A stretch of DNA of 64,000 nucleotides, taken from positions 13,560 to 77,559 of the forward strand of contig CAYNVY010000001.1 in assembly GCA_964400745.1 (NCBI GenBank), in the 5' to 3' direction. Position 1 is the first letter of the stretch; each line of letters starts with the position of its first letter. The position numbers and the translations under genes are program-made. Shown here in pieces: positions 1 to 64,000 of this stretch. Under the pieces are notes generated by a model. That model did not search any database. It saw only the letters and a program-made list of their open reading frames with translations, and was not told where the DNA came from. The stretch is from an uncultured Enterobacteriaceae bacterium (GTDB taxonomy: Bacteria > Pseudomonadota > Gammaproteobacteria > Burkholderiales > SG8-39).

Positions 1-255
1 GGCCCGCGGCCGGAGCGGCCTTTCTTCGTGGACAAACTCGCCGAACAGATTCCCTATTACTTGGCGCGTCACAGCGTCAAGCCGGGGATCACCGGATGGG
101 CGCAGGTGCGCTATGCCTACGGCGCGTCAATCGACGACACCGTCGAAAAACTTCAGTACGATCTCTATTACGTGAAGAATCACGGCCTGTTCCTCGATCT
201 GATGACCATCATTGCGACTATCGAAGTGGTCCTTTGGGGCAAAGGAGCGCGATAG
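1..255 (+). CDS. C-terminal fragment (5'-truncated by window edge) of an EPS priming sugar transferase (polyprenyl-phosphate glycosyl-1-phosphate transferase, Bac_transf family)
   Basis: Frame +1 is open from nt 1. The tail ...SVKPGITGWAQVRYAYGASIDDTVEKLQYDLYYVKNHGLFLDLMTI... is the conserved C-terminal catalytic block of WbaP/EpsB-type transferases. Stop TAG at 253-255. Confidence 0.85.
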   Translation, partial: GPRPERPFFVDKLAEQIPYYLARHSVKPGITGWAQVRYAYGASIDDTVEKLQYDLYYVKNHGLFLDLMTIIATIEVVLWGKGAR

Positions 256-380
256 ATTCGAGCGCCGGGCCCGAGGCTTGACGCCGCGACCGGCCAAGAC
301 GGGGCGGCGCCTGTTTGCCCGCCGTGCGGCTCGCGGCTGCTGATGGCGCACTTCAAAAACATCCGGCGAATACCGGTGTC

Positions 381-420
381 CTTCAAAAACGACCTGATTC
401 AATCCACAACGAATCAGGTC
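381..420 (-). terminator. Rho-independent-type terminator after the deacetylase gene
   Basis: Perfect 10-bp inverted repeat GACCTGATTC (391-400) / GAATCAGGTC (411-420) with a 10-nt loop. On the minus strand it is followed by GTTTTTG. The right arm includes the TGA stop (414-416). Confidence 0.5.
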
Positions 421-1244
421 AGATCGGATTCGAACGCGCGGTCGATGCGGCCCCAGCGGAATTCCGATGTGAGCCGCGCAAGCCTGGATTCCATCCGTTT
501 CAGGTTCAGGTAGTGACGAAATCGCGTCTTCAGACCTGCCTCACGAACCCTGGGTTGTTCGGGATCGATTTCCCACGGATGCAAATAGAAGATGGCGGGG
601 CGTCCCTCGCGTTCGTTGACGCGTCGAATTGCCCAACTTGAAAGCGCGTACGGGGCGAGCCTGAAATACCCGCCCCCGCCAGCGGGCAGGTTACGCCCCA
701 AGACGCGCACGGTCGTGATCGGGATCTCCACCAGCGCTTCGCGCGAGCGATAGGGAAAGCGCGGGGCATCCGGAATGCCGTAGTGGTCGTGCTTGACCGG
801 ATAGACGCTGGAGCTGTATCGGTAACCCGCTCTGGCGATACTGTCGAACGCCCACGGATTGACTTTTCCGACGGAGAAGCTCGGCGCGCGATATCCGAGC
901 ACCGCCACGGCGGCAATGTCCTCAAGGATCTTCTTCGCGCGAACGATATCGGCAAGAAAATCGTCGGGAGACTGCTCCGTTGCGCGTAGGTGGGCATACC
1001 CGTGACTGGCGACTTCATGCCCGGACGCCGCAATGCGCCGCACCATCGCCGGGTAGCGTTCCGCAATCCATCCAAGAACGAAAAATGTTGCCTGCGCATT
1101 GTTTTGCTGGAACAGCGCGAGCAATCGGTCCACGTTGCGCTCGACTCGGCACGGAATGGCGTCCCAATCCGAGCGCGCGATGTACGGCGCCATGGCGGAC
1201 ACCTGGAAATAGTCTTCCACGTCGACGCTGAGCGCGTTGATCAT
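414..1244 (-). CDS. Polysaccharide deacetylase, XrtA/PEP-CTERM-locus subfamily (NodB fold)
   Basis: The maximal ORF 414..1277 starts at TTG. The first ATG (1244) gives MINALSVDVEDYFQV..., then ...ATFFVLGWIAERYP...ASHGYAH..., typical of the deacetylase found next to xrtA/prsT. Exact start is uncertain (1244 vs 1277). Confidence 0.85.
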   Translation of the reverse strand: MINALSVDVEDYFQVSAMAPYIARSDWDAIPCRVERNVDRLLALFQQNNAQATFFVLGWIAERYPAMVRRIAASGHEVASHGYAHLRATEQSPDDFLADIVRAKKILEDIAAVAVLGYRAPSFSVGKVNPWAFDSIARAGYRYSSSVYPVKHDHYGIPDAPRFPYRSREALVEIPITTVRVLGRNLPAGGGGYFRLAPYALSSWAIRRVNEREGRPAIFYLHPWEIDPEQPRVREAGLKTRFRHYLNLKRMESRLARLTSEFRWGRIDRAFESDLT

Positions 1245-1431
1245 TCGATTCTCGGACGATCGCGCTTGGAGATTCAATTCACGCTTCTCCTGCCGATCTT
1301 CCGGGGAACGCCTTGCCCTCGGTCGGCGAAGGCAGCCCTACAGGGATGCCCTTGGCTGCGCTCGGCCACGCGCCACAAAGAGCCATATCCCGTTCGAAAC
1401 CAGGGCGAAATCGGCGCTTCGACGCGCTGGC

Positions 1432-4233
1432 TCATTTCTTCAGCTGCTTCAGCAAATCCATCGCCTCGGCTTCCTGAGGAAACTTGATCCCGGTCGACTC
1501 GATTCGCTCCAACTCGGCGCGGGCTTTGGCTTTGTCGCCCATTTTCAGATAGGTCTGAGCAAGGTGAAATCGAATCACCTGAGCCTTGGGTGCGGCTGCA
1601 ACCGCTTTTTGCAGCAACTCGACCCCGCGGCTTGTGTTCCCCTGCTCCGACAGCATCCATCCAAGGGTATCGGCGATGTCGGGACTCTCCGGCTTCAACT
1701 TGTAGGCCCGTTCGGCCGTTTCCAACGCGCGCTTATCCTTCGTCTGCTGATAGGCCCACGCGAGGTTGTTGAGGATCACCACGTTATCGGGCTGTTTGCG
1801 CAGGAGATACTCGTAGTGTTCGATCGCGCGCTTGTGGTTTCCTTCATTGAGAGCGCTCTCTGCCGCGTAGAGCCGCACGGGAACGTCATCCGGTGAATCT
1901 TTCAGCCATTGCGACAGTTTGACATCAGCTTCGGCACGCTTCCCGCCCATCGCGCTCGCCGCATGCAATTTGATCAGCATGGGGCCGCTTTTTCCGATTC
2001 CGAAGGCGGTCTCATATGATTTGATCGCCTGGGCGTAATTTTTTTCTGTCATGCGCACATCCCCCTCCAGCAAATGGCCGGCGGGAGACTTCGGCGCCTG
2101 CTTTTGCATCTGCTGCGCGATCTTCACCGCCTCCGCGTGGCGCCCGGCGCGAATCTCCAGTTCCGCCATGGCGCGCTGCGCATCCTGGAAATCCGGCTTC
2201 AAAGCGAGCGCTTTCTTCAGCGTGCCGGCGGCCGCGGTCATGTCGTTTGCCAGCGCCTGTGCGCTTGCCAGATAGTAGAGCGCGAGCGGTGAAGCGGGCT
2301 GCAACTTGACCAGCTTTCCATAGGTCGCAAGCGCCTGATCTTTCTCCCCGGCGGCCACCTGTATCTTGCCCAGCGTGTCCAGGCTCTCCGCGCTTTCCGG
2401 ATTGGCTGACTGCGCCTTCTGCGCCACATCCAGCGCCTTCTTCAGTTCTCCCGCTTTGGCGTACGCTTGCGCGAGCATCAGCTGCGGTTGCAGCGCGCCG
2501 GAACTGGCATTCACAGCGCGCTCGAGCCAGGCTATGCCTTCCTTCGGCGTGGCGCCGATCTGCGGAGCGAGATTGGCAAGAGCCAGCATGGCCTGCACGC
2601 TATTCTTGTCTTTTTCGAGCATCGTCTCCAGGCGCTGGCGCGCGAGTTTCGGATTTTTTTCCTGCAGGTCGATTTGCGCGAGATTGACCGCCGCGGGCAC
2701 GTACGTCGGCTGCAACTCGAGCGCGCGCTCGAGCAGCTTGCGCGCCGCGGGGATATCCTTCTTGGCGAGGTACACCGAAGCCTTCAGATTGTAGGTCAAG
2801 GGATTGTCCGGCTGCTTCTTCTCCAGGGATGCAAGTGCCTTCAGCGCCTGGTCGAAGTTCGAGCGCTGCAGGTGCGACATGATCAGCACCAGGTCCGCCT
2901 GGTACTTTCCCGGATCCAGTTGTATCGCGGACTCGAGATCGGCAAACGCGCGATCGGTTTCGCCGGAGGCCAAACGCGTCAAGGCAAGGCCAGTGCGTGC
3001 GCCGGCGCTCTTGGGATCGAGTTTTGCGGCTTTGTCGAAGTATTGCGCCGCCTTGGTGAATTCATTGCTCTGCAGGTACAGGTCGCCGGCGAGTGCCAGT
3101 ACCGCCGCGTCCTCCGGGGCCTGCTGCAGCGCCGGCTGCAGCACTTCAAGGGCGCGCGGCAGACGACCGCTCTTCGCCAACGATGCAATCAGCAATTTGC
3201 GCGCATAAAGATTGCCGGGCGCTTGTGCCAGAGCCTGTCCCAAGTAGGTCTGGGCCTGATTGTGAGAGCCCAGTTCGGACTCCACCGCACCTGCGAGCAA
3301 CACGCTCGGCATGTGAGTGGGCGCCACCTTCAGAACCTGCAATATCTGCTCCCGCGCCGCGGCAAAGTTGCGTTTGCGCAGCTCGATCAGCGCCTGCATG
3401 TAGTGCGTCATCGGGTTGTTGGGCGCGATTTTGCGCACCTCGTCTATGTGCTTTCCGGCTTGCTCATAGCTGCCGGCTTCGATCTGTATCGAAGCGATGC
3501 TAAGCCGCGCCTGCACGTTCCTGGGATTCAATCCGATGACTTTCTCGTAAGCCGCCGTCGCGCCCGCCTGATCGACCTTCATTCTCGCCAGATCACCCTT
3601 GAGCAACCAGGCCTCGGTGCTGTTCGGCGTGCCGGCAAGCACGCGCTCGATCAAGCGCAAGGATTCGTCGAATTTGCTCTCTCCGGCCTCCAGCCGCGCC
3701 TGCGCCAGCAACGCTTCTGCGAATTCAGGCTGTTTGGCGAGGGCCTGCTCCAGCAGCTTTCGCCCTTCCTCGCGGCGGTTGAGTCCGATCGTGGCCAGTG
3801 CGCGCAGCGTCAGAACCTGCGCCTGCACCTGATTGTTCGGTTCGCCGCCCTCCAGGCGGATCTTGTCCAGAACCTCTTGAAACGCGCCCTTCAGCAGCAG
3901 CAGTTTGCCCAGGGCAGGAACGGCTTTCGTCTGGTCAAAGCCGAGTTCCAGCGCCCGGCGCAGGTCGACTTCTGCCAACGCCAGATTTCCCGAGTCCATG
4001 TAGGTCTCGCCCAACAGGAACCGCGCTTCGGGGTGGTCGGGCGATTTTTGCAGCAGGTTCTTCAAATGAATGATTGCCGCGGCGTAGCCGCCCTTCTCTC
4101 GCTCCTGCCTGGCCTGCGCGATGAGCTGATCCGGACTTTGCGCCTTTTCTCCGCATCCTCCCAGGAAGAGCGCGACCGTGAGCAACGCCAGAAGGCACAC
4201 CTGGCGCCCTGCGACAAATCTTGATCCATTCAT
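1432..4233 (-). CDS. prsT: PEP-CTERM system TPR-repeat lipoprotein
   Basis: Lipoprotein signal MNGSRFVAGRQVCLLALLTVALFLGGC, followed by about 900 aa of tandem TPR repeats. GGAAGG lies 8 nt upstream of ATG 4233 (the ORF track starts at GTG 4242). Size, architecture and position beside xrtA match PrsT. Confidence 0.85.
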   Translation of the reverse strand: MNGSRFVAGRQVCLLALLTVALFLGGCGEKAQSPDQLIAQARQEREKGGYAAAIIHLKNLLQKSPDHPEARFLLGETYMDSGNLALAEVDLRRALELGFDQTKAVPALGKLLLLKGAFQEVLDKIRLEGGEPNNQVQAQVLTLRALATIGLNRREEGRKLLEQALAKQPEFAEALLAQARLEAGESKFDESLRLIERVLAGTPNSTEAWLLKGDLARMKVDQAGATAAYEKVIGLNPRNVQARLSIASIQIEAGSYEQAGKHIDEVRKIAPNNPMTHYMQALIELRKRNFAAAREQILQVLKVAPTHMPSVLLAGAVESELGSHNQAQTYLGQALAQAPGNLYARKLLIASLAKSGRLPRALEVLQPALQQAPEDAAVLALAGDLYLQSNEFTKAAQYFDKAAKLDPKSAGARTGLALTRLASGETDRAFADLESAIQLDPGKYQADLVLIMSHLQRSNFDQALKALASLEKKQPDNPLTYNLKASVYLAKKDIPAARKLLERALELQPTYVPAAVNLAQIDLQEKNPKLARQRLETMLEKDKNSVQAMLALANLAPQIGATPKEGIAWLERAVNASSGALQPQLMLAQAYAKAGELKKALDVAQKAQSANPESAESLDTLGKIQVAAGEKDQALATYGKLVKLQPASPLALYYLASAQALANDMTAAAGTLKKALALKPDFQDAQRAMAELEIRAGRHAEAVKIAQQMQKQAPKSPAGHLLEGDVRMTEKNYAQAIKSYETAFGIGKSGPMLIKLHAASAMGGKRAEADVKLSQWLKDSPDDVPVRLYAAESALNEGNHKRAIEHYEYLLRKQPDNVVILNNLAWAYQQTKDKRALETAERAYKLKPESPDIADTLGWMLSEQGNTSRGVELLQKAVAAAPKAQVIRFHLAQTYLKMGDKAKARAELERIESTGIKFPQEAEAMDLLKQLKK

Positions 4234-4309
4234 GCGATTCACCTTCCTTTCGACGAAAGTTTGCCGATGCTCGGAGTCGAAGCTATTCCTGCTCCGCGGG
4301 TAATGCCAT

Positions 4310-5839
4310 TCAACGCTGGGTCGATATTATAATTGCCCGTTCCAGCGAATCGCCCATGTCGCGCATAAATTCATCGAGCACCCTGGTTGCGGCGTCAGGG
4401 GATGCGTTCGCTTTGGTATAGATCGCGACCCAGGCCGAGCTATCGCCGCGTCCCTGAATGCGTGCGAGCAACTGCCGGAACTTTGCCTGAATGTCGCTCC
4501 CGATAGAGGCGCCGTCTATCCAGTACCATTGCCACGCGAGGATACGATCCCCGCGGCCCAGCACGACCCCGGTCTTGAGCTCGAGGGGCTTGCCGGATAT
4601 TTCCGTATGCGCGCGTCCGCGATCGGCCAAACTCCAATTCGGATTGTCCGAATCCACGAACTGATTGACCGAACTCACCAGTTTCGAGTTCCAGGTCTGA
4701 TTCTCGAAGATTCCGGTAAAGACTTCCACCCGGCTTCCGTTCTTCTCGAAGCTCTGCATGCGCACCCGCCTCGGGTTCTTCAACTCGGGGGTCCACTCCA
4801 CCGAACGCTTGTCGACAGGTGACCATCCACGCTGCGACACCGCACCAGCGATGTCGATCGCGCGATCCTGCTGGCTGCGCAACAAGACCGTTTCGACGAG
4901 CGGCCAGGCAGCCAAAGCAGCGAGCATCAGGGCTGCCGCGACGGTCGCCCGCCCCCCGGAGGACCTTTCCGGCCCGGCACAATCGATTGCGCAAGGCTCT
5001 AGACTGACCGGCACTTCATCGTCCTGAACTTCGCGAAATCGCCATCCCAGCCAGCCATAGCCGAGAAGAAATACGGCAAACAGTATCCAGCCAAAAGTGC
5101 TGTGATCGTCCCGAAGCAGGCGATTGTCACTGACATGGGCGATCATCATGGTCAGGTAGGCGCGCATCCAATTTCCGACGACTCCGATGACGATGGCGCC
5201 GCCAATGAAAAGGATGCGCTTCAGTGTCGATCGATACATGCTCCAGGCATACAAGACGCCGAGCATCAGGCAGGTAATCAGGTACTTGATACCGCTGCAC
5301 GCGTCGGCAATGGACCAGCCGCCGGACGGGATCACGAAATAGGCGCCCTCCCGATAAATCGGAACCCCTGAGGCCTGTATGCCCGCGAAGGTCGCCTTTG
5401 CCGTCCAGTTCACCAGGCTTGGTATCAGCGGGCCTTCTGCCGGAATGGCGAAAAGCAGGAAGGCGAGGGGAAAGCTCAGCGCAGCCAGCCAGCGTGGACC
5501 AAGGACTGTCAGCACTGCGAACGGGACCATTGCGATCACAGCCAGGTCTGTCAGGAGGCGCACGAAAACCAGTTCCCCGATCAGCCAGATGGAACCCGCA
5601 GCGATCAACCCGGCCACGCCCCACCACACGCTTCGAACCGGCAACATGGCCAGTTCAAAGCGCTGGCCCCAGAGGAGCGCGAAGAATATCGGCAAGACAA
5701 TAGTACGGTGGGTATAGTTCTCGGCGCTCGTTCCCGCCAAGTCGACCAGCACATAAAATGTGGGCCAATACAAGGCGACGATCACCGCGAAAATCGCAGC
5801 GACAAACAGAGGCCCAAATATCAGTGGCCGTCGCACCAT
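4310..5839 (-). CDS. xrtA: Exosortase A with C-terminal EpsI-like domain
   Basis: Polytopic N-terminal half carries the exosortase catalytic signature ...WSIADACSGIKYL... (Cys), ...GNWMRAYL... (Arg) and ...DDHSTFGW... (His). An EpsI-like periplasmic domain of about 200 aa follows. Likely start is MVRRPLIFGPLF (ATG 5837-5839); the 43-codon upstream extension to 5968 is Arg/Gly/Ala-rich. PrsK/PrsR/PrsT neighbours indicate the XrtA type. Confidence 0.85.
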   Translation of the reverse strand: MVRRPLIFGPLFVAAIFAVIVALYWPTFYVLVDLAGTSAENYTHRTIVLPIFFALLWGQRFELAMLPVRSVWWGVAGLIAAGSIWLIGELVFVRLLTDLAVIAMVPFAVLTVLGPRWLAALSFPLAFLLFAIPAEGPLIPSLVNWTAKATFAGIQASGVPIYREGAYFVIPSGGWSIADACSGIKYLITCLMLGVLYAWSMYRSTLKRILFIGGAIVIGVVGNWMRAYLTMMIAHVSDNRLLRDDHSTFGWILFAVFLLGYGWLGWRFREVQDDEVPVSLEPCAIDCAGPERSSGGRATVAAALMLAALAAWPLVETVLLRSQQDRAIDIAGAVSQRGWSPVDKRSVEWTPELKNPRRVRMQSFEKNGSRVEVFTGIFENQTWNSKLVSSVNQFVDSDNPNWSLADRGRAHTEISGKPLELKTGVVLGRGDRILAWQWYWIDGASIGSDIQAKFRQLLARIQGRGDSSAWVAIYTKANASPDAATRVLDEFMRDMGDSLERAIIISTQR

Positions 5840-6169
5840 TCGTTCCCTTTCGCAGGCGGCGTTCGCAATCCCATTTGCACCGGCACACAAGTTCCCGCCG
5901 ACGCGGCCGTGAGGTGCTCGATTCCGGTTAAGGGATCCTGGACTCGCGTCCGCAGGCCGCGACGGCAAAGGGACGCACAGATGAAGACCAAGTACAAGAA
6001 CCAGCGCGCTTTACAGAAAGCCGTATGGCCGGCCCAACGGTGCGCAGGCCGACAGTGTACAGCAATTCGATTTTGCCTTACCCCCGCTGCGCCGTCCCGG
6101 ACGAAGTTCTTGGCTACGCATCCGCGCCCTGGGCGCAACCGGTGAGCATCGCCGTGCGGCCGCAGTGCA

Positions 6170-6205
6170 CCAAAAGGAAAGCCCTCGCCAACAACGGGCG
6201 AGGGC
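6170..6205 (-). terminator. Rho-independent terminator after PEP-CTERM gene A
   Basis: 9-bp GC-rich stem GCCCTCGCC (6181-6189) / GGCGAGGGC (6197-6205) with a 7-nt loop. On the minus strand it is followed by TTTCCTTTTGG. Confidence 0.7.
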
Positions 6206-6272
6206 TTTCCAAATCAGTCAATACTTGTAGTAGGCGTCTTGAATCTATTGCTGCATTTCGCCCTGGAAGGGC

Positions 6273-6929
6273 TCAGGCGGCGAAACGGCGCCGGAGGAAC
6301 CCCAGCCCAAGCAGCCCGAGTCCGAGAAGCGACAGAATGCCCGGCTCAGGCACGGTAACAGTGGAATTGAAGCTGCTGGCGCCGGCGCCCTCGTGGGTGA
6401 TCGTGACGACCTGTTTGAGGTCAAACCCATCGATGGTAGTGGTGACGCCCGTGCTTTCGCTTCCGCCAAACGCGGGGCCGAACGTCGGCCCCAACGGCCC
6501 TACGCTATTCACCCAAGCGCCGGACAGGTAAGCATCCACACCGACGTTACCCGCCGTGCCACCACCAATCGAAGTCATGAGGGAATAGTTACCGATTGGG
6601 CTGGTGAAGTCGTTGCCTGTCGTCCACATGCTGATTTGGAGCGTTCCCGCCCCGGAGGAATTATCGATAGAGTTCAAGTCGATTCCCGCATTCCCGTCGG
6701 GGGCAAAGCTGAGGGCCGTTGACACGTTAAGAGTCCAGACTCCCAAACTGCCGATCCACGTGACAGCATTAGAAGCAGAATTGAAGTCACCGACACCGCC
6801 GTCCGCGATTACCACGGCGGGGTTGGTGCCGTCATACAGGCTAAGCATCACCCCGGCTTGAGCCGGCGCGGCAGCCAAGGCGGTAGCGCTGCACACTAGA
6901 GAGATGCTCGCCAGTTTTTTGATGTTCAT
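6273..6929 (-). CDS. PEP-CTERM sorting-domain protein A (exosortase cargo), 218 aa
   Basis: Signal peptide MNIKKLASISLVCSATALAAAPAQA with GAGGAG SD 6 nt upstream of ATG 6929. C-terminus ...TVTVPEPGILSLLGLGLLGLGFLRRRFAA has the VPEP motif, a TM helix and a basic tail. No Cys in the mature part. Confidence 0.9.
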   Translation of the reverse strand: MNIKKLASISLVCSATALAAAPAQAGVMLSLYDGTNPAVVIADGGVGDFNSASNAVTWIGSLGVWTLNVSTALSFAPDGNAGIDLNSIDNSSGAGTLQISMWTTGNDFTSPIGNYSLMTSIGGGTAGNVGVDAYLSGAWVNSVGPLGPTFGPAFGGSESTGVTTTIDGFDLKQVVTITHEGAGASSFNSTVTVPEPGILSLLGLGLLGLGFLRRRFAA

Positions 6930-6991
6930 GTCTTGCTCCTCAAATTGTATTGACTGATTTCTTGGAAATTGACTTTCCGTAGCCCACATAA

Positions 6992-7007
6992 AGCAAAGAT
7001 TGGGCCA
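6992..7007 (-). promoter_or_regulatory. Sigma-54 (-24/-12) promoter of PEP-CTERM gene A
   Basis: Gene-strand sequence is TGGCCCAATCTTTGCT, with GG and GC at the canonical 12-nt register (consensus TGGCAC-N5-TTGCW). It lies 63 nt upstream of ATG 6929 and an AT-rich tract precedes it. Confidence 0.65.
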
Positions 7008-7080
7008 TATATAATATTATCCTTTAAAACAATGTATTAGATGCTTTCTCTACCAGCGGCGCAATCCGAGATGGCGCGAG

Positions 7081-7097
7081 TGTAAGAAGTTTCGCGC
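7081..7097 (-). promoter_or_regulatory. Candidate enhancer (UAS) site for the sigma-54 activator, gene A
   Basis: Gene-strand sequence GCGCGAAACTTCTTACA matches 12/17 positions of the gene-B dyad TGTCGAAAAATCTTACA (CGAAA..TCTTACA). It starts 90 nt upstream of the T of the -24 element. The left TGT half-site is not conserved. Confidence 0.2.
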
Positions 7098-7260
7098 CTG
7101 CACTTGCCCGATTTCCTGCAGTCCGACCGGCATGCGCACGGCAGATATTAAAAAAATGTCTGTTAATCAAATAGTTATACTAATATTCCAGCGCCAGGAC
7201 CAGTGTAAAACTCTCCGACAATCCCGCTTCCCCAAAGGGCACGGCCGTCGGCCGCGACGC

Positions 7261-8613
7261 TCAACGCAGCCCAAAGCGATCCAGCAATTCGTAGAGCGTA
7301 GGCCGGCTGATACCGAGCAGCTCCGCCGCTTTGGTCAGATTGCCGTTGGCGCGCCCGAGCACGCGAGTCACCGCCCGTTTTTCGGCTTCCTCGCGCACCT
7401 GGCGCAAATTCAGCAGGTCTTCTTTTGCGTCGCCCCCAAGGCCGACCTCTGCGGCGCTGATGACGGCGCCATCGGCCATGATCACCACGCGCTTGATGCA
7501 GTTTTCCAGCTCGCGCACATTGCCCGTCCAGGGATGCGCCTCGATTGCATCGATCGCATCCGGAAGCAGGGTCATCGGGCCGCGCCGCTGCTCTTCCGCA
7601 AAACGGCGCACAAACGCGTGCGCGAGCAGGCTCGCATCGCCCGGCCGCTGTCGAAGCGGCGGAATTTCGAGCACGATCTCGGCCAGGCGGAAGTAAAGGT
7701 CCTCGCGGAACTTGCCTTGCGCGATCATGTCCTTCAGTTTCTGGTGGGTGGCGCAGACAATGCGCACATCGACCGGGATCTCGTCGCGCCCGCCGACGCG
7801 CTCGATCACCCGTTCCTGCAGAAAGCGCAATAGCTTCGCCTGGAGCGCGTGCGGCAGATCGCCGATTTCATCCAGAAACAAGGTTCCCTTGTGCGCCGTC
7901 TCAACCTTTCCGATGGTCTGCTTTGCCGCGCCGGTAAAGGCGCCCTTCTCGTAACCGAACAGCTCGCTCTCCAGCAGCGCTTCGGGAATCGCCGCGCAGT
8001 TGATCGCGACAAAGCGCTCCTTTTTCCTGGCTGAAAGCTCATGCAAGCCGCGGGCGAACAGTTCTTTTCCGGTACCGGACTCGCCCAGCAGCAGTATCGT
8101 CGCGGTTGTCGGGGCGACCTTCTCGATGGTTCGGCAAATGCGGAGCATCTCGGCGTCGCGACTGAGGATCCCGGCGAGCGCGGTCGGCTGCGTACCCGAC
8201 TGCAGGCGACGGTTCTCCTCCTGCAACTCATACAGGCGGTAGGCGCGCTCTATGGTGAGGCCGAGCAATTCCGGTTCAAACGGCTTGGCGCAGAAGTCGT
8301 AGGCACCCAAGCCGATCGCCTTGAGAGCGTTCGCATGGTCATCTTGTCCGGTCAGGACGATCACTTTCGCATAGGGCGCAAGCGCGAGGAGTTGCTGCAA
8401 CAGGGCGAATCCTTCGGTCGGATCGTCCGGGTGCGGCGGCAGTCCCAGGTCCATCGTTACCACCGCGGGCTCGTAACGGCGCATTTGCGCGATGGCGCTT
8501 TCCAGATCGTCTGCCACGATGGTTTCGTTGCGATCGAACGCCCAGCGCATCTGCTTTTGCAGCGCAAGATCGTCCTCCACGATGAGCAGCGGCTTGCGCT
8601 TCGCGGCGCTCAT
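7261..8613 (-). CDS. prsR: PEP-CTERM-box response regulator, sigma-54-dependent transcriptional activator (NtrC family)
   Basis: Receiver domain (LLIVEDD...VVTMDLGLPP), AAA+ domain with Walker A LLGESGTGKE and the sigma-54 contact motif EKGAFTGA, and C-terminal HTH AAELLGISRPTLYELL. ATGA start/stop overlap with prsK at 8610-8613. Confidence 0.9.
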   Translation of the reverse strand: MSAAKRKPLLIVEDDLALQKQMRWAFDRNETIVADDLESAIAQMRRYEPAVVTMDLGLPPHPDDPTEGFALLQQLLALAPYAKVIVLTGQDDHANALKAIGLGAYDFCAKPFEPELLGLTIERAYRLYELQEENRRLQSGTQPTALAGILSRDAEMLRICRTIEKVAPTTATILLLGESGTGKELFARGLHELSARKKERFVAINCAAIPEALLESELFGYEKGAFTGAAKQTIGKVETAHKGTLFLDEIGDLPHALQAKLLRFLQERVIERVGGRDEIPVDVRIVCATHQKLKDMIAQGKFREDLYFRLAEIVLEIPPLRQRPGDASLLAHAFVRRFAEEQRRGPMTLLPDAIDAIEAHPWTGNVRELENCIKRVVIMADGAVISAAEVGLGGDAKEDLLNLRQVREEAEKRAVTRVLGRANGNLTKAAELLGISRPTLYELLDRFGLR

Positions 8614-10754
8614 GCTGCGGCCCCGGTGCGTGCAACGCTGTCCGCGAGCGGCAGAAACACCTGGAATCGGGTGCCGTCGTTGAGCGAACTCTCTACCGCG
8701 ATGCGCCCGCCGATGCCGTTGACGTACTGAATGCTTTCATACATGCCGATGCCCATCCCCTGAGGCTTGGTAGTCTGGTACGGCCGGAACAGCCGCTCGC
8801 GCACGAATTCCTCGGTCATGCCGGCCCCATTGTCGGCGATCTCCACCAGGGCGTAGCTGCCATCGGGAACCGCGCGCAAGCGAATGCGCCCGCCACCTTC
8901 CTGCGTCGCCTCGATCGCGTTCTGAACGATGTGGCCGAGTACGCGCTCGATGCGATCGTCGTGGGCAAATGCGCGCAGGCTCGACCCGGGCTCGAACTCG
9001 ATCGACGCCCGGTGCACTTCCTTAGTCTTGATCACCCGCCCGATCAATTCGCGCAACTCGACCGGGCGCGGCTTTTCCATCGGCGTCGTCCCCGTTCTGA
9101 GTTGCAGCATGAGCTGATTCATGCGCCCGACGACATTTTCTATGGTTTCGAGCATATCACGCTGAAACTCGGGATTGTCGCGATGCCGTTCGGCATTCTT
9201 CAGCAGCAGGGCGAGTTGCGCGACGAGGTTCTTGAGGTCGTGAACGACGAAAGCCGACATGCGGTTGAAGGCGTCGAACTTCTCGGTTTCCACCAACGCT
9301 TCGTTCGCGCGCATATGTGCCAGATAGCTGGCCGCCTGCCGGCTGGCGGTTTTCAGCAGGTCGAGCACCTCCCAATTCACGTCCATCGGAGCCCGCGGTC
9401 GCGCCAGGACGACGAACCCGATGAGATCGACCCCGCTTGCGAGCGGAACGACCAACCAAGCCTCTTTCATGTTGGCGAGCCACTCGGGCAGCACCAGTTG
9501 CGGATAGCGATCGGGAAACGCGGCGACCTCGTCCAGATTGATCACCCAGCCGGTGCTGTTCAAGAACGCGACGAGCGAGCCCGACGCCGGCTCGCTTTCT
9601 CCGATTTTCTGGAGACTTAGCCGCGCCATCTGGCGCAGCGCGCCGTCGCGTTCGATCCAGATTGCGCCGCCTACGCTTTCAACCAGATCGGCCAGAGCGC
9701 GCACGACCTGTGCGTAGAGGTTTATCCCCTGAACCGGCGCTCCGAGCGCCCGGGTAAAGCGCAGCCATTCGCCGCGGTATTCGTAGCGAAACGAAAAGAA
9801 ATGCTTGCTGACGAAAACCTTCAGCCAGGCGCGCAGGCTTCCGGAGAGCACCAATGCGCCCAGGCAAAGCAAAGCCGAAAACACAAACGCAACCTGCAGC
9901 GTTTCACCCCAGCCCCCGCCGAAAAAGCGCACCCAGTAGCCGGCGCCGGCGACGATCATCAAGTAGGCACCGGCCACGAACAAGGCGGTCGAATGCAAGA
10001 CCACGCCGCGCGAAACGTGCCAATCGATCGTCCAAGCCGTGTTTCGCTTCGTCGCCAGCGCCACGAACAGGATTACCAGCGCGTGGGCGATGCCCCGGGC
10101 GGCCCACATCGCCGGATCAACGCGCTGAAACAGCACCGCACCCGAATACGTCAGCAGGTCGAACGCGAACATGCCCGAGAGCCCGACCACCAAGGGCTTG
10201 ATCGCCCAGCGTCCGTTCTCCGGCGTGCGCCGGTAGAGTTGCTCGTTCAGCACGAGCCCGAAGACCGAAGTGCAAAGCAAGGCGGCGAACGCCCCGACCG
10301 GCCACGCTCCAGCCGCCGCGCCCAGCCACGGCGGGGATTGCGGCAGGACCGCGCCCGCCAGCAGCAGCGTGCCAAGTATGGTCGACGGCCAAGCCGGCGG
10401 GACGACGCCGTTCGCGACCGCGTTCCCGCCGCGCCCGGCCTTCAGAAGAAACAGCAGGAAGACAAGCCAGGCACCGAGCCGAATGGCATCGAGCAGGCGC
10501 GCCAGCCACCAAAGGCCGGCATCGGGGAAGATGAGCATCGCCAGCACGCAGCCCGCCCAGAGGGCGCTTGCCACCACGGCGCCGACCAGAATCGATGCGC
10601 GCGCGCCGCCGCGCCAGCCAAGAGAGAACTGCACGGCGAACCCGGCGAAAATCAATGCTGCAAGGCAATAGCTCAGTATCGCCGGGGTGTACGGGAAGGC
10701 ACTGGTCACGATGCGGAATCTCGGCTCAAGGCGATACAATACTACCGTGGCCAT
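8610..10754 (-). CDS. prsK: PEP-CTERM system sensor histidine kinase
   Basis: About 330 aa of multi-pass membrane domain, a GAF-like linker, the H-box FVVHDLKNLV and the ATPase G-box GMGIGMYES. Translationally coupled to prsR. Confidence 0.9.
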   Translation of the reverse strand: MATVVLYRLEPRFRIVTSAFPYTPAILSYCLAALIFAGFAVQFSLGWRGGARASILVGAVVASALWAGCVLAMLIFPDAGLWWLARLLDAIRLGAWLVFLLFLLKAGRGGNAVANGVVPPAWPSTILGTLLLAGAVLPQSPPWLGAAAGAWPVGAFAALLCTSVFGLVLNEQLYRRTPENGRWAIKPLVVGLSGMFAFDLLTYSGAVLFQRVDPAMWAARGIAHALVILFVALATKRNTAWTIDWHVSRGVVLHSTALFVAGAYLMIVAGAGYWVRFFGGGWGETLQVAFVFSALLCLGALVLSGSLRAWLKVFVSKHFFSFRYEYRGEWLRFTRALGAPVQGINLYAQVVRALADLVESVGGAIWIERDGALRQMARLSLQKIGESEPASGSLVAFLNSTGWVINLDEVAAFPDRYPQLVLPEWLANMKEAWLVVPLASGVDLIGFVVLARPRAPMDVNWEVLDLLKTASRQAASYLAHMRANEALVETEKFDAFNRMSAFVVHDLKNLVAQLALLLKNAERHRDNPEFQRDMLETIENVVGRMNQLMLQLRTGTTPMEKPRPVELRELIGRVIKTKEVHRASIEFEPGSSLRAFAHDDRIERVLGHIVQNAIEATQEGGGRIRLRAVPDGSYALVEIADNGAGMTEEFVRERLFRPYQTTKPQGMGIGMYESIQYVNGIGGRIAVESSLNDGTRFQVFLPLADSVARTGAAA

Positions 10755-11015
10755 GCGTTCTGCGCCATAGTTGATCCGTGGCCGGTGACAATAGAATCAC
10801 GGCTTGTGCCCGAAGCGGAAGCGATAATATCGAAGCCGCCGCGGTCAGTTGCCGGCGCCATTCCCGTCAGGGCGCGCGATTGCATGAGTAACCGGCGGAT
10901 TCGATGCTGCCCTGATTTCAGGAGGCGTTGTAAAATGAATTCTCAGCGGCTTGATCCGGCGGCACATGAGGGAAAGCATCCCCTCGTTTCGAAACGGCTT
11001 TTATGGGGGCAGCAT

Positions 11016-11633
11016 ATGGTTAGCAATGTTATTTCCCGCTTAATCGGGCTGGCGGTGGCGGCCCTGCTCGCGGCATCGCTTACCGCTTGCACGAGCCTTG
11101 CCCCCGCGCCTGTGTCAGCGGCTTCGGAGAGTTACAGTTATATCATCGGTCCAGGCGACATGATCAATATCGTCGTCTGGCGCAATCCGGAACTGTCGAT
11201 GATCGTCCCGGTTCGTCCGGACGGGAAGATTTCCGCCCCTCTGGTCGAAGATCTTCCGGCGATGGGCAAGGACGCAGCCGCTCTGTCCCGGGATATCGAG
11301 AAGGCGCTAGCCAAGTTCATTCTGGAACCCAAGGTCAACGTCGTCGTGACCGGATTCGTCGGCCCCTACAGCGAACAGATCCGGGTGGTCGGCGAGGCGG
11401 CACGGCCGCAGGTCCTTTCTTATAAGCAGAACATGACCCTGCTCGACGTCATGATCGCGGTCGGAGGAATAACGGATTTCGCCGACGGCAACAACGCCAC
11501 CTTGCTGCGTACTGCGGACGGCAACAAGCAGTACAGCGTCCGCGTCAAGGACTTGATCAAACGCGGCGATATTTCCGCCAACGTCGAGATGAAGCCGGGC
11601 GACGTTTTGATCATTCCGCAGAGTTGGTTCTGA
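11016..11633 (+). CDS. Polysaccharide export protein (Wza/EpsE-like outer-membrane auxiliary lipoprotein), PEP-CTERM-system type
   Basis: MVSNVISRLIGLAVAALLAASLTAC (lipobox), then ...YIIGPGDMINIVVWRNPELS...VRPDGKISAPLV..., which are Poly_export/SLBB motifs. The 610-aa ORF from 9801 overlaps prsK antisense and is rejected upstream of 11016. An alternative ATG at 10935 has a GGAGG SD. Confidence 0.85.
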   Translation: MVSNVISRLIGLAVAALLAASLTACTSLAPAPVSAASESYSYIIGPGDMINIVVWRNPELSMIVPVRPDGKISAPLVEDLPAMGKDAAALSRDIEKALAKFILEPKVNVVVTGFVGPYSEQIRVVGEAARPQVLSYKQNMTLLDVMIAVGGITDFADGNNATLLRTADGNKQYSVRVKDLIKRGDISANVEMKPGDVLIIPQSWF

Positions 11634-11714
11634 TTAAGCTGTGAGTCCCTACGCGGCCGTGCTCGCGCGACTCTTGCCTGGCATAGCCGCGGCATTCCTG
11701 GAAACAAGACCCTG

Positions 11715-13277
11715 ATGAGCGAATTACTTCGTCAAGCGGCCCTCCACCTGCGAGGCATGTGGAAATATCGATGGCTGGGGCTGTTCGTCGCCTGGGCAGT
11801 CGGGGCGGCCGGCGTCGCGACCATCAAGCTGATTCCGGACAGGTACGAAGCTGCGGCACGGATCTACGTCAACACCGAATCGATTCTCAAGCCGCTCATG
11901 GTCGGCATGACGGTTCAGCCAAACGACAACCAGCGCATTGCGATGCTCAGTCGCATCGTCATCAGCCGCCCCAATGTGGAGAAGATCGTTCATACCGTCG
12001 GCTTGGACGCCAAGGCGGAATCGAAGGAAGACGTCGACCGGCTGATCGACGATGTGCTGAAGGTACTGACCATCAAGGACACCGGAAGCGTGAATCTCTA
12101 CATGCTCACCTTTCGCGACACCGTGCCCGAGCGGGCGAAGCGCGTGGTGGAATTGCTGACCTCGACGTTCATCGAATCCGGACAGGGAAGCAAGATCAGC
12201 GACGCGGACGCCGCGAAGAAGTTCATCAACGAACAGATCGTGATCTACGAAAAGAAGCTGCAGGATGCGGAAAACCGCATGAAGGAATTCAAGCTGCGCT
12301 ACCTGGGCATGAGCCCGGGTGAAGGCAAGGACTATTTTGCCCGCATGTCGGATATCACCGCCCTGTTGAACCAGGCGCAACTCGAGCTGCGGCAGGCGGA
12401 GAACTCGCGCGACGCGTTCAGGCGCGGGCTGGAAAAGGAAGAGCGCGAAACGGTGCCGACTGCGGTGGCGCCGAGCAATAGCGGAGGATCGATCGCCGAA
12501 ATCGACGCGCGCGTCGACGCGATCAGGCGCAACCTGGATGCCTTGCTGCTGAAATTCACCGAGAATCACCCGGACGTGATGGCTGCCAGGCGCGTGATCA
12601 AGGAGCTGGAGGAACAGCGCCGCCAGCTGCAGCTCGCGCGCAAGCCCGGCGATACGCCGGCGCCGCCGCCCGCCGCGAGCGGCCCGCGCGCCTCCGATCA
12701 ACTCAAGGTGGCGCTGGCCGGAGCCGAAGCCAATGTCGCCGCATCCAGTACGCGCGTGACCGAATACACGGCGCGCTTGAATCGCCTCAAGGAGTCGGCA
12801 AAACTGCTACCGCAGCTCGATGTCGAACTCGCCCAACTCAATCGAGACTACGACGTCAACAAGAAGAACTATGAAAGTCTGGTCTCACGCCGCGAATCGG
12901 CAAGCATGTCGAGCGAAATGCAGTCGGTATCCGGCGTCGCGGATTTCCGCTTGATCGACCCGCCGCGCGTTTCTCCCAAGCCGGTGGCGCCCAACCGGCT
13001 GATGCTGGTGCCGCTTTCGCTGCTGCTGGCGCTGGGAGCGGGACTCGCGGCCGCGTTTGCCGCCAAGGAGCTGCGCCCCACCTGCTATGATGTTCAGACC
13101 TTGCGTGAAGTTTCCGGACTGCCGGTATTGGGTGCGGTATCGATGATCGTCAGCGATTCGATGAAGCGAAAGCGAAGAATCGGCTTGATCGCGTTTCTGA
13201 CGGGAAGCGGAGCTTTTCTCGGCGCCTATATCGCCGTCTTCGCATATCTGGCTCTGCAGAGCGTGCGCGTTGATTGA
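11715..13277 (+). CDS. Polysaccharide chain-length determinant protein (Wzz/PCP family, PEP-CTERM-locus type)
   Basis: N-terminal TM (WLGLFVAWAVGAAGVATI), a long coiled-coil periplasmic region, a C-terminal TM pair, and ...PRVSPKPVAPNRLML... (the PCP proline-rich motif). Confidence 0.85.
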   Translation: MSELLRQAALHLRGMWKYRWLGLFVAWAVGAAGVATIKLIPDRYEAAARIYVNTESILKPLMVGMTVQPNDNQRIAMLSRIVISRPNVEKIVHTVGLDAKAESKEDVDRLIDDVLKVLTIKDTGSVNLYMLTFRDTVPERAKRVVELLTSTFIESGQGSKISDADAAKKFINEQIVIYEKKLQDAENRMKEFKLRYLGMSPGEGKDYFARMSDITALLNQAQLELRQAENSRDAFRRGLEKEERETVPTAVAPSNSGGSIAEIDARVDAIRRNLDALLLKFTENHPDVMAARRVIKELEEQRRQLQLARKPGDTPAPPPAASGPRASDQLKVALAGAEANVAASSTRVTEYTARLNRLKESAKLLPQLDVELAQLNRDYDVNKKNYESLVSRRESASMSSEMQSVSGVADFRLIDPPRVSPKPVAPNRLMLVPLSLLLALGAGLAAAFAAKELRPTCYDVQTLREVSGLPVLGAVSMIVSDSMKRKRRIGLIAFLTGSGAFLGAYIAVFAYLALQSVRVD

Positions 13278-13286
13278 GGATGTGCG

Positions 13287-14225
13287 ATGAGTCTTATTGA
13301 GAAGGCCGCCAAGCGTCTGGAGGAATTGCGCCGCGCCGGTGTAGCCCCTCCCGGCGACACCGGCGACGACGCGGGAGCCGGCCGCGTGCCCGATCGGCAC
13401 GATGCGCCGACACTGCCGGCTGAACCCGTGTCGGCGGCGAGCGCAGCAGGGGGCGTGAATTCGCTCGCCCCCCCCACCCCGGCGCCGAAGTCGCGCCAGG
13501 TGAGGCTGGATCTGTCGCGGCTTGCCGCCTTGGGTATGGTGAATCCGGCCGCGCCGCGTTCCCAGATGGCGGACGAGTTTCGCTTGCTCAAGCGCCCGCT
13601 TATCGCCAACGCTTCCGGGAACAGTGCGCACCCGGTCGCCAACGGCAATCTCGTCATGGTGACGAGCGCGCTGCCTGGGGAAGGCAAGACCTTTACCGCG
13701 ACAAATCTGGCTGTAAGTATCGCCATGGAACTGGACCGGACGGTATTGCTGGTCGATGCCGATGTCGCACGGCCATCGCTGCCGAAGCTCCTCGGGGTGC
13801 CTGCCGAACCGGGACTGCTCGACCTGTTGCGGGACAGGTCGGTCAACCTTAGCGACGCAATACTGCGAACGAACATCGAAAAATTTTCCGTCCTGACCAG
13901 CGGCACACCCCACGCGCGGGCCACCGAATTGCTGGCGAGTTTAGAGATGGCCAATTTGCTGCACGACCTCGCGCATCGCTATTCGGATCGCATCATCATC
14001 TTTGATTCCCCGCCGCTGCTCGTCACGACGGAGGCGCGCGTACTGGCAAGTCTCATGGGACAGATCGTGTTCGTCGTGCAAGCCGAAACGACTCCGCAAA
14101 GCGCAGTTTTGCAGGCTCTGGCCACGATTGCCGCCTGTCCGGTCAAGCTGATGGTGCTCAACCAGGCTGCCGCGTCGGGCGCTGGCAGCTACGGCCACGG
14201 ATATGGCTACGGTTACGCCTCCTAG
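13287..14225 (+). CDS. Chain-length determinant tyrosine autokinase (BY-kinase, EpsG-like)
   Basis: Walker A VTSALPGEGKTFTATNLA, Walker A'/B (VLLVDADV, IIIFDSPP) and a C-terminal Tyr cluster GSYGHGYGYGYAS. Confidence 0.85.
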   Translation: MSLIEKAAKRLEELRRAGVAPPGDTGDDAGAGRVPDRHDAPTLPAEPVSAASAAGGVNSLAPPTPAPKSRQVRLDLSRLAALGMVNPAAPRSQMADEFRLLKRPLIANASGNSAHPVANGNLVMVTSALPGEGKTFTATNLAVSIAMELDRTVLLVDADVARPSLPKLLGVPAEPGLLDLLRDRSVNLSDAILRTNIEKFSVLTSGTPHARATELLASLEMANLLHDLAHRYSDRIIIFDSPPLLVTTEARVLASLMGQIVFVVQAETTPQSAVLQALATIAACPVKLMVLNQAAASGAGSYGHGYGYGYAS

Positions 14226-15882
14226 CCCTACCGCCCTGGATACCGCGACCAAACCCGAGCCGACGGCGTTGCGCGCGACTGGGCGCAAGATCCATCGCCC
14301 GGCGCATAGCGATCGCGCGAGCCCGTGGCTGGTCTGCGTCGGCGTACTCGTCGCCGCCGGCCTGACCCCTTGCGCGGTGCGCGCACAGACCGTTGACGCG
14401 TCTGCCGCTGCCCAGCGTTTGGAGGCGCCGCCGGCCCGCCGCATTGCGCGCTGGCAGGTCGTGCCGCGCGTGACCTTGTCGGAAACCTATACCGACAATG
14501 CGACGCTCGCCGCGCCCGGTTCGGCGCAAAGCGACTGGGTAAGAGTTCTGACGCCCGGAATTCAGATATCGGGGGCGGGGCCGCGGGTATCGGGACGTTT
14601 CGACTATAGCCTGCAAGACCTCGCCTACGCGAATCAAACCCAGCTCAACAGCCGGCGGAACTTGCTGAGTTCGTTCGCGACCGTCGAGGCGGTGGAGAAC
14701 TGGCTCTTCGTCGACGCGCGCGCCAGCATCACGCAGCAAAACACATCCGCCTTCAGCGCGGCGGCGCAGGACCCCGCCGGCGCGATTTCCAACCGAACCG
14801 AAACGACCCAATATCAGGTCTCGCCCTACCTGCGCGGGCGGGTTTCGGACATCGCTGCCTATCAAGTCCGCTTTAGCCGAACCGAGACGCAAACCAGCAA
14901 CGGCGCGGTGCCGGCGACGCAGACGGCGCAGTGGGTCGCACGCATCAGAAACACGCCTTCTTCCTCGAAGCTGGGTTGGTCGTTAGACAGCGACGCGATG
15001 ACCATACGCAACGACACTATGGGCAACAAGCAAAGCGGCCGCATACGCGCAAGCCTGATCTACGACATCTACCCCGAACTTCACGCCTCCGTCATGTATG
15101 GGCGGGAAAACACCAACTATGCAAGTTCGGCGACGCAGGTCATCAATACGCCCGGCGTAGGCCTGGAGTGGTCGCCCGGCGCGCGGACTCAATTTGCAGC
15201 GGTCAGGGAACGGCGGTTCTTCGGCGATGGCCAGAGCCTGCTTTTCAGCCATCGCACCCCATTGCTCGCTCTGAAATACACGGACGACAAGGACGTCACT
15301 GCCATGTCGAATCAGATCGCTGCAGGCGGTCAGGGCTCTGTCCAGGCTCTGATGTCGGATCTGCTGACTTCCAGCATTCCGGACCCGACGGCTCGCGCCC
15401 AGGCGGTGAGGTCGAGCCTGGAGCAGGCCGGCGCGTCCAGCCCCCCTGCCGGAGGTTTCATCACTTCACGCATATTCATCAGTCACAGCCGCGACGCTTC
15501 CGCGGTACTGATGGGCAGGCGCAACACCATGACCATCAGGCTGAATCAGCGCGACAACCAAAGCATCGGCCTGGGTGCCGTGGCGAGCGCCGACAGCTTT
15601 TCCTCGAGCGCCGACATTCGCCAGCAGACTGCGTCGGCTTCCTGGACGCATCGCCTGTCGCCCCTCTCGAGCATAACGAATAGCGTCTCAAGCCTGCACA
15701 CCAGCGGGTCGGGCGCGACCGGTCTCGAGTCCAGGCAAAATGCGCACAACGCTTTCTTCGCGACCCGGATCGGCGCGAAGACGACCGCTTCGGTCGGGGT
15801 ACGGCGCACCCGGTTTTCCAGCACGGTTTCCCCCGGTTATCGCGAAAATGCGCTCGTGGGCACGTTGTCGATGACTTTCTGA
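14203..15882 (+). CDS. XrtA/PEP-CTERM system-associated outer-membrane beta-barrel protein (EpsL-like)
   Basis: Signal-like WLVCVGVLVAAGLTPCAVRAQ, alternating beta-strand sequence throughout and the terminal ...GTLSMTF (C-terminal Phe). It occupies the conserved position between the kinase and the ATPase. The true start may be downstream of 14203 (23-nt overlap with the kinase gene). Confidence 0.7.
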   Translation: MATVTPPSPTALDTATKPEPTALRATGRKIHRPAHSDRASPWLVCVGVLVAAGLTPCAVRAQTVDASAAAQRLEAPPARRIARWQVVPRVTLSETYTDNATLAAPGSAQSDWVRVLTPGIQISGAGPRVSGRFDYSLQDLAYANQTQLNSRRNLLSSFATVEAVENWLFVDARASITQQNTSAFSAAAQDPAGAISNRTETTQYQVSPYLRGRVSDIAAYQVRFSRTETQTSNGAVPATQTAQWVARIRNTPSSSKLGWSLDSDAMTIRNDTMGNKQSGRIRASLIYDIYPELHASVMYGRENTNYASSATQVINTPGVGLEWSPGARTQFAAVRERRFFGDGQSLLFSHRTPLLALKYTDDKDVTAMSNQIAAGGQGSVQALMSDLLTSSIPDPTARAQAVRSSLEQAGASSPPAGGFITSRIFISHSRDASAVLMGRRNTMTIRLNQRDNQSIGLGAVASADSFSSSADIRQQTASASWTHRLSPLSSITNSVSSLHTSGSGATGLESRQNAHNAFFATRIGAKTTASVGVRRTRFSSTVSPGYRENALVGTLSMTF

Positions 15883-15898
15883 TGGCACACCTACTCCC

Positions 15899-16951
15899 AT
15901 GTACGAAGCCTACTACGAACTGAGCGGCAAGCCGTTTCAACTCAACCCTGATCCTTCCTTCTATTTTGCCAGCCGCCAGCACCGGCGGGCGATGGCCTAT
16001 CTCGAATACGGCCTGCACCAGAACGAGGGCTTCATCGTGGTTACCGGCGAAATCGGGGCGGGCAAGACGACACTGGTGCGGGATCTCCTGGGCAAACTCG
16101 ACGCGAACGAAGTCGTCGCCGCGAATCTGGCGAGCACGCAGCTGGACGCGGACGACATCCTGCGCATGGTTGCGGCCGCGTTCGGCCTTCCCACCAGGCA
16201 GACCGCCAAGTCGGACTTGCTCCTTGCGCTCGAGGCCTTCCTCGTCTCGACTGCGAGCAAGGGCAAGCGCTGCCTCCTCATAGTGGACGAAGCGCAAAAC
16301 CTGACGCCGCGGGCCGTGGAAGAGCTGCGCATGCTGTCGAATTTTCAGCTCGAAACGCACGCCCTGCTGCAAAGCTTTCTGGTCGGCCAACCGGAATTTC
16401 GCCGTATCCTGCAGCGCCCCGAACTGCAGCAATTGCGCCAGCGCGTGATCGCGTCCTGCCATATCGGTCCGATGGACGCGGGCGAGACGCGCGGGTATAT
16501 CGAGCATAGACTCAAGCATGTCGGCTGGAAGGGCGTACCCCTGATCCAGGACGACGCGCACCAGGCGATTTTCGCGGCGAGCGGAGGCGTCCCGCGGCGC
16601 ATCAATTCCATTTGCGACCGTCTGCTGCTGTCCGGATTCCTCGCGGAGAAACGCGAATTCGGCCAGGGGGATGTAGAGGAAATCGCTGACGACATGCGCG
16701 ACGAAGGCCTCGCGCCCGCGGTGCCGGAGCCCGTCGATGCAGCGGCTGCCGCTGCCGCGGCGTCAAATGCGCCAAGCGCAGGAGTGCAGAAAAAGGGACG
16801 GCGAATTGCGGACGATCCAAGCGCCGACAGCTTGTCGGCGCGGATGTCGCGACTGGAACGCGGCATGCTGCGACTGGAACGCGGCCTGCTGCGTCTCGAG
16901 CAACTGGGCGCCGCCAACCCGGCCACGCCCCATCGACCCATTGACAGTTAG
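15899..16951 (+). CDS. XrtA/PEP-CTERM system-associated AAA ATPase (ExeA/GspA-like)
   Basis: MYEAYYELSGKPFQLNPDPSFYF...VVTGEIGAGKTTLVRDLL (Walker A), ...LLIVDEAQNL (Walker B), and a C-terminal Ala-rich/heptad tail. Confidence 0.85.
   Translation: MYEAYYELSGKPFQLNPDPSFYFASRQHRRAMAYLEYGLHQNEGFIVVTGEIGAGKTTLVRDLLGKLDANEVVAANLASTQLDADDILRMVAAAFGLPTRQTAKSDLLLALEAFLVSTASKGKRCLLIVDEAQNLTPRAVEELRMLSNFQLETHALLQSFLVGQPEFRRILQRPELQQLRQRVIASCHIGPMDAGETRGYIEHRLKHVGWKGVPLIQDDAHQAIFAASGGVPRRINSICDRLLLSGFLAEKREFGQGDVEEIADDMRDEGLAPAVPEPVDAAAAAAAASNAPSAGVQKKGRRIADDPSADSLSARMSRLERGMLRLERGLLRLEQLGAANPATPHRPIDS
16850..16891 (+). repeat. Perfectly phased 21-nt tandem repeat (2 copies, 1 mismatch) inside the ATPase gene
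   Basis: CGACTGGAACGCGGCATGCTG / CGACTGGAACGCGGCCTGCTG encode RLERGML / RLERGLL heptads. A degenerate third unit CGTCTCGAGCAACTG follows. Confidence 0.9.
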
Positions 16952-17074
16952 CGCGCCGGATGCCGTTGAAAGGCAGGCGCAACAAAGAGCCGCGGTAAGC
17001 CTCACGATTGCGCAATTCGGATAAGATGCGGGCTCAAAGGTATTCGCTCATTTTATTTTTTAGGAAGTCAGATC

Positions 17075-18355
17075 ATGACCGTCATTGCAATTGTGGGTCT
17101 GGGTTACGTAGGCTTGCCGCTCGCCGTCGAGTTCGCGAAAAAATATAGAACCATAGGGTACGACCTGTCCGAGGCCAAGATTCAGGCGTATAGGCGCCAC
17201 GTCGATCCGACCGGGGAAATCAGTTCGGAAGAATTGAAGGCGGCGAGGCTGCTGGAACCGACGACGGACGCGGCGGCTTTGAAGGAAGCCGATTTCGTCG
17301 TAATCGCGGTGCCGACGCCGGTCGATGAAGCGCACAACCCGGATTTCGGTCCTCTGGCCGGCGCGAGCGAGACCATAGGCCGGAATCTGAAGCCGGGAGC
17401 GATCGTGGTATTCGAGTCCACCGTCTATCCCGGAGCGACCGAAGAGATCTGCGTCCCCCTGATCGAACGCCATTCCGGCCTGGCATGGAAGAAAGACTTC
17501 TTCGTCGGCTATTCCCCCGAGCGCATCAACCCCGGCGACAAGGAACACACGCTGACGCGGATCGTCAAGGTGGTGTCCGGGGATTTGCCGCAGACGCTCG
17601 AGCGCGTCGCCGAAATATACGGCAGCGTCATTACCGCAGGCGTCCACAAGGCTTCCAGCATCCAGGTGGCCGAGGCGGCGAAGGTTATCGAAAATACGCA
17701 GCGCGACCTGAACATCGCCCTGTTGAACGAGCTCTCGCTCATTTTCCACCGCATGGGACTCGACACCCTGGAGGTATTGCAGGCCGCCGGCACCAAGTGG
17801 AATTTCCTGCCGTTCCGGCCCGGTCTGGTCGGCGGACATTGCATCGGCGTCGACCCGTATTACCTGACGCACAAAGCGGAAAAGATCGGCTATCACCCGC
17901 AGGTGATCCTGGCCGGACGCCGAATCAACGACGGAATGGGAAAGTTCGTCGCCGAGCAGACGGTGAAGAACATGATCCAGAGAGGATTCTCGATCAAGGG
18001 TTCGCACGTCATCGTGCTCGGTCTGACGTTCAAGGAAGATTGCCCCGACCTGCGCAATTCGAAAGTCATCGACGTCATCCGGGAGCTCGAATCCTTCGGT
18101 GTCACTGTTCACGTCCACGACCCGGTAGCCGAAGCGGCGGAGGCCATGCACGAATACGGGGTTCGCCTCATTCCGTGGGAACACCTGCCCAAAGCCAATG
18201 CGATCGTATGCGCGGTCGCCCATCGGGCGTTCAAAGAGCGCAACACGGCGGACTTCGTGGAAGCCCTGTCTCCGGGAGGCTTGTTTGTCGATGTGAAATG
18301 CATGGCGGACGTGGAAGCGCTGCGTGCCGCGGGTATAGGCACATGGCGCCTTTGA
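17075..18355 (+). CDS. tviB: UDP-N-acetyl-D-glucosamine 6-dehydrogenase (TviB/WbpO-type nucleotide-sugar dehydrogenase)
   Basis: [20 protein letters not shown] (NAD fold), ...[11 protein letters not shown]..., ...[12 protein letters not shown]... (catalytic Cys), 426 aa. Directly followed by a TviC/WbpP-like epimerase. Confidence 0.8.
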
Positions 18356-19380
18356 GCCATCGCCATGATTTCGAGCGCGAAATCCGGAGTGCGCCGCAGC
18401 GGTGGCTGGTGACAGGCAGCGCGGGCTTCATCGGATCGCACCTGGTGGAGGCTCTGTTGCGGCTCCATCAGGCGGTGGTGAGCCTGGACAATTTTGCCAC
18501 GGGCCATCGGGCCAACCTGGAAGAAGTGAGGGCCTTGGTCGGAGAAGATGCCTGGGCCAGACACCGCTTCATCGAAGGCGATATAACCGATTCCGGGACC
18601 TGTAGAGACGTCTGTGCAGGAATAGACATCGTCCTGCACGAGGCGGCGCTGGGTTCCGTGCCAAGATCCATCGCGCAGCCCTTGGCGACTCACGCCGCCA
18701 ATGCCACCGGATTTCTCAATATGCTGGATGCGGCGCGACAGGCAGGCGTCAAGCGCTTCGTTTATGCCGCATCGAGTTCCACCTACGGTGACCATGCCGC
18801 GCTACCCAAGCGCGAAGACATCATCGGCAAGCCGCTCTCGCCCTATGCCGTCACCAAGTATCTGAACGAGCTTTACGCCGATGTGTATGGCCGATGCTAC
18901 GCCATGCAAACCATCGGCCTGCGCTATTTCAACGTGTTCGGAGCGCGCCAGGATCCGCTAGGCGCCTATGCGGCGGTGATCCCGCGTTGGGTGAGCCGGA
19001 TGCTCGAAGGGCAGTCTTGCGTCATCAACGGCGATGGCGAGACTTCCCGGGATTTCTGCTACATCGCCAACGTGGTGCAGGCCAATCTGCTGGCGGCAGT
19101 TGCCGCCGATCCGGCCGCGGTGAACCAAGTCTACAACGTCGCATTCGGCGAGGCCACGACGCTCAACACCCTGCACGGCCTACTAGTCGCGAGCCTGACC
19201 GCGCGCAGGCCGGAGTTGTCGGTCGCGCCGGCCGTGTATGCCGATTTCCGCGCCGGCGACGTGCGCCACTCACTCGCCGACATCGACAAGGCCAGGGGAT
19301 TGCTCGGCTATTCACCGACGCACAGCGTCCGTGCCGGGCTGCTCGAAGCGATCGACTGGTATGTAAGCAGCGTGGCTTAG
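18343..19380 (+). CDS. tviC: UDP-N-acetylglucosaminuronate / UDP-GlcNAc 4-epimerase (TviC/WbpP-type SDR)
   Basis: In-frame ATG 18343 gives [39 protein letters not shown], and the catalytic YxxxK is present ([11 protein letters not shown]). The upstream part of ORF 17485..19380 overlaps tviB and is Arg-rich shadow. 13-nt overlap with tviB. Confidence 0.8.
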
Positions 19381-19451
19381 GCGACTGCCCGAACCCTTGT
19401 TCGCTCCTGCGCCAATAGCTCCCGTGCCTGCCCACAGCGCCCAGGCAATCT

Positions 19452-20609
19452 GTGGCAAACCTATGGCGAACGCGTCAAGGTGGCGCCATAGAATGGCGAC
19501 CGGCTGATTCGCCCGTGAAACGGCATGTCACTCCACTTGAGCGCAGTGCCCGGTTGCCTCTGTGGTGGGCGCCCTTGTACAACGCATCCTGCAATCGTTC
19601 TATATTCCTTTCCGGTGATTGGCTGCAGTGCTGGCTGGAAGTCTACGGCGAGGATTTCGAAGGGTTCTGGGTCCGATGGGAAAACGACGGGGTCGTCGTC
19701 GGCAGTTGCCTGTTCCTCGCGCGAACCGTCTCCCGGTCGTTCATTAGACTGCGTACGCTCTATCTGAACGCGACGGGCGAAGCGAGCGCGCGCACGCCGC
19801 TCGCCGAGTTCAACGCGGTGCTGCACCTGCCAGGCTTCGAAGACGCTGTCGGCGACGACCTGGCTCGCCTTCTGGCCGAAATGCCCTGGGACCGTCTGCT
19901 GATTTCAGGTCATGAAGACTGCGGCATTCTAGGTAGCCTGATACCCAGGCTGCCCGCCGCCCTGGTGGAACGCGAACTCAAGCCGGCCCCTTTCGTCGAC
20001 CTCGCTGCGATCGCCGGAGCCGCGTTCGAGACGACACTGGGCAGCAGCACGCGCAGCCAATTGCGCCGGTGCCGGCGCCTTTACGAGCAACGGTTGGGCC
20101 CGCTCAGAATTGAGCGCGCGGCAACCTACGAGGCGGCATTGAAGTATTTTCACGAACTGACCAGGCTTAATAACTCGCGTTGGCAGTCCAAAGGTGAAAC
20201 CGGGTCCTTTTCGAGCCCCGAGGTGCTGGATTTCCACCGGCGGCTGCTGGCTTGCCTGTGGCCCGGACAGGGAATCGATCTGCTTTGCGTGCGCGCCGGG
20301 GACGAGGCGCTGGGTTATCTCTACAATTTCACGGATCGCGGAAAGGTCTACTTCTTTCAGTCTGGGTTTGCATACGCGGCGGACGCAAGACTGAAGCCCG
20401 GCCTGCTGACGCACTCTCTCGCGATCGACTATTACGCGAGGCTTGGCTTGCGGGAATACGATTTTCTCGCCGGAGACGCGCGCTACAAGCGTTCGCTTGC
20501 CAAATGCCATCGGAATCTATTCTGGACGATCGCCTATCGAGATCGGTCGTGGGTGCGGTTCTTGCTGTGGATGCGGCGATTCAAACCGAAAACAACACTG
20601 CAAGGCTAG
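19452..20609 (+). CDS. GNAT/FemAB-like acyltransferase (Acetyltransf_6, CelD-type); possibly the XrtA-system-associated FemAB family
   Basis: C-terminal half ...VRAGDEALGYLYNFTDRGKVYFFQSGFAY...PGLLTHSLAIDYYARLGLREYDFLAGDARYKRSLA... is typical of the CelD/BioF2-like GNAT fold. No in-frame ATG near the 5' end (GTG 19452 or a later GTG/TTG). Confidence 0.65.
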   Translation: MANLWRTRQGGAIEWRPADSPVKRHVTPLERSARLPLWWAPLYNASCNRSIFLSGDWLQCWLEVYGEDFEGFWVRWENDGVVVGSCLFLARTVSRSFIRLRTLYLNATGEASARTPLAEFNAVLHLPGFEDAVGDDLARLLAEMPWDRLLISGHEDCGILGSLIPRLPAALVERELKPAPFVDLAAIAGAAFETTLGSSTRSQLRRCRRLYEQRLGPLRIERAATYEAALKYFHELTRLNNSRWQSKGETGSFSSPEVLDFHRRLLACLWPGQGIDLLCVRAGDEALGYLYNFTDRGKVYFFQSGFAYAADARLKPGLLTHSLAIDYYARLGLREYDFLAGDARYKRSLAKCHRNLFWTIAYRDRSWVRFLLWMRRFKPKTTLQG

Positions 20610-20851
20610 CGTCGACGGCGCCCCACGCGGCCAGACAGATCGATTGGTTGCGATTTCTTGCCAACTTTGTTGTGGCGCTTTCTCACCCGCAGTAATGAGT
20701 GCCTATCCGACCTGCCGCGGCACATCCACCGCATCCTGTGACAACATGCGAACCACGCTATCCACTTCCTTCGCTTCCGTTATCTGTGCTGCTTCACGAT
20801 TCTTGTTCCAGCCATATCTGGGCATGCACTCCAGTTCTCCCGTCAGGCTTT

Positions 20852-22351
20852 CTAACTTCCCCGGAAAGGCAGAATCCTTGCGATCCAGCGTCTGATCAAA
20901 CTGCGGTCGTCCTTTGTCAAAACACCGATCAAGGCGGCGACAACAAGAAAGACCGCACTGAAGACGACTCCGGCCAGCAGAAGGTTCAACAGCCCGGACG
21001 AAGTGACTTCGCGTGCAATCTGTGCGCTTACTAGTCCGACAAGCGAGGCGGCGATCACCAGCAGGATACTTGGCAGAGGCAGCAACTGCCGTATCGTGGA
21101 GCGCGTCAACCGCAGCGCGACAACGATGAATATGAGTACCGCAAGATACTGGCTTGCCACCGCCGCTATCACCGGCCCATAGAACCCGATACCCTTGAAC
21201 AGAGCGTAGCTGAGCGCTAGCAGAACTGCGGTCGCGGACAAATTGATGTAGAGGTTCAATCGTGGCTTGCCGAATATCTGCGGTATCGGGCTGAGAATGA
21301 GCATATTTAGCGGTACCAGCCAGAGATAAATTCTAAAAACGTGCACGCTTTCAGCATAGTCTGCGGTGAACAGCACCGTGATGAACTGTTCGGAATATCC
21401 GTACAGAAATACAAAACTCGGCAGCACAATTATCGAGAGTTTGCGCACCGATTCGCGAAGCACTCGGACAACCTCGGTCAGGTTGCCGTCGCGGACCAGC
21501 GGTGGGAGCGATGCACGCAGTACGTTTGCGACCGAGGCTTGAAAAATCACATCTAGAGGTATTTCAAGGGCGCCCACGCTGTAAAGAGCGTATTCCGCTG
21601 CAGTGAATGAAGTTGCCAGAATTCCCTTGTTGAATGTGCTGCCGACAATCCCGACCACGGCGACGAGCGCGATCGGTATGCTGTAGCCGAGCTGCTCCAT
21701 AGTGAACAGGTGCCTCGACCAACCGGCAAACCGCAGATCTGCTGTACTGAAGAGGTAGGCGGTGCGTACGACAAATCGAAGCGCAGCATACAGCACGATT
21801 CCGACAATCAGACCGCTGAACCCGAACCCGAACCACAAAGGCAATAGCAGCACGAGTACCCGTATAAAAGTCTCGCCGGTTTCGAACGCAAGGGATAGGC
21901 CATAGCGATTCTGCGCGATCATAAAATGGACAGAATGCTCACTCGCGATCATGAACACGATGGAGACAGCATAAAGCTTCAGCAAATCGGCTATCGACGG
22001 ATTGTTGAGAATGTCGGCGATCGCCGGAGCACCGAAAAAGACCGCGGCGGCGGCCATCGCGCCGCCAATCCCAAGCATGAGCGAGGTCTGGACAACCAGG
22101 GTCGGTATGCGCTCCGGCGATACGTAGTGATAAAAATAATATATGGACGTTGGCAGACCCAGGGTCATGATGCTTAACGCAGCCCAACCTATGAAAATCA
22201 TCTGCTGATACGCGCCGTAGTCGCTTTGGCTAAGCATTCGCACCAGCACCATTGGCATGACAAATCCCACCGCATACTTGATCAAGTTTGCGAGGATCAG
22301 ATATCCCGCTTTGTCAGACAATGAATTCACGAAATGGCGTCTGCGGCGCAT
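20852..22351 (-). CDS. Oligosaccharide-unit flippase (Wzx-like, MOP superfamily)
   Basis: About 500 aa with 12-14 predicted TM helices and lower GC than the flanks. The ORF-track start 22381 is TTG; the first ATG (22351) gives MRRRRHFVNSLSDKAGYLILANLIKY.... Confidence 0.75.
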   Translation of the reverse strand: MRRRRHFVNSLSDKAGYLILANLIKYAVGFVMPMVLVRMLSQSDYGAYQQMIFIGWAALSIMTLGLPTSIYYFYHYVSPERIPTLVVQTSLMLGIGGAMAAAAVFFGAPAIADILNNPSIADLLKLYAVSIVFMIASEHSVHFMIAQNRYGLSLAFETGETFIRVLVLLLPLWFGFGFSGLIVGIVLYAALRFVVRTAYLFSTADLRFAGWSRHLFTMEQLGYSIPIALVAVVGIVGSTFNKGILATSFTAAEYALYSVGALEIPLDVIFQASVANVLRASLPPLVRDGNLTEVVRVLRESVRKLSIIVLPSFVFLYGYSEQFITVLFTADYAESVHVFRIYLWLVPLNMLILSPIPQIFGKPRLNLYINLSATAVLLALSYALFKGIGFYGPVIAAVASQYLAVLIFIVVALRLTRSTIRQLLPLPSILLVIAASLVGLVSAQIAREVTSSGLLNLLLAGVVFSAVFLVVAALIGVLTKDDRSLIRRWIARILPFRGS

Positions 22352-22564
22352 TGATGGGTAGAAAATCCAGCATTTTGACAACCCGTATCAACGGTCCCGC
22401 ATTGAAGCGGAATGAGTCCAGTTGTAATCGGCCCATCGGCATAGTAATCTATACTGCGCAGGTTCAAGTTATTCATGTTTGATTTTAGCATTTCGCTGGC
22501 TGCGTATAGCGTGCAAGTAAATAGCGATGCACGCCTAACCTTTCTTAACATTCCATCTTTCAAA

Positions 22565-24010
22565 ATGACCGGAAACACATCGATGTATCCGCTGGTGGTG
22601 GACCTCGACGGCACGCTGACGCCGACGGATACGCTGTGGGAGTCATTGGTACGGCTTGCCAAGAATCGCCCAAGCGCTCTGTTGCGTCTGCCTTTCTGGG
22701 TGCTGCGCGGGCGCGCCGCGTTCAAGGCGCACGTAGCGCGCAGCATTACCTGGAACGGGGATGGCGTTCCTTTGCACGAAGGCTTTCTCGCGTACCTGCA
22801 CGAACAGACGAAGGCTAATCGGAGGATCATTCTGGCGACCGCTGCCAACATCCAAATCGCATCAACCATTGCCAAACGCGTGGGTCTGTTCGATACAGTC
22901 ATCGCCAGTGACGACAAAGTCAACCTTAAAGGAGCCAAGAAGCTCGATGCGATTCGGGAACAAGTGGGGGAGCACTTCGTGTATGCGGGGGATAGCGTCG
23001 CCGACATTCCGATTTGGGCGGCGGCCGATGCATCGATTCTAGTGGCGGGATCTCCTAGCCTTAGAAAAAAGGTCCAGGCTTGCTCCACGATCGAGCGCGA
23101 GTTCGAACCCAAAGCCGCAGGTCTTCGGGTCTGGCTGCGAGCCATTCGGGTACATCAGTGGCTGAAGAACCTGCTCGTGTTTGTACCGCTGCTCACTTCA
23201 TTCGCCCTGTTCAATCTTTCGCAGCTAGGCGTGGCGATTATGGCATTCGTTGCTTTCTCGCTCGCCGCATCGGCGACCTATCTCGTCAACGATCTCTGGG
23301 ACCTCGACAGCGACCGCGCCCATCCGCGCAAGCGCGACAGACCGCTCGCAAGCGCGAGCATCGGCATTCCTCAAGCCCTCGGCGTAGCCGCTGGGCTCAT
23401 GTTGATCGCTTTCATTGCCGCGATAACTGCGGGCCATCGGTTCGCCTTGCTGCTGCTCGTCTACGTCGCTCTTACGAGCGCGTACAGCGCACTGCTGAAG
23501 CGCTACGTCGTGGCGGATGTCCTTACACTAGCCTGCCTGTACACGCTGAGGATACTGGCCGGCGCAGTGGCCATCGGAGTCGTAGTATCGACCTGGCTAC
23601 TCGCTTTCTCGGCGTTTCTTTTCTTTGGACTTGCACTGGTCAAGCGATGCGCAGAACTGGTGACGCTGGAACACTCGGGCAAGACCAATGCTGCCGGGCG
23701 CAATTATTACGTAACCGATCTAAAGGTACTTTGGCCGATGGGCGTTGGTGCAAGCTTGAGTGCTGTGGTGGTTTTTGGACTCTTTATCAATTCGCCGGAG
23801 ACGGGACTCCGGTACGCCAGCCCGCAAATGATATGGTTGGCGGCGTTGGGTCTGACGTATTGGCTAACCAGACTTTGGATAAAGACTGCGCGGGGCGAAA
23901 TGCATGACGATCCGATAGTGTTCGCCATTCTCGACGCCAATAGCCGGGCTACTTTATTTCTCATAGTCGTAGTTACGCTCTTCTCATACTTTGTCAAGAC
24001 CGGACTATAG
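22565..24010 (+). CDS. Fusion protein: HAD-IB phosphatase domain + UbiA-family polyprenyl-phosphate phosphoribosyltransferase (DPPR-synthase-like)
   Basis: HAD motifs are VVDLDGTL (DxDxT), ILATAAN, KGAKK and YAGDSVADIP. The membrane domain begins RVHQWLKNLLVFVPLL and carries NDLWDLDSDRAHPRKRDRPLASA, the NDxxDxxxDxxHPxKxxRPxA signature of decaprenyl-phosphate phosphoribosyltransferase-type UbiA enzymes. Start is 22565 or 22583. Confidence 0.8.
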   Translation: MTGNTSMYPLVVDLDGTLTPTDTLWESLVRLAKNRPSALLRLPFWVLRGRAAFKAHVARSITWNGDGVPLHEGFLAYLHEQTKANRRIILATAANIQIASTIAKRVGLFDTVIASDDKVNLKGAKKLDAIREQVGEHFVYAGDSVADIPIWAAADASILVAGSPSLRKKVQACSTIEREFEPKAAGLRVWLRAIRVHQWLKNLLVFVPLLTSFALFNLSQLGVAIMAFVAFSLAASATYLVNDLWDLDSDRAHPRKRDRPLASASIGIPQALGVAAGLMLIAFIAAITAGHRFALLLLVYVALTSAYSALLKRYVVADVLTLACLYTLRILAGAVAIGVVVSTWLLAFSAFLFFGLALVKRCAELVTLEHSGKTNAAGRNYYVTDLKVLWPMGVGASLSAVVVFGLFINSPETGLRYASPQMIWLAALGLTYWLTRLWIKTARGEMHDDPIVFAILDANSRATLFLIVVVTLFSYFVKTGL

Positions 24011-24274
24011 ACGTCCATCGCGTTTGTCGCATGGATCACGGTAGCTCGCCCCCCTATGAATCGAGACCGTGCAACGCCACCTACCCTTCCCGCATTCTTG
24101 CGGAAACTCTTGATAGTTGGGCAAGAAGGCGCCTAGTCAGTAGCACGCCTTTGGCGTTAGACTACTCAGCGTCGTCAATTGCTTCGAATCCGAATCGGTC
24201 GAGTTTTTTGGCTTCTTTGCAAGTTCTGTGGAATTGCGACGCGCCGGTACTTCCAATAGGGACTTAAAGATCCA

Positions 24275-25501
24275 ATGATGTCACTTAGCTTTTGGTATCC
24301 TGTCGTTCATTTTGTTCAACCGGGCATTTTGTGGCCGGACCTCGCTCCCTTTTATCCACTGCAGATAGCCAACATTCTCGTACTAATTACATGTCTTGCC
24401 AAGCTGGGAGACCGAAGAACTGTCGATGCATTCAAACACCCCGCATTCTACTGGATGATATTCTTTGTCCTGATTATACGCAGCCTTTCCGTGGTCTCAA
24501 GCAGTATGTCCGCCGCTCTTTCCGAAGTGATCTTTAACCTTCCAATCGCGGTATTCGTAATACTTTCAATATTACTGGCTAACTCCGAGAAGAATCTCCG
24601 CAGATATATTCTGGGGATGATGCTCGGGAGCATGTTCATAGTCGGTTATGGCATCTATGCTTTGCACACTGGGATGAGGGATGTCCAATGGGGGGGGCTG
24701 GCTGGCGCCTACGGGATGTACGCGAATCACAATGATTACACCTTTATTATTATCCAAGTCTTCCCATTTCTATATTTGTACCGCAGAGCCGGCACCGGCT
24801 TCTTGCGCAACGGCTTTCTGTATGCCGCAATGGCGGCGTGTATTTATGGAATGCTCGTTTCCAGATCTCGCGGGGGAGTACTCGCCATGGTGCTCGAGGT
24901 TGTCTTGATCATCTTGCTGACCAAGACTAGAAAGCAGCAGTTTATTCTCCTTCCTATCGTCCTGATACTGGGGGGTGCCGCGATAAGCTACCAGTTCACA
25001 CAGAGGGCGTCATTGTCAGCCGAGAGTGGCTACACTCAACAGAAAGCCGAGTCATCCCGTTTTGAACTTTGGAAGGCTGGCCAGAACATGTTCCTGGCGC
25101 ACCCTATATTAGGTGTGGGAAGTCAGCGTTTCGCGGAATTTGCCAAGGATTATTACGACCTCAGCTATGACCAGCGAGGAAAGGTTGCGCATAATACGTA
25201 TATTCAGGTGGCAGCCACGACCGGCATACTCGGGATAATCGGATTTTTGGCCACGCTGATTGCAGTCAGAAGGGAACTACGGATAAAGAATACAGGTGGC
25301 GACCTTGCGTCCTTGGAGTGGATTCGCGCGGCGGCATTGATTTTTTTTTATACAATCCTGTTTCGTGCGCTTTTCGATTCGAAGGATCACGATTGGGGCT
25401 TTTATCTACTCGTCGTGATCGCAAGTTTAATTCACGGGTTGCGGTCCAATTTGGAACGTCCTGTGACTGCCAATGGCACTGTTGGCGGCACCCATTCCTG
25501 A
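24275..25501 (+). CDS. Wzy-like polymerase / O-antigen-ligase family membrane protein
   Basis: Ten or more TM helices and the Wzy_C-type loop ...MLVSRSRGGVLAMVLE.... Low GC. Contains a G8 (24690-24697) and a T9 (25341-25349) tract. Confidence 0.75.
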   Translation: MMSLSFWYPVVHFVQPGILWPDLAPFYPLQIANILVLITCLAKLGDRRTVDAFKHPAFYWMIFFVLIIRSLSVVSSSMSAALSEVIFNLPIAVFVILSILLANSEKNLRRYILGMMLGSMFIVGYGIYALHTGMRDVQWGGLAGAYGMYANHNDYTFIIIQVFPFLYLYRRAGTGFLRNGFLYAAMAACIYGMLVSRSRGGVLAMVLEVVLIILLTKTRKQQFILLPIVLILGGAAISYQFTQRASLSAESGYTQQKAESSRFELWKAGQNMFLAHPILGVGSQRFAEFAKDYYDLSYDQRGKVAHNTYIQVAATTGILGIIGFLATLIAVRRELRIKNTGGDLASLEWIRAAALIFFYTILFRALFDSKDHDWGFYLLVVIASLIHGLRSNLERPVTANGTVGGTHS

Positions 25502-26767
25502 GTGCGGGGGAACATGTTCGCCAGAAATCAAACAACACGGGATCGCGTCATCTTGACTGCGGCCGCAATTCTCGCGGTGAGCGCAATAGGGCTCTTCGTT
25601 TGGCGCTATGGAATGTATTCGGGGGACGACCGCATCACCCTGTTTGCGGTCGCACAGCATTCGCTCGATTCTACTTTTAAGGATTACATTCGGCCGCTGG
25701 AGTATCTCGCTGTTGAAGCAGCGAATCGGCTATTCTTGCCAATCTGGATTGCCATTTCGATAGCTGCCGCCGTCACCGCGGCAATGGTAAATGTCCGAAC
25801 CGCCGAGATGGTGACGAATTCCCGCCTAGATCGCCGACTGCGCCTTCTTGCGGTCGTGGGAAGCCCGCTTTGGTTCTACACCGTGTCGCAGGTGGATACG
25901 GTTAGCCAGGCGCTGTGTAATTTATTGTTCTCGGCCGCGCTGTTCTGCCTGGCAGGCCTGCTGTTCAATGCAAAAAGCCCGGAAACAACGCGCCTTGCCA
26001 CCGCTATCAATGTTATTTGTTCGTTGCTGCTCTATACAAAAGAACTCGCCCTGGCGGCGGCGCTGGTCTTGCCGGCGATCGCTGCATTTCATCAACTGAG
26101 GGCCCGCCGCTGGTCGTACTACTACGTACTATCCGGCGTCACACTGGCTGTCGCTGTCATGGCTTGGATTGCGCTCAAGCTTGTTTACAGGGGGATGCTT
26201 CCGGAGGCAGACGGGCGTCTGAATATGACGCCGGGCGTCCTGGATGTCGTTCGTAACACAGTCGCCACGTTTGCCTTCCCGTTGGTCCCGCTGCCAAGCA
26301 GCTTCCTGTCGTTCTCGCGTCTGGAGTCTGCGTGGGTTGTCTGCGGGGTGCTGGCGACGTCGTACTTCTTCTGGTCGATGCGCAGGCTGGACTGGCGGGC
26401 CACACAGGTCAGGTGGTTCGTATTGGCTGTTCTGGGCTCATGTTTTCCGATGTTCTATGTGCACGCGTCGGAACTTTACGCATCCATGGTCGGCTCTCTC
26501 TTCCTTACCATGCTGCTTCTCCTGACCCCGGAGAATGTATGGCTCAAGAGGTCGTACTGTGCGTTGTTGCTGGCGTGCTCGTATGCCAATTGCGCCGCCT
26601 ACTTCAATTACGATCTTATCGAAGGCGCAAATCTCGAACGAAAGGCCTATAGCGTCTATTTTGGTCCAAACGGCTTGTACTTCGGAAAGCAGCGGGTTGC
26701 AGCCATATGTCCGGTACGTACGACCAGGTCAGTGGCTTGGTCCGGTGAAAGGATTGTGTGTCAATAG
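25502..26767 (+). CDS. Polytopic membrane protein of unknown function (possible GT-C-type glycosyltransferase)
   Basis: Abuts the stop of the Wzy-like gene (GTG 25502; ATG 25514). About 11 hydrophobic helices, with an acidic YSGDD motif in the loop right after TM1, as in GT-C enzymes. No family recognised with confidence. Confidence 0.55.
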   Translation: MRGNMFARNQTTRDRVILTAAAILAVSAIGLFVWRYGMYSGDDRITLFAVAQHSLDSTFKDYIRPLEYLAVEAANRLFLPIWIAISIAAAVTAAMVNVRTAEMVTNSRLDRRLRLLAVVGSPLWFYTVSQVDTVSQALCNLLFSAALFCLAGLLFNAKSPETTRLATAINVICSLLLYTKELALAAALVLPAIAAFHQLRARRWSYYYVLSGVTLAVAVMAWIALKLVYRGMLPEADGRLNMTPGVLDVVRNTVATFAFPLVPLPSSFLSFSRLESAWVVCGVLATSYFFWSMRRLDWRATQVRWFVLAVLGSCFPMFYVHASELYASMVGSLFLTMLLLLTPENVWLKRSYCALLLACSYANCAAYFNYDLIEGANLERKAYSVYFGPNGLYFGKQRVAAICPVRTTRSVAWSGERIVCQ

Positions 26768-27086
26768 GATCAGACAACGTGCAGCGTCCGCCCCAATGCC
26801 ATTGCCTGCGCCAACCTATTGTTCGGTATGGCAGAAAGTATGATTCGAAGAGATGTGGTTCGAGAAACAAAGTGCGACAGCGTAGACGCAACGTCGTCCG
26901 TACCAGAATTTCGGATGACCCGCAACGCGACAAACACGACGCGCACTTATCGAGCCGTTCTATTGACTCGACCAGTAGTCTTTCTCATGCGCTTGGTAAT
27001 ATTGTCGTCTGGGGACCTGATGCACGCTGTTTCGGCGAATAAGCTAACGTACATATTTGAGTCACAATCTTCTGGGATGCCACGCG

Positions 27087-28517
27087 GTGCTTTTTAATTC
27101 GATCGAGTTTCTGATTTTTCTCCCGGTCGTTCTCGCGATCTACTATCTGCTTTCCCATCGCGCTCAAAATACGTTTCTGGTTTTCGCCAGCTGCTTCTTC
27201 TACGCCAGCTGGGACTGGCGTTTTCTGTTCCCGCTTCTGTTCTCCACCACCATCGACTATTTTTGCGCCGGGCGCATCGAGAGGTCGTTCGAACGCGGGG
27301 AACCGATACAAGCGCGAAGAACATACTTGATCGTCAGCCTGGTAACCAACCTTGGGCTGCTCGCCTTTTTCAAGTATTTCAATTTTTTTGCCGACTCTTT
27401 CCATGAACTGTTTGCGGCATTCGGGGTCAACCTGCCCATGCCGGCGTTGCGCGTCATTCTGCCGATCGGCATTTCCTTCTATACCTTTCAGGCACTCAGC
27501 TACACCATAGACGTATATCGCGGAAAGCTGCACGCGACGCGCTCATTCTGGGACTTCTTCCTTGCCGTGCTGTTCTTTCCGCATTTGGTCGCGGGTCCGA
27601 TTCAGCGCGCCGCCAACCTTATTGCGCAGGTGGTGACGCCGCGCAAGACATCCCGGACGCAAGTTGTCGATGGCCTGCATCTGATCCTGTGGGGCTTTTT
27701 CAAGAAGGTTTATATTGCGGACGGGCTGGCACCGATCGTCAATCAGATATTCGGCGCGCCCACGGCAACTGGCGGTGAGACGCTTGTGGCTGTGCTTGCC
27801 TTCGCGTTCCAGATCTATTGCGACTTTTCCGGGTATACGGATATTGCACGCGGCGTGGCGAAGCTGATGGGCTTCGAGTTCATGCTCAATTTCAATCTGC
27901 CCTACTTCGCGACCAATCCATCCGACTTTTGGAAGCGTTGGCATATCAGCCTATCCTCCTGGCTGCGCGACTATTTATATGTTTCACTCGGTGGAAACCG
28001 GAATAGCGCTGCCAAGACCTACCGCAATCTGATCTTGACGATGATTCTCGGCGGCCTGTGGCACGGGGCGGCCTGGAATTTCGTGGCGTGGGGAGCGTAC
28101 CACGGCATCCTGCTGGTGCTACACCGCTTGCTGACGCCCGCGCTCGCAGGCGTTGCCCGCGTCGCGACAGGTTATTGGAGGCGGCCATGGCTGGCGGGAC
28201 GCATCGCTGTAATGTTCGCGCTAACCTGCTATGGCTGGCTTCTTTTTCGGGCTACGTCGTTCCACCAAATCTGGGCGATGACGACAGCGCTCCGCCATCC
28301 GCTTGAGGGTTTGCCGGTTGATTCGCTCCGGACTGTGCTGATGCTGATTGCACCGCTGTTCATGGTCCAATTGATCCAGTACAACACAGATCGTCTTGAG
28401 TTTATGCGGCAACGATGGCTCCCGCAAACGGCGCGCGTCTCGATCTATTCATTGATGCTGTACAGCATTGTGTTCCTTGGCTCAACGCCGCAGGCGTTTA
28501 TTTATTTCCAATTTTAG
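27087..28517 (+). CDS. MBOAT-family polysaccharide O-acyltransferase (AlgI-like)
   Basis: GTG 27087 gives (M)LFNSIEFLIFLPVVLAIYYL, the usual MBOAT N-terminus. The conserved ...SSWLRDYLYVSLGGNR... and ...GGLWHGAAWNF... (catalytic His) are present. Confidence 0.85.
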   Translation: MLFNSIEFLIFLPVVLAIYYLLSHRAQNTFLVFASCFFYASWDWRFLFPLLFSTTIDYFCAGRIERSFERGEPIQARRTYLIVSLVTNLGLLAFFKYFNFFADSFHELFAAFGVNLPMPALRVILPIGISFYTFQALSYTIDVYRGKLHATRSFWDFFLAVLFFPHLVAGPIQRAANLIAQVVTPRKTSRTQVVDGLHLILWGFFKKVYIADGLAPIVNQIFGAPTATGGETLVAVLAFAFQIYCDFSGYTDIARGVAKLMGFEFMLNFNLPYFATNPSDFWKRWHISLSSWLRDYLYVSLGGNRNSAAKTYRNLILTMILGGLWHGAAWNFVAWGAYHGILLVLHRLLTPALAGVARVATGYWRRPWLAGRIAVMFALTCYGWLLFRATSFHQIWAMTTALRHPLEGLPVDSLRTVLMLIAPLFMVQLIQYNTDRLEFMRQRWLPQTARVSIYSLMLYSIVFLGSTPQAFIYFQF

Positions 28518-28523
28518 CCAGCC

Positions 28524-29612
28524 ATGTCAGCTATTGAGCCAAAATATCTAAACCGCTTCATCCGCTTGCTCCGGCTACTATGGCTGGCAAGTGTCGTTGG
28601 CCTGACGCTTGAAATCGCCGCGCGAGTCGACGATTGGATGCGCTACGACGCACCTCTATTGCGCTCATACGAGTTCGACCGGTTGTTCGAGATTACAGAT
28701 CGCGGTCTCCGCGGAGTACCTCATGGACGCTACATGCGCTGGAGCCTCAATAAAGACGGCTTGCGCGGCCCAGAGATACCGGCCGATGCCGGCCGGACGC
28801 GCGTGATCGTCTATGGTGCTTCGGAGGTCTTCGGTGTCTATGAAGACAACGGCAAGGAGTTCCCGCGTGCCTTGGAAACGGAACTGAACACGCGAACGGC
28901 GCCTGGTCGCTACGACGTCATCAATGCTGGTATTCCCGGGATGCGCGTCGGCTCAGGCGTATCGTTGCTGCGGGAACTTTACGAACGTTTGCGCCCGCGC
29001 GCAATTGTGATTTATCCGACACCAACTCACTACATCGGCGTTACCAAGCCATACTGCGACCGACCGCCAATGCAGGTTTCGGCAAAAGGGTTCCCCTGGC
29101 CCGGCTTGCGCATAGGCGAGAAATTCAAGGATACGGTAAAGGACAATTTGCCCTTGGCCGCCATGACTTTGCTGCGAAAAGCGTCGATTGCCTGGCAGAA
29201 CAGGGGCCATGTGACGCTAGATCGTATCGCGCCTGCCAGTCTCGACGCATTGGAGGTGGACCTGAGATGCGCGCTGCGCACGGCACGTGAATTGCGAATG
29301 ACCGCCATCCTGGTAACCCACGCGAACCGTTTCGGCAACCTGATCCGTCCGGACGACGCGGATAGGTTGACTCAGTGGCGCCTGCAGTATCCCGAGATGC
29401 AGGAAAGTGGTTTCGTCAATCTCGAGGAAAGGGCCAACAAAGTGATTCGTAAAGTGGCGTTGGACGAAAATGTCTTGCTTGTCGACGCGGCTGCGGCGCT
29501 CAACGGTCACGCGGATTGGTTCGCCGATCATGCCCATTTCAGCAACGCCGGGTCGGCTCGGATGGGTGCGCTTCTTGCGCAGGCAGTGCTTGCCGCGCTA
29601 GACGGTCCATGA
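28524..29612 (+). CDS. SGNH/GDSL-like hydrolase-fold protein, probable partner of the MBOAT (AlgJ/AlgX-type role)
   Basis: N-terminal TM anchor, block I VIVYGASEVFG and block V ADHAHFSNAGSARM (DxxH). Lies 7 nt downstream of the MBOAT gene. Confidence 0.6.
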   Translation: MSAIEPKYLNRFIRLLRLLWLASVVGLTLEIAARVDDWMRYDAPLLRSYEFDRLFEITDRGLRGVPHGRYMRWSLNKDGLRGPEIPADAGRTRVIVYGASEVFGVYEDNGKEFPRALETELNTRTAPGRYDVINAGIPGMRVGSGVSLLRELYERLRPRAIVIYPTPTHYIGVTKPYCDRPPMQVSAKGFPWPGLRIGEKFKDTVKDNLPLAAMTLLRKASIAWQNRGHVTLDRIAPASLDALEVDLRCALRTARELRMTAILVTHANRFGNLIRPDDADRLTQWRLQYPEMQESGFVNLEERANKVIRKVALDENVLLVDAAAALNGHADWFADHAHFSNAGSARMGALLAQAVLAALDGP

Positions 29613-29715
29613 ACCTGCGGCAATGATGTCCATTCGCTGTTTCTAGGTTGCGCTGCGCAGGTACAATGACGCAGCTGGCTGGCAACTCAAGGATCTGATT
29701 GATGGTGGCGAAACC

Positions 29716-30717
29716 TTGTTCGACTATTCCCACTTGCGCACAGTTCAAGCACAGCGCGGTCTGCACACAGCCACTATCCAGTTGGAAGGACGCAAATTGC
29801 AGCCGCGTTTGCTGATCACGGTAGACACCGAGTTGTTCTCGAAGTCACCCAAGAGTCAGGGGCTCTGGGGACGGGTGGGCGGCGAGGAGTGGGGTCTGGT
29901 CCGGTTGCTCGCCGTATTCGCCGAGCTTGAGGTCAAGGCCACGTTCTTCCTTGACGCCTATGCGGGGAACGAAGGAGACCTCGCGGAGCAGCGACGCGCC
30001 GCGGAACTCGTTTGCGCGCGAGGCCAAGATCTGCAGCTTCACACCCACCCTGGTCAGTCGTTTGATCGTACGCGCCAACGACTCCGGGACTATAGTCTGC
30101 CGGAACAGGAAGAGATCGTTGAGTTTGGCTGCCGGCGAATTGAGCAATGGACGGGCAAGCGTCCGTTCCTGCATCGCGCGGGAGATTGGGGCGCCGACGA
30201 ACGTACTCTCGAGGTGCTGCGTCGCCGGGGATTCCGCGCCGATTTCTCGGCTAGTCCATGGAGCCAGAATTGCGGATTTGATCCGAAGTGGATCGCTGGC
30301 AACGGATGGACCAGGCAGGAAGGGATGTTATGTGGGGTTGGTACCTGCTATCGGGACCGCCTGACCGGAAGGACGCGCCGTGTCGATCTGGGAGGAACGT
30401 CCTTTCGTGAAACCGAGGAAATGCTTTCACGAGGGATCGACCCCCTGATTCTTACGCTTCACAGTTTCTCGCTCCTTAGGTACAACCGTGCTCGTACTCG
30501 ATTTGCGCCACACCCCGAGTACGTCGAACGACTTCGCGCTTTTTGCGGGCTCGCGCGGACGCAGTGGGGCTACCAAATCATATCGGCTCGGGAGGCGGTT
30601 GCCGAAATACAAGAATGCCCCGATGCGGCGTTGCCTTGGAGCAATCTGCCAACTTCAAGCGTTGGTTCAAGCTGCGCGGGACTTTTGAAATCTGTACGGG
30701 CGCGCTTATCGGGCTAG
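29716..30717 (+). CDS. Polysaccharide deacetylase-like protein (divergent CE4-type)
   Basis: ...LLITVDTELF...ATFFLDAY...LQLHTHP...FLHRAGDWG... resembles the Asp/His metal-site motifs of NodB-fold esterases. TTG start at 29716, so the start is uncertain. Confidence 0.5.
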   Translation: MFDYSHLRTVQAQRGLHTATIQLEGRKLQPRLLITVDTELFSKSPKSQGLWGRVGGEEWGLVRLLAVFAELEVKATFFLDAYAGNEGDLAEQRRAAELVCARGQDLQLHTHPGQSFDRTRQRLRDYSLPEQEEIVEFGCRRIEQWTGKRPFLHRAGDWGADERTLEVLRRRGFRADFSASPWSQNCGFDPKWIAGNGWTRQEGMLCGVGTCYRDRLTGRTRRVDLGGTSFRETEEMLSRGIDPLILTLHSFSLLRYNRARTRFAPHPEYVERLRAFCGLARTQWGYQIISAREAVAEIQECPDAALPWSNLPTSSVGSSCAGLLKSVRARLSG

Positions 30718-30778
30718 GTGCTATCAAATGATGCAAACGCAGTCGGCGCTTGCTCGCGTCTCGCGCTCCGGCGGCCCG

Positions 30779-31459
30779 CTAGAACCTATAGTCCATCCCG
30801 AGCGACCACATCAGGACATCCGCGCTGCCGAATTTAGCGGCGTCCCCGACGTTGCGCGCCGTTTCGAATTCGAGGCGCGCCGCCAAATCGCGTCTGATGT
30901 CGTACGTCACGCCCAAGCCCCAGTGCGAATTCAGTTTTCGCGCCGATTCTGCCGGTAGCGGGATCAAGCCGCCACCGGGGTCAGCCGTGCTCGCCCGGGT
31001 ATTGGTTTGAATCGCCCCGATTTTGCCGAAGCCTGAAAAAGCGCCGGCCATCGGCAGCCAGAGTACGGCGTCGACGCCGTAGCCGTCGACATTGAAACTG
31101 CGCCGCATCGTCGTCACCGGCACGTTCGAGGTAATGGCCGCGGAATAGCTTGGTTTGCCAAAATTCCAGTAGCCGCCTTCGATCGAGAATTGGGGCAGAA
31201 TCTGGTAGCCTATATAGGCCTTCCACATGGTTTCCTTGGCGTCGTCGGAAATCGTCGCCTGGGTCGCGCCGGTCGCGGCAATATTTGCCTTGGTCTGCGC
31301 ATAACCTGTCTTGAACCCATCGCGACCAATCGCGCCGCCGACATACCACGCGGTCACCTTCGCTGGCGCGATATCGACGCTTTGCTGTGCCACGACAGGC
31401 CCGGCTGACAGTGCCGTCACAGCTGCAACGCCCATTTGTAACGCGTTGAAATGCTTCAT
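30779..31459 (-). CDS. Small outer-membrane beta-barrel protein (OmpA-N/OmpW-like, OMP_b-brl)
   Basis: Signal peptide MKHFNALQMGVAAVTALSAGPVVAQQ, alternating-strand pattern, and the terminal ...WSLGMDYRF. Confidence 0.75.
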   Translation of the reverse strand: MKHFNALQMGVAAVTALSAGPVVAQQSVDIAPAKVTAWYVGGAIGRDGFKTGYAQTKANIAATGATQATISDDAKETMWKAYIGYQILPQFSIEGGYWNFGKPSYSAAITSNVPVTTMRRSFNVDGYGVDAVLWLPMAGAFSGFGKIGAIQTNTRASTADPGGGLIPLPAESARKLNSHWGLGVTYDIRRDLAARLEFETARNVGDAAKFGSADVLMWSLGMDYRF

Positions 31460-31876
31460 GCAGCCCCCTGTATCTACAGCATCGACGTTGAAGTATAAGG
31501 TAAAGAATATCATATAACATAATGATTGTCCACATTAAAAATACTTAATGCTTTACCGACATTGAGCTATTGAGAATCGATGTCGATATGTTACGATTCT
31601 AGAGGTGATGCTCTTGGTCGTATCGCCGGTCCACAGAACTTGCCCGGTTTGGTACGGCCCGGTACGATTCAGGCGCGAACATAGTTTAATTGTGCAAAGA
31701 ACCGTTTCAGAGTTGCAGAATTGGCCACTGACATTGGCGAGCTTTTTGGGGAGCATTTTGTAATGGGCTCCAGGTCTGCGCCGGGGTTGCCGAACCGTCG
31801 GGTTGGCGCTGCTGCAAGAACCGCAATATCTCGTTTAATGCAATGGCCACAGGTCATTGAGTATTCCGGAGGTGGT

Positions 31877-34800
31877 ATGGAACATATTTCGACTGCTGAT
31901 GGCTTACTGGGCAACATTCGCATTTTTTCAACGCGGGTGAGGCCATTGTCGTCGTTGGCGGCGGCGCTGCTTGCCGTCGCAATCATCACCGTCTCCGGAT
32001 GCGGCGGCGGGGGGAGCAACGAGTTGGTGACTACGGGGGCTGCGGGTGCGGGAGCCGCGAGTTCGGGAGTCGTCCTGGAACTGAACGGTACTGCGGCCAC
32101 CGGACAGCCGATGGCGAATGCATTGCTGAGCGCCAGTTGCAGTGTCGGCAGCGGTTCAACCACTACCGCGGCGGATGGCTCGTGGCGCCTGTCCATTGCG
32201 GGTGCCGTCGCCCCTTGCGTTATCCAAGTTACCAGCGGCAGTATTACGCTGCATTCTTATGCCGCGGCAGCCGGCGTCGTCAATGTCACCCCGCTGACGG
32301 AGGAAATCCTGCGGTTGGCACTGTCGGGAACGGGCACGACCCCTGCGACGCTCTTTGCCAGCCCGGCTGCCGTGCCGCTCAGCCCGGCGCAATTGCAGGC
32401 GGCTGAGGCATCGGTGAAAGCGAAGCTGGTTAGTTTGGGTGTCGACACGGCCGCGATTGGCGGCAGCCTGCTGACGCAGCCCTTTGCAGCCGATCATACC
32501 GGGATAGACGGCGTTCTTGACCTTGTCGGCGCGACTTTCGTGGCAAAGTACAAACTGACCTTCGCCTCGAACGGCGCGGGCTCCGTGACGACCAGCCCCG
32601 GCGGCATCGCCAATTGCGCCGGCGCTACCTGCACCGCGACCTTCGACCCTGGCACCACCGTAACCCTCACCGCAGCTCCGACGTCAGGGAATGCAGTTTC
32701 GGGTTGGGGTGGCGCCTGCGCGAGTGCTGGCACCAGTGCGCCGACGTGCACTGTGACCATGTCCTCCGATCAGACCGCAAACGTGGCCTTCAGCGGCATT
32801 GCTCCGCCGACCTACACGCTGACATTTACCGCGAGCGGCCCAGGTACGGTGACATCCACTCCAAGCGGCGTCTCCTGCGTAGGGGCTAGCTGCAGCGCAT
32901 CCTTTACTGCGGGTACTGTCGTAACTCTGACGCCAAGCCCGGCTACGAATCCTAAGGTCTGGTCCGGCGCCTGCGCGTCCGCAGGCGCCACTTGCACGGT
33001 GACGATGTCCGCAAACCAGACCGCCGGCGCAACCTTTACACCCTTGTACGCTGCGACTCTTAGCGTGACAGGATCGGGTACAGTGACATCCAGTTCGGGA
33101 GGCATCTCCTGCCCAGGCACTTGCAACAGCGGGTCCGTCATACCTGCGGGCACGGTCGTTACCTTGACGGCTACCCCATCCACGGGATTTTTGGTCACAG
33201 GCTGGACCGGTGCCTGCGCGACTTCGGGTACCGTTGGCACCACCGGTACGTGTTCGGTGACCATGAATGCGAGTCAACCGGCCGGTGCAATCTTTACGCG
33301 CGTGCACGCTGCGATATTTAGTGTCGTTGGATCTGGTACGGTGACATCCAGTTCGGGCGGCATCTCCTGCCCGGGTACCTGCAACAGCGGGGCCGTCATA
33401 CCCGTTGGAACGGTCGTCACCTTCACGGCGAATCCCTCCGCCGGATATCTGGTCACTGGCTGGACGGGGGCTTGCGCGAGTTCCGGCACTGTTGGCGCCA
33501 CCGGGACATGTTCGGTGACCATGAATACGGATCAGACGGCGGGCGTCATCTTTACCCAAGCGTTCGCATTGACGGTTACCCTCTCAGGCGGATCAGGCGG
33601 ACTTGGTACGAGTTCCGTGGGATCCGCTTCAACCCCTGCGGGATCCCCGAGCAATATTTCTTGTACGGCGACCAACAATCCCTGCAGCGCATCGTTCCCC
33701 GCCTTAACCAGCGTGACGCTTTCAGCCAACCCCGGTCCGTCGCAGGTTTTTTCTGGCTGGAGCGGCGGTGGTTGCTCCGGCACCGGGACGTGCGTGGTGG
33801 CGGCGAGCGTCGACAGCAGCGTAACCGCGCAGTTCGCGGATGCGCCTGCATCTTATCTCAAGGTTAGCGTGGCCGGCGGAGGCACGGTTACATCAGACGC
33901 CGGCGCGATTCCTGGCACAATCAACTGCACCGCGGCGGTGTCCGGATACACTGCTGGGTGCAGTGCCACATTCAATACCGGAGCCCCGGTCACGCTGACT
34001 GCGGCTCCAACCGCGGGTTACGCCTTTGCCGGATGGCTCAACTCGGCATCGAGCACAAGCACGCAGACGACGTGCACGGGCACCACAAATCCGTGTCTGA
34101 TTGCATCAAAACCCGCGGCAACACAGTATTTGACTGCGATATTCACGCCAACGGCGACCAATCCGCCCCCAGGTCCCATCCAACTCTATACGGATATAAC
34201 CTCCGGCCCGATAGGGTGCGTAGGAGTGCCGACAGCCTGCGGTCTGTATGCCGGCGAAAATGACGACGGCATCTATCTGTCGGTATTCGGCAAGAATTTC
34301 GGCACTACCGGTCTGGGAACGACTACGAAAGTGTATGTAGACAACATCGAGGTGGCGACCTACAAGCCAACCCATGTGACGGCACTTCCGAATATTGGCG
34401 CGTCTAGGGGCAGGGCCGACGTCCAGCAGATCAACACCCAGGTCGGAAAATTCCGGCTATTGACGAATACCGGCCTTGATGGCCAAGCGCTTCCCATCAA
34501 GGTCGTGACCGATGGCAGGGTTGCGGTCGATCCAAACAGCCTTACCTTCACGGTCAATCCGGGAAGGATCTATTTCGTGAATAACCTCAGCGGCGTCGAT
34601 ACGGCGGATACCACGACTGGCGGCACCTTCGCCGCTCCGTTCTTGACCGTCCAGAAAACTTTGGGTTTGAATTTTTCTATAGCAGCTGCTTCCACGGCAG
34701 GCGCTTGGGGACGCGTGCAGGCCGGCGATTTCCTGGTAATGCGTGGTACAGGGACTCCCTATACAAGGCAGGCAGGGGCTGCCTATTTCATGATGACGCT

Positions 34801-35974
34801 AAACAAGTCCGGCTCTGCGCCGGGTGTCGCTCCCCAATGTACTGGCTGCACGGGAACCGGTCCGATCACACTGATGGGTTACCCGGGGGAGGATGTGTTC
34901 ATCAACGGCCTCTACGATGGAACAGCAACGGGAGGCACGATATCCTCTGCAGACACGGCACGAATTCAGGAATTCAAAGGACACTGGATCAATATCGTCG
35001 GCCTTAGAATCGAAGGGGGAAGGAACGACGGGGCCATCGACACTCAGGCCGGGGGCAGCCACTGGAGGGTAGTCAACAACGAACTGACGGCTGCCACGGC
35101 AGTGGGTAATGTCGTCGCCAGAGCCGCCGGGGCCGCGGGACACGGCAATTGCTGTACCGCGGGGATCATGCCCGGGCCAGGTTATTTGATCATCGGCAAC
35201 AATGTCCATGATATTTTCAACGGGCCGGACAACGGGACCAGCAATTTCGAGAACCACGGTGTGTACCTTTTCGGTCTTGGGAAGACCGAGATTGCATACA
35301 ACCAGTTCAGGAAGATTCGCGGCGGCAACGGAATTTCGACGTTTGCGAATGGTACCAACAACGACTTCAATATAGATGACGTCGATATTCATCACAACAT
35401 ATTCCAGGATATCGGCAAGCATGGCATCAACCTGGCCGATGGGACCCGGAACAATATTCGGATTTGGAACAATATTATTTATGACACGGACCGTGCAGGG
35501 ATTCGCTTCAGCACGACTGTGGCGAACAACACTCAGATATTCAACAATACGATCTACAATACCAACCGGATCAATAATGGCGCCACAGCCGCCATCATGA
35601 GCGAAGGGGTTCTTGGGATTTCAGCGATCGATCTTAGAAACAACATAATTCGTCCAGTTACAGGAGCTTACGCAATCATAAACGGAGCGTTTCCTGGGAC
35701 GGCGACAAACAACCTCTGGTTCGGCGGAACCGGAACCAACCCAGCCACGACGTTTTCCACGAGTTCGCTGGAGACTGATCCCAAGTTTGTTTCCACCACC
35801 GCTGGAGTAGAGGATTTCCGTCTACAGGCAACCAGCCCGGCCATCGGCGCGGGAACCAATGCGGCCGCTGTATCCGCAGTCGTCACGAATGACCTTGATG
35901 TCGCCACTACAGCGGTCACGCAGACCACGCGGCCAATTGGGGGTAGTTGGGATATCGGTGCGTACGAGAGGTAA
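31877..35974 (+). CDS. Giant surface lipoprotein: CarboxypepD_reg-like domain + 6 divergent InlB-B-type repeats + IPT/TIG + right-handed parallel beta-helix (PbH1) domain
   Basis: ATG 31877 has a GGAGG SD 4 nt upstream; lipobox ...LLAVAIITVSGC. Six modules of 80-100 aa have the pattern G.G.VTS.P.GI.C...C...(F/V)..GT.VTLTA.P..G..F.GW.G.C......C.VTM.....V.A.F. Then comes IYLSVFGKNFG...TKVYVD (IPT-like), then repeats such as NNIRIWNNIIYDTDRAGIRFS / NNTQIFNNTIYNTN, ending ...WDIGAYER. Confidence 0.85.
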   Translation: MEHISTADGLLGNIRIFSTRVRPLSSLAAALLAVAIITVSGCGGGGSNELVTTGAAGAGAASSGVVLELNGTAATGQPMANALLSASCSVGSGSTTTAADGSWRLSIAGAVAPCVIQVTSGSITLHSYAAAAGVVNVTPLTEEILRLALSGTGTTPATLFASPAAVPLSPAQLQAAEASVKAKLVSLGVDTAAIGGSLLTQPFAADHTGIDGVLDLVGATFVAKYKLTFASNGAGSVTTSPGGIANCAGATCTATFDPGTTVTLTAAPTSGNAVSGWGGACASAGTSAPTCTVTMSSDQTANVAFSGIAPPTYTLTFTASGPGTVTSTPSGVSCVGASCSASFTAGTVVTLTPSPATNPKVWSGACASAGATCTVTMSANQTAGATFTPLYAATLSVTGSGTVTSSSGGISCPGTCNSGSVIPAGTVVTLTATPSTGFLVTGWTGACATSGTVGTTGTCSVTMNASQPAGAIFTRVHAAIFSVVGSGTVTSSSGGISCPGTCNSGAVIPVGTVVTFTANPSAGYLVTGWTGACASSGTVGATGTCSVTMNTDQTAGVIFTQAFALTVTLSGGSGGLGTSSVGSASTPAGSPSNISCTATNNPCSASFPALTSVTLSANPGPSQVFSGWSGGGCSGTGTCVVAASVDSSVTAQFADAPASYLKVSVAGGGTVTSDAGAIPGTINCTAAVSGYTAGCSATFNTGAPVTLTAAPTAGYAFAGWLNSASSTSTQTTCTGTTNPCLIASKPAATQYLTAIFTPTATNPPPGPIQLYTDITSGPIGCVGVPTACGLYAGENDDGIYLSVFGKNFGTTGLGTTTKVYVDNIEVATYKPTHVTALPNIGASRGRADVQQINTQVGKFRLLTNTGLDGQALPIKVVTDGRVAVDPNSLTFTVNPGRIYFVNNLSGVDTADTTTGGTFAAPFLTVQKTLGLNFSIAAASTAGAWGRVQAGDFLVMRGTGTPYTRQAGAAYFMMTLNKSGSAPGVAPQCTGCTGTGPITLMGYPGEDVFINGLYDGTATGGTISSADTARIQEFKGHWINIVGLRIEGGRNDGAIDTQAGGSHWRVVNNELTAATAVGNVVARAAGAAGHGNCCTAGIMPGPGYLIIGNNVHDIFNGPDNGTSNFENHGVYLFGLGKTEIAYNQFRKIRGGNGISTFANGTNNDFNIDDVDIHHNIFQDIGKHGINLADGTRNNIRIWNNIIYDTDRAGIRFSTTVANNTQIFNNTIYNTNRINNGATAAIMSEGVLGISAIDLRNNIIRPVTGAYAIINGAFPGTATNNLWFGGTGTNPATTFSTSSLETDPKFVSTTAGVEDFRLQATSPAIGAGTNAAAVSAVVTNDLDVATTAVTQTTRPIGGSWDIGAYER
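32549..34152 (+). repeat. Array of six divergent InlB-B-like (Cys-pair) modules within the giant lipoprotein gene
   Basis: Modules start at YKLTFAS (32549), YTLTFTA, YAATLSV (33047), HAAIFSV (33305), FALTVTL and YLKVSVA. Each has two Cys pairs and the GT.VTLTA.P..G..(F/V).GW core. Confidence 0.8.
33047..33562 (+). repeat. Tandem 258-nt (86-codon) duplication, modules 3 and 4
   Basis: 33047-33304 versus 33305-33562: 68 of 86 aa are identical by direct alignment, with many synonymous differences at the DNA level. Confidence 0.85.
34175..35974 (+). repeat. Copy 1 of a ~1.8-kb tandem gene-segment duplication (IPT + beta-helix)
   Basis: Collinear with 36277-38031. Long near-identical DNA runs occur, e.g. 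GGGGACGCGTGCAGGCCGGCGATTTCCTGGTAATGCG (34707-) versus GGGGACGCGTACAGGCAGGGGATTTCATGGTAATGCG (36749-). Confidence 0.85.
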
Positions 35975-36174
35975 CCGGAACGCGCGCTCGGTCTACTGCC
36001 CGTCTGGCGATTTTCCGAGTAGTCGATTGAACGGTACGCGCTTGGGTTCATCACTGCAATTGCCTTGATGATCGGCCACGCGCGCGAGTTCTCTGGTCGA
36101 AGACCTTTTTTGCGGCACGCAGGTCGCATGCAAGCTGGTACGCTGCGCACTAGAATGCTTGGCGACCTATCCAT

Positions 36175-38031
36175 ATGACCTTCGCGACTCTGGTTCTGCG
36201 CTGGCTGTTTGTAGCATCTTCGGTGCTCGCTATCTCGGTTTCCCATGCGGCCGACAACACTGCGCCTGATTCAGCATTCCCCATAGTAATTTACACCGAC
36301 ATTGTTTCGGGGCCGAATAGCGGCGGCGAGAACGACAAGGGCATTTATCTGTCGGTGTTCGGCAAGAACCTGGGCAGTTCCGGGCTTGGGACGACAACGA
36401 AGGTTTATATCGGTGATGTCGAGGTGGACAATTACCGTTACCTCAGCGTGGCCAAGGGCAGGCCCGACATCCAGCAAATCTCCGTACAGGTCGGGACTTT
36501 GGGCAATCCGGAAGAGGGTGCGCCGCTGGCGATCAAGGTTGTGGTCGATGGAAGAGTTGCGCATGACCCCAACCGGATCACCTTCACGGTCAATCCGGGA
36601 AAAATATATTTCGTGGACAACGTCCGCGGTGTCGATACGAACGATATCGTATCCGGAGGCAGTTTCGCCGCTCCGTTCAGGACGGTGCAGAAATCGGCAG
36701 GTGCGACCTTGCGTTTTGCAATTCAACCTGCATCCTTATCCGGCGCATGGGGACGCGTACAGGCAGGGGATTTCATGGTAATGCGCGGTACCGGGACACC
36801 CTATACAAGGCAAGGGTGGGGCAACTATTTCCTGATGGCGTTGAACAAGTCCGGCTCTGCGCCGGGCGTCGTTCCCCAGTGTGCTGGCTGCACGGGCACC
36901 GGTCCGATCACGCTCATGGGTTACCCGGGTGAAGATGTGTTCATCAACGGCTTCTACGAATCCGCGAGAAATAGCGGCACAATATCCTCCGCAGACTCGG
37001 CGCGAGTACAGGAATTCAAGGGGCACTGGATCAACGTTGTCGGCCTTCGCATCGAGGGAGGGAACAACGACGGCGCCATCGACACTCAGGCTGGCGGCAG
37101 CCACTGGCGCGTCGTCAATAACGAGCTGACGGCAGCCACTGCGGTGGGCAATGTCGTCGCGAGGGCTGCCGGGGTCGCCGGACGCGGCAACTGCTGTACC
37201 GCGGGGTTCATGCCCGGGCCGGGTCTCTTGATCCTGGGCAACAATATTCACGATGTGTTCAACGGGCCGGACAATGGGACCAGTCATTTCGAGAATCATG
37301 GCGTATATGTTTTCGGCCTGGGCAAGACCGAGATCGCGTACAACCAAATCGTGAAGATCCGTGGTGGAAACGGCGTTCAAACATTTACAAACGGAACCAA
37401 CAACGATTACTTCGTTGATGACATCGATATCCACCACAATATCATCCAGGATGTTGGCAAGCATGGCATCAATCTGGCTAATGGAACCCGCAACAACATC
37501 AGGATCTGGAACAATGTCATTTATAATGCAGATCGCGCGGGCATTCGACTGAGCACAACTGTTGCGAACAACATTCAGATATACAACAACACCATCTACA
37601 ATACCAACCGCATCAACAATGGCGCCACCGCCGCCATAATGAGCGAGGGAATTCTGGGCGCCTCAGCGATCGATTTCAGAAACAATTTGATCTGGCCGGT
37701 CACCGGGGCTTACGCCAGGATAAATGGTGCGTTTCCTGGAACCGCCACGAACAATCTGTGGTTCGGCGGAGCCGGAACCAATCCTGCCACGGCGTTTTCC
37801 GGCAGCTCACTTAGGACCAACCCCCAGTTCGTTTCCACCACTGTGGCGTCCGAGAATTTCCGCCTTCAAAGGACTAGCCCGGCGATCGATGCCGGAACAA
37901 GTGCGGTGTCGGGGTTGGTGACAAACGATTTCGATATCCAAGCGCCGCGCCCGCATGGCCGCGGGATCGACATCGGCGCCCACGAATTCATCCAGGAACC
38001 CCCGAACGTCGGACGTCAATCGATCCAATAA
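36175..38031 (+). CDS. Secreted IPT/TIG + parallel beta-helix protein, tandem paralogue of the C-terminal 600 aa of the preceding lipoprotein
   Basis: Signal peptide MTFATLVLRWLFVASSVLAISVSHA. The rest aligns along its whole length at roughly 80% aa identity by eye with residues encoded at 34175-35974. Confidence 0.85.
   Translation: MTFATLVLRWLFVASSVLAISVSHAADNTAPDSAFPIVIYTDIVSGPNSGGENDKGIYLSVFGKNLGSSGLGTTTKVYIGDVEVDNYRYLSVAKGRPDIQQISVQVGTLGNPEEGAPLAIKVVVDGRVAHDPNRITFTVNPGKIYFVDNVRGVDTNDIVSGGSFAAPFRTVQKSAGATLRFAIQPASLSGAWGRVQAGDFMVMRGTGTPYTRQGWGNYFLMALNKSGSAPGVVPQCAGCTGTGPITLMGYPGEDVFINGFYESARNSGTISSADSARVQEFKGHWINVVGLRIEGGNNDGAIDTQAGGSHWRVVNNELTAATAVGNVVARAAGVAGRGNCCTAGFMPGPGLLILGNNIHDVFNGPDNGTSHFENHGVYVFGLGKTEIAYNQIVKIRGGNGVQTFTNGTNNDYFVDDIDIHHNIIQDVGKHGINLANGTRNNIRIWNNVIYNADRAGIRLSTTVANNIQIYNNTIYNTNRINNGATAAIMSEGILGASAIDFRNNLIWPVTGAYARINGAFPGTATNNLWFGGAGTNPATAFSGSSLRTNPQFVSTTVASENFRLQRTSPAIDAGTSAVSGLVTNDFDIQAPRPHGRGIDIGAHEFIQEPPNVGRQSIQ
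36277..38031 (+). repeat. Copy 2 of the ~1.8-kb tandem duplication
   Basis: See copy 1. Here the segment forms an independent gene with its own signal peptide. Confidence 0.85.
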
Positions 38032-39193
38032 ACTCGCTGTTTTCGGCGGCGATGGCATCCCAGGTCAGGTGCTTTGCCGTGTCGACGATCCTTGCCCTGT
38101 CCCAGCTACGCGACAAGGCGGCGGCCAGGCAGTCGGCTAGAGCGCTTGAATTTCCGGGTGAAACCAGCAGGCCGTTGACGCCATCCGATACGAGTTCCGG
38201 CACGCCACCCACGCGTGTCGCCACGACCGGGATGCCGCTGGCCAGCGCTTCGACCACGACGTTGGGCGTGCCCTCGTTGTAGCTGGGAAGGCACAACAGG
38301 TCGGCGGCGGCTAGCCCGCGAGACACTTCGCCCTGTGGAATGGCGCCGACGAACCTGACCGTAGAGCTGATACCAGCCACGTTGACGCGACGTTCCAAAT
38401 CCCCTCTGCATATTCCATCGCCTATGATTACCAGCCGATCGTCACCGCCGACCAACTCCCGTTGGCATAGAGTCTTCCAGGCATCGATCAACAAGTCCAC
38501 CCCCTTGATGGGTACCAGGTTGCCGACGAACACGACGATACGTGCGTCCCCCGATACGTTCAGGCTGGCGCGGGACTCGGATGAAGAACGAGGAAAAAAC
38601 AAAGCAGGATCAAACCCTGCGCAGGGTATGTATTTCAGCCTTTTCACGTGTCCTTGGGTGAGGCGGACCACCTTCGCTTCGAGGTCGCGGCTAACGACGA
38701 TGACGCCTTCGGCGCCGGTCAATGCCCAGCGGATTTGCCACCGCAAGGTTCGCCGCGTGGCGTAAACGTTGATATCGCTCCCATGGACAGTGATGACATA
38801 AGGCAATCGCAATGCGCGCGCGGCCAAAGCCACCCCGACGCCATCCGGGTAGCCGAAATGCGCATGCACCAGACAGGATTCGTTTTCACGCTTGAACTGG
38901 CGCAATAATTGAAGTACGCCAAGGCAGTAGCTGAAACCGGAAAAGAAGTCCAGCTTGGGCACCACCAGAAAGCGTGGATGCAGCACATCAATTTCATCGA
39001 CGCGTTCTACACGTCGGATCTGGCTCTGCCTATACCATCGGGGTATGCGGCGTATCGGCGGTGCGTAGGGGACCGGTGAAATCACGCTGATCTGAAAATG
39101 CCGCTGCATTGCGCGCGCGAGATGCTTGATGAATACCGTCCGGTGCTGGTCAGCGGAATTGGGGAAGAACGTCGTTACCTTCAGAATCCGCAT
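37988..39193 (-). CDS. Glycosyltransferase family 4
   Basis: MRILKVTTFFPN... with a GGAGGA SD upstream of ATG 39193; C-terminal ...SYNEGTPNVVVEALASGIPVVATRVGG... (EX7E region). Confidence 0.8.
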   Translation of the reverse strand: MRILKVTTFFPNSADQHRTVFIKHLARAMQRHFQISVISPVPYAPPIRRIPRWYRQSQIRRVERVDEIDVLHPRFLVVPKLDFFSGFSYCLGVLQLLRQFKRENESCLVHAHFGYPDGVGVALAARALRLPYVITVHGSDINVYATRRTLRWQIRWALTGAEGVIVVSRDLEAKVVRLTQGHVKRLKYIPCAGFDPALFFPRSSSESRASLNVSGDARIVVFVGNLVPIKGVDLLIDAWKTLCQRELVGGDDRLVIIGDGICRGDLERRVNVAGISSTVRFVGAIPQGEVSRGLAAADLLCLPSYNEGTPNVVVEALASGIPVVATRVGGVPELVSDGVNGLLVSPGNSSALADCLAAALSRSWDRARIVDTAKHLTWDAIAAENSEFIGSIDVRRSGVPG

Positions 39194-39441
39194 AATCTCC
39201 TCCATGCCGATGCTGGTTGCGGCAAGACAACGAGCACTGAGCTGCAGCCTGAGGCTCAGGCCGGGCGCGCGCGTAGTACGTCACAATGTACCCTCGCGCT
39301 ACGCACACTCCCGTCTTCGCACATCGCCCGCCAAGTCGGTTGCTGCGTCACTGTCTTCTGCGATGCTGCGAAGCAAGCGCAGTTCGAGTGTGGCGGCACC
39401 GCGACCGGCCGCAAAACGGGCAATGCCGACTGTCAGGAGGC

Positions 39442-40560
39442 TCATCGATGGCGGCCGAAACGAGCAAAAGTTGATTGATATAACTGTTCGTAACGGGCAA
39501 TCATGGCTTCCATCGAGAACTCACTGAGCATGCGCTCGCGGGCCGCCCTTCCCAAACTCGCGCGCAAAACAGCGTCCGCAAACATCTTCTGCAACTTGTC
39601 GCGCAGTCCCGCTTCGTCGCCGCTCTCAAACAGCAGACCGTCGACTCGGTCCCGGACCACTTCCGGGTTGCCGCCGACATTGCTCGCCACAACGGCTACG
39701 CCGGCAGCCATTGCTTCCAGCAGGGTATTGGAGATACCTTCGCTGACAGAGGGAAGAACAAAGATATCCATTGCCGGCAGTAGTTCGGCTACGTCCTCGC
39801 GGTGTCCCAAAAAACGCACGCGCGCGGCGATCCCAAGCTCCCGCGCTATCGCCTCAAGTGCTGGCCGCTCCGGACCATCACCTATCAAGACGACGACGAT
39901 TCTATCTGTCGATAACGAACTCACGGCGCGTAGCAACAGCGGAAAATTCTTGACCGTCACCAAACGTCCCACACTACCGACCACAACATCGCCTGGAGCA
40001 ACGCCCCAGGTGGCTCGGTCTCGAGTTCGATTCCCTGGGACGAAATGACTCGCGTCCACGCCGTTATGGATCATTTCCAGTCGCCCGGCCGGGATCCCAA
40101 GTCTTGCCACCAGTTCCTGCTTCAGGGCTTCCGATACCGAGAAAATTGCATCTGTTCGCTTCGAAAACATTCGCTGCACCCAAAGGCGAAGCGGCCGGTC
40201 GTTAAAATTTCGGCCGTGCTCGCTATGGATCACCGCAGGCACGGCGGCGATCTTGGCCCCGAGAAATCCGTAAAAAAACGCCTCGGCATTTCGAGTATGG
40301 ACGACGTCTGTTCTTGTTTGACGAAAGAGCTGTGCCAATCTCCACACCAAACCAAGATCATTTCCGCCGGGCCAGCCCATTTGATGGACAATGACATCGC
40401 TTTCCAGTCGAGCCGCAAATTCGCCTGCCTGCTTCAGGCAGCATACCGATGACCGAAACCGCTCTGGATTCAATCTGTTCACGACGTTGACAACGCCATT
40501 CTCCAACCCGCCTGGTTGCAGGCTGAGCACAACGTGCTGAATATGAATTATTGACTGCAT
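39442..40560 (-). CDS. Glycosyltransferase family 4 (PEP-CTERM/exosortase-system-associated sugar transferase type)
   Basis: MQSIIHIQHVVLSLQPGGLENGVVNVVNRL... and ...SVSEGISNTLLEAMAAGVAVVASNVGG.... Confidence 0.8.
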   Translation of the reverse strand: MQSIIHIQHVVLSLQPGGLENGVVNVVNRLNPERFRSSVCCLKQAGEFAARLESDVIVHQMGWPGGNDLGLVWRLAQLFRQTRTDVVHTRNAEAFFYGFLGAKIAAVPAVIHSEHGRNFNDRPLRLWVQRMFSKRTDAIFSVSEALKQELVARLGIPAGRLEMIHNGVDASHFVPGNRTRDRATWGVAPGDVVVGSVGRLVTVKNFPLLLRAVSSLSTDRIVVVLIGDGPERPALEAIARELGIAARVRFLGHREDVAELLPAMDIFVLPSVSEGISNTLLEAMAAGVAVVASNVGGNPEVVRDRVDGLLFESGDEAGLRDKLQKMFADAVLRASLGRAARERMLSEFSMEAMIARYEQLYQSTFARFGRHR

Positions 40561-40720
40561 AACCGACCTAACGTCCCATTCCGCGGCGCCTCCGAGACCG
40601 GCAGCAATCGGCCCAAGACTCTCAGTGTGACGAATCGCTCCGCGCGCCTAACGAAGTTCGCGAAACTCAGATGCCGAGCCAAGTCTGACAACGATGTCAC
40701 CTGAAAACGCATGGGAAACT

Positions 40721-41917
40721 TCATGCGACACGAGTGTTGCGACAAATTCTTGTCTGCAATATATTCTCGAACAGTTTGAGCTCAAGATCCACAATTTCAC
40801 CCCATCCGAACTGCATTGCGTGAGCGCGAACCTGCTCTCGGTCCGGTGTAGCAATTTGAAGGCGCCTAACGGCTGCTACTATTGCTTCGGAGGTTCGTGC
40901 GTCAACGACTATTCCAGCATTCTTGGCTGTAATGATCTCCGGTACTCCCCCTACTCTGGTGGCAACGACCGGGGTCCCACACGCCATCGCCTCCAGCAGG
41001 ACATTGGGCCATCCCTCGCGACTCGAGGCGAGTACGAAGATGTCTGCGGCGCTGTAGTATGCAGGCAACTCGCTGTGCGGGATGGTTCCCAGCAGGTGAA
41101 CGCGATCCGACAAATTCAGGCGATCCACCAGATCCTGGAGTTTGGCCTTTGCGGGACCTGCGCCGATTATTATCAATTGTAGATCTTGCAGTTCCTTCAT
41201 GGCTCTTATCACCAGATCATGGCCTTTGAGCTCTACCAGATTGCCCACAGACAGCAGGGTTGTACGCGTCAAAGCGAGGCGCCGGCGCGTTTCGTCTCGC
41301 AGAGTGGGCCTGAAGTGTTCCAGATCGACGCCGTTGCGGAGAAAAGTCACTCGCTCCATTGGGGCGCCAAGGGCAATGGCGCGCACTTTAAGGGCATTGC
41401 TGACCGTAATGGTCCAGTCGCTTTGGGAAAGCGCCCAACGAATCATATGGCCAATGACTGGAAGTTCAGCATGGCGATTCAGATCCGAACCCCTACCCGT
41501 GACAACGACCGGCTTGGAGAACCGCCGACCCAGCATGACAGCTACTACGCCGTCAGGGTAGAAGAAGTGGGCATTGATGAGATCAAAACGATAACCCTTC
41601 TGCTGAAGTCTCAAAATGTGGCGGGAAATGCTCATGTACATGAGAATCGGAGCAATCGGAAAACCCAGCTTTGGGATTACCAAGTAACGAGGGTAATCTA
41701 TTGTGAACGGGCCGAGATTCTCAATTGGTGGTATCTGAGTCCTGTGTCCGCCTTGGTTTGAGTAAATCGAGTCGAACGGATGCCAAGCGACCGGAGCGAT
41801 AACCCGAATATGTGCGATTCCAGATTGAGCCAGCCGCCGCACGCGGTTCGCGATGAAAATGCCGTAGTTGGGCTGTTGGCTATTTGGAAAAACATGGCTC
41901 AAAGTGAGGATATTCAC
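40721..41917 (-). CDS. Glycosyltransferase family 4
   Basis: GTG start (M)NILTLSHVFPN...; ...SSREGWPNVLLEAMACGTPVVATRVGG.... Lower GC. Confidence 0.8.
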   Translation of the reverse strand: MNILTLSHVFPNSQQPNYGIFIANRVRRLAQSGIAHIRVIAPVAWHPFDSIYSNQGGHRTQIPPIENLGPFTIDYPRYLVIPKLGFPIAPILMYMSISRHILRLQQKGYRFDLINAHFFYPDGVVAVMLGRRFSKPVVVTGRGSDLNRHAELPVIGHMIRWALSQSDWTITVSNALKVRAIALGAPMERVTFLRNGVDLEHFRPTLRDETRRRLALTRTTLLSVGNLVELKGHDLVIRAMKELQDLQLIIIGAGPAKAKLQDLVDRLNLSDRVHLLGTIPHSELPAYYSAADIFVLASSREGWPNVLLEAMACGTPVVATRVGGVPEIITAKNAGIVVDARTSEAIVAAVRRLQIATPDREQVRAHAMQFGWGEIVDLELKLFENILQTRICRNTRVA

Positions 41918-42313
41918 AGTTTAGGGTTTCGAAATATGCGGCCAGCGGCTCGAAACTCCTACCATCGCTCGGATGGTAGAAATCTGGCGGGTTTCAAGGC
42001 TTGAAATAGCACACGGTCTTTGCAGAGACTTATGGTTAGTGTAACAACTATTGAAATCCGTGACCGTCACTCGAGCGCCTTCCCTAACGATAAAGAAGCG
42101 GCTGTGAACGGACTCTTCCGCCGGTGTTCTGTTCAATCAATTCGCGACACCGATGCTGGTTGCAGCTTAAAAATGACATCGGACCTCTCGCTAATTGAAG
42201 ATCCAGGACAATGCACGCTTGCGGTACGAATGTGCACTGCAGCCGTTCCTGCGATCCGACGCCCATTCCGAAACGCGACTGCAAGCTCATGGCGTTGGCT
42301 CACCGACACCTCA

Positions 42314-43117
42314 TTACTTTGCAAGCTTGCGCAGGGTTACCGCCATATTCGGCATGCACAATCCTGTGCTCACACCCAGCGCCTGTGCCACCATATTCAA
42401 GCCACGATACACAATGTTGCGCAGTTTGCCGCCGCCCATTGCCACACGGGCGCGCAGGTATGCGAGCCCCCGATCATTCCGATCAACACTCGTGTAATGC
42501 GCTCCGAAACCATAACGCACGCGCCACGGGGTGACGCCGCGCACGATGGTCGATGACTTGAACCAGGACTCGGGAAGGTATTGAACGAACCAACGCCGGC
42601 TATGGACCTCGCGAGGCCACAGCCGGTTACTGGTGCCCGAGACAGCAATCACTCCTCCAATCCTTAGTACACGATCGATTTCGCGTTGCACTGCATCCAG
42701 GATCGGTGAAGGAACATACTCGAGCACGCTAATGCAGGTAACGACGTCGAATGATTCGTCGGTGAATGGCATGCGCGAAGTATCTGACACACAGTGGAAT
42801 TGGATTGCATCTGCGACACCGTATCGCCGGGCATTCAACCGCGCGACCTCCAGGTAAGCCGGATTGACATCGACCGCAGTGACCTTGGCGCCCAACAATG
42901 CCAATACCACCGACGAGGCGCCGAAGTTGCATCCGAACTCGAGCACGTTCTGCCCGCCGATTGGCTCCGGCAAAGACTGGAACACGTACCGACTGTGGTT
43001 CCATTGATAGTCAACGTACCCGGAGACCCATGGATTGTCCGGATTGAGTCCAGCCCGTTGCGCCGCCTTACGAAAAAGCGCGTCCGCCTCGGCGTCGACA
43101 ATTGGAACGCGATCCAC
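42314..43117 (-). CDS. Class I SAM-dependent methyltransferase
   Basis: Motif I VLEFGCNFGASSVVLALLG, post-I VTAVDVN, and motif II/III FDVVTCISVLEYV. GTG start. Confidence 0.75.
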   Translation of the reverse strand: MDRVPIVDAEADALFRKAAQRAGLNPDNPWVSGYVDYQWNHSRYVFQSLPEPIGGQNVLEFGCNFGASSVVLALLGAKVTAVDVNPAYLEVARLNARRYGVADAIQFHCVSDTSRMPFTDESFDVVTCISVLEYVPSPILDAVQREIDRVLRIGGVIAVSGTSNRLWPREVHSRRWFVQYLPESWFKSSTIVRGVTPWRVRYGFGAHYTSVDRNDRGLAYLRARVAMGGGKLRNIVYRGLNMVAQALGVSTGLCMPNMAVTLRKLAK

Positions 43118-43307
43118 CTGTTAGCTCGCCCTATCGATACCACCATGCGCGGCTTGCGGCGCGGCGGCAGGAATTGCTGACTTGTCGCTAGTCACGCATC
43201 TAAATGGCATAGAAGTTCCTTCCCTTTTTCTTGCCAAAGTTCTGGCGAGAGGCAAAGCGCATTGTATGCCTGTTCAGGATATCGGCAGTACAAAACACCG
43301 TACTGCT

Positions 43308-44456
43308 CTACTCAAGCAAACGTGCAAGGATGCGAGTCGCGGTGTGCCCGTCCCACAGCGGGGGGCGCGACGGGCTGCGCCGGATGGAAAGCGCGCGATC
43401 GAACGCCTCTTTGATGCGCTCAGGATCAGTACCCACCAGGAAGTTTGTGCCCCCATGTTCTGCCAGCGTGGCCGGCCGCTCAGTGTTGACTCGCAAGGTT
43501 AGGCATGGCGTTCCCAAGACGCAACACTCCTCCTGTATCCCTCCGCTGTCTGTCAGGAACAGCCGCGCCGACATGGTGAGGGTCAGTAGATCAATGTATC
43601 CGAGAGGCTCTACGATCAAGACCCCGCTACTCGAGACAAGGCGAGACCACAGTCCGAACTCTTTGAGCCGCCCCATCGTTCGCGGATGCACGGGAAACAC
43701 GATGGGCAGGCGTTCAGCGAGTTGGCGAATTAGCTCCACATTCTGTGAAAGCGTTGCTAGTTCGTCCACGTTGGAGGGGCGGTGGAGCGTCAGGACGCCG
43801 AAGCCATCCGGCACAAGCGGCAAGTGTGGGAACGATTGCATGTCCGAGGGACGATTCGCGCGCAGGATCTCCTGCCGATCGCGAGATGCAGCCTTCGCCC
43901 GGTGCGCCTCGAGGGTGTCGATCATGATGTTTCCGACCAATGCGACGCGCTCGGGGGCAACCGCCTCCAGTGCGAGATTTGCGTTAGCAAACTTGCAGGT
44001 CGTAAACAGCAAGTCGGAAACCCGATCGGTTACCACGCGGTTGATTTCTTCTGGCATAGACCAGTCGTTGGACCGCAATCCCGCCTCGATGTGTACCACG
44101 CGAAATTGATGTTTCTTGGCCGTTAGGGAACAGGCACAGGCCGCATTGACGTCGCCCACCACGATCACCCAGTCCGGTTGTTCCTTGAGCAGTACTTTCT
44201 CGAACCCGATCATGGTCATGCCGACCTGGTAGGCATGAGAGCCGGAGCCCACGTCCAGGTGATAGTCCGGATCAGGAATACCGAGCTCCTCGAAGAACCG
44301 GCTGGACAAGGTCGGGTCGTAGTGCTGCCCGCTGTGGACCAGTACATGCTGCACGGGCGCGCCGGGACTCTGCCGATTATGCGTTGCCACTGCGGCGGCC
44401 AAGGGCGCTATCTTCATGAAATTCGGTCGCGCCCCGACGATTGACAACAGCTTCAT
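43308..44456 (-). CDS. wecB: UDP-N-acetylglucosamine 2-epimerase (non-hydrolysing)
   Basis: MKLLSIVGARPNFMKIAPLAAAV..., ...VHSGQHYD..., ...VVGDVNAA..., ...TDSGGIQEE.... Confidence 0.85.
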   Translation of the reverse strand: MKLLSIVGARPNFMKIAPLAAAVATHNRQSPGAPVQHVLVHSGQHYDPTLSSRFFEELGIPDPDYHLDVGSGSHAYQVGMTMIGFEKVLLKEQPDWVIVVGDVNAACACSLTAKKHQFRVVHIEAGLRSNDWSMPEEINRVVTDRVSDLLFTTCKFANANLALEAVAPERVALVGNIMIDTLEAHRAKAASRDRQEILRANRPSDMQSFPHLPLVPDGFGVLTLHRPSNVDELATLSQNVELIRQLAERLPIVFPVHPRTMGRLKEFGLWSRLVSSSGVLIVEPLGYIDLLTLTMSARLFLTDSGGIQEECCVLGTPCLTLRVNTERPATLAEHGGTNFLVGTDPERIKEAFDRALSIRRSPSRPPLWDGHTATRILARLLE

Positions 44457-44532
44457 CGCGCGAACCCCGTTGGGCAGTTCCGTGCCGATTCGACATTAAT
44501 CAAGAAGCTTGGCATTGGATACAATTCCTGTA

Positions 44533-45771
44533 TCAGGCGCGTGAATGCGCCGTTGCGCGATCGTACGCCGCGTCGTAATTCTTGGCCATGTGACGCCATT
44601 GACGGTGGCTAACGACGAACTCCCTGGCATTCGCGCCCATTTGAGCCGCATCGATCTGCCCGGACAGCAGGGCCTCGAGCTTTTCAACCAGCGCTGGCAG
44701 CGAACCCGCGGAAAACAACAGGCCAGTCTCGCCATCGCGGACCAGTTCACGAATGCCGCCCACGCTACTGCCGATCACGCATCGTCCCATTGCCATCGGT
44801 TCGAGCGGCTTCAACGGTGAAATCATATCCGTAAGCTTGCTAGGATAGCGCGGGTACACCAGAACATCCATGGCAGCATAGAAGTCGGGCACCTGGGCAT
44901 GCGGAACGCTGCCGACCACCCAGGCGCTGCGCGCCAAGTCCAGATCGGCGACCATCTGCTCGACCTTGGATCGATCTTCCCCGTCCCCGACGAGAACCAG
45001 ACGCGCGCCCGGATATCGGGACCGCAATTCCGCGAAAGCTTGCACCAGCATCGGCAAACCCTCGAAAGAAAAGAAACTGCCCAGAAAGCCGATGACGAAA
45101 TCACCTCCTCGCAGGCAGTTCTCGCGCAATTCCGCCGGCGGCCGGCGCGGGACAAAGGCACTAGTGTCGGCGCCGTTACCAACGACGAACACGCGATCGG
45201 CGGAGGCGCCGAGTTCCACGGTGTTGACCTTGAGCGCTTCGGTTATCGTGCAGACGGAATCGGCCCTCACGGTAACCCAGCGGTCCAATGCACGGGCAAG
45301 CTGGTACCAGGGCCAGCGGCCACTGGCCTTGCCCCGTGCACGGGCGCTTTCTTCCCAGAGATTGCGCTTTTCGTACACGAACGGCAGGCGCCGTTTGCGC
45401 GCCTCCAGCAAGGCGGCGCGTGCCACCGTGAATGGCGTGTGAGCATGTACGATATCGAAGCGGCTTTCGGCAAGAAGCGACGACAGCCCGCGTGCGATCG
45501 CCCGACCAAACACCAGGTGCTTGGCGCCGCGCTCCACCATTTTCTTTTCCCACCAATTGTACTCGGTGCGGCGGTAGGACACGCCTGAGGCTAGGAGCGC
45601 CTCGGCGCCGGCGCCTTGGCTGGGGCTGGTAAGAACTATGACCTCATGCCCCGCTGCCGCTTGCGCTTCCAAGAGGTACTTTGCCCGGATCGAATATCCG
45701 TCGGACTTGGGCAGGGAATGATCCATGACGTGGACGATGCGCAAACCAGACCCCGTTTCTATCGCTAACAT
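44533..45771 (-). CDS. Glycosyltransferase family 4, PEP-CTERM/exosortase-A-associated (Daro_2409-like) type
   Basis: MLAIETGSGLRIVHVMDHSLPKSDGYSIRAKYLLEAQAAAGHEVIVLTSP... matches the characteristic N-terminus of that subfamily; C-terminal GT-B domain. Confidence 0.75.
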   Translation of the reverse strand: MLAIETGSGLRIVHVMDHSLPKSDGYSIRAKYLLEAQAAAGHEVIVLTSPSQGAGAEALLASGVSYRRTEYNWWEKKMVERGAKHLVFGRAIARGLSSLLAESRFDIVHAHTPFTVARAALLEARKRRLPFVYEKRNLWEESARARGKASGRWPWYQLARALDRWVTVRADSVCTITEALKVNTVELGASADRVFVVGNGADTSAFVPRRPPAELRENCLRGGDFVIGFLGSFFSFEGLPMLVQAFAELRSRYPGARLVLVGDGEDRSKVEQMVADLDLARSAWVVGSVPHAQVPDFYAAMDVLVYPRYPSKLTDMISPLKPLEPMAMGRCVIGSSVGGIRELVRDGETGLLFSAGSLPALVEKLEALLSGQIDAAQMGANAREFVVSHRQWRHMAKNYDAAYDRATAHSRA

Positions 45772-46108
45772 AACGACTTAGAGTATAGCAGTTCACCAAA
45801 GGCAACACCGATCGAATTCCCGTCTACAGTGCATTCCCGTAGCCAGATTGCTACACTTGCGCATGACCTGCCTACGATTATTCGTTGACTTCCTCGCCCT
45901 CAATGTATGGCTCTACGTCGTTCGGTATCAGTTCCAACATTCTGACGAGACAATCGGTCTGCTATCGGATAGCCGTTCTGGTTATGCGCGATCTCACCAG
46001 TTGACTTGCGAACCGGCGCGTAGGAGTGTTGCCTGATGGAGAGGCTTCAACCCAACGGAGTGCGCGCAATGCGGCCGCATATAACTCGACGACCTTTTGT
46101 GTAGCTCA

Positions 46109-47284
46109 ATGATCTGCTCCCGCTCCTCTGCTCAACTTCCACCTGCCAGGTCGGCTGAACTGCAATTGCCCCAATATCTTCCATCTCTGGACGGCGTACG
46201 CGGGCTCGCGATTCTTCTAGTGCTGATGCACAACCTGCTGATTCTGGACGCGCCTTCGGACCGATTTGCCCAGCTAGTGGGATACGGGTTGAATATCGGC
46301 TGGGTCGGGGTTCGTTTGTTCTTTGTATTAAGCGGTTTTCTGATTACTCGTATCCTGCTCGATGCTCAGGCTGATGCGAATTACTACAAGGTGTTCTTCG
46401 CACGCCGTGTGTTGCGAATCTTTCCCCTCTATTACGCTGTGATGCTAATGTTTTTTGTCATTTTGCCAACCTTTGGGGCGGCGCCAGCAAGGCTGACTCA
46501 GGATAACTCTGTTTGGCTCTGGTTCTATCTTTCGAACTGGACCATGCCATTGGGGCTCGGCGGTAATTCGATGCCGCATTTCTGGTCACTGGCGGTCGAA
46601 GAGCAGTTCTACCTCATATGGCCATTCCTCGTGCATCATCGCTCACCCAAACAGGTGCTTCAGTTGTGCCTGGGGCTTGCGCTCGTGGGCATTTTGCTGC
46701 GGACAGCGTTACTGGCACTGGGAGCTTCTCCTGAGCTTGTCTATACGATCACGCCGAGCCAATTCGACGCGCTGGCCCTTGGCGGTGCGCTTGCGGCCGC
46801 TCTTAAGCTACCCGGCGTGCTGCCGCAAATGGCCGAGCGGCGCGGGAATATTCTCGCTGCGAGCGCGCTAATCGCGTTAATTGGTTTGGTCATAACACAC
46901 GGCTACCAGCGTACCTCGTTTATGGGACAAACAATAGGCTACGCACTCCTTGCGATCGTTTGCACAATGGGGATTGCGGCCGCGGTAGGTGGTGATTGCT
47001 CACCGCAGCCACGTTGGACGGCGTGGCTCCGCGCGGCGCCTTTGCGTGTCGTTGGCAAGTACAGCTACGCGATGTACATCTTTCACAAACCCATACATGA
47101 TTTCGTCGGCAAGCCCATCCTGCAAAAAATGGGCCTCGCAACCACCCCGAGCATAACCATTAGCCTTGTCTATCTCGCACTGGGTATGCTAGCGACTCTA
47201 GCAGCTGGCGCACTTTCATATCATATATTCGAAAAGCGCTTTCTGGCGCTAAAAAGCCGAGTTTCTGAAGTCACACCGACATGA
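46109..47284 (+). CDS. Acyltransferase family 3 (OafA/WecH-like integral-membrane O-acetyltransferase)
   Basis: ...LPSLDGVRGLAILLVLMHN...FFVLSGFLIT...HFWSLAVEEQFY..., about 10 TM helices. ATG 46109 (the ORF track starts at TTG 46097). Confidence 0.8.
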   Translation: MICSRSSAQLPPARSAELQLPQYLPSLDGVRGLAILLVLMHNLLILDAPSDRFAQLVGYGLNIGWVGVRLFFVLSGFLITRILLDAQADANYYKVFFARRVLRIFPLYYAVMLMFFVILPTFGAAPARLTQDNSVWLWFYLSNWTMPLGLGGNSMPHFWSLAVEEQFYLIWPFLVHHRSPKQVLQLCLGLALVGILLRTALLALGASPELVYTITPSQFDALALGGALAAALKLPGVLPQMAERRGNILAASALIALIGLVITHGYQRTSFMGQTIGYALLAIVCTMGIAAAVGGDCSPQPRWTAWLRAAPLRVVGKYSYAMYIFHKPIHDFVGKPILQKMGLATTPSITISLVYLALGMLATLAAGALSYHIFEKRFLALKSRVSEVTPT

Positions 47285-47416
47285 GGAGCCACCAGCAACA
47301 TCCGCTTGGTGAACTCGCAAAATATTTTCACCATCGTGCTGGATAGCAATGCTAGGTTAAAGTGAGAACTGCGATGCCAAAATGCTCGAACCCTAGTAGG
47401 ACGGGGACTCACATCT

Positions 47417-48388
47417 CTACGGCCGATGAAGTCGCCAAAGGAAGGTTCCAAAGCTGTTTGCTCCCGCGGAAATTCGCGGAAGTAAGTAATTTTCTGTGTC
47501 ATTCGCAACCAAGCCGAATCGAGTCGTAACTGAGGCGCGGTAATGTTGTCGCGCCAACTCGACTACCTGCGGATTGTGTGAGCCATTGGGATAGCAAAAA
47601 AAATCAACTGACCGTTGAAGCTTTTCCTCCAGCATCGCCCGGCTTCCCATGATCTCTGCCTGCGCTTCGGCCGGCAGCAAGGTTGACAAGATGGGATGAG
47701 TCGAAGTGTGGCTTCCGACTGTAACCAAAGACTGATCCATCGAACCAAGCTGTGCCCAAGTTAACGGGGCATGTAGGTCGTCTTGGAGCGAAGTCGGTCG
47801 CCATCCTGCGGAGTATTGGCGCACTGTTTCCTCAAAATGCTCTCTCTCCAGCAGGACGAGCGTCTTTGCCCACGTGACGATATCATTCGGCTGCACGGAA
47901 CTAAGCCCAAATTCCAACGCTAACTCTTGGCGTTGTCGGAGCGCCATGCCTGTCAAACGAGCGCGTAGCTCAATATTCCATATCCAGCGTCTAGTTTCTA
48001 TCAGCATCGGGCACACGAAGAAAGTCGCTGGTACGGCGTACCGCTGAAGCGCTGGATATACGGTGGAAAAGTGGTTCTGCGTGCCGTCATCGAAAGTCAG
48101 AATGATCTCGCGACCCGACAATGTCTCGTTGAGACGACGGTCTAGAAATTCGCGCAAGCCCACAAGGTGGAAGTGCTTCTTGAGCACAGAGAGCTGCCGT
48201 TCAAACTCTGACAGACGCAGGCCAAAGTCGCGATCGATAGCGTGATACATTAAAATCCTAGGACGACATTGACTCTGGGCTTTTCTCAGGGAATAGGTGC
48301 TCAAGCGTCCGGCTGCGTGGATCCAGCGACTAAACGCACGATCGTGCCCGGTCATAGGCCTCTCCATGCATGAAAATCGCAACACCAT
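47417..48388 (-). CDS. Polysaccharide deacetylase (NodB/CE4 family)
   Basis: ...RILMYHAI..., ...ILTFDDGTQNHFSTVYPALQRYAVPATFFV..., ...GSHTSTHP.... Confidence 0.8.
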   Translation of the reverse strand: MVLRFSCMERPMTGHDRAFSRWIHAAGRLSTYSLRKAQSQCRPRILMYHAIDRDFGLRLSEFERQLSVLKKHFHLVGLREFLDRRLNETLSGREIILTFDDGTQNHFSTVYPALQRYAVPATFFVCPMLIETRRWIWNIELRARLTGMALRQRQELALEFGLSSVQPNDIVTWAKTLVLLEREHFEETVRQYSAGWRPTSLQDDLHAPLTWAQLGSMDQSLVTVGSHTSTHPILSTLLPAEAQAEIMGSRAMLEEKLQRSVDFFCYPNGSHNPQVVELARQHYRASVTTRFGLVANDTENYLLPRISAGANSFGTFLWRLHRP

Positions 48389-48998
48389 TTGCCATTGAAT
48401 CGCGCGAAGCGTGAAAACCCATCAGGGGTGCAGCGTCGGCGATGTTTGTTCAAAGGCGTCTCTTGCATGCTCGTCGTCCGATGGGCATTTGGCACCAACC
48501 TAGGCAAGCCAACGCTCAGTTTGTGCATATGCTTAGTGCTGGACGCAAAATTCTGAAATCTAAAGAAATTGATGCGCCTATGTCATAATATCACTATGGT
48601 GATGACCTGCGCGAGGGCATGCTTGAGCAGGCTTCCTTGTTGAGAGATCAAAATGGGTTTGTCAGCGCATTCGGGCATTCTTCGTCGCATGTTTGTCGAA
48701 CATCGCGAAGAGCGCGGTTCAGCCTTTGGTCACATAGAGGGTGTTGATAGCGCGCGACCGGCGCACATCCGAAAAATGCGTTATGTAGAGGTTGTCGCGC
48801 CGTCTGATACAGCGGTGCAATCCGGTTGAGGTTGCAAGCGCAATAGCAGCCCCATTTCGGGGGATAGCTTTGGCTCTATTCTTGTTACGTCGGCGTGATA
48901 GCTTGGCAACAGTTAGCGCAATAGTGATGCCTCGTTCTCGTCGTATGTCCGCAATCCCGCTTCGGAGCAGAGCAGCATGATTAGTTGCGGAAGTCGAC

Positions 48999-50432
48999 GT
49001 GCAAATCCTTGATAAACGTTTAGATATCTGGCTTCCCACCTACGCCCTTGCGGCACCGGCACGTGCGTACCATCGTCTTCGTCGGCGGCAGCAACTGACC
49101 CATATCATGTTCTTGGTATGCGATCATTTCGAGCCTCGGCACGGCGTTGGCAATCCAGACCAGCCGTTCGAGCGGCTTCGGGCGTGGCGGACGGAGTATG
49201 CCCGATTCCAACAACAATGCCGCGACCGTTTTGGAACCAGTCCCTTGCATACCTGGTTCTATCCCCCGCACCATGGCGCCGAGCATCTTTCGAACCTTTC
49301 GGCAATGGCGTTTGAGGGCTTGGGCGAGGTGGAGTTGCACTATCACCACGACAATGACACAGTCGCGACGCTTCGAAATGGATTGAATGCTACTCTCGCC
49401 GAGTACCATCGATTTGGCCATCTCCTTGAGTCGGGCGCGTCCCCAAGCCCGGCGTTTGGGTTTATCCATGGGGATTGGGCTCTGAACAACTCTTTTGGTG
49501 GCAAGTACTGTGGCGTAAACGACGAGTTGACGCTTTTGCAGGAACTCGGCTGCTGGGGTGATTTCACCATGCCCTCAGGAAGGATCTGTCAGACACGCAA
49601 GATCAACTCGATCTATTACGCACGAAGCAATCCGGATAGCGCAAAGGGGCACGATTGGGGCATAGACGCACGCGTCGGCAGAAAGGATCCGGCGGGCCTG
49701 CTCTTGATGCAGGGTCCGCTCGGGATCAATTGGCTGGCCCCCGATCATCCGCGCGTCGAAAACGCCAGCCTGACCTCGGAGAATTGGGGCCGACCCGATC
49801 GCATCCGCAAGTGGATCGACTGCAACGTTCACGTAAAGGGCCGGCCGGAGTGGTTGTTCGTTAAGTTGCACACGCACGGTGCCATAGAGCGCGATTTCGA
49901 CGCCCTGTTCGGGGACAAGGCAATGGAAATGCACCGCGTCCTGAACGAGCAATACAACGACGGCAAGCGCTTTCGCCTTCACTATGTGACCGCCCGCCAA
50001 GCCTACAACATCGCCAAGGCCGCCGAACACGGTAAGAGCGGAGACCCTTCGGACTGGGTCGACTATCTGATCAAGCCGCCGGTCAATGCGTTCTATGCCG
50101 CCGACCGCAGACATGACGTCCGTTTTTGCACCCAATCCCGGCTGACGCTCGAAAATATCGAGGCCGGGGAAGCGGCACGCATACGCACGCGCACGGGCCC
50201 GATTCGGGAAATCCAGGGCCGGGTGACTGCGGTGGATATCGACGACGGTTCGGGTTGTCTGCGCATCGAAACAGCAGCCGCCGGGACCGAGGTATCGGTA
50301 CAGGTGCAAGCCCCGTTTCAGGTATGCGGCATCGCCGGCGGGACCGTGCTGGCGACACCGGACGCTTCGGATACAGGCGCGTTGCGCGTATCGGTGGACC
50401 GGCAGTGCACAGTCACGTATCGCCGTGATTGA
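48999..50432 (+). CDS. Hypothetical protein; His/Asp-rich N-terminal domain possibly of a metal-dependent carbohydrate-esterase-like fold
   Basis: Coding-like composition over 477 codons. Motifs FLVCDHFEP, FYPPHH, ELHYHHDND, FIHGDWAL and KLHTHG. No family recognised. GTG 48999 or ATG 49107. Confidence 0.6.
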   Translation: MQILDKRLDIWLPTYALAAPARAYHRLRRRQQLTHIMFLVCDHFEPRHGVGNPDQPFERLRAWRTEYARFQQQCRDRFGTSPLHTWFYPPHHGAEHLSNLSAMAFEGLGEVELHYHHDNDTVATLRNGLNATLAEYHRFGHLLESGASPSPAFGFIHGDWALNNSFGGKYCGVNDELTLLQELGCWGDFTMPSGRICQTRKINSIYYARSNPDSAKGHDWGIDARVGRKDPAGLLLMQGPLGINWLAPDHPRVENASLTSENWGRPDRIRKWIDCNVHVKGRPEWLFVKLHTHGAIERDFDALFGDKAMEMHRVLNEQYNDGKRFRLHYVTARQAYNIAKAAEHGKSGDPSDWVDYLIKPPVNAFYAADRRHDVRFCTQSRLTLENIEAGEAARIRTRTGPIREIQGRVTAVDIDDGSGCLRIETAAAGTEVSVQVQAPFQVCGIAGGTVLATPDASDTGALRVSVDRQCTVTYRRD

Positions 50433-50495
50433 GTCGGCGCGGCCGGAGATCCCGCGTTCACGCGCCGGGCGCGTCTGACTGGAGGAAAGAGTCCC

Positions 50496-51635
50496 GTGGA
50501 AATCGCTTTCTGGGTGTCGGTGCTTCTGGTTGCCTACCCTTACGCGGTGTACCCGTTGGCCGTACTCGCCCTTGGTTGGCTTAGACGACGACCGGTGCGC
50601 ATCCAACCCCATGCGCCGACGGTCACCGTTTTGATCCCGGCCTACAACGAGGCCGACTGCATCGGTGCCACGGTGAGAAACAAGCTGGATCAGAATTATC
50701 CGCGGGAGAAACTCCAGATCATCGTGGTATCGGACGGATCCAGCGACGGCACCGACGACATCGTGCGGCAGTTCACCGGCCAGGGCGTACAACTGCTGCG
50801 GCGCGAGGGCCGCGAGGGCAAGGCCGCCGCGCTGAACGAGGCGGTCGGGCATGCCACCGGCGAGGTCGTCGTGTTCAGCGACGCGAACTCGCTGTTCGAT
50901 CCTGACGCCATTCGTTACATGGTGGAGAACTTTGCCGATCCTGAGGTCGGTTATGTAACCGGATCCCTGGGCTTCCTGGCGCAGGAGGCGAGTCTTAGCG
51001 GCAGCGGGGTAAGCGCCTATATCCGCTACGAAAACCTGCTGCGGCGGGCCGAGACGAGAATCGGCTCGATTATCGGGGTAAACGGTGGCGTGGACGCGAT
51101 CCGCCGCGAACTCTACGTGGATATTCCGCCGCAATTGATCACCGATTTCGTGCTGCCGCTGACCGTCATCGCAGGGGGGCATCGCGTGGTGTTCGATCCG
51201 CGCGTGGCCTCGCGCGAGGCTGCGAACGCCGAGCTTGGATCGGAATTTCGCATGCGGGTGCGCGTTGCGCTGCGCGCGCTTCAGGGGATCGCGTACATGC
51301 GCCGCCTGCTCAATCCGCTGCGCTATCCCTTGGCGTCATTCTGTCTGGTTTCGCACAAGGTGCTGCGCTATCTCGCGTTTGTCTTTCTCGCGCTTGCGCT
51401 CGTCAGCAACCTTGTGTTGGCGACGTCCACGCCCCTCTATCAGGGCCTTCTGGTGATGCACCTGGCGGGCTATGCGCTCGCGCTGATTGGCTTGATGTCC
51501 GGGCTGCCGCCTTGGCTGCACCGGGCCACCGTGGTGCCGAGCTATTTGCTATTGAGCTATGCCGCCTTCACCATCGCGGTGTTCAAGTTTCTCCGGGGAG
51601 AAACCATGGCCACGTGGAAGCCTCGCGCCGGGTAG
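50496..51635 (+). CDS. Glycosyltransferase family 2 (membrane-associated)
   Basis: GTG start with GGAGG 10 nt upstream. ...TVTVLIPAYNEADCI..., ...IIVVSDGSSDGT..., ...VVFSDANS..., and C-terminal TM helices. Confidence 0.85.
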   Translation: MEIAFWVSVLLVAYPYAVYPLAVLALGWLRRRPVRIQPHAPTVTVLIPAYNEADCIGATVRNKLDQNYPREKLQIIVVSDGSSDGTDDIVRQFTGQGVQLLRREGREGKAAALNEAVGHATGEVVVFSDANSLFDPDAIRYMVENFADPEVGYVTGSLGFLAQEASLSGSGVSAYIRYENLLRRAETRIGSIIGVNGGVDAIRRELYVDIPPQLITDFVLPLTVIAGGHRVVFDPRVASREAANAELGSEFRMRVRVALRALQGIAYMRRLLNPLRYPLASFCLVSHKVLRYLAFVFLALALVSNLVLATSTPLYQGLLVMHLAGYALALIGLMSGLPPWLHRATVVPSYLLLSYAAFTIAVFKFLRGETMATWKPRAG

Positions 51636-51770
51636 GCCGCGCGAGCTTTGGGCCGCGGACCATTGCAGCATCCGCTTTTCGGGAATTTCGGCCGGGTGAT
51701 CGCCAGGCTGAAAACAATCGTCTCGAGTGGTGCTAGAATCGGCCGCGGCGCAGGAGAACGGAGGTACCAG

Positions 51771-52460
51771 ATGCCCCACCTACCAGGCAGGATTCACCTA
51801 ACCCGGGTCGCGATCTTCGTGTTGGCGTGCCTTATGGGAGCGGCGGCTATGGCGGCGGCGAAACCGGATCGGCTCAAACGCGTCGTTTTGGTTGGTGCAT
51901 CGATCGGACAGAACTGGCATTTCGACCGTATCAGCGAGCGCATCGCGCTGCCGGGGTACCGATTCGAATATCAGGGGGTACGAGCCTTCGACAAAGAGCC
52001 TTTGATTCGAAGACTCTCGGGCAGTGCGGACAAACCCGATATCGTCCTGATCAAGGAATGCAATTCCTATTTCCCCGGCAATTTCGAGGATTACCAGCGC
52101 CGCGTGATCGCCTGGGTCGATGTGCTTCGCGCGGCCGGCATTCAGCCCGTGCTGGTGACCACCCCTCCGATAGCCGAATCTGGGGATTACGTCTTGCGCG
52201 CGAAAAACTTGGTCAAGCGCATTATCGGAAGACAAACCACGTTTGAGGGCATCGTCCAGTTCAATGACTGGATGAAAAGCTACGCCGGGCGCGAGCATAT
52301 TCCGGTATTCGACATGGAGGCATCACTGCGACGCAGCGACAGCGAGCGTTGGATGCGGAGCGAATACGACTACGGCGATACGGAGCACCTCAATGCCCGC
52401 GCCTATCAGGTTCTCGACGAAGCGTTCGCGCGGTTCCTGAGCAGCGGGAATATACGCTGA
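51771..52460 (+). CDS. Secreted SGNH/GDSL-like hydrolase-fold protein
   Basis: GGAGG SD before ATG 51771. Signal peptide ...VAIFVLACLMGAAAMAAA, block I VVLVGASIGQNW and block V YGDTEHLNARAY (DxxH). Confidence 0.55.
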   Translation: MPHLPGRIHLTRVAIFVLACLMGAAAMAAAKPDRLKRVVLVGASIGQNWHFDRISERIALPGYRFEYQGVRAFDKEPLIRRLSGSADKPDIVLIKECNSYFPGNFEDYQRRVIAWVDVLRAAGIQPVLVTTPPIAESGDYVLRAKNLVKRIIGRQTTFEGIVQFNDWMKSYAGREHIPVFDMEASLRRSDSERWMRSEYDYGDTEHLNARAYQVLDEAFARFLSSGNIR

Positions 52461-52513
52461 CCGCGAGGATCGGCGAGAAACGGTCAGATATCGGGCGGCT
52501 CACCGCGAACTTT

Positions 52514-53110
52514 ATGCTTACCCTAGTCCAGCAAGATATTGAACGTTACCTCAGGTCAGAGTGCCCCGAGGGCAATCCCGGGTTCTTCCGAACCGTCCGC
52601 ATTTTCCTGGACGAGCCGGGCCTGCAGGCTGTGATGGTGTTTCGATTCGGATCCTGGGTGAACCGCACATTCCGGTTTCAACTCCTACGGATTCCCCTGA
52701 AGTTTATTCATTACATCCTGGACAAACTGTGCATCATCGCCTGGGGAATCCACATTGCCGAGGACGCGACGATTGGCGGCGGCCTATACATCGCGCATTT
52801 CGGCGGCATTTTGATCGGTCCGGTACACATGGGGAGCGACTGCAATATAGGACCACACGTCATAATCGGCCGACGCGCAGGTGCCGATTCCGGCCTACCG
52901 ACAATCGGCGATCGGGTCTGGATTGGCACGGGCTCGGTCGTTTTTGGCGGCATCACGATCGGCGATGGCGTGACCATCGGCCCGTTGACGGTAGTCGGCC
53001 GGAATTTGCCAGCGAACGTGATGGTCATGGGAAATCCCATGCGCCTGCTGCGCAAGAACTACGACAACGGCGCCGAAATCTACGGCAAGAGCGGAAAGAG
53101 AGATTGGTGA
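52514..53110 (+). CDS. Hexapeptide-repeat acetyltransferase (serine O-acetyltransferase-like)
   Basis: MLTLVQQDIERYL...FRTVRIFLDEPGLQAVMVFRF... (SATase-like N-terminus), then left-handed beta-helix repeats IAEDATIGGGLYIAHFGGILIGPVHMGSDCNIGPHVIIG...VWIGTGSVVFGGITIGDGVTIG. Confidence 0.75.
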   Translation: MLTLVQQDIERYLRSECPEGNPGFFRTVRIFLDEPGLQAVMVFRFGSWVNRTFRFQLLRIPLKFIHYILDKLCIIAWGIHIAEDATIGGGLYIAHFGGILIGPVHMGSDCNIGPHVIIGRRAGADSGLPTIGDRVWIGTGSVVFGGITIGDGVTIGPLTVVGRNLPANVMVMGNPMRLLRKNYDNGAEIYGKSGKRDW

Positions 53111-53162
53111 ACATGCCACGCTCGACGGGGACGTCCGCGCGAATCGTTTTTCCAACTTTCGA

Positions 53163-54149
53163 TCACGCCCGATTCACGGCAACATCGGCGAGAGGCGGTC
53201 GTGCGCGCCCGGCCAGCGCCCGCACTTCACCGTTCTGGTCGCGCACCTCGCGAATATCGATGTAGCCGCCCTGCTTCTCGAGCCGCTGGCGGATCCCCCG
53301 TCCCTGTCCTAGTCCGACCTCGAAGGCAAGCCAGCCTCCGGCGCGCAGGAACAGCGGCGCATGGGTGATCAGGCGCTGCAGGATCCGAATGCCCAGCGCG
53401 CCGCCGTCGAAAGCCAGGCGCGGCTCGTGCCCGATTATCTCGTCCGGCATGCCGTCGACTTTGCCGCTGGATATATAGGGCGGGTTGCATACCAGCAGGT
53501 CGACCCGGCCGAAGAATTCAGGGGATTCAAATGGTGCGAGCAGGTCGCCGCAACGGAACTCGACGCGATCGCCGAGCGCAAGCTGCGCGGCGTTGCGCCG
53601 AGCCAGCGCGACCGCCTCCGCCGACAGGTCGGCGCCCCAGACCCGGGCGCGCGGTTCGTGCCAGGCGAGCGCCAGCGCGAGGTTGCCCGATCCGGTGCAG
53701 ACATCGATCACCTTCGCATCGCGGTCTCCCGGCATGGCCTCGCGCAGCAGTTCCAGCGCCGCCCGGCCGAGCAGCGCGGTTTCCTCGCGCGGTATCAGTG
53801 CTTCGGCCGAGGCGAGCAGTTCCACGCCCATGAACTGCTGACGGCCAGTCAGATGGGCCAGCGGCGCGCCTTGCATGCGCCGCGACAACAGTGCGCGTAG
53901 CCGCGCGGCGCCGTCTGCGTCGAGTGCGGGCAGCGCCTCGCAGCGCGCCCGCTGCACTGAAAGCGGCCGTCCCGCCGCGGCGTGCCACAGCGCGGCCAGC
54001 GTGGTTCCCACGGTCTCCTCCGGCTTGTCCGCAAGCGTCTTCAGGCCGGAGGCGAGCTCGATCTGGCAGGCGCGATACAGCGCGACGGTGTCAGGCGTAG
54101 GATCGACAAAGTTTGCGCCTTCGCTTGCGCCTGCCGCGATGGTGGTCAT
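53163..54149 (-). CDS. HemK/PrmC-family (N5-glutamine-type) SAM-dependent methyltransferase
   Basis: ...LTGRQQFMGVELLASAEALIPREETALL..., motif I VIDVCTGSGNLALALA, and catalytic LLVCNPPYISSG (NPPY). Confidence 0.75.
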   Translation of the reverse strand: MTTIAAGASEGANFVDPTPDTVALYRACQIELASGLKTLADKPEETVGTTLAALWHAAAGRPLSVQRARCEALPALDADGAARLRALLSRRMQGAPLAHLTGRQQFMGVELLASAEALIPREETALLGRAALELLREAMPGDRDAKVIDVCTGSGNLALALAWHEPRARVWGADLSAEAVALARRNAAQLALGDRVEFRCGDLLAPFESPEFFGRVDLLVCNPPYISSGKVDGMPDEIIGHEPRLAFDGGALGIRILQRLITHAPLFLRAGGWLAFEVGLGQGRGIRQRLEKQGGYIDIREVRDQNGEVRALAGRARPPLADVAVNRA

Positions 54150-54194
54150 TGCGCCGTCCCGCCAGTGCCGGTTAGCCGAAGCATTCGAGCCGCG

Positions 54195-55214
54195 TCAGGC
54201 CACGATTTCCGGCACCGGCTCGACCAGCAAAGGCTTGGCGTGAAGATAGCGCGTTGCCAGGCGTTTCGCGACGATGTCCTTGTAGACGAACCCAGCTTGC
54301 GCCGCCGGGATTTGGAGGTACGACGCCACATCCTCCGCCGGCACGCCCTGGTTGAAGGCCCACAGCGCGACATCCATTTTGTCGTAGGCCATGGCGAAGT
54401 AGAACTCATCCTGGCCTTGCTGCAGGCTGTAGGTGTCGGTGGTCGGCGCCGCATTGCAGATTTCGTCCGGGATGCCCAGGTGGCGCGCCAGCGCGTAAAC
54501 CTGCGTCTTGTACAAGTGCGCGATGGGCTTCAGGTCCGCCGCGCCATCGCCGTTCTTGACGAAGAAGCCCTGATCGTACTCCAGCCGGTTTGGCGTGCCG
54601 ATTACGGCGTAGTTCAGCCGGTCGGCGTGGAAGTATTCGACTGTTTTTCGCACCCGCTGCTTGAAGTTGGTGGCGGCCACAATCTGCAGGTACTGGCGCA
54701 GCGGCAGGCGCGTCTCGTGCTGCTCGCCCGCCGGGGACTGCACCACGAGCTTGAAGTAGTTGAACGTCCCGGCGCTGCCGCCGGCAATCGCAATCTTGCT
54801 CTTCCAGTCCGTTTGAAACTGCGGAAACACGGCGCGGATTGCTTCGTCGCGCCAGCGATAGCAACCGAGCGCCTCCAGGGTCGGCGCGATATCCTCGACC
54901 GCGTGCGCGATTCCGAACTGGCCGGCCACCCGTGCCGCCCGCGACAGACTGTTGGGCGAAGAATCGCGTTCCGGCAGCATCAGTCCGAACACCTTGGCCG
55001 CTCCGAGCGCGCGCACGGCGAGCGCTGCGCAGACCGAACTGTCCACCCCGCCGGAGAGCGCGATCACCACTCCGCGCCGGCGCAGTTCGCGACCGACCAT
55101 CTCGACCATGCGCTTCGCGATGCGGCCCGCCTCGGCCTCGCAGTCGAGCGCGAGAATATCCGCGTGCAGCTTCGCCGGGCTCGCGCTGCCGGCCCTGATC
55201 CCCCCGGAGTTCAT
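54195..55214 (-). CDS. NAD synthetase (NadE)-like PP-loop ATP pyrophosphatase / amidoligase
   Basis: PP-loop VIALSGGVDSSVCAAL; NadE-like core ...YAVIGTPNRLEYDQGFFVKNGDGAADLKPIAHLYKTQVY.... ATGA overlap with the upstream ACP gene (55211-55214). Confidence 0.7.
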   Translation of the reverse strand: MNSGGIRAGSASPAKLHADILALDCEAEAGRIAKRMVEMVGRELRRRGVVIALSGGVDSSVCAALAVRALGAAKVFGLMLPERDSSPNSLSRAARVAGQFGIAHAVEDIAPTLEALGCYRWRDEAIRAVFPQFQTDWKSKIAIAGGSAGTFNYFKLVVQSPAGEQHETRLPLRQYLQIVAATNFKQRVRKTVEYFHADRLNYAVIGTPNRLEYDQGFFVKNGDGAADLKPIAHLYKTQVYALARHLGIPDEICNAAPTTDTYSLQQGQDEFYFAMAYDKMDVALWAFNQGVPAEDVASYLQIPAAQAGFVYKDIVAKRLATRYLHAKPLLVEPVPEIVA

Positions 55215-55471
55215 GCGGCGGGCTTGGCAGCGAGCTTGCGCGCGAGGTAGCGTTCGATGTTGGCGAGACTGTCGAAATTCTCCGGCAGCATCTCCTCGTC
55301 GTCGACCGCGACGCCGAATGTCTCCTCGACGAAGGTGACCAGTTCGATAAACCCGGTCGAATCCAGGATGTGCTCCCCCATGAAGGAAGTGCCATCCGCG
55401 ATCGTGACGTCGCCGCCCATGACGAAGTTGTCGAGAAGGAACTGGCGAACCGCGCTCTTGACGTCTTGCAT
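55211..55471 (-). CDS. Acyl carrier protein (phosphopantetheine attachment)
   Basis: 86 aa with ...GEHILDSTGFIELVTFVEE... (DSxG Ser attachment motif in a helix II context). Confidence 0.8.
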   Translation of the reverse strand: MQDVKSAVRQFLLDNFVMGGDVTIADGTSFMGEHILDSTGFIELVTFVEETFGVAVDDEEMLPENFDSLANIERYLARKLAAKPAA

Positions 55472-55502
55472 GAAACTTACCCCCCTGAAGTCACGGAACG
55501 CG

Positions 55503-57050
55503 CTACGCGAGTCCCTTCTTCCGAACCTTGCCGGTATCGGTCTTCGGCAATTCGGTGACGAATTGCACGTATTTCGGCGCCATGAAATTCTCCAGGCGCG
55601 CGAGGCAGTGCCGCATTACCTGGCGTTCGGTCACGGCATGGCCCTCCCTGAGTACTACGAAGGCCTTGACCGCCTGGCCGAGGACATCGTCAGGCACGCC
55701 GATCACGGCGGCGTCGACCACCCCTTCCAGGCTGCAAATCGCATTTTCCACCTCGCGCGGGCTGATCTTCTCGCCGCGGCTCTTGATGATGTCGTCCTTG
55801 CGCCCGACGAAGTAGAGCCAGCCTTCCTCGTCGGTGCGGAACACGTCCCCCGAATACAGCACCGACTCCCCGGGGATCGGGCCGGGCTTGAGGCATTTGG
55901 CGGTTTCTGCCGGCTTCTCCCAGTAGCCCCGCATCACGTTCGAGCCGCGTATCACCAGTTCTCCGGTGCTACCGTTTGGCAGCCGGCGCCCGGCCTCGTC
56001 GACCAGCCAGACCTCCTCGTTCGGCATGCCGCGGCCAACGCTGGTAGGGCGAAGGTCGAGTTGCTCGGGCGGCAGATAGGTCACGCGCTTGCACTCGGTG
56101 AGACCGTACATCGAAAACAGCGTCGCCTGCGGGAACAGCGCGCGCAGCCGCCGAATGTGCTCCTCGGACAAGGCAGCGGCCGTATTGGTGATCATGCGCA
56201 GGGCGGAAAGGTCGAAACTCTCCAGCCCCTTCAGGTGCATCAGCAGCGTGAACATCGTCGGTACGCCGGGGAACACGGTAACGCGCTCCCGCGCCATCAC
56301 CTCGAGGACCTTGACCGGGAATGCAAACGAGCGCTCCAGCACCAGCGTGGCGCCGAGCTTGAACGACATCAGCACCTGGTAGAGGCCGTAGTCGAAAGCG
56401 AGCGGCAATGCGCACAGGACGATATCGTCTTCCCGCAGCCCGAGATAGGTGCTGATCGAGCGCGCCGCCGACACCATGTTGAGGTGGGTCAGCATCACGC
56501 CCTTCGCCTCACCGGTGGAGCCCGAGGTATAGATGATGCTCGCGAGGTCCTGATCGATCGTCAGCGGCTCAATCCCGGTGCCTTCGATGACGTCATGCGG
56601 TCGCGGATAGGGCAGGCACCGGTCGGGCAGCCCCCCGGGCCCGGCCGGATCGCCCGCCGGCGCGCCCGCCACCAGGCACGTGTGCACCGTGCCGTTGGCG
56701 AGCAGGGCTTCTCGCCAGACTCCGCCCAGCACCGCGTGTGTGACGAGTGCACTCGCGCGCGAGTCGTTCAGCAGATAGGCGAGCTTGTCCTGCTTGGTCA
56801 GCGGGTTCACCGGCATGAACACTGCGCCGAGGCGCAGCGCTGCGTAGACGCCCGCGATCATCTCGAGTCCGTTGTCGAGAAACAGAGCCACGCGGTCGCC
56901 TCGCTTGACCCCTCTGGCGCGCAGCAGTCGTGCCAATTGGTCCACGCGTGCCGCAACGCCGGCATAGGTATGGCGCTCGCCGTCGCAGACCAGCGCAGTT
57001 TTCTCAGGCAGCCTGCGCGCGGATTCTTCAAAGAGCTGATGCAGCAGCAT
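55503..57050 (-). CDS. AMP-forming acyl-CoA/acyl-ACP ligase (exosortase-A-system-associated type)
   Basis: Start MLLHQLFEESARRLPEKTALV (ATG 57048-57050); the 86-codon upstream extension is Arg/Ser/Pro-rich. AMP-binding motif IIYTSGSTGEAKGVMLTH, ...GELVIRG..., ...GDVFRTDEEGWLYFVGRKDD..., and terminal ...PKTDTGKVRKK. Confidence 0.85.
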   Translation of the reverse strand: MLLHQLFEESARRLPEKTALVCDGERHTYAGVAARVDQLARLLRARGVKRGDRVALFLDNGLEMIAGVYAALRLGAVFMPVNPLTKQDKLAYLLNDSRASALVTHAVLGGVWREALLANGTVHTCLVAGAPAGDPAGPGGLPDRCLPYPRPHDVIEGTGIEPLTIDQDLASIIYTSGSTGEAKGVMLTHLNMVSAARSISTYLGLREDDIVLCALPLAFDYGLYQVLMSFKLGATLVLERSFAFPVKVLEVMARERVTVFPGVPTMFTLLMHLKGLESFDLSALRMITNTAAALSEEHIRRLRALFPQATLFSMYGLTECKRVTYLPPEQLDLRPTSVGRGMPNEEVWLVDEAGRRLPNGSTGELVIRGSNVMRGYWEKPAETAKCLKPGPIPGESVLYSGDVFRTDEEGWLYFVGRKDDIIKSRGEKISPREVENAICSLEGVVDAAVIGVPDDVLGQAVKAFVVLREGHAVTERQVMRHCLARLENFMAPKYVQFVTELPKTDTGKVRKKGLA

Positions 57051-57114
57051 GGATTTCTTCGCACCCGATTGCGCCAACGCGTCAGGCCGCAAGTATATCC
57101 TGACCCGGCGCGAG

Positions 57115-59055
57115 CTACCCGGAAGCCGTGCCGCGGCCAAGGATGAATTGCTCGTGCAGCAGCATGGTCGACAGGATGGTGACAAAGGCCATATTATCCG
57201 CGAAACCGATGGCGCGGCCCGCGCGGCATTTTTCGACCAGCTTGCCCACTGCGCCGGCGTCGAAATACCCGGCTGCGGAGATCTTCGGCGCACCGAGGAG
57301 CTGCGCAACGTACTCGACGGGCTTTCCGCCCTCGAAGAAGCTCTGGCTGTCCGGCGCCCGGTACGGCTGTTTGGTGCGCGTGCGCACGGAATCCGGCAGC
57401 AATCCCTTCATCGACTTCTTCAGCAGGTATTTCTCCAGCAGGCCATGCAGCTTCCATTGCGGCGGCAGCCGGTTGGCGAATTCGATCACGCGATGGTCGA
57501 GGAAGGGAAAGCGCCCCTCCACGGAATTGGCCATCGCGACGCGGTCGCCCTGCGAACAGAGCAGGTAACCGGTCATCAGCGTATGCGCCTCCACGTACTG
57601 GTCCCGGCACATCGGCGTCCATCGCCCTATGCCGGCCGGAAGCGTCGCCATGATCGCGGCATACGGATCCCAGGGGCCGATCGCCTCGCGCGCCTGCTGC
57701 GAGAAGAACTGGCCGATGCGGCGGGTCGTCGTCCAGCGCGGGATGTGCGCGAAGTACGGCTGGTCGCAATGCTCCATCCCCTCCCTGAAGAAAGCTTGGG
57801 TGAAAGCGCGACCGGCTGCCGGAGAGTGCTTCAGATACGGGTAGAGCCGCTCCAGAATGCGCGGTCGCGACTTTGAACCGGGCGACCTTGCCCAGAAGCG
57901 GCGGATCTTGGCTTCCTTGAACAGGTCGTATCCGCCGAATACCTCGTCCGCACCCTCTCCGGTCAACACCACCTTGTAGCCGCAATCGCGCACATGACCC
58001 GAAAGCAGCATCAGCGGCGCCGGCGCTGTGCGCACGATCGGTGTTTCCGTATGAAAAACCGTGCGCGCAAACGCGCCCGCGATATCCGCTCGGGTACAGT
58101 GCAGCGACGTGTGCTCGGTGCCTAGGTAGGCGACCAGTTCCCTCTGGTAGGCGCGCTCGTCGAATTCCGCATCTTCGAAAGTCAGCGAAAAAGTGCGCAG
58201 CGGCGCGTCGGAGAAGTTGTGAATGATCGAGGTAATAATCGATGAGTCGAGTCCACCGCTCAGATAGGCGCCCACGGGAACGTCCGCACGCAGCTGCAAG
58301 CGCGTCGCGTCTACCAACAACGCCCGCAACTCGTCCGCACAGTCGGATTCGTCGCGCCGCGGATCCGGCGGGGTTTCGGGGAAATCCCAATCCCAGTATC
58401 GATGCAGGCGCCGCGTGCCCCGGGTCACCGTCATGACGTGACCTGGCGGCAACGACGACACGCCCTCGAACGCGGTGCGCGGCGCGAGCGGCGACCAGTA
58501 GGTGCAGATTTCGGCCAGGGCCCGGAGATCGAGTCGGCGAGGGACTTCGGGCAAGGCGAACAGTGCCTTCACCTCGGAAGCAAAGACTAGCCGCCCCCCG
58601 ACCTCGGCATAAAACAAGGGACGGATCCCGACGCGGTCACGCGCCAGCACCAGGCGCTGGCGTTGAGCGTCCCACAACGCGATGGCGAACTGCCCGTTCA
58701 GGTGTTCTACGAAGCGCTCGCCGTACTCCTCGTAGAGATGAACCAGCACCTCCGTGTCCGACTGCGTGCGGAACTGGTGGCCGAGGGCTCGCAGGTCCCG
58801 CCGCAATTCGATGTAGTTGAAGATTTCGCCATTGAACACGACCCAGACGGTGCGCGTCTCGTTGGGGATCGGCTGCTGGCCCCCGGCGAGGTCGATGATG
58901 CTCAGACGTGCGTGAGCCAGACCCACCACACCGTCAACAAACATGCCGGTGTCATCGGGACCACGATGATGCAGCCGCCCGATCATGGCATCGAGTTCCC
59001 CGCGCTCGGGCAGCTTTCCCCCGCTCGAAGCCAGGATGCCCGCTATGCCGCACAT
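57115..59055 (-). CDS. Asparagine-synthase-family glutamine amidotransferase (XrtA/PEP-CTERM system amidotransferase type)
   Basis: Ntn start MCGIAGIL and synthetase-domain PP-loop AYLSGGLDSSIITS. The 646-aa length is typical of the exosortase-associated AsnB paralogues. Confidence 0.85.
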   Translation of the reverse strand: MCGIAGILASSGGKLPERGELDAMIGRLHHRGPDDTGMFVDGVVGLAHARLSIIDLAGGQQPIPNETRTVWVVFNGEIFNYIELRRDLRALGHQFRTQSDTEVLVHLYEEYGERFVEHLNGQFAIALWDAQRQRLVLARDRVGIRPLFYAEVGGRLVFASEVKALFALPEVPRRLDLRALAEICTYWSPLAPRTAFEGVSSLPPGHVMTVTRGTRRLHRYWDWDFPETPPDPRRDESDCADELRALLVDATRLQLRADVPVGAYLSGGLDSSIITSIIHNFSDAPLRTFSLTFEDAEFDERAYQRELVAYLGTEHTSLHCTRADIAGAFARTVFHTETPIVRTAPAPLMLLSGHVRDCGYKVVLTGEGADEVFGGYDLFKEAKIRRFWARSPGSKSRPRILERLYPYLKHSPAAGRAFTQAFFREGMEHCDQPYFAHIPRWTTTRRIGQFFSQQAREAIGPWDPYAAIMATLPAGIGRWTPMCRDQYVEAHTLMTGYLLCSQGDRVAMANSVEGRFPFLDHRVIEFANRLPPQWKLHGLLEKYLLKKSMKGLLPDSVRTRTKQPYRAPDSQSFFEGGKPVEYVAQLLGAPKISAAGYFDAGAVGKLVEKCRAGRAIGFADNMAFVTILSTMLLHEQFILGRGTASG

Positions 59056-59422
59056 CTGGTGTTGGCCTCCGGCGCCCTGCCACGCCGGTGACTTCGATCA
59101 GGTCGCGAAAATTCCCGGCACCATAACGTGTGCATGACTAACGATTCCTGAAGCGACGAGGTAGCCCCTTGTAGTATCTCATTCTGCTGCAAAACCGCAA
59201 CGGATGGATGTGCCGGCGCGATCGGTCTCTCGTGGCCAAGTTGCCAGCCTTGGGTCGCGGAAATCATCTTGTCCGGGCGCCGCTTTCGCCGCTAGTCCGT
59301 TTCGACCGCTACCCGCCTTGTCGGACATTCATTCGACGAACCAAGGAGTCGGGACACTGGCGGCATTTGCTGTATTCCCTTTTCGGCGCGCAAAAGGAAT
59401 GCAGCGATTCGACCCAGCTCAA

Positions 59423-59439
59423 TGTCGAAAAATCTTACA
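59423..59439 (+). promoter_or_regulatory. Candidate enhancer (UAS) dyad TGT-N11-ACA, gene B
   Basis: TGTCGAAAAATCTTACA starts 91 nt upstream of the -24 T (59514). Confidence 0.3.
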
Positions 59440-59513
59440 TGTAGCTTGCGGAGAGGTCATACGGTTTGCTCTAACTATTCTTAGAACACTGATATATATA
59501 CCTTTATTTTACT

Positions 59514-59529
59514 TGGCACGGTTGGTGCT
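59514..59529 (+). promoter_or_regulatory. Sigma-54 (-24/-12) promoter of PEP-CTERM gene B
   Basis: TGGCACGGTTGGTGCT: perfect -24 TGGCAC and a GC in the correct register, about 98 nt upstream of ATG 59627. An AT-rich tract (GATATATATACCTTTATTTTAC) lies immediately upstream. Confidence 0.7.
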
Positions 59530-59626
59530 TATAGGACTGACAAAGTCACAATGGATGTTCTGGTTTGTCAGCGCAAATGAAGATCAGAACTCCGTGGCAA
59601 GAACGATTTTCAAGAAAGGAAACATC

Positions 59627-60415
59627 ATGAGAAAGACCTTTAAGCATCGTGGATTGGCTTTGGCGTTCGCTGTGGCGGCGCTGTTCGGGGCTGAAGCGGC
59701 CATGGCGGCGCCGATGACTTTGACCACCGGCGACAAGATCGCTCTGGGATATGGGGCGGGTGCCAACGGTGACACATGGGGCGGCGGCGAGTTCCTTGTC
59801 AGCGGCGTCGCGGGCCAGGTCGCCCAGGGCGTGGGCGATAGCTTTTTCACCTTCTGTCTCGAGTACAGCGAACACTTCTCCCCCGGAAACCAGTATTTCG
59901 TACGGATCAATACGGGGGCGGTGAATGGCGGCTTGTCGACTACCGGGGGCTATGCAGACTCCGTTACGGACCCCAACATCGCCGCCAACTTCGATCCGAT
60001 AAGCCGGGCAACAGCGTGGCTTTACACCCAATTCATGACCAATGCCAGTTCGCTGGGTTATGACATGTCCGGCGGAAAGACCCAGACAGCTTCAGTCAAC
60101 CAGGCCCGGAACGACGCGTTCCAGCTCGCGATCTGGAAACTGGAAGGCGAACTCTCGGGCACCGTTCTGACGGCGTATAACGGCAATGCTCAAGCTCAGA
60201 CTTGGGTCACCGCTGCGATCGCCGGAAGCAGCAGCTGGACCGACACCGGGAACGTGCGCGTCATGAACCTGTACACCAATGCCAACCTGACCACGGGAGC
60301 TAGTCAGGACCAGCTCTACATGATGCCTGTCCCCGAGCCCGTATCGCTCGCCCTTCTCGGCCTCGGCCTTGCCGGGCTCGGTTTCGCCAGACGCAGAAAG
60401 CAGAGCGCCGCATAG
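59627..60415 (+). CDS. PEP-CTERM sorting-domain protein B (262 aa) with FCLE...FQLAIW motif pair
   Basis: AAGGA SD, signal peptide MRKTFKHRGLALAFAVAALFGAEAAMA, and C-terminus ...MMPVPEPVSLALLGLGLAGLGFARRRKQSAA. Single mature Cys (Cys77). Confidence 0.9.
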   Translation: MRKTFKHRGLALAFAVAALFGAEAAMAAPMTLTTGDKIALGYGAGANGDTWGGGEFLVSGVAGQVAQGVGDSFFTFCLEYSEHFSPGNQYFVRINTGAVNGGLSTTGGYADSVTDPNIAANFDPISRATAWLYTQFMTNASSLGYDMSGGKTQTASVNQARNDAFQLAIWKLEGELSGTVLTAYNGNAQAQTWVTAAIAGSSSWTDTGNVRVMNLYTNANLTTGASQDQLYMMPVPEPVSLALLGLGLAGLGFARRRKQSAA

Positions 60416-60441
60416 TAATTGTCGGCAGCCCTCAATACGGA

Positions 60442-60468
60442 CCCCGCTTCGGCGGGGTTTCTTTTTTG
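60442..60468 (+). terminator. Rho-independent terminator after PEP-CTERM gene B
   Basis: CCCCGC-TTCG-GCGGGG hairpin (60443-60458) followed by TTTCTTTTTT. Confidence 0.8.
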
Positions 60469-60733
60469 TGCACTTTCCTGGTGTACCCCCGCAGGCGGCG
60501 CAAGCTCTGAGATCGGCAAGCCCCCACTCTGGAGCACCATCGACGCCGTAGAAGCGCACCGGCGCGGCAAGACGGCCAGGCCGCATACGCCGTGCTGGAT
60601 ATCGCACAGATCGATGATCCGCCACCCTGCCGCGAACTACGAATTCGCGATCCCGCGTCAGCCGTTAGCTCGACGCACGCCCGGCGCTTGACAATGCTTT
60701 GCCTAACGGTACTGTCGAAGAAAAGCACAGCGA

Positions 60734-60751
60734 TGTCGGCAAGCCATCACA
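60734..60751 (+). promoter_or_regulatory. Candidate enhancer (UAS) dyad TGT-N12-ACA, gene C
   Basis: TGTCGGCAAGCCATCACA starts exactly 79 nt upstream of the -24 T (60813) and shares TGTCGGCAA with gene D. Confidence 0.3.
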
Positions 60752-60812
60752 TTGTCCCCGACGACGGCTTGTAACAGCATAATTACATGTATCTATACGC
60801 ATCTTCATGTAA

Positions 60813-60828
60813 TGGCACGGATCATGCT
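60813..60828 (+). promoter_or_regulatory. Sigma-54 (-24/-12) promoter of PEP-CTERM gene C
   Basis: TGGCACGGATCATGCT: perfect -24 and correct GG-N10-GC register, about 130 nt upstream of ATG 60957. Confidence 0.65.
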
Positions 60829-60956
60829 TAATAGTCTATATGCCTGCGCGGAAGCACTTACGTTGGCGGACTGCGGTTCGCTAAATGCAGAGATATCCGG
60901 ACAGTTGGCATGTGATTACTCTTATAGGACTTATGCATATGAAGCAGGGCCCGGCT

Positions 60957-61724
60957 ATGAAAATGAAATCCATCCTGTCCGCAGTTGCCGTCATCGGTTT
61001 GGCCGCTGCAAGTCAATCGGCCGCGGCAGCGACCATCGCCGTAAACTACGCGGGTTCAGCCAATTTCGGCAGCGGTGGCGTCGGCTACTACAACGGTTCG
61101 GTCGCACCCAACCCCGCTTCGTCCACCGCGCTGGTCGGTGTCGGAATCGGCGGCGACAGTTTCACTTCGGCGAATCACACGTACGATTTCTCCGTTACAG
61201 GTCAATTCAATACCTGGTGTGTCGACATCTACCATTGGCTGGCCGGCGGCGCGGTCACCTACAACGTCGCAAGCGGAGCTGATCTCGCCGCTTCACTCGA
61301 TACGCTACGGCCGGGGATTCCGAACGGTTCGACGAGGGTGAACCAGCTCATCCTGTTAGCCAACGACGTGTACAGCACGGTCAATACGAAGCTTGAGTCC
61401 GCGGCCTTTCAATTGGCCGTCTGGGCGGTCACCTACGGCAACGCTGACGGAACGGGACATTATTCCATCAACACGACGAACTCCGGCTTCAAGGTGGACA
61501 GCGGAACTGCGGGTTCGGCCTATGGCGTCTTGGCCAACAGCTGGCTGGCCAACCTGGGCACAGCAGCCGATACAGGAAGCTACAAGCTCGCTTACTTGAA
61601 TGACGGCACGGCGAACAATACGCAGGACATGGTCGTGTTCACAACTGTTCCCGAGCCTTCGGCTTTCTGGTTGGTCGCCTTCAGCCTGCTGGGCCTGGGG
61701 CTGGCAAGGAAAAGGTCGGCGTAG
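60957..61724 (+). CDS. PEP-CTERM sorting-domain protein C (255 aa) with WCVD...FQLAVW motif pair
   Basis: Signal peptide MKMKSILSAVAVIGLAAASQSAAAA and C-terminus ...FTTVPEPSAFWLVAFSLLGLGLARKRSA. Single mature Cys (Cys88). Start could be 60933-60963. Confidence 0.9.
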   Translation: MKMKSILSAVAVIGLAAASQSAAAATIAVNYAGSANFGSGGVGYYNGSVAPNPASSTALVGVGIGGDSFTSANHTYDFSVTGQFNTWCVDIYHWLAGGAVTYNVASGADLAASLDTLRPGIPNGSTRVNQLILLANDVYSTVNTKLESAAFQLAVWAVTYGNADGTGHYSINTTNSGFKVDSGTAGSAYGVLANSWLANLGTAADTGSYKLAYLNDGTANNTQDMVVFTTVPEPSAFWLVAFSLLGLGLARKRSA

Positions 61725-61874
61725 TCGCCGAAGAACTGCGCCATAAAGCTCACGCCCCCTGTCGCGTTGCTTCTGTAGCAGGGGAGGTCAAACCATCCGC
61801 CGCCTTCTGTTGGAAATGCGATCTTCTATTCGGACGCCTGCAACGGGCAAAGCTGCCCGGCTGCAGGCGAGCAT

Positions 61875-62027
61875 TCAGTTGTACTTGGGCCCGGCTGCCG
61901 GCCTGGCTTTCCTGAAAAAGATCTGCATCTGGAATTCGTGGAGGATCCAGATGACCGTGGCAATCAGGTACCAATACCAGGGCCAGTCGTACTGATACAG
62001 CAATATGCAGGCAATAAAGAGTGTCAT
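61875..62027 (-). CDS. Candidate small membrane protein (50 aa), unknown function
   Basis: ATG 62025-62027 is preceded by GGGGGAGGG (GGAGG 8 nt upstream). It encodes MTLFIACILLYQYDWPWYWYLIATVIWILHEFQMQIFFRKARPAAGPKYN (two hydrophobic/aromatic segments plus a basic tail). No homologue recognised. Confidence 0.35.
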   Translation of the reverse strand: MTLFIACILLYQYDWPWYWYLIATVIWILHEFQMQIFFRKARPAAGPKYN

Positions 62028-62241
62028 ATCTTGTCCCTCCCCCAAGTACCGGGCTTGCACGGCGATCGCCTGTGGCAGGCCGTTCGAATACCGCTAGCCC
62101 GCGTGGCTACCGGAGAGCCGAACCAGGCGAGAGGCTACTATCACTTCCCGGCAAAGGCAACTATCGAGACAGACGCAGGCATGCAGCCTTAATTGAACAA
62201 GATGGAGGTCCAATAACAGATGGTCGCATAGCGCTGAAATT

Positions 62242-62258
62242 TGTCGGCAATCTTGACA
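62242..62258 (+). promoter_or_regulatory. Candidate enhancer (UAS) dyad TGT-N11-ACA, gene D
   Basis: TGTCGGCAATCTTGACA starts exactly 79 nt upstream of the -24 position (62321). An overlapping second dyad TGACAG-N8-CTGTCA lies at 62254-62273. Confidence 0.35.
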
Positions 62259-62320
62259 GTGCCGTTACTGTCACAGCTAAGCTAAATCGTAACATTCTAA
62301 TTAAATGAACGTTTTTATTC

Positions 62321-62336
62321 AGGCTCGATTCGTGCT
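62321..62336 (+). promoter_or_regulatory. Sigma-54 (-24/-12) promoter of PEP-CTERM gene D
   Basis: AGGCTCGATTCGTGCT: GG/GC in the correct register. The -12 region GTGCTTATA is nearly identical to that of gene B (GTGCTTATA). It lies 49 nt upstream of ATG 62385. The -24 is weaker (AGGCTC). Confidence 0.5.
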
Positions 62337-62384
62337 TATAAGAGATGAGCAAATAGCGAAACCGCATTCTAAAGAGGTCAATGC

Positions 62385-63026
62385 ATGAAACCAATCCTGA
62401 AGATTTTGTCCACCCTCACTCTGCTCATGGGGATTTCCGGCACTGCCCAGGCAACCGTTATTGCTCTGACCGGTTTCGGTGACTTTGGTCCGGGGGCGAC
62501 ACAGCTGACGTTTGCGGGAGTAGCGAACGGGGCTTTATCGAACCACGGCGGGGTAACGTTCTCAGTCGGTGCGAGCACCGGTAACGTAGGCACTGACGGC
62601 ACACCCGGCCGCACGGGGCCAAGCGACGCTCAATATGTAGACAACGTCTTTTCTCAAACCGGGTACTACTACTCCCCCCTGGCATTGTCTTTCTCCGGCC
62701 CCATCGGCATGGTAGGCTTTGAGGCAAGAACCAACTCTCCCGACGCTTTGACTCTGACCGCGCAACTCATTTCCAACAACAACCTCGTTGGCACGATAAG
62801 CTACGCGGCCCCCGGGAATTCCAACTGGTCTTTCTATGGTTTCAGTTCGACCGTCGCATTTGACAGATTGGTAATTGATCCCGCCAACAATGCGAATGGT
62901 TACATTCGAATCGACAATCTGACTTTCCAGTCGACTTCCGTGCCGGAACCTGCCGCTCTCGGAATCCTCGGCCTCGGCCTAGCCCTACTCGGCCTCAGCA
63001 GGCGCAGGAAACAGAAAGCCGCTTAG
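62385..63026 (+). CDS. PEP-CTERM sorting-domain protein D (213 aa)
   Basis: Signal peptide MKPILKILSTLTLLMGISGTAQA and C-terminus ...QSTSVPEPAALGILGLGLALLGLSRRRKQKAA. No Cys in the mature part. Confidence 0.9.
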   Translation: MKPILKILSTLTLLMGISGTAQATVIALTGFGDFGPGATQLTFAGVANGALSNHGGVTFSVGASTGNVGTDGTPGRTGPSDAQYVDNVFSQTGYYYSPLALSFSGPIGMVGFEARTNSPDALTLTAQLISNNNLVGTISYAAPGNSNWSFYGFSSTVAFDRLVIDPANNANGYIRIDNLTFQSTSVPEPAALGILGLGLALLGLSRRRKQKAA

Positions 63027-63045
63027 GCTGTTTCATCAACGCATG

Positions 63046-63077
63046 CGAAGCTCCCGCTTCGGCGCTGTTTTCGTTTT
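63046..63077 (+). terminator. Possible weak terminator after PEP-CTERM gene D
   Basis: CGAAGC-TCCC-GCTTCG hairpin (63046-63061) followed by GCGCTGTTTTCGTTTTGG. Short stem and an interrupted T-tract. Confidence 0.35.
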
Positions 63078-63198
63078 GGATTGCAGATGCGCGGGGGCCT
63101 GGGCGGGTAAAGATTCCGCGGATCCTCATGGCTGGAGAAGTGTCCCAGCGCCATGACGGCAACGTTGTCGGGCCCCCCCCTCGCGGTCCCTGTGCGCA

Positions 63199-64000
63199 TC
63201 ATTCGAGGCTTTGCTCCTGCCGGATCAGCCACCTGTCGCCGGACTTCGACAGCGTGAGTGTCTTGCGGCCGGTTTCATTGAGTTTGTCGGAACGGTAGTC
63301 TTGCAGAAAACAGGCCTGCGCTTCGTTGCCGCTCAATCGGATTTCGAGCGCGCTGATCGTGACCGCAATCCGCGATTTCCCGGCGATGCGCGCGCGCCGC
63401 TCCTGTTCCCACCGCCGGCGCGATCGCCCTTCAGGCACCGCAAAATCCTTCGCATAGGCGGACAAATACGCATTGATGTCCCTCCGCGACCACGCCGCCA
63501 ACCAGTGTTCTATCGCTGCCGATACGCTCTGTTTCTCGGCAGTCGCGGCGGATTCCGCCGTTGCAGCACCACCTCTGCCACGCTCTGCTTGAGCGAGTCG
63601 CTCCCCCTTTGCAAGCTCCGCCTGAGCAGCTTCGGCTTTTCCAAGCTGCGCTCTCGCAATCTGCTCCGCCTTGGCAGATTCCGCCCTGGCGAAGGCTGCC
63701 CTGGCGCGCTCGGCTCGATCAAGCTGTTCGGCGCGGGCGAGTTCCGCAAGCGCGGCTTCCGCCTTGGCGCGATCGGCCTGCGCCAGATGTTCCATCGCTG
63801 CAAGCTCGGCGCGTGCAATCAGCGCCGATACCGGCGCGGCGATGCAATCGGGCAGCACCGGATCTTCGGAGCGGATCACCTGCAGCATGCGCTTCGCATG
63901 TTCATGCCCCTGCGCGGCCGCCCGCTGGTAAAGCGCCACGGCATGGCGATCGTCGCGCTCGATGCCGCGCGCATTGGCGTACATCCAAGCCAGTCGGTAT
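63199..64000 (-). CDS. Sel1-repeat / Ala-Glu-rich coiled-coil protein with C-terminal NTF2/SnoaL-like domain (N-terminus beyond window)
   Basis: The frame stays open to nt 64000 (...YRLAWMYANARGIERDDRHAVALYQRAAAQGHEHAKRML is a Sel1 repeat). Then come about 70 aa of A(K/R)AE-type repeats, then ...AIEHWLAAWSRRDINAYLSAYAKDF...CFLQDYRSDKL...GDRWLIRQEQ. Confidence 0.7.
   Translation of the reverse strand, partial: YRLAWMYANARGIERDDRHAVALYQRAAAQGHEHAKRMLQVIRSEDPVLPDCIAAPVSALIARAELAAMEHLAQADRAKAEAALAELARAEQLDRAERARAAFARAESAKAEQIARAQLGKAEAAQAELAKGERLAQAERGRGGAATAESAATAEKQSVSAAIEHWLAAWSRRDINAYLSAYAKDFAVPEGRSRRRWEQERRARIAGKSRIAVTISALEIRLSGNEAQACFLQDYRSDKLNETGRKTLTLSKSGDRWLIRQEQSLE

What the first reader, a model, noticed from the sequence alone, without database searches (positions are those of the whole stretch)
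22565..24010. HAD phosphatase fused to a DPPR-synthase-like UbiA prenyl-phosphate phosphoribosyltransferase in an exosortase EPS locus
The membrane domain has the NDxxDxxxDxxHPxKxxRPxA signature (NDLWDLDSDRAHPRKRDRPLASA) of mycobacterial Rv3806c-type enzymes, which make polyprenyl-phospho-ribose-5-phosphate from PRPP. In mycobacteria a separate phosphatase removes the 5-phosphate. Here a complete HAD-IB domain (DLDGT...GDSVAD) is fused to the N-terminus, which would couple both steps in one polypeptide. No DprE1/DprE2-type epimerase genes are in the window. The predicted donor is therefore polyprenyl-P-ribofuranose rather than arabinofuranose, implying periplasmic pentofuranosylation of the EPS or of cargo proteins.
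Basis: partly seen in the sequence, partly recalled or inferred. Interest (0 to 1): 0.6.

Follow-up and report, generated by a model that had tools for sequence, protein, structure and literature searches.

The report
Lipid-linked ribose donor synthase fusion
This gene encodes a phosphatase fused to a membrane enzyme that almost certainly makes a lipid-linked ribose used to decorate a secreted sugar polymer; the same fusion was proven biochemically in Citrobacter in 2024, so it is an ordinary new member of a known system.

Summary
One ORF (22565 or 22583 to 24010, + strand) fuses an intact HAD-IB phosphatase domain to a UbiA-fold domain. That domain carries the signature of PRPP:polyprenyl-phosphate phosphoribosyltransferases. 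It matches NCBIfam NF006088 over its full length (597 bits, cut-off 351).

Kelly et al., PNAS 2024 (PMC11127046) showed that the same fusion, Citrobacter youngae O1 ORF15, makes polyprenyl-P-ribofuranose from PRPP. ORF15 works in a "three-component" periplasmic pentofuranosylation system: synthase, small flippase and GT-C transferase. All seven residues mutated in ORF15 are present here at a constant offset of 11.

The fusion is common: 29 of 301 sampled genomes of the same order have it. This scan has also noted this kind of system on other DNA, including the same fusion.

No DprE1/DprE2-like epimerase is in the window or the 88%-complete genome, so ribofuranose is the likely sugar. Two genes downstream lies an orphan membrane protein (25502-26767, 16 homologues known) with a predicted GT-C fold. 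It is the probable transferase.

One real difference was found. The small ArnE-like flippase gene follows the fusion in the closest relatives, but here a 264-bp spacer with no recognisable remnant takes its place.

Verdict: new member of a known kind, low interest.

The parts
22565..24010 (+). HAD::UbiA fusion gene (PRP-PPPRS type polyprenyl-phosphoribofuranose synthase). The start is 22565, or 22583 as in the public gene call. The end includes the stop codon.
   Evidence: ORF and translation. NF006088 scores 597 bits against a cut-off of 351, over the full length. The 100%-identical 475-aa gene call is P0009.
22583..23098 (+). N-terminal HAD-IB phosphatase domain, the predicted phosphoribose 5-phosphatase. 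In 475-aa numbering the motifs are D7-L-D9-G-T11, T86, K120 and D137/D141.
   Evidence: PF12710 and PF00702. The motif residues are 68-100% conserved in 81 homologues. The AF2 model has pLDDT 95.8. Foldseek top hits are HAD-IB/SerB-type phosphatases, led by 3fvv at E 1.5e-8 and TM 0.72.
23129..24007 (+). UbiA-fold membrane domain with about 8 hydrophobic segments, the predicted PRPP:polyprenyl-phosphate 5-phosphoribosyltransferase. The loop motif N236-D237-x-x-D240-x-x-x-D244-R-x-H-P-R-K250-x-x-R253-P lies at nt 23288-23344. K354-R355-x-x-E358 follows later.
   Evidence: PF01040. PDB 8j8j (Rv3806c) matches at 5.7e-28 for the single sequence and 3.9e-44 for the profile, against 3.6e-10 for the best prenyltransferase. 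Residue conservation is, the TM map and the tree.
24011..24274 (.). 264-bp spacer at the position where the closest relatives encode a 119-aa four-helix ArnE/TMEM234-like flippase. No remnant is detectable.
   Evidence: L104 and L008 carry the block fusion / small transporter / Wzy_C / GT-C. tblastn and blastn of the spacer give only chance matches. The only ORF in the spacer, 24031-24267 (78 aa), is not hydrophobic.
24275..25501 (+). Wzy_C / O-antigen-ligase-like polytopic protein that sits inside the conserved block. It is the EPS polymerase or the exosortase-associated ligase.
   Evidence: PF04932 at 7.7e-24. TIGR03097 scores 72.8 bits, below its cut-off of 188, and this is the best such match in the genome. 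It is conserved next to the fusion in L008 and L104.
25502..26767 (+). Orphan polytopic membrane protein, a candidate GT-C glycosyltransferase that would use the lipid-linked pentose. The public gene call is 404 aa and starts 17 codons later.
   Evidence: It has no Pfam or NCBIfam hit. Only 16 homologues exist in 5.8 billion proteins. Y-x-G-D-D after TM1 is nearly invariant. The AF2 model has pLDDT 83 and pTM 0.87. The 12 best Foldseek hits in PDB are all GT-C enzymes: ArnT, PglB, AglB, ALG3, STT3, PimE, AftB, Pmt and EmbA/B.
20852..22381 (-). MOP/Wzx-family flippase, divergent from the fusion gene. It is the only recognisable lipid-sugar flippase in the window.
   Evidence: PF13440 and PF01943. 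About 11 hydrophobic segments. It is adjacent to the fusion in L008 as well. No SMR, GtrA or TIGR00374 gene is in the window. No ORF of 80-200 aa with at least 3 TM segments is in the window.

Best explanation
The gene encodes a bifunctional polyprenyl-phosphoribofuranose synthase of the PRP-PPPRS type.

Proposed pathway, with the status of each step:
1. On the cytoplasmic face of the inner membrane, the UbiA-fold domain transfers ribose-5-phosphate from PRPP to a polyprenyl phosphate, presumably undecaprenyl-P. This is inferred from homology and conserved residues, and was shown for the homologue ORF15.
2. The fused HAD-IB domain removes the 5-phosphate to give polyprenyl-P-ribofuranose. This is inferred, and was shown for ORF15.
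3. The lipid-linked sugar is flipped to the periplasm. The transporter is not identified in this locus.
4. The GT-C-fold protein encoded at 25502-26767 adds the sugar as a side-chain pentofuranose to the XrtA-dependent exopolysaccharide. This is inferred from the predicted fold and gene linkage. The acceptor is not known.

Because no DprE1/DprE2-like or other dedicated epimerase is linked, the transferred sugar is most likely ribofuranose.
For: Family membership:
- NF006088 matches over the full length at 597 bits (cut-off 351).
- The closest solved structure is the DPPR synthase Rv3806c, at 5.7e-28. The profile gives 3.9e-44, against 3.6e-10 for the best true prenyltransferase.

Residues:
- 11 of the 12 Rv3806c residues examined are present: R22, K28, Y70, N73, D74, D77, D81, K87, R90, Y138, K143 and Y157. 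Most of these bind PRPP or Mg (roles from PMC10994848; alignment).
- These residues are 95-100% invariant in 81 fusion homologues.
- K28, Y70 and Y157 bind the 5-phosphate. The authors state that the phosphoribose-binding sites are not conserved in other UbiA enzymes.
- The seven residues mutated in C. youngae ORF15 (D18, N247, D248, D251, D255, R366, E369) correspond to D7, N236, D237, D240, D244, R355 and E358 here. The offset is a constant 11.

Published biochemistry:
- ORF15 was shown in vitro to make farnesyl-P-Ribf from PRPP.
- Its D18A mutant accumulated the 5-phosphate intermediate (PMC11127046).
- The authors' probe with ORF15 picked up B. multivorans and Xanthomonas systems. My relatives L029 and L074/L079 come from the same taxa.

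Tree and genome context:
- In a tree, the UbiA domain sits with the fusions, Rv3806c and the genome's stand-alone DPPRS-like paralogue. It is far from the genome's own UbiA and CyoE.
- In 22 of 80 related loci, DprE1-like and usually DprE2-like genes follow the fusion. This ties the family to lipid-linked pentose chemistry.

The partner transferase:
- It has a GT-C fold.
- Its homologues share contigs with the closest fusion homologues.
Against: - There is no biochemical or glycan-composition data for this organism.
- The third component of the published system, a small flippase, is absent from the window.
- Q135 of Rv3806c, which contacts ribose O3, is Thr here and in 99% of the family.
- The Foldseek E-values for the GT-C candidate are weak (1e-3 to 3e-2, TM about 0.5).
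- The GT-C candidate shows no profile similarity to other membrane proteins adjacent to fusions.
- One 39%-identical homologue of the GT-C candidate has no fusion gene within 6 kb.
- The window contains a TviC-like SDR epimerase. It is paired with a TviB-like dehydrogenase, but a role on the lipid-linked pentose cannot be strictly excluded.
- The genome is 88.5% complete.
Confidence: 0.8

Rival explanations
1. The enzyme does make polyprenyl-P-ribofuranose, but the pathway is crippled or rewired in this genome because the dedicated small flippase was lost. Either the donor is not delivered efficiently and the decoration is off, or another transporter supplies flipping. Candidates are the adjacent MOP/Wzx protein and the ArnE/F-like protein of the Arn locus on contig C217.
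For: - A 119-aa ArnE/TMEM234-like gene lies directly after the fusion in 32 of 77 related loci. These include the closest relative L008 and L104, which share the fusion / Wzy_C / GT-C block.
- The window has a 264-bp spacer with no remnant at that position.
- The only homologue in the genome (37% identity, 9.4e-14) lies in an ArnT / ArnE-F / ArnB-like locus.
Against: - The fusion and the GT-C gene are intact, with all conserved residues. This argues against a decaying module.
- 19 well-flanked related loci also lack both recognised flippase types, so a linked flippase is not obligatory.
- The assembly is incomplete.
Confidence: 0.3
2. The lipid-linked ribose is epimerised before transfer, to xylofuranose or arabinofuranose, by an unlinked or unrecognised enzyme. 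The final sugar would then not be ribofuranose.
For: - In C. youngae O2 a single GalE-like SDR (ORF13) converts the donor to Xylf.
- The window has one SDR epimerase (18352-19380).
- The GT-C of the prototype accepts either donor.
- The genome is 88.5% complete.
Against: - The window's SDR scores 434 bits to the TviC model and overlaps a TviB-like dehydrogenase gene. That is the signature of a nucleotide-sugar pair.
- No DprE1-like protein is in the genome.
- DprE1/E2-like genes occur only in the distant subclade of fusions, not in the subclade holding the window.
Confidence: 0.1
3. The UbiA domain is a conventional prenyltransferase (4-hydroxybenzoate, heme O or menaquinone type), as many database names say, and the HAD domain is a phosphoserine-type phosphatase unrelated to it.
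For: Source annotations of homologues read '4-hydroxybenzoate polyprenyltransferase/phosphoserine phosphatase'. The HAD fold is closest to SerB-type structures.
Against: - The scores to those families are far below their cut-offs: ubiA_proteo 34.9 against 275, and cyoE 31.9 against 210.
- The genome has its own UbiA and CyoE genes, and they fall far away in the tree.
- The residues that bind the phosphoribose 5-phosphate are conserved.
- The homologous fusion was shown to use PRPP.
Confidence: 0.03

Closest known systems
Citrobacter youngae O1/O2 ORF15, the PRP-PPPRS polyprenyl-phosphoribofuranose synthase of the three-component pentofuranosylation system (Kelly et al., PNAS 2024, PMC11127046)
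   Same: - The architecture is the same: an N-terminal HAD phosphatase plus a C-terminal UbiA-fold phosphoribosyltransferase, about 480 aa.
- All seven experimentally probed residues are present at a constant offset of 11.
- It lies in a surface-glycan locus with a GT-C-fold partner.
- No DprE1/E2 is present, as in serotype O1 (Ribf).
   Different: - The context is a Wzx/Wzy-type XrtA/PEP-CTERM exopolysaccharide locus, not an ABC-transporter O-antigen locus.
- No small flippase gene (ORF14 equivalent) is in the window.
- The GT-C candidate is a sequence orphan with no detectable family. ORF12 is EpsG-like by CDD, has a C-terminal CBM, and founded GT136.
- I could not compare the sequence with ORF15 itself because the sequence was not held. 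The comparison is by reported residue numbers and by shared family members.
Mycobacterium tuberculosis Rv3806c (DPPR synthase, PDB 8j8j) with Rv3807c, DprE1 and DprE2
   Same: It is the closest solved structure (5.7e-28). 11 of the 12 Rv3806c residues examined, most of them PRPP/Mg ligands, are conserved. The first-step chemistry is the same.
   Different: - The protein scores below the cut-offs of all three NCBIfam DPPRS equivalog models (157 against 207, 150 against 234, 119 against 474).
- The phosphatase is a fused HAD domain instead of the separate Rv3807c, which the authors describe as unrelated to HAD-family phosphatases.
- There is no DprE1/DprE2.
- The lipid is presumably undecaprenyl rather than decaprenyl.
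- Q135 is replaced by Thr.
Pseudomonas aeruginosa PA7 pilin arabinosylation PPPRS (PSPA7_6246) with the TfpW GT-C
   Same: It is a Gram-negative polyprenyl-P-pentose donor pathway that feeds a periplasmic GT-C.
   Different: That system has a separate phosphatase and DprE1/E2 homologues, and it targets pilin with Araf (as described). Here the phosphatase is fused, no epimerase is present, and the context is an EPS locus. No sequence comparison was run.
Cytoplasmic gPRT-PRP ribofuranosyltransferases (Kelly et al. 2022, as summarised in PMC11127046)
   Same: The logic is the same: a PRPP-dependent transfer of Ribf-5-P is coupled to a fused HAD phosphatase.
   Different: Those enzymes are soluble, transfer directly to a glycan acceptor, and give beta-Ribf. 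Here the acceptor is a membrane lipid and the transferase domain is UbiA-fold.

Membership tests
PRP-PPPRS fusion (NCBIfam NF006088 / PRK08238; prototype C. youngae ORF15) | End-to-end match to the family model above its curated cut-off | tested here: met
   The score is 597.1 bits against a cut-off of 351. Residues 5-474 align to model positions 9-479 of 482.
PRP-PPPRS fusion (NCBIfam NF006088 / PRK08238; prototype C. youngae ORF15) | N-terminal HAD domain with the catalytic Asp nucleophile (ORF15 D18) and intact motifs I-IV | tested here: met
   D7/D9/T11, T86, K120 and D137/D141 are present. The AF2 model has pLDDT 95.8. Foldseek top hits are HAD-IB phosphatases.
PRP-PPPRS fusion (NCBIfam NF006088 / PRK08238; prototype C. 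youngae ORF15) | Loop II N-D-x-x-D-x-x-x-D (ORF15 N247, D248, D251, D255) and loop IV R-x-x-E (R366, E369) | tested here: met
   N236, D237, D240, D244, R355 and E358 are present. All are 99-100% invariant in 81 homologues, and the offset to the ORF15 numbering is a constant 11.
PRP-PPPRS fusion (NCBIfam NF006088 / PRK08238; prototype C. youngae ORF15) | Makes polyprenyl-P-Ribf from PRPP, with the 5-phosphate intermediate accumulating in the HAD Asp mutant | not testable with these tools
   This needs a membrane assay. It was shown only for ORF15.
Three-component extracytoplasmic pentofuranosylation system | A linked small flippase of the kind the authors call MATE- or SMR-family (ORF14 equivalent) | tested here: not met
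   - PF00893, PF04138 and TIGR00374 give no hit in the window.
- No ORF of 80-200 aa with at least 3 TM segments is in the window.
- The ArnE-like gene found after the fusion in 32 of 77 relatives is absent here, and the spacer shows no remnant.
Three-component extracytoplasmic pentofuranosylation system | A linked GT-C-fold glycosyltransferase with a conserved acidic residue after TM1 | tested here: inconclusive
   - The predicted fold matches GT-C enzymes only: ArnT at E 1.2e-3, probability 1.0 and TM 0.48, and AftB at TM 0.50.
- Y-x-G-D-D after TM1 is nearly invariant.
- The E-values are weak, and there is no sequence-level link to any GT family.
- Similarity to GT136 itself could not be tested.
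Mycobacterial decaprenyl-phosphoarabinose pathway (Rv3806c, Rv3807c, DprE1, DprE2) | Passes a DPPRS equivalog model | tested here: not met
   NF008978 scores 156.7 against a cut-off of 207. NF008977 scores 150.2 against 234. NF008976 scores 119.3 against 474.
Mycobacterial decaprenyl-phosphoarabinose pathway (Rv3806c, Rv3807c, DprE1, DprE2) | DprE1 oxidase and DprE2 reductase present | tested here: not met
   The best NF053785 hit is 61 bits over the FAD domain only, and the best NF053786 hit is 67 bits. PF04030 gives no hit. The window has no hit. The genome is 88.5% complete.
UbiA-type aromatic or heme prenyltransferases (UbiA, MenA, CyoE) | Scores as, or groups with, these families | tested here: not met
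   TIGR01474 scores 34.9 against 275, and TIGR01473 scores 31.9 against 210. The genome's own UbiA and CyoE form a distant outgroup in the tree. The PDB profile gap is 3.9e-44 against 3.6e-10.

The most novel reading that the evidence does not exclude
This is a two-gene variant of the pentofuranosylation system that works without a dedicated small flippase. The lipid-linked ribose would be flipped by the adjacent MOP/Wzx protein or by the unlinked ArnE/F-like protein. The orphan 16-member membrane protein at 25502-26767 would be a ribofuranosyltransferase that founds a new GT-C family and decorates an exosortase-dependent exopolysaccharide.
Probability: 0.3. Interest if true: 0.4.

Novelty: new member of a known kind. 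Interest (0 to 1): 0.2.

Why it matters
The result predicts that the XrtA-dependent exopolysaccharide of this bacterium carries ribofuranose side chains added in the periplasm. It also corrects the common database name for this protein ([quoted passage not shown]).

The enzymology itself is published, so the gain is annotation rather than discovery. Two smaller open points remain: an uncharacterised GT-C-fold family tightly linked to the fusion, and how the donor crosses the membrane when the usual small flippase gene is missing.

Tried and rejected
- **Sequence link for the GT-C candidate.** I ran hhalign of its alignment against 25 clusters of polytopic proteins found next to fusions in other genomes. 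All probabilities were below 2%, apart from its own cluster. Pfam at E up to 1 and NCBIfam gave nothing.
- **PRP-type HAD structure.** The profile search of PDB found no HAD chain at E up to 1. Foldseek gave generic HAD-IB/SerB hits only. Membership of the "PRP" subgroup therefore rests on the fusion family, not on the HAD domain alone.
- **Flippase in the window.** SMR, GtrA and TIGR00374 models, a scan for small hydrophobic ORFs, and tblastn with five small flippases from relatives all gave nothing. The two small ORFs flanking the genes (24031-24267 and 26758-27042) are not membrane proteins.
- **Remnant of the flippase in the spacer.** None was found.
- **Phage-borne relatives.** There was one weak partial hit only.
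- **Promoter and terminator scan of 22300-31000.** The counts are at chance level, and nothing lies in the spacer.
- **FAD protein at the end of contig C184.** It is the best NF053785 hit, but it looks like a GlcD/D-lactate-dehydrogenase-type enzyme next to a multihaem cytochrome, not DprE1.
- **ORF15 and ORF12 sequences.** They were not available to me, so no direct pairwise comparison was made.
Full report
**The sequence feature**

An ORF runs from 22475 to 24010 on the + strand. The public collection holds the identical protein as a 475-aa gene call that starts at the ATG at 22583 (P0009). Homologues begin to align there. I use the 475-aa numbering below.

Pfam finds a HAD domain (PF12710, 3.1e-11) and a UbiA domain (PF01040, 3.4e-20) in one polypeptide. 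Both quoted motifs, DLDGT...GDSVAD and NDLWDLDSDRAHPRKRDRPLASA, are in the translation. A hydropathy scan finds eight hydrophobic segments in the C-terminal 280 residues and none in the first 190.

**The locus**

The locus is a bona fide XrtA/PEP-CTERM exosortase EPS locus. NCBIfam finds:
- PrsT (936 bits)
- XrtA with an EpsI domain (243 bits, cut-off 208)
- PrsR and PrsK
- the XrtA chain-length determinant
- the TIGR03016 outer-membrane protein and the TIGR03015 ATPase

Other genes in the window include a TviB/TviC-like pair. There are also GT4 and GT2 transferases, a Wzx-type MOP protein, a Wzy_C protein, an MBOAT, SGNH proteins, deacetylases and a PEP-CTERM protein.

**What family it is**

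The protein matches NCBIfam NF006088 (PRK08238) end to end at 597 bits, against a cut-off of 351. The next-best models are the three decaprenyl-phosphate phosphoribosyltransferase equivalogs, all below their cut-offs (157, 150 and 119 bits). True prenyltransferase models score 20-50 bits against cut-offs of 180-350.

The only solved structures matched by the single sequence are the two entries for Rv3806c (8j8j, 5.7e-28). A profile of 24 family members gives 3.9e-44 for 8j8j. The best prenyltransferase, AfUbiA 4tq3, gets 3.6e-10.

In a maximum-likelihood tree of UbiA domains, the window's domain is sister to that of a Burkholderiales MAG (L008, support 100/99). It lies among other fusions. Rv3806c and the genome's own stand-alone DPPRS-like paralogue attach on the same side. 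The genome's real UbiA (contig C133) and heme O synthase (contig C51) are separated by very long branches.

**Residues**

I read the Rv3806c alignment against the functional map in PMC10994848. The correspondences are:

| Rv3806c residues | Role | Here |
|---|---|---|
| R22, K87, R90 | pyrophosphate beta-phosphate | R189, K250, R253 |
| K143, Y138 | alpha-phosphate | K306, Y301 |
| N73, D77 | Mg | N236, D240 |
| K28, Y70, Y157 | ribose 5-phosphate | K195, Y233, Y320 |
| Q135 | ribose O3 | T298 |

Only Q135 differs, and Thr occupies that position in 99% of the family. The authors state that the phosphoribose-binding sites are not conserved in other UbiA enzymes. Their presence is therefore diagnostic. 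All of these residues are 95-100% invariant across 81 fusion homologues.

The HAD motifs are intact: D7, D9 and T11; T86; K120; D137 and D141. The isolated HAD domain folds with pLDDT 95.8. It resembles HAD-IB/SerB-type phosphatases, with 3fvv as top hit at E 1.5e-8 and TM 0.72.

**It is already known**

A literature search led to Kelly, Duong, Nothof, Lowary and Whitfield, PNAS 2024 (PMC11127046). Their Citrobacter youngae O1 ORF15 has the same architecture. They call the N-terminal HAD domain the phosphoribose phosphatase (PRP). They call the C-terminal UbiA domain the polyprenyl-phosphoribose synthase (PPPRS).

Their results:
- Membranes with ORF15 convert farnesyl-P plus PRPP to farnesyl-P-Ribf, confirmed by MS and NMR.
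- D18A accumulates farnesyl-P-Ribf-5-P.
- N247A, D248A, D251A and D255A abolish or greatly reduce activity.
- R366A and E369A retain activity.

Those seven positions correspond here to D7, N236, D237, D240, D244, R355 and E358. The offset is a constant 11, so the two proteins are collinear.

The paper defines a three-component system. It comprises the PPPRS, a small four-helix flippase (ORF14, similar to ArnE and EmrE) and a GT-C transferase (ORF12, founder of GT136). An optional SDR epimerase gives Xylf, and DprE1/E2 homologues give Araf. Its supplement lists further systems found with ORF15 as probe, among them Burkholderia multivorans and Xanthomonas citri. My relatives of the window's protein include B. 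multivorans (L029, 53% identity) and Xanthomonas (L074, L079, L085).

**How common it is**

More than 5,880 clustered proteins match at E 1e-10 or better. The best 120 are all 475-549 aa, and all but one carry both HAD and UbiA Pfam hits. In the species-level genome set, 272 stretches encode relatives. These come from Burkholderiales, Xanthomonas, Parvibaculum, Alteromonadales, Planctomycetota, Bacteroidota and others.

In an even sample of the window's own order, 29 of 301 genomes have a full-length match above the cut-off. None of the seven other genomes of its family does. This patchiness, together with the lower G+C of 20-31 kb (0.51-0.58 against about 0.62 for the adjoining upstream core), fits a mobile, serotype-specific glycan cassette. 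This scan has also noted the same kind of system many times in other genomes.

**Which sugar**

DprE1-like genes (357 bits to NF053785) directly follow the fusion in 22 of 80 related loci. DprE2-like genes (167 bits to NF053786) follow in 19 of them. Twelve of the 22 DprE1-linked loci also carry an LPG_synthase_TM "flippase-like" gene, typically directly upstream of the fusion. All of these loci belong to the more distant relatives, at 42-47% identity. In the tree, the sampled DprE1-linked fusions fall in a different clade from the window.

The window gives no hit to these proteins. In the whole genome, the best DprE1-model hit is 61 bits over the FAD-binding part only. The best DprE2-model hit is a generic SDR at 67 bits. 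No ALO domain exists. The best DprE1-model hit lies at a contig end, but it looks like a GlcD-type oxidase next to a multihaem cytochrome.

The only SDR epimerase in the window scores 434 bits to TviC and overlaps a TviB-like dehydrogenase gene. This indicates a nucleotide-sugar pair. Ribofuranose is therefore the best prediction. The caveats are an 88.5%-complete assembly and the possibility of an unrecognised epimerase.

**The transferase**

Across the related loci, the gene next to the fusion is very often a polytopic protein of 380-560 aa with 6-11 hydrophobic segments. Some of these hit PMT_2 and most hit nothing. The paper likewise remarks that most GT-C partners are annotated as hypothetical.

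In the window the order is fusion, a 264-bp gap, Wzy_C-like (24275-25501), then immediately 25502-26767. This last protein has no Pfam or NCBIfam match. It has only 16 homologues among 5.8 billion proteins.

At least six of those homologues sit on the same contigs as the closest fusion homologues. The evidence is matching contig lengths, plus direct observation in L008 and L104.

Its alignment shows a nearly invariant Y-x-G-D-D directly after TM1, plus the invariant blocks SQVDTVSQ, KEL and HxSELYA. The AlphaFold2 model has pLDDT 83 and pTM 0.87, and shows TM1 followed by short loop helices. The 12 best Foldseek hits in PDB are all GT-C enzymes: ArnT 5ezm (E 1.2e-3, TM 0.48), PglB, AglB, ALG3, STT3, PimE, AftB 9dlh (TM 0.50), Pmt1, ALG9 and EmbA.

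The E-values are weak, and profile comparison finds no sequence link to other fusion-adjacent membrane proteins. One 39%-identical homologue has no fusion within 6 kb. I therefore rate the GT-C assignment as probable, not proven.

**The missing flippase**

This is the one real departure from the published scheme. In L104 (GCA_900153215.1) the block is fusion, a 119-aa protein with a weak TMEM234 hit, Wzy_C, then the homologue of 25502-26767.

The small gene lies directly after the fusion in 32 of 77 loci that have enough downstream sequence. These include L008, the closest relative. Twelve other loci carry the LPG_synthase_TM type, and 19 well-flanked loci have neither.

The window has no homologue of the small gene at any threshold. 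It has no SMR, GtrA or TIGR00374 gene. It has no ORF of 80-200 aa with three or more hydrophobic segments. The spacer 24011-24274 shows no protein-level or DNA-level remnant.

The only homologue in the genome (37% identity, 9.4e-14) is the ArnE/F-like gene of an ArnT / ArnE-F / ArnB-like locus on contig C217. The only flippase in the window is the MOP/Wzx protein at 20852-22381, divergent from the fusion. It is also adjacent in L008, where the small gene is present too. This suggests the MOP protein is the repeat-unit flippase.

How the donor crosses the membrane here is open. The possibilities are the Arn-locus protein in trans, the MOP protein, an unassembled gene, or an impaired pathway.

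**Verdict**

It describes a member of an enzyme family and pathway characterised in 2024, curated in NCBIfam and widespread. Its novelty class is "new member of a known kind". The orphan GT-C-fold partner and the absent flippase are modest open points. Interest is low.

Noticed in passing
G000 contig C53, locus L002 60-1490 and 1468-2370: The genome has a second, stand-alone DPPR-synthase-like gene of 300 aa with no HAD domain. It scores 269.7 bits to NF008977, above the cut-off of 234. It lies directly downstream of a 476-aa polytopic protein with an ArnT/PMT-like N-terminal motif. This is a separate candidate lipid-linked pentose system, and its phosphatase is unidentified.
   Followed up: partly
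G000 contig C217, locus L005 about 47-2837: An Arn-like locus holds an ArnT-like GT-C, a 123-aa ArnE/F-like four-helix transporter and an ArnB-like aminotransferase. The small transporter is the genome's only homologue (37% identity) of the flippases that follow HAD-UbiA fusions in other genomes.
   Followed up: partly
L104 2898-7359; L008 8224-14355; window 20852-26767: A block of HAD-UbiA, small transporter, Wzy_C-like and orphan GT-C-fold protein is seen in the two relatives checked. The Wzy_C-like gene always lies between the donor synthase and the GT-C candidate. This hints that it belongs functionally to the module and is not a generic polymerase.
   Followed up: partly
Related loci L058-L085 (for example L058 8964-13456): A distinct operon type occurs in Parvibaculum, Xanthomonas, Salinisphaera and others. 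It comprises an LPG_synthase_TM flippase-like gene, the HAD-UbiA fusion, a DprE1-like gene and a DprE2-like gene. The MprF-type flippase-like domain replaces the small ArnE-like transporter, and it was seen only in loci that also have the DprE1-like gene (12 of 12).
   Followed up: partly
L103 6001-7254 (2-Mb contig, ERZ25039539): A 39%-identical homologue of the GT-C candidate sits in a locus with GT2, NTP_transf_5 and methyltransferase genes. No HAD-UbiA gene lies within 6 kb, so the orphan family is not always linked to the fusion.
   Followed up: no
window 22583-24010, residue T298: The Rv3806c ribose-O3 ligand Q135 is replaced by Thr in 80 of 81 fusion homologues. This is a family-wide difference from the mycobacterial enzyme, and its consequence is unknown.
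   Followed up: no
window 20000-32000: G+C drops to 0.51-0.58 across the flippase, fusion, Wzy, GT-C, MBOAT, SGNH and deacetylase genes, against about 0.62 in the XrtA core. This fits an exchangeable glycan-specific cassette.
   Followed up: partly

Follow-up and report, generated by a model that had tools for sequence, protein, structure and literature searches.

A complete XrtA system lies in the 64,000-nucleotide stretch of uncultured bacterial DNA analyzed here (the window), together with a stalked lipoprotein and a stalk-less secreted paralogue. We give even chances to the proposal that these two proteins are an anchored-plus-soluble pair of exopolysaccharide (EPS)-processing enzymes, possibly metal-independent lyases. 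The last 600 residues of the lipoprotein (the head) constitute a conserved mobile module with 182 clusters at E ≤ 1e-30, which span many phyla.

Architecture of the lipoprotein and its upstream region

The initial annotation had read the lipoprotein as a lipobox, a repeat stalk, an IPT domain, and a β-helix ending in DIGAYE, and this order of parts proved right overall (Table 1). The translation opens with an Arg-containing n-region and a hydrophobic core that lead into the lipobox, after which GGGGS follows. V-S-G-C42 matches the bacterial lipoprotein pattern [LVI][ASTVI][GAS]C, and acylation is predicted from this sequence; lipoboxes also occur in the homologues P0008, P0009, P0011, P0018, and P0027. 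With Gly at +2, the lipoprotein could face the periplasm just as well as the cell surface, which leaves the earlier suggestion of a stalk keeping an enzyme at a fixed distance in the matrix speculative. The stated lack of a PEP-CTERM tail was also confirmed, as PF07589 does not match the lipoprotein, whose C terminus reads ...WDIGAYER, whereas a true PEP-CTERM gene elsewhere in the window does match this profile. The CarboxypepD_reg-like domain proposed to follow the lipobox fared poorly: its match to Pfam PF13620 is below threshold (15.4 bits versus a cut-off of 32.3; E 0.024), and a single-sequence AF2 model of the N-terminal region is uninformative (pLDDT 46).

Table 1 Features of the lipoprotein gene, its surroundings, and X477 (window positions; a slash marks the predicted cleavage site)
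Feature	Position	Strand	Details
OmpA-type eight-strand outer-membrane barrel, 244 aa	30779..31513	-	Pfam OmpA_membrane, E 2.4e-17
Divergent intergenic region, AT-richer	31514..31876	.	Contains Shine-Dalgarno sequence GGAGGTGG
Lipoprotein ORF	31877-35974	+	1365 aa; ATG at 31877, stop at 35972-35974
Signal peptide and lipobox, residues 1-42	31877..32002	+	TVSG/C42, Gly at +2; read from the translation
Gly-rich tether and N-terminal region, residues 43-223	32003..32545	+	Possibly a CarboxypepD_reg-like sandwich, then helices
Six divergent InlB-B-type repeats, residues 224-762	32546..34162	+	PF18998 profile and six-module alignment
IPT/TIG-like β-sandwich, residues 767-900	34175..34576	+	AF2 strands at module residues 7-132; opens the conserved module
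Right-handed parallel β-helix, about nine rungs, residues 901-1310	34577..35806	+	AF2, Foldseek, conservation
Choice-of-anchor-Q (CoA-Q) cap, residues 1311-1364, then stop codon	35807..35974	+	NCBIfam NF041518; no sorting signal
Tandem paralogue, 618 aa	36175..38031	+	Sec signal peptide (...SHA/A) and IPT/β-helix/CoA-Q module
X477, 477-aa His-rich protein	48999..50432	+	Orthologues found with the module in other EPS loci

The stalk had been described as six divergent InlB-B-type modules with Cys pairs, and the six do align with one another. According to this alignment, each module spans 79 to 105 residues and contains four Cys in two pairs (24 Cys in all), with pairwise identities of 34 to 79%, the latter between modules 3 and 4. 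Pfam PF18998 (Flg_new_2, divergent InlB B-repeat) matches five stretches of the stalk with a score of 69.5 bits versus a cut-off of 23.6 (E 2.4e-19).

The Shine-Dalgarno sequence, as read from the DNA, is situated just 5′ of the lipoprotein ATG. As noted from the outset, a small outer-membrane protein gene is transcribed divergently across an AT-rich spacer: the 363-bp region has a G+C content of 48% versus 59% for the window (0.43 over its first 147 bp), and σ70-like matches within it do not exceed the number in shuffled sequence. The outer-membrane protein gene is absent beside the homologues in loci L004, L008, L009, and L010, and it is no conserved partner of the head-module family in related loci.

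The head is a conserved β-sandwich and β-helix module

The AF2 model of the head (pLDDT 87, pTM 0.92) places a β-sandwich at module residues 6 to 135, followed by the β-helix. The IPT/TIG assignment made for this first part is suggested by the modeled fold and by PF01833 matches at the homologous place, the module start, in the distant members P0068-P0070, but the lipoprotein itself has no direct match to PF01833. The IPT-like sandwich features a loop insertion bearing Cys781 and Cys788, and its invariant residues are D773, G777, P778, G793, E794, and Q855. For the parallel β-helix, the AF2 model and Foldseek both agree with the original description, and the rungs display an eight-step Asn ladder comprising N1067, N1108, N1142, N1174, N1199, N1224, N1256, and N1279. 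NF041518 (choice_anch_Q) matches the C terminus of the lipoprotein with 26.6 bits and the paralogue with 37.3 bits (cut-off 25). Both window paralogues share the C-terminal 55 residues (...SPAIGAG...RP...DIGAYE) with NF041518 proteins, and several homologues are named choice-of-anchor Q proteins in NCBI; however, that model describes the cap only and is silent on function, and the lipoprotein would be anchored by its N-terminal lipid, with no sorting signal after the cap.

Conservation was assessed over 78 modules from many phyla with identities down to ≈30%. Five residues, R1064, H1111, H1127, Y1130, and H1172, are invariant in all 78, and three more are nearly so (K/R1181, 96%; N1185, 92%; R1210, 91%); H1173 is conserved in 94%. 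Q1154 is present in 87% of the family and replaced by Ser in the lipoprotein, and all invariant residues are kept in both window copies. The helix rungs of the 78 modules contain no invariant acidic residue. By the DSSP rung register of the AF2 model, Y1130, Q1154, N1185, and R1210 would stack on successive PB1 strands, and several of the conserved residues are predicted to map to the PB1 sheet and the T3 turns, the site of substrate binding in pectate-lyase-fold enzymes.

The adjacent gene encodes a protein with the same module but neither stalk nor lipobox. It is 72% identical to the lipoprotein head by BLASTP (76% in the genome search), and in the tree it is sister to the module of the lipoprotein with support of 100/99. 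The two copies differ by a dN of 0.16 and a dS of 1.16 (dN/dS ≈0.14), and this paralogy is under purifying selection. Stalked-plus-free pairs that arose independently are also found in loci L010 and L004.

Within the family, the head module is placed at either end of many proteins, a stand-alone secreted form occurs commonly, and some members carry dockerins or lectin-type domains. Searches of 40 relatives and of 400 same-class genomes did not find the module, and it is therefore no core component of the XrtA system.

The closest relatives nearly all reside in EPS loci

Besides the XrtA system, the window encodes a TviB-like sugar 6-dehydrogenase and a TviC-like uronate epimerase, which together indicate a uronic-acid polymer, as well as MBOAT, SGNH, and deacetylase proteins. 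EPS markers were found beside 14 of the 57 family loci (≈25%) and beside none of 300 control windows, and the homologues P0007, P0008, P0009, P0010, and P0042 are located in EPS loci. Janthinobacterium sp. CG3 and Actimicrobium sp. GrIS 1.19, both cultured, likewise have copies of the module in EPS loci. The closest relatives of the window lipoprotein are nearly all in such loci, adjoining an orthologue of X477. Its orthologues (52-67% identity) are encoded in 15 loci that bear the module, in many cases immediately after the module gene, and the family members in Wzx/Wzy EPS loci usually adjoin one. X477 itself has no match in Pfam, NCBIfam, or PDB.

Comparison of the head with known enzymes

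The initial annotation could not name a catalytic family for the head, and we likewise assigned none by Pfam, NCBIfam, PDB sequence, or Foldseek searches; no model in Pfam or NCBIfam spans the entire module, and the PDB profile search returned a single marginal match, the unnamed β-helix protein 9rx2. The Foldseek comparison with PL, GH, AlgG, and AlgE structures suggested at that stage did retrieve β-helix enzymes, with the best matches being β-helix GH/PL enzymes and phage tailspikes (E down to 3.6e-7 in PDB and 1.5e-11 in BFVD). These are generic β-helix matches, however, with TM scores of 0.2 to 0.48 and identities of 8 to 18%, and the family signatures failed. The nearest structures, GH136, GH28, GH87, PL6, PL31, AlgE4/AlgG, and phage depolymerases, are all polysaccharide-active. 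GH136 lacto-N-biosidase, GH28, GH87, PL6, PL31, and the phage tailspike depolymerases share the right-handed three-sheet β-helix of the head but have no family signature in common with it, and the head rungs contain no invariant Asp or Glu. The earlier view of the β-helix as enzyme-like is reasonable in light of the invariant His/Tyr/Arg set and the EPS-locus share.

Among individual candidates, GH28 polygalacturonase-type hydrolases have a conserved catalytic Asp triad on PB1, and we rejected this assignment given the lack of an invariant Asp or Glu in the rungs between residues 1060 and 1290 and a generic Foldseek match (TM ≈0.3). PL1 was likewise rejected. Pfam PF00544 does not match the window proteins, and the distant member P0068 reaches 16.1 bits versus a cut-off of 24, over the homologous helix region. 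The PL1 catalytic-Arg turn, R-x-P-x-x-R after a (T/L)HHN rung, is absent: of the 78 modules, 61 have His and 13 have Tyr at the position aligned with the base, and the preceding residue is Lys in 68 modules and Arg in 7. The Methanosarcina disaggregatase-related domain PF08480 matches the head alone over rungs 5-7 (24.3 versus 22.6 bits), but with 73 of 194 profile positions matched, the full lipoprotein below the cut-off, and 1 of 40 family members matching.

A close counterpart is the Achromobacter Vi-antigen lyase VexL (PL1; PDB 6FI2), which has a catalytic Arg232 and is an exported, disulfide-rich, metal-independent enzyme in which one sheet bears a basic groove (PMC6003464). In a marginal match of the family profile to VexL (E 0.048), IHHN...GKHGIN aligns with TLHHN...QR232NPR235, which places H1182 and N1185 at the VexL catalytic and carboxylate-binding positions. 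Like the lipoprotein head, VexL is a β-helix protein encoded in a biosynthesis locus for an O-acetylated hexosaminuronic-acid polymer, and in both an (L/I)HHN motif precedes the catalytic turn by one rung. The head family differs in having His/Tyr1182 in place of the catalytic Arg232; in addition, VexL lacks the IPT-like domain, CoA-Q cap, stalk, and lipid anchor of the lipoprotein, and belongs to an ABC-transporter capsule system rather than a Wzx/Wzy-XrtA locus.

Discussion

Glycanases encoded with biosynthesis genes, such as AlgL, PslG, BcsZ, PelA, and ExoK, size or release the polymer made by their own locus. These enzymes have other folds and belong to other families, and none is known to have an InlB-B stalk or to come as an anchored copy plus a free one. 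Following the same logic of a locus-encoded processing enzyme, we propose that the lipoprotein is tethered to the outer membrane and that its six-repeat stalk, which would be stapled by disulfides, carries the ≈600-residue head. The PB1 groove of the head would bind the acidic, O-acetylated EPS of the surrounding XrtA/PEP-CTERM Wzx/Wzy locus and cleave or otherwise process it, the most plausible chemistry being a metal-independent reaction involving His, Tyr, Lys, and Arg, for example β-elimination at uronic-acid residues. The secreted paralogue would act likewise in solution, and the anchored and free copies may jointly trim, size, or release the polymer.

One might instead regard the head as a non-catalytic polysaccharide-binding matrix protein, the anchored copy tethering EPS or a partner glycan and the free copy cross-linking it, much as Psl is used by the β-helix adhesin CdrA in Pseudomonas. 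Adhesins typically have such a long repeat stalk and such numerous Ig-like fusion partners, choice-of-anchor domains are typical of surface proteins, and the β-helix adhesin PfbA appears at rank 36 in the Foldseek list; the want of an assignable catalytic family and of an invariant rung acid is also what a binder would show. Five invariant His, Tyr, and Arg residues at ≈30% identity across phyla nevertheless exceed what is usual for binding proteins, the conserved motif coincides in position with the catalytic region of PL1, and the common stand-alone secreted form is of a periplasmic type, so we consider a purely binding role rather unlikely.

A second line of argument accepts catalysis but directs it elsewhere. 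We think it improbable that the head is a glycanase against foreign polymers, such as competitor matrices, plant or fungal polysaccharides, or nutrients, with its EPS-locus position incidental: ≈75% of family loci have no EPS genes nearby (e.g., P0013, P0015, P0021, and P0032), some members carry dockerins or chitinase-type accessory domains, and the patchy distribution resembles horizontal transfer, but this reading sits poorly with closest relatives that cluster beside X477 and with P0042, in which a Wzx flippase reads continuous with the head module (fused or contiguous). More improbable still is a polymer-level modifying enzyme, for instance an AlgG/AlgE-like C5-epimerase acting on uronates after polymerization alongside MBOAT/SGNH acetylation. 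The locus does resemble an alginate modification set (MBOAT, SGNH, and β-helix protein), His and Tyr are prominent among the invariant residues, and AlgE4 and AlgG were retrieved in the fold search (E 5.6e-3 to 1.4e-2). Mannuronan C5-epimerases have the active-site signature YG(F/I)DPH(D/E)/DPHD, however, which is absent from the lipoprotein, and the TM score of ≈0.25 is lower than those of the GH136 and PL6 matches.

Extending the preferred reading of an EPS-processing pair to the family as a whole is a tentative step. The head may represent a new polysaccharide-active enzyme family with a His/Tyr/Lys/Arg active site devoid of metal-binding acids, of which one branch, together with X477, performs a dedicated step of a widespread Wzx/Wzy, often XrtA-linked, acidic EPS, and anchored-plus-soluble pairs may have evolved repeatedly to control its length or release.

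Many environmental and wastewater bacteria form flocs and biofilms by means of XrtA/PEP-CTERM slime loci. To our knowledge, the sizing, modification, or release of exosortase-locus polymers is largely unexplained, and we know of no characterization of the head domain family, which comprises a few hundred clusters in many phyla. If the head only binds, the lipoprotein would be one more stalked surface protein of modest importance. If it is an enzyme, it would define a new glycanase or lyase family and offer a tool to dissect or disperse slime matrices. Concrete handles on its function come from X477 as a conserved partner and from the recurrence of anchored-plus-free pairs.

Results

A lipid-anchored protein with a cysteine-rich stalk

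The listed open frame of the lipoprotein gene includes an ATG with GGAGGTGG upstream, from which 1365 aa are encoded. The first 42 residues are a signal peptide: they include Arg residues and a hydrophobic core and end in the lipobox (T-V-S-G followed by C42), after which comes a Gly/Ser tether. The +2 residue is Gly, which points to outer-membrane sorting by Lol, with the head of the protein possibly facing either the periplasm or the outside. The stalk (residues 224–762) comprises six modules of 79 to 105 aa, delimited by eye and then aligned, each with four Cys, and Pfam detects the divergent InlB B-repeat PF18998 in five stretches (E 2.4e-19), bearing out the six Cys-pair modules described in the initial annotation. 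Pairwise identities span 34 to 79%. Modules 3 and 4 are 79% identical, as opposed to 34 to 54% for the other pairs, indicating recent internal duplication of one stalk module.

The protein ends in …WDIGAYER, with a choice-of-anchor-Q domain at residues 1311 to 1364 (NCBIfam) and, as annotated, no PEP-CTERM tail. The feature is real and its architecture was accurately described: the lipobox, repeats, beta-helix, and DIGAYE end all stand, and it is the proposed first domain, CarboxypepD_reg-like, that is weakly supported, by a sub-threshold Pfam match (E 0.024). A single-sequence AF2 model of residues 43 to 320 reached a pLDDT of 46, too low to use.

The small outer-membrane protein gene said to diverge from the lipoprotein gene across an AT-rich region is indeed there; it encodes an OmpA-type barrel and is separated by a 363-bp spacer of 48% G+C. 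Since related loci lack it, the barrel was not retained as a functional partner. A sigma-54 consensus search identified a GG-N10-GC element, CGGCACGCAGGTCGCA, with two mismatches, ≈47 bp upstream of the ATG of the paralogue (the secreted, stalk-less copy), and no comparable site ahead of the lipoprotein gene; better sites, with one mismatch, precede two PEP-CTERM genes. Scans for sigma-70 promoters and terminators gave matches at shuffle level.

Features of the window and their positions
Feature	Position	Strand	Description
TviB-like UDP-sugar 6-dehydrogenase	17075-18355	+	
TviC-like UDP-GlcNAcA 4-epimerase	within 17075-19380	+	downstream of TviB-like gene
Mechanical ORF	17485-19380		631 aa
Lipoprotein open frame	31721-35974	+	ATG at 31877
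Stalk modules 3 and 4	33047-33562	+	
C988-x2-C991	34838-34849	+	CxxC pair
C1092-C1093	35150-35155	+	vicinal Cys-Cys
GG-N10-GC element	36113-36128	+	
Paralogue	36175-38031		618 aa; Sec signal peptide + module, no stalk
X477	48999-50432	+	477 aa, His-rich
PEP-CTERM genes with one-mismatch sigma-54 sites	59514 and 60813		

The head belongs to a widespread module family

The last ≈600 aa of the lipoprotein, referred to here as the head, constitute a mobile, conserved module. Residues 770 to 1365 used as a query retrieved 76 proteins with 29 to 59% identity across the full 600 aa, and an exhaustive HMMER search yielded 182 clusters (50% identity) with a cut-off of E≤1e-30, rising to 550 when it was relaxed to E≤1e-10, with stand-alone proteins of ≈560 to 660 aa numerous among the members. 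Of 78 proteins, 40 have the module at the extreme C terminus and 28 have it immediately behind the signal peptide, and its partner domains are very diverse, including InlB-B, fn3, He_PIG, Big, PKD, dockerin, Laminin_G, and PG_binding. When a single genome was scanned for each species, it was placed in 76 loci, from Burkholderiales, Xanthomonadales-type lineages, and Steroidobacteraceae as well as Deinococcales, Chloroflexi, Actinomycetota, Acidobacteriota, Nitrospirota, Myxococcota, Fibrobacteria, and CPR lineages. Neither Pfam nor NCBIfam has a model that spans the whole module, and members match only Beta_helix, DUF5123, and TIG piecemeal. In the literature we found neither 9RX2 nor "choice-of-anchor Q" mentioned, nor a beta-helix lyase alongside exosortase; the sole mention of DUF5123 is in unrelated work.

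Fold and conserved residues of the head

The last 604 aa of the lipoprotein, aligned with 39 homologues, gave a confident AF2 model (pLDDT 87.3, pTM 0.92) in which a beta-sandwich (module residues ≈6–135) leads into approximately nine right-handed, three-strand beta-helix rungs and then the cap, with an invariant Asn ladder (N1067, 1108, 1142, 1174, 1199, 1224, 1256, and 1279). The enzyme-like beta-helix of the initial annotation does match beta-helix enzymes in Foldseek, but only generically, and no PL, GH, AlgG, or AlgE family is assignable: the PDB matches are a GH136 lacto-N-biosidase (E 3.6e-7, TM 0.38), GH28, GH87, PL6, PL31, AlgE4/AlgG, and tailspikes, all generic beta-helix carbohydrate enzymes. 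Foldseek in BFVD retrieves phage beta-helix and depolymerase-like proteins. Searching PDB sequences with the head by phmmer gave no match; with the family profile, one unnamed "parallel beta-helix repeat protein" was found at E 4.4e-4 (9rx2), and VexL came up as a marginal match (E 0.048).

Across 78 modules, R1064, H1111, H1127, Y1130, and H1172 are invariant, while H1173, N1185, and R1210 are kept in 94, 92, and 91%, respectively. At position 1181, 68 modules have Lys and 7 have Arg; at position 1182, 61 have His and 13 have Tyr. We assigned PB1 from the DSSP strands of the AF2 model and the Asn-ladder position, which gives rung register and not 3D coordinates. On that register the "xGI" strands would be PB1, with Y1130, Q1154, N1185, and R1210 predicted to point outward at the same place on consecutive rungs and the strands predicted to open with H1127, N1151, and K1181-H1182. 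In the marginal profile alignment, TLHHN of VexL pairs with IHHN of the head, the catalytic Arg232 of VexL with H1182, and its carboxylate-binding Arg235 with N1185 (roles of the VexL residues from PMC6003464). A weak PL1 Pfam match in one distant family member covers the rungs aligned to VexL. The two are mutually consistent, but both fall below threshold and so do not place the family in PL1, membership of which was rejected on signature; AlgG/AlgE and GH28 were likewise rejected, lacking the DPHD motif and the GH28-type Asp set, respectively. Loop insertions in both window copies carry the CxxC pair and the vicinal Cys-Cys, at columns poorly conserved or absent elsewhere in the family.

Duplication of the module

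The 4.7-Mb, 401-contig genome holds just two module copies, the lipoprotein and the paralogue, which is 72 to 76% identical to the head. They are sisters in a tree of 78 modules (100/99 support), and a dN of 0.16 with a dS of 1.16 points to an old duplication with purifying selection on both copies. Every invariant residue is present in both, and the lipoprotein has Ser at 1154, where Gln is 87% conserved. A long and short pair also occurs at locus L010, where a 1335-aa fn3-stalked protein precedes a free form of 618 aa that shares 55% identity with the window paralogue; the module tree gives this pair a separate origin. Locus L004 encodes a 950-aa lipoprotein and a 559-aa free module. Multi-copy clusters are found in ≈10 of the 76 loci. 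P0007 (1435 aa; L008/L046 5345–9652) carries two modules in one chain (tblastn matches at L046 5447–7036 and 8033–9646) along with InlB-B repeats (Pfam), and adjoins EPS export genes. Three copies lie within ≈10 kb in each of L048, L059, and L067, from Nitrospirota, Steroidobacteraceae, and Gammaproteobacteria MAGs, so local amplification is common.

The module in EPS loci

The window holds a complete XrtA/PEP-CTERM system, with PrsT, an XrtA-EpsI fusion, PrsR, PrsK, a chain-length determinant, tyrosine kinase, outer-membrane protein, and ATPase, as well as Wzx, a Wzy-like protein, GT4 and GT2 transferases, MBOAT and SGNH proteins, deacetylases, and acyltransferases. The TviB-like and TviC-like genes imply an acetylated, uronic-acid-containing polymer, with hexosaminuronic acid as a probable constituent. 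The mechanical ORF overlaps the dehydrogenase, and its match is confined to its last 330 aa.

Gene-by-gene inspection of ten loci classed six as EPS (the window and those of P0007, P0008, P0009, P0010, and P0042) and four as non-EPS. With the window's EPS proteins as tblastn probes, at least three EPS marker classes were found in 14 of 57 family loci of ≥12 kb versus none of 300 stretches of 21.7 kb drawn at random from the same genome (Fisher p ≈ 1e-12, related genomes not being independent). In P0042 (1070 aa, JGI metagenome contig), a Wzx-type flippase (15–342+) and a module (535–1068) are joined by a signal-peptide-like hydrophobic segment inside an EPS locus, either as a true fusion or as a gene-call merger of two adjacent genes.

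X477, which has no match in Pfam, NCBIfam, or PDB, has orthologues (52–67% identity) in 15 loci that carry the module. Every one of these is an EPS locus, the non-EPS loci having no orthologue, and the orthologue often begins within 50 to 200 bp downstream of the module gene. This co-occurrence ties the branch of the family found in EPS loci to a putative common step. Shorter, more distant homologues exist without the module.

Discussion

The lipoprotein and paralogue may be a pair of EPS-processing enzymes, the first carried on a lipid-anchored stalk and the second soluble. Of the readings considered this has the best support, and we give it roughly even weight; the proposed function of the lipoprotein is plausible. 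The conserved set is rich in His, Tyr, Lys, and Arg and poor in acids, the substrate would carry uronic acid, and there is a faint likeness to PL1/VexL; on these grounds metal-independent beta-elimination would be the most plausible reaction, and as the specific chemistry of the head it is put forward very tentatively.

No Asp or Glu in the rungs is invariant across the 78 modules, and the head might bind or cross-link EPS non-catalytically, which we find somewhat unlikely. That the head is a glycanase acting on foreign polymers appears improbable, and an epimerase-type modifier, a type also met among the structural matches, more improbable still.

Searches of 22 other species of the genus, 18 further relatives, and a 400-genome sample of the class did not find the module, which argues that it belongs to the variable, glycan-specific portion of the locus. 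The module is an uncharacterised family inside a familiar kind of system.

Follow-up and report, generated by a model that had tools for sequence, protein, structure and literature searches.

The sequence logic of PEP-CTERM gene regulation was set out by Haft, Paulsen, Ward and Selengut in 2006 (BMC Biol 4:29; PMC1569441), who described a two-part PEP-CTERM box, in which a predicted site for PrsR (motif 1) and a sigma-54 promoter (motif 2) are separated by a spacer of 62.8 +/- 10.6 nt and which is present before 99 of 167 proteobacterial PEP-CTERM genes. Primer-extension and genetic support for the regulon has since come from Zoogloea (PMC9012009) and Aquincola (PMC9850573). In Aquincola tertiaricarbonis RN12, transcription of pepA requires RpoN1; the start site of the gene has been mapped and its promoter reads TGGCAC/CTGCTT (Xia et al. 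2023, BMC Microbiol 23:20; PMC9850573). In Zoogloea resiniphila MMB, pepA depends on PrsK, PrsR and RpoN, polysaccharide synthesis being unaffected (Gao et al. 2018, Environ Microbiol 20:1677, as summarised in PMC9012009). Transcription of pepA needs RpoN and exopolysaccharide synthesis does not, which is the cargo-specific logic proposed in the initial annotation of the DNA analysed here; that annotation was not aware of a definition of this logic at sequence level, but the 2006 paper had already given one, including the upstream activator site.

Here, we describe four PEP-CTERM cargo genes (A to D) in a 64,000-nt window, the whole stretch of DNA that was analysed, from an uncultured betaproteobacterium. 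The switch is already known and this locus is an ordinary new example of it. Common to the box of Haft et al. and to this genome are an upstream motif of 17 nt that ends in TTTACA, operons of a single gene preceded by long non-coding stretches, and co-occurrence with PrsK, PrsR and PrsT; the spacer between the motifs is ~63 +/- 11 nt in the former and 53-75 nt in the latter, and the distance from the -24 GG/-12 GC motif to the ATG is ~71 nt and 48-128 nt, respectively. Nothing essential differs, although in this genome GATTY (-20 to -16) is also conserved, positions -26 and -22 deviate from the consensus of generic sigma-54 promoters, the spacers fall into three length classes about one helical turn apart, and motif 1 of gene C is degenerate. 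As in Aquincola and Zoogloea, a PEP-CTERM gene lies by prsT, prsK and prsR and has a TGGCAC...CTGCTT promoter; their pepA genes were tested experimentally, whereas the case presented here is known from sequence alone. What emerges is a clean, statistically well-founded map of the regulon of PrsR in one uncultured betaproteobacterial genome (about 18 cargo genes, a single possible target outside the cargo and two genes probably in operons), which reproduces the 2006 prediction, since supported genetically, and matters little beyond annotation; its by-products are a consensus spelled out for each motif, a spacing between them that steps by one helical turn and a generic sigma-54 promoter before a priming glycosyltransferase gene.

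Probable sigma-54 promoters of the cargo genes

Gene B (59627..60415, + strand, 262 aa) scores 31.1 bits with PF07589 and 28.5 bits with TIGR02595, both above cut-off, gene C (60957..61724, + strand, 255 aa, with an alternative ATG at 60939) 25.5 bits with PF07589, also above cut-off, and gene D (62385..63026, + strand, 213 aa) 30.7 bits with PF07589 and 24.3 bits with TIGR02595; gene A (6273..6929, - strand, 218 aa, PF07589 30.5 bits) lies between prsR and xrtA. The products of B, C and D have signal-peptide-like N-termini and PEP-CTERM tails above the Pfam cut-off, and with 27-30 bits A-D all stay below the 80 bits that NCBIfam sets as cut-off for floc_PepA. An intrinsic-terminator-like hairpin with a T run 3' of gene B (60439..60460, + strand) suggests a single-gene operon, and a terminator-like hairpin also follows gene D (63046..63061, + strand). 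We consider it very likely that B, C, D and A are single-gene units for exosortase-A cargo, each transcribed from a sigma-54 promoter that depends on an enhancer and belongs to the PEP-CTERM-box class.

The three 16-mers that the initial annotation had read as sigma-54 promoters are exact and lie 48-128 nt before genes B, C and D. The -24/-12 promoter of gene B (59514..59535, + strand) consists of TGGCACGGTTGGTGCT (59514-59529) followed by TATAGG, with the ATG 97 nt on; that of gene C (60813..60834, + strand) of TGGCACGGATCATGCT (60813-60828) followed by TAATAG, with the ATG at 60957, 128 nt on; and that of gene D (62321..62342, + strand) of AGGCTCGATTCGTGCT (62321-62336) followed by TATAAG, with the ATG 48 nt on. 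Motif 2 is thus present before all three genes, at 97, 128 and 48 nt from the start, compared with a range of ~71 +/- 38 nt in Haft et al. (2006). On the opposite strand, gene A has TGGCCCAATCTTTGCT (6992..7007, - strand; extended element TGGCCCAATCTTTGCTTTATGT, 7007-6986), 62 nt before its ATG. Transcription would be predicted to begin near 59539 (B), 60838 (C), 62346 (D) and, on the minus strand, 6981 (A). Genome-wide, the promoter element (consensus GGCWCGATTYRTGCTT) precedes 18 of the 21 assessable PEP-CTERM genes.

The bare pattern GG-N10-GCT is common in the window (213 observed, 173 expected) and therefore proves nothing alone, so that the position-weighted tests are the informative ones. 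With a generic sigma-54 matrix, A, B, C and D score 15.5, 14.1, 16.2 and 10.6, and with a held-out PEP-class matrix, trained on 12 PEP-CTERM promoters that are all from other contigs, 17.0, 20.7, 23.5 and 25.9, respectively. Among 9.46 million genome positions, the held-out matrix ranks B in the top 17, C in the top 5 and D in the top 3, and no position of the reversed-genome control attains the score of B, C or D. The promoter of gene D is a weak generic match, yet the best PEP-class match. A genome-wide scan with the generic sigma-54 matrix places a score of at least 10 upstream of 13/13 automatically called PEP-CTERM genes versus 84/2756 others (3%; Fisher p = 5e-20); the gene caller was crude, splitting for example a 1417-aa ORF, and served for the background rate only. 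Composite sites, in which activator motif and promoter are separated by 50-78 nt, number 17 in the genome and 0 in the reversed-genome control. That GG-N10-GC arose by chance in AT-rich intergenic DNA, with the genes using ordinary sigma-70 promoters, could draw on the frequency of the bare pattern and on the generic score of gene D, which 3% of upstream regions reach; given the held-out ranks, the composite sites, the cargo enrichment, the conservation of the architecture across species and a search for sigma-70-like promoters in 59050-63250 that found 0 versus 1.8 expected, this reading is effectively refuted and its probability negligible. Judged by their sequence, the motifs before B, C and D are genuine sigma-54 promoters of genes for secreted PEP-CTERM surface proteins.

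The generic sigma-54 consensus is reportedly TGGCACG-N4-TTGCW, as compiled by Barrios et al. in 1999. Promoters of the PEP class in this genome share with generic ones the 10-nt distance between GG and GC, the T at -14 and the W at -11, but -26 is variable, -22 is A or T and -15 is R rather than T; these departures result in lower generic scores (10.6-16.2) than the 16-19 reached by sigma-54 promoters of housekeeping genes in this genome. The extended -12 box that the initial annotation had seen in the four window promoters extends to the genome in part: of 19 promoters here, 17-18 have GCTT, with T at -11 and -10, as do 10/10 promoters of Sulfuriferula GW1, Thauera phenolivorans and Dechloromonas ARDL1, whereas the further (A/T)TA is seen in the four window promoters and does not hold genome-wide. 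GATTY, located between the -24 and -12 elements, is conserved in the PEP-class promoters of this genome and absent from those of the three other species. The PEP-CTERM-box promoters of this lineage might form a distinct sigma-54 subclass, in which GATTY and the T at -10 are conserved like GG and GC while the T at -26 and the A at -22, conserved as a rule elsewhere, are relaxed, although we regard this as doubtful. If so, a second contact, made by PrsR itself or another factor, could read the spacer between -24 and -12; alternatively, the promoters could be kept weak for the holoenzyme, leaving some 20 cargo genes fully silent without PrsR.

The predicted upstream activator site and its spacing

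In about 14-15 cargo genes, motif 1 (GTCGGCAAATYTTACA) is located 53-75 nt upstream of the promoter, and two further cargo genes with motif 1 have their 5' ends on other contigs. The spacers between the motifs fall into classes of 53/54, 62/63 and 73-75 nt, in steps of about one helical turn, and their phasing at a 10.5-nt period has a vector length R of 0.83, quoted as R alone, since the approximation for the Rayleigh p-value fails at high z. In the window, gene B has a predicted PrsR enhancer site at 59424..59442 (+ strand; GTCGAAAAATCTTACATGT), which scores 26.4 with the genome's motif-1 matrix and lies 74 nt before the -24 element, and gene D has one at 62243..62261 (+ strand; GTCGGCAATCTTGACAGTG; score 18.7, spacer 62 nt). 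Both match the 17-nt motif 1 of Haft et al. (2006) ending in TTTACA, as GTCGAAAAATCTTACA at a spacer of 74 nt for B and GTCGGCAATCTTGACA at 62 nt for D. For gene C, a degenerate copy is the only candidate (60735..60753, + strand; GTCGGCAAGCCATCACATT), a weak site with a score of only 1.2, which keeps GTCGGCAA and ACA in register at the canonical spacing of 62 nt. Gene A has a weak, half-site-like motif 1 (7078..7096, - strand; CGCGAAACTTCTTACACTC; score 6.7), in which TTCTTACA is present at a spacing of 73 nt, and a more distal motif-1-like site (7201..7219, - strand; GTCGGAGAGTTTTACACTG; score 13.9) 196 nt before the -24 element.

In the proposed mechanism, the sigma-54 holoenzyme would form a closed complex on GGCWCG-N4-RTGCTT, and phosphorylated PrsR from the neighbouring prsK-prsR pair would bind GTCGGCAAATYTTACA one to several helical turns upstream, contact the polymerase over a spacer that is AT-rich and probably bent, and open the promoter at the expense of ATP. 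The role of PrsR as the binding protein and the dependence of transcription on RpoN are inferred from publications on related bacteria. Some of these sigma-54 promoters, those of C and A in particular, could be real and respond to an enhancer-binding protein other than PrsR: neither gene has a good motif 1, at least five more activators of the NtrC family are encoded in the genome, and sigma-54 promoters are numerous outside the cargo, for example before glnA, pilin genes and genes for multihaem cytochromes. However, both promoters are matched by the PEP-class matrix trained elsewhere (C 23.5, A 17.0), and their motif-1-like sequences stand at canonical distances (62 nt in C, 73 nt in A), and we consider such an activator improbable. 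Full matches to the IHF consensus are found in just 1 of 17 spacers; a less strict element resembling TTGTTGATA/TTGATT is seen repeatedly, 25-35 nt upstream of the -24 element.

The shared motifs could also reflect recent duplication of gene-plus-promoter cassettes instead of a maintained regulatory code, as the upstream regions of C100, C315 and C173 are visibly related (68-71% spacer identity) and GATTY is confined to this genome when compared with the three other species. In contrast, most spacers, among them those of every pair within A-D (49-59%), show no more than background identity (median 54%) while motifs and phasing are kept, indicating that the motifs were not carried along by recent duplication, and the same two motifs are present in other genera (Sulfuriferula GW1, Thauera phenolivorans and Dechloromonas ARDL1, and those of Haft et al. 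2006). We consider duplication a very improbable explanation.

Regulators, other genomes and sites outside the cargo genes

PrsK, PrsR, PrsT and XrtA are all encoded in the window, with scores above curated cut-offs: prsR (7261..8613, - strand; TIGR02915 715.9 bits, cut-off 502.6) for the sigma-54-dependent response regulator that is the presumed activator of the PEP-CTERM box, prsK (8610..10754, - strand; TIGR02916 770.2 bits, cut-off 300) for the histidine kinase, prsT (1432..4233, - strand; TIGR02917 935.9 bits, above cut-off) for a TPR lipoprotein, and an xrtA-epsI fusion (4310..5839, - strand; TIGR03109 243.6 bits, plus TIGR02914) for exosortase A. A search of the draft assembly (88% complete, 401 contigs) with the TIGR02395 and PF04552 profiles did not find rpoN. 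Classical sigma-54 targets such as glnA have strong sites in this genome, and, since the draft is incomplete and rpoN is present in 11/12 genomes of the same genus, its absence is most likely an assembly gap.

In Sulfuriferula GW1, Thauera phenolivorans and Dechloromonas ARDL1, around half the PEP-CTERM genes are preceded by both motifs, with GCTT at the -12 element, whereas in a genome of the same order that has 17 PEP-CTERM genes and no PrsR above the family cut-off, neither motif is found before any of the 17. In this small sample (three PrsR-bearing genera with the box, one genome with no PrsR above cut-off and no box), the box tracks PrsR and not PEP-CTERM genes as such. The strict composite pattern has zero matches in 20 relatives, because none has a PrsR above cut-off and most lack PEP-CTERM genes. 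In 6-kb flanks of 80 PrsR homologues, the matrices of this genome give 4 composite matches, none before a PEP-CTERM gene; the genes for the cargo are scattered, and these matrices are tuned to the lineage.

Within this genome, promoter and activator motifs are restricted to cargo genes, one possible non-cargo target aside. As the initial annotation had noted, the biosynthetic operons in the window lack a comparable sigma-54 match: no correctly oriented intergenic site before them scores above 9.4, versus 10.6-16.2 for the cargo genes. The sequence TGGCTCTATTCTTGTT at 48871 does not qualify as a fifth box, its -12 element reading GT rather than GC and an in-register motif 1 being absent. The proposal that PrsK/PrsR and sigma-54 switch on the cargo genes agrees with the regulators encoded in the window, the canonically spaced predicted PrsR sites of B and D and the absence of both motifs before the PEP-CTERM genes of the genome with no PrsR above cut-off; its restriction to cargo is slightly too strict, because of two promoters that lie just outside the window and were thus invisible to that annotation. 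One is a box-like site of a divergent HD-domain gene. The other, just left of the window, belongs to the gene for a TIGR03013 priming glycosyltransferase (3' end at window positions 1-255); located at 12369-12384 of contig C1, 38 nt from the ATG, it has the highest score of all generic sigma-54 sites on this contig, with no motif 1 found before it at canonical spacing. This promoter hints that, unlike in Zoogloea and Aquincola, initiation of polysaccharide synthesis may also be under sigma-54 control here.

Predicted promoters of the PEP-CTERM cargo genes

The window is a canonical exosortase-A locus, encoding PrsT (1432-4233, minus strand), an XrtA-EpsI fusion (4310-5839, minus), PrsR (7261-8613, minus; 716 bits, cut-off 503) and PrsK (8610-10754, minus; 770 bits), followed by an export operon that starts at 11715 and then by XrtA-associated glycosyltransferases, an amidotransferase and an acyl-CoA ligase. 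Four PEP-CTERM (cargo) genes are present: gene A, next to prsR and xrtA, and the clustered genes B, C and D. The positions at which the initial annotation had placed the sigma-54 16-mers of the clustered genes are exact: TGGCACGGTTGGTGCT (59514-59529) lies 97 nt ahead of the gene B ORF (59627-60415), TGGCACGGATCATGCT (60813-60828) 128 nt ahead of that of gene C (60957-61724) and AGGCTCGATTCGTGCT (62321-62336) 48 nt ahead of that of gene D (62385-63026). Gene A (6273-6929, minus) is preceded by TGGCCCAATCTTTGCT (7007-6992, minus). ORFs B, C and D each have a signal-peptide-like N-terminus and, at the C-terminus, a PEP-CTERM domain scoring above the Pfam cut-off. Across 59050-63250, no sigma-70-like promoter was found (1.8 expected). 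Hairpins resembling terminators lie 3' of B and of D, so these two look like single-gene units.

The promoter observation is real and statistically strong. The bare pattern GG-N10-GCT is frequent in the window (213 observed versus 173 expected), and we therefore used matrices and the whole genome (4.74 Mb, 401 contigs, 63.6% GC, 88% complete) in its place. With a generic sigma-54 matrix, an approximation of the published consensus, and upstream regions from a rough gene call, scores of at least 10 were found ahead of 13 of 13 called PEP-CTERM genes and 84 of 2756 others (Fisher p = 5e-20), an enrichment that bears out the initial annotation in the genome-wide scan it had proposed as a check. 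The top non-cargo matches precede expected sigma-54 targets (among them glutamine synthetase, pilin genes and a urea-transporter gene), which indicates that the matrix behaves sensibly. A held-out PEP-class matrix, trained solely on 12 PEP-CTERM promoters from other contigs, scored B, C and D at 20.7, 23.5 and 25.9, values reached by 17, 5 and 3 of 9.46 million positions, training sites included, and the reversed genome contained no site of 20.7 or more. The gene D promoter is the poorest generic match, yet fits the cargo class best. Ahead of the biosynthetic operons, where no comparable match had been seen initially, no intergenic, properly oriented site in the window exceeds 9.4.

The consensus over 19 promoters is nGGC(A/T)CG(A/G)TT(C/T)(R/T)TGCTT, with T at -11 in 18 and at -10 in 17 of them, and GCTT also occurs in 10 of 10 box promoters of Sulfuriferula GW1, Thauera phenolivorans and Dechloromonas ARDL1. 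The extended -12 box first described for the window is partly borne out, the further (A/T)TA being limited to the four window promoters. A more striking feature, absent from the initial annotation, is that GATTY is conserved at -20 to -16, with relaxed -26 and -22, which is peculiar to the present genome when compared with these three species.

The PEP-CTERM box and its spacing

Alignment of upstream regions revealed a second motif, GTCGGCAAATYTTACA(GTT) (motif 1, the predicted PrsR site), whose TTACA end lies 53-75 nt 5' of the -24 element in 14 cargo genes. Together with the sigma-54 promoter (motif 2), this is the same element as the cis-regulatory region of Haft et al. (2006, PMC1569441), in which a 17-nt motif 1 with TTTACA at its end is separated by 62.8 +/- 10.6 nt from a 17-nt sigma-54 element, itself 71 +/- 38 nt ahead of the ATG. 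This box precedes 99 of 167 proteobacterial PEP-CTERM genes, and PrsK, PrsR and PrsT were named from its phylogenetic profile (PMC1569441); the regulon logic, initially thought to be undefined at sequence level, was therefore already defined. The pepA gene of Aquincola is RpoN1-dependent, with a start site located by primer extension behind TGGCAC/CTGCTT (PMC9850573), and that of Zoogloea requires RpoN and PrsK/PrsR, exopolysaccharide synthesis being unaffected (Gao 2018, as summarised in PMC9012009). Given this sequence description and these genetics, the proposed switching-on of cargo genes by PrsK/PrsR with sigma-54 is very probably right, yet not new, both the type of element and the regulatory logic being already published and genetically supported.

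Motif 1 copies scoring at least 18.6 occur almost exclusively ahead of PEP-CTERM ORFs. Two seeming exceptions proved to be 5' ends of contig-split PEP-CTERM genes (C261 continuing into C105, C390 into C364), as shown by overlapping peptide sequences. The composite of the two motifs occurs 17 times in the genome and not once in the reversed control. Of 21 cargo genes whose 5' end could be assessed, 15 have both motifs, including B (good copy of motif 1 at 59424-59442, spacer 74) and D (62243-62261, spacer 62); three combine a promoter with a motif 1 that is weak or degenerate, namely A, C (only GTCGGCAAGCCATCACA, 60735-60753, spacer 62) and a gene on contig C166; one has motif 1 with a degraded -24 GG; and two, each the second gene of a tandem pair, have neither (C13:35613 and C246:5821). 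The degraded case (C154, 7336-7404, minus) has a motif 1 of 25.8 and a spacer of 54, with TTGTATG where TGGCACG is expected; either promoter decay or a mistake in the assembly may be the reason.

Spacer lengths fall into groups of 53/54, 62/63 and 73-75 nt, and their phasing at a 10.5-nt period (vector length R 0.83 here, 0.56-0.68 in three other species) is as expected if an activator bound upstream contacts sigma-54 polymerase on one face of the helix. Spacer sequence identity is at background (median 54%; 49-59% among A-D), which argues that the motifs are kept by selection and not by recent duplication, C100, C315 and C173 being the exception. An AT-rich element, TATGTTGTTGATAT / ATATTGATTAT / CATTGTTTT, recurs 25-35 nt 5' of the -24 element of many cargo promoters (e.g. 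window 59485-59500) and may represent an IHF site or intrinsic DNA bending; only 1 of 17 matched the full IHF consensus.

Sites ahead of non-cargo genes

The regulon is not strictly cargo-only, and the initial proposal overstated this a little. The TIGR03013 XrtA-system priming glycosyltransferase (C1 12423-13814, 531 bits), which reaches into the window with its 3' end (1-255), has a generic sigma-54 site close to consensus, TGGCACGCGCTTTGCTATAAGT (score 18.4), at C1 12369-12384, 38 nt ahead of its ATG and some 1190 nt to the left of where the window begins. This site scores just 9.5 with the PEP-class matrix and no motif 1 was found at canonical spacing before it, so an activator other than PrsR may drive it; polysaccharide initiation may accordingly be under sigma-54 control through such an activator. 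Divergent from this gene, a 322-aa HD-domain gene (ORF L001 1820-2788, minus) has a box-like site at C1 about 12006 (minus), consisting of GTCGTAAAAACTTACACTT (motif 1 18.6), a 75-nt spacer and CGGCTCGGTTCTTGCG (motif 2 8.6), and is a possible extra PrsR target.

At window 48871-48886, TGGCTCTATTCTTGTT resembles a PEP-class promoter with GT at -12; it follows a 600-nt non-coding gap, lies 112 nt 5' of a gene for a 477-aa unknown protein at 48999, and no in-register motif 1 was found for it. A promoter of the form TGGCACGGC(T/C)(G/C)ATGCTTATAAG is common to three paralogous hydrophobic proteins of 108-123 aa (C5 44895-45221, C28 13901-14227, C374 1825-2196) and resembles the -24 element of B and the -12 extension of D; no motif 1 of 15 or more was found upstream of these genes.

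Distribution among relatives and rpoN

PrsR above the cut-off was found in none of 20 relatives, few of which have PEP-CTERM genes, and one complete same-order genome with 17 PEP-CTERM genes and no such PrsR has neither motif before any cargo gene, reproducing the phylogenetic-profile logic on a small scale. Among 12 same-genus genomes, none has PrsR above the cut-off and two have PEP-CTERM genes, with one match each. The PrsR homologues nearest in sequence, at 70-75% identity, belong to an uncultured betaproteobacterium, Thauera, Azoarcus, Zoogloea, Propionivibrio and Dechloromonas; possibly the system was gained by horizontal transfer, or the bin is mixed.

We did not find rpoN in the 88%-complete draft. 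Since 11 of 12 same-genus genomes have the gene, and classical sigma-54 promoters are present in the draft, an assembly gap is likely. The draft also encodes at least six NtrC-family activators and contains many strong sigma-54 promoters. The strongest sigma-54 sites of the genome (16-19) are on C14 (9129, 20994, 25080, 27248, 28294 and 30524) and C255 (2173); ahead of five of them, the encoded proteins are paralogues of ~220 aa that carry CxxCH haem motifs, which looks like a regulon of multihaem cytochromes under separate sigma-54 control.
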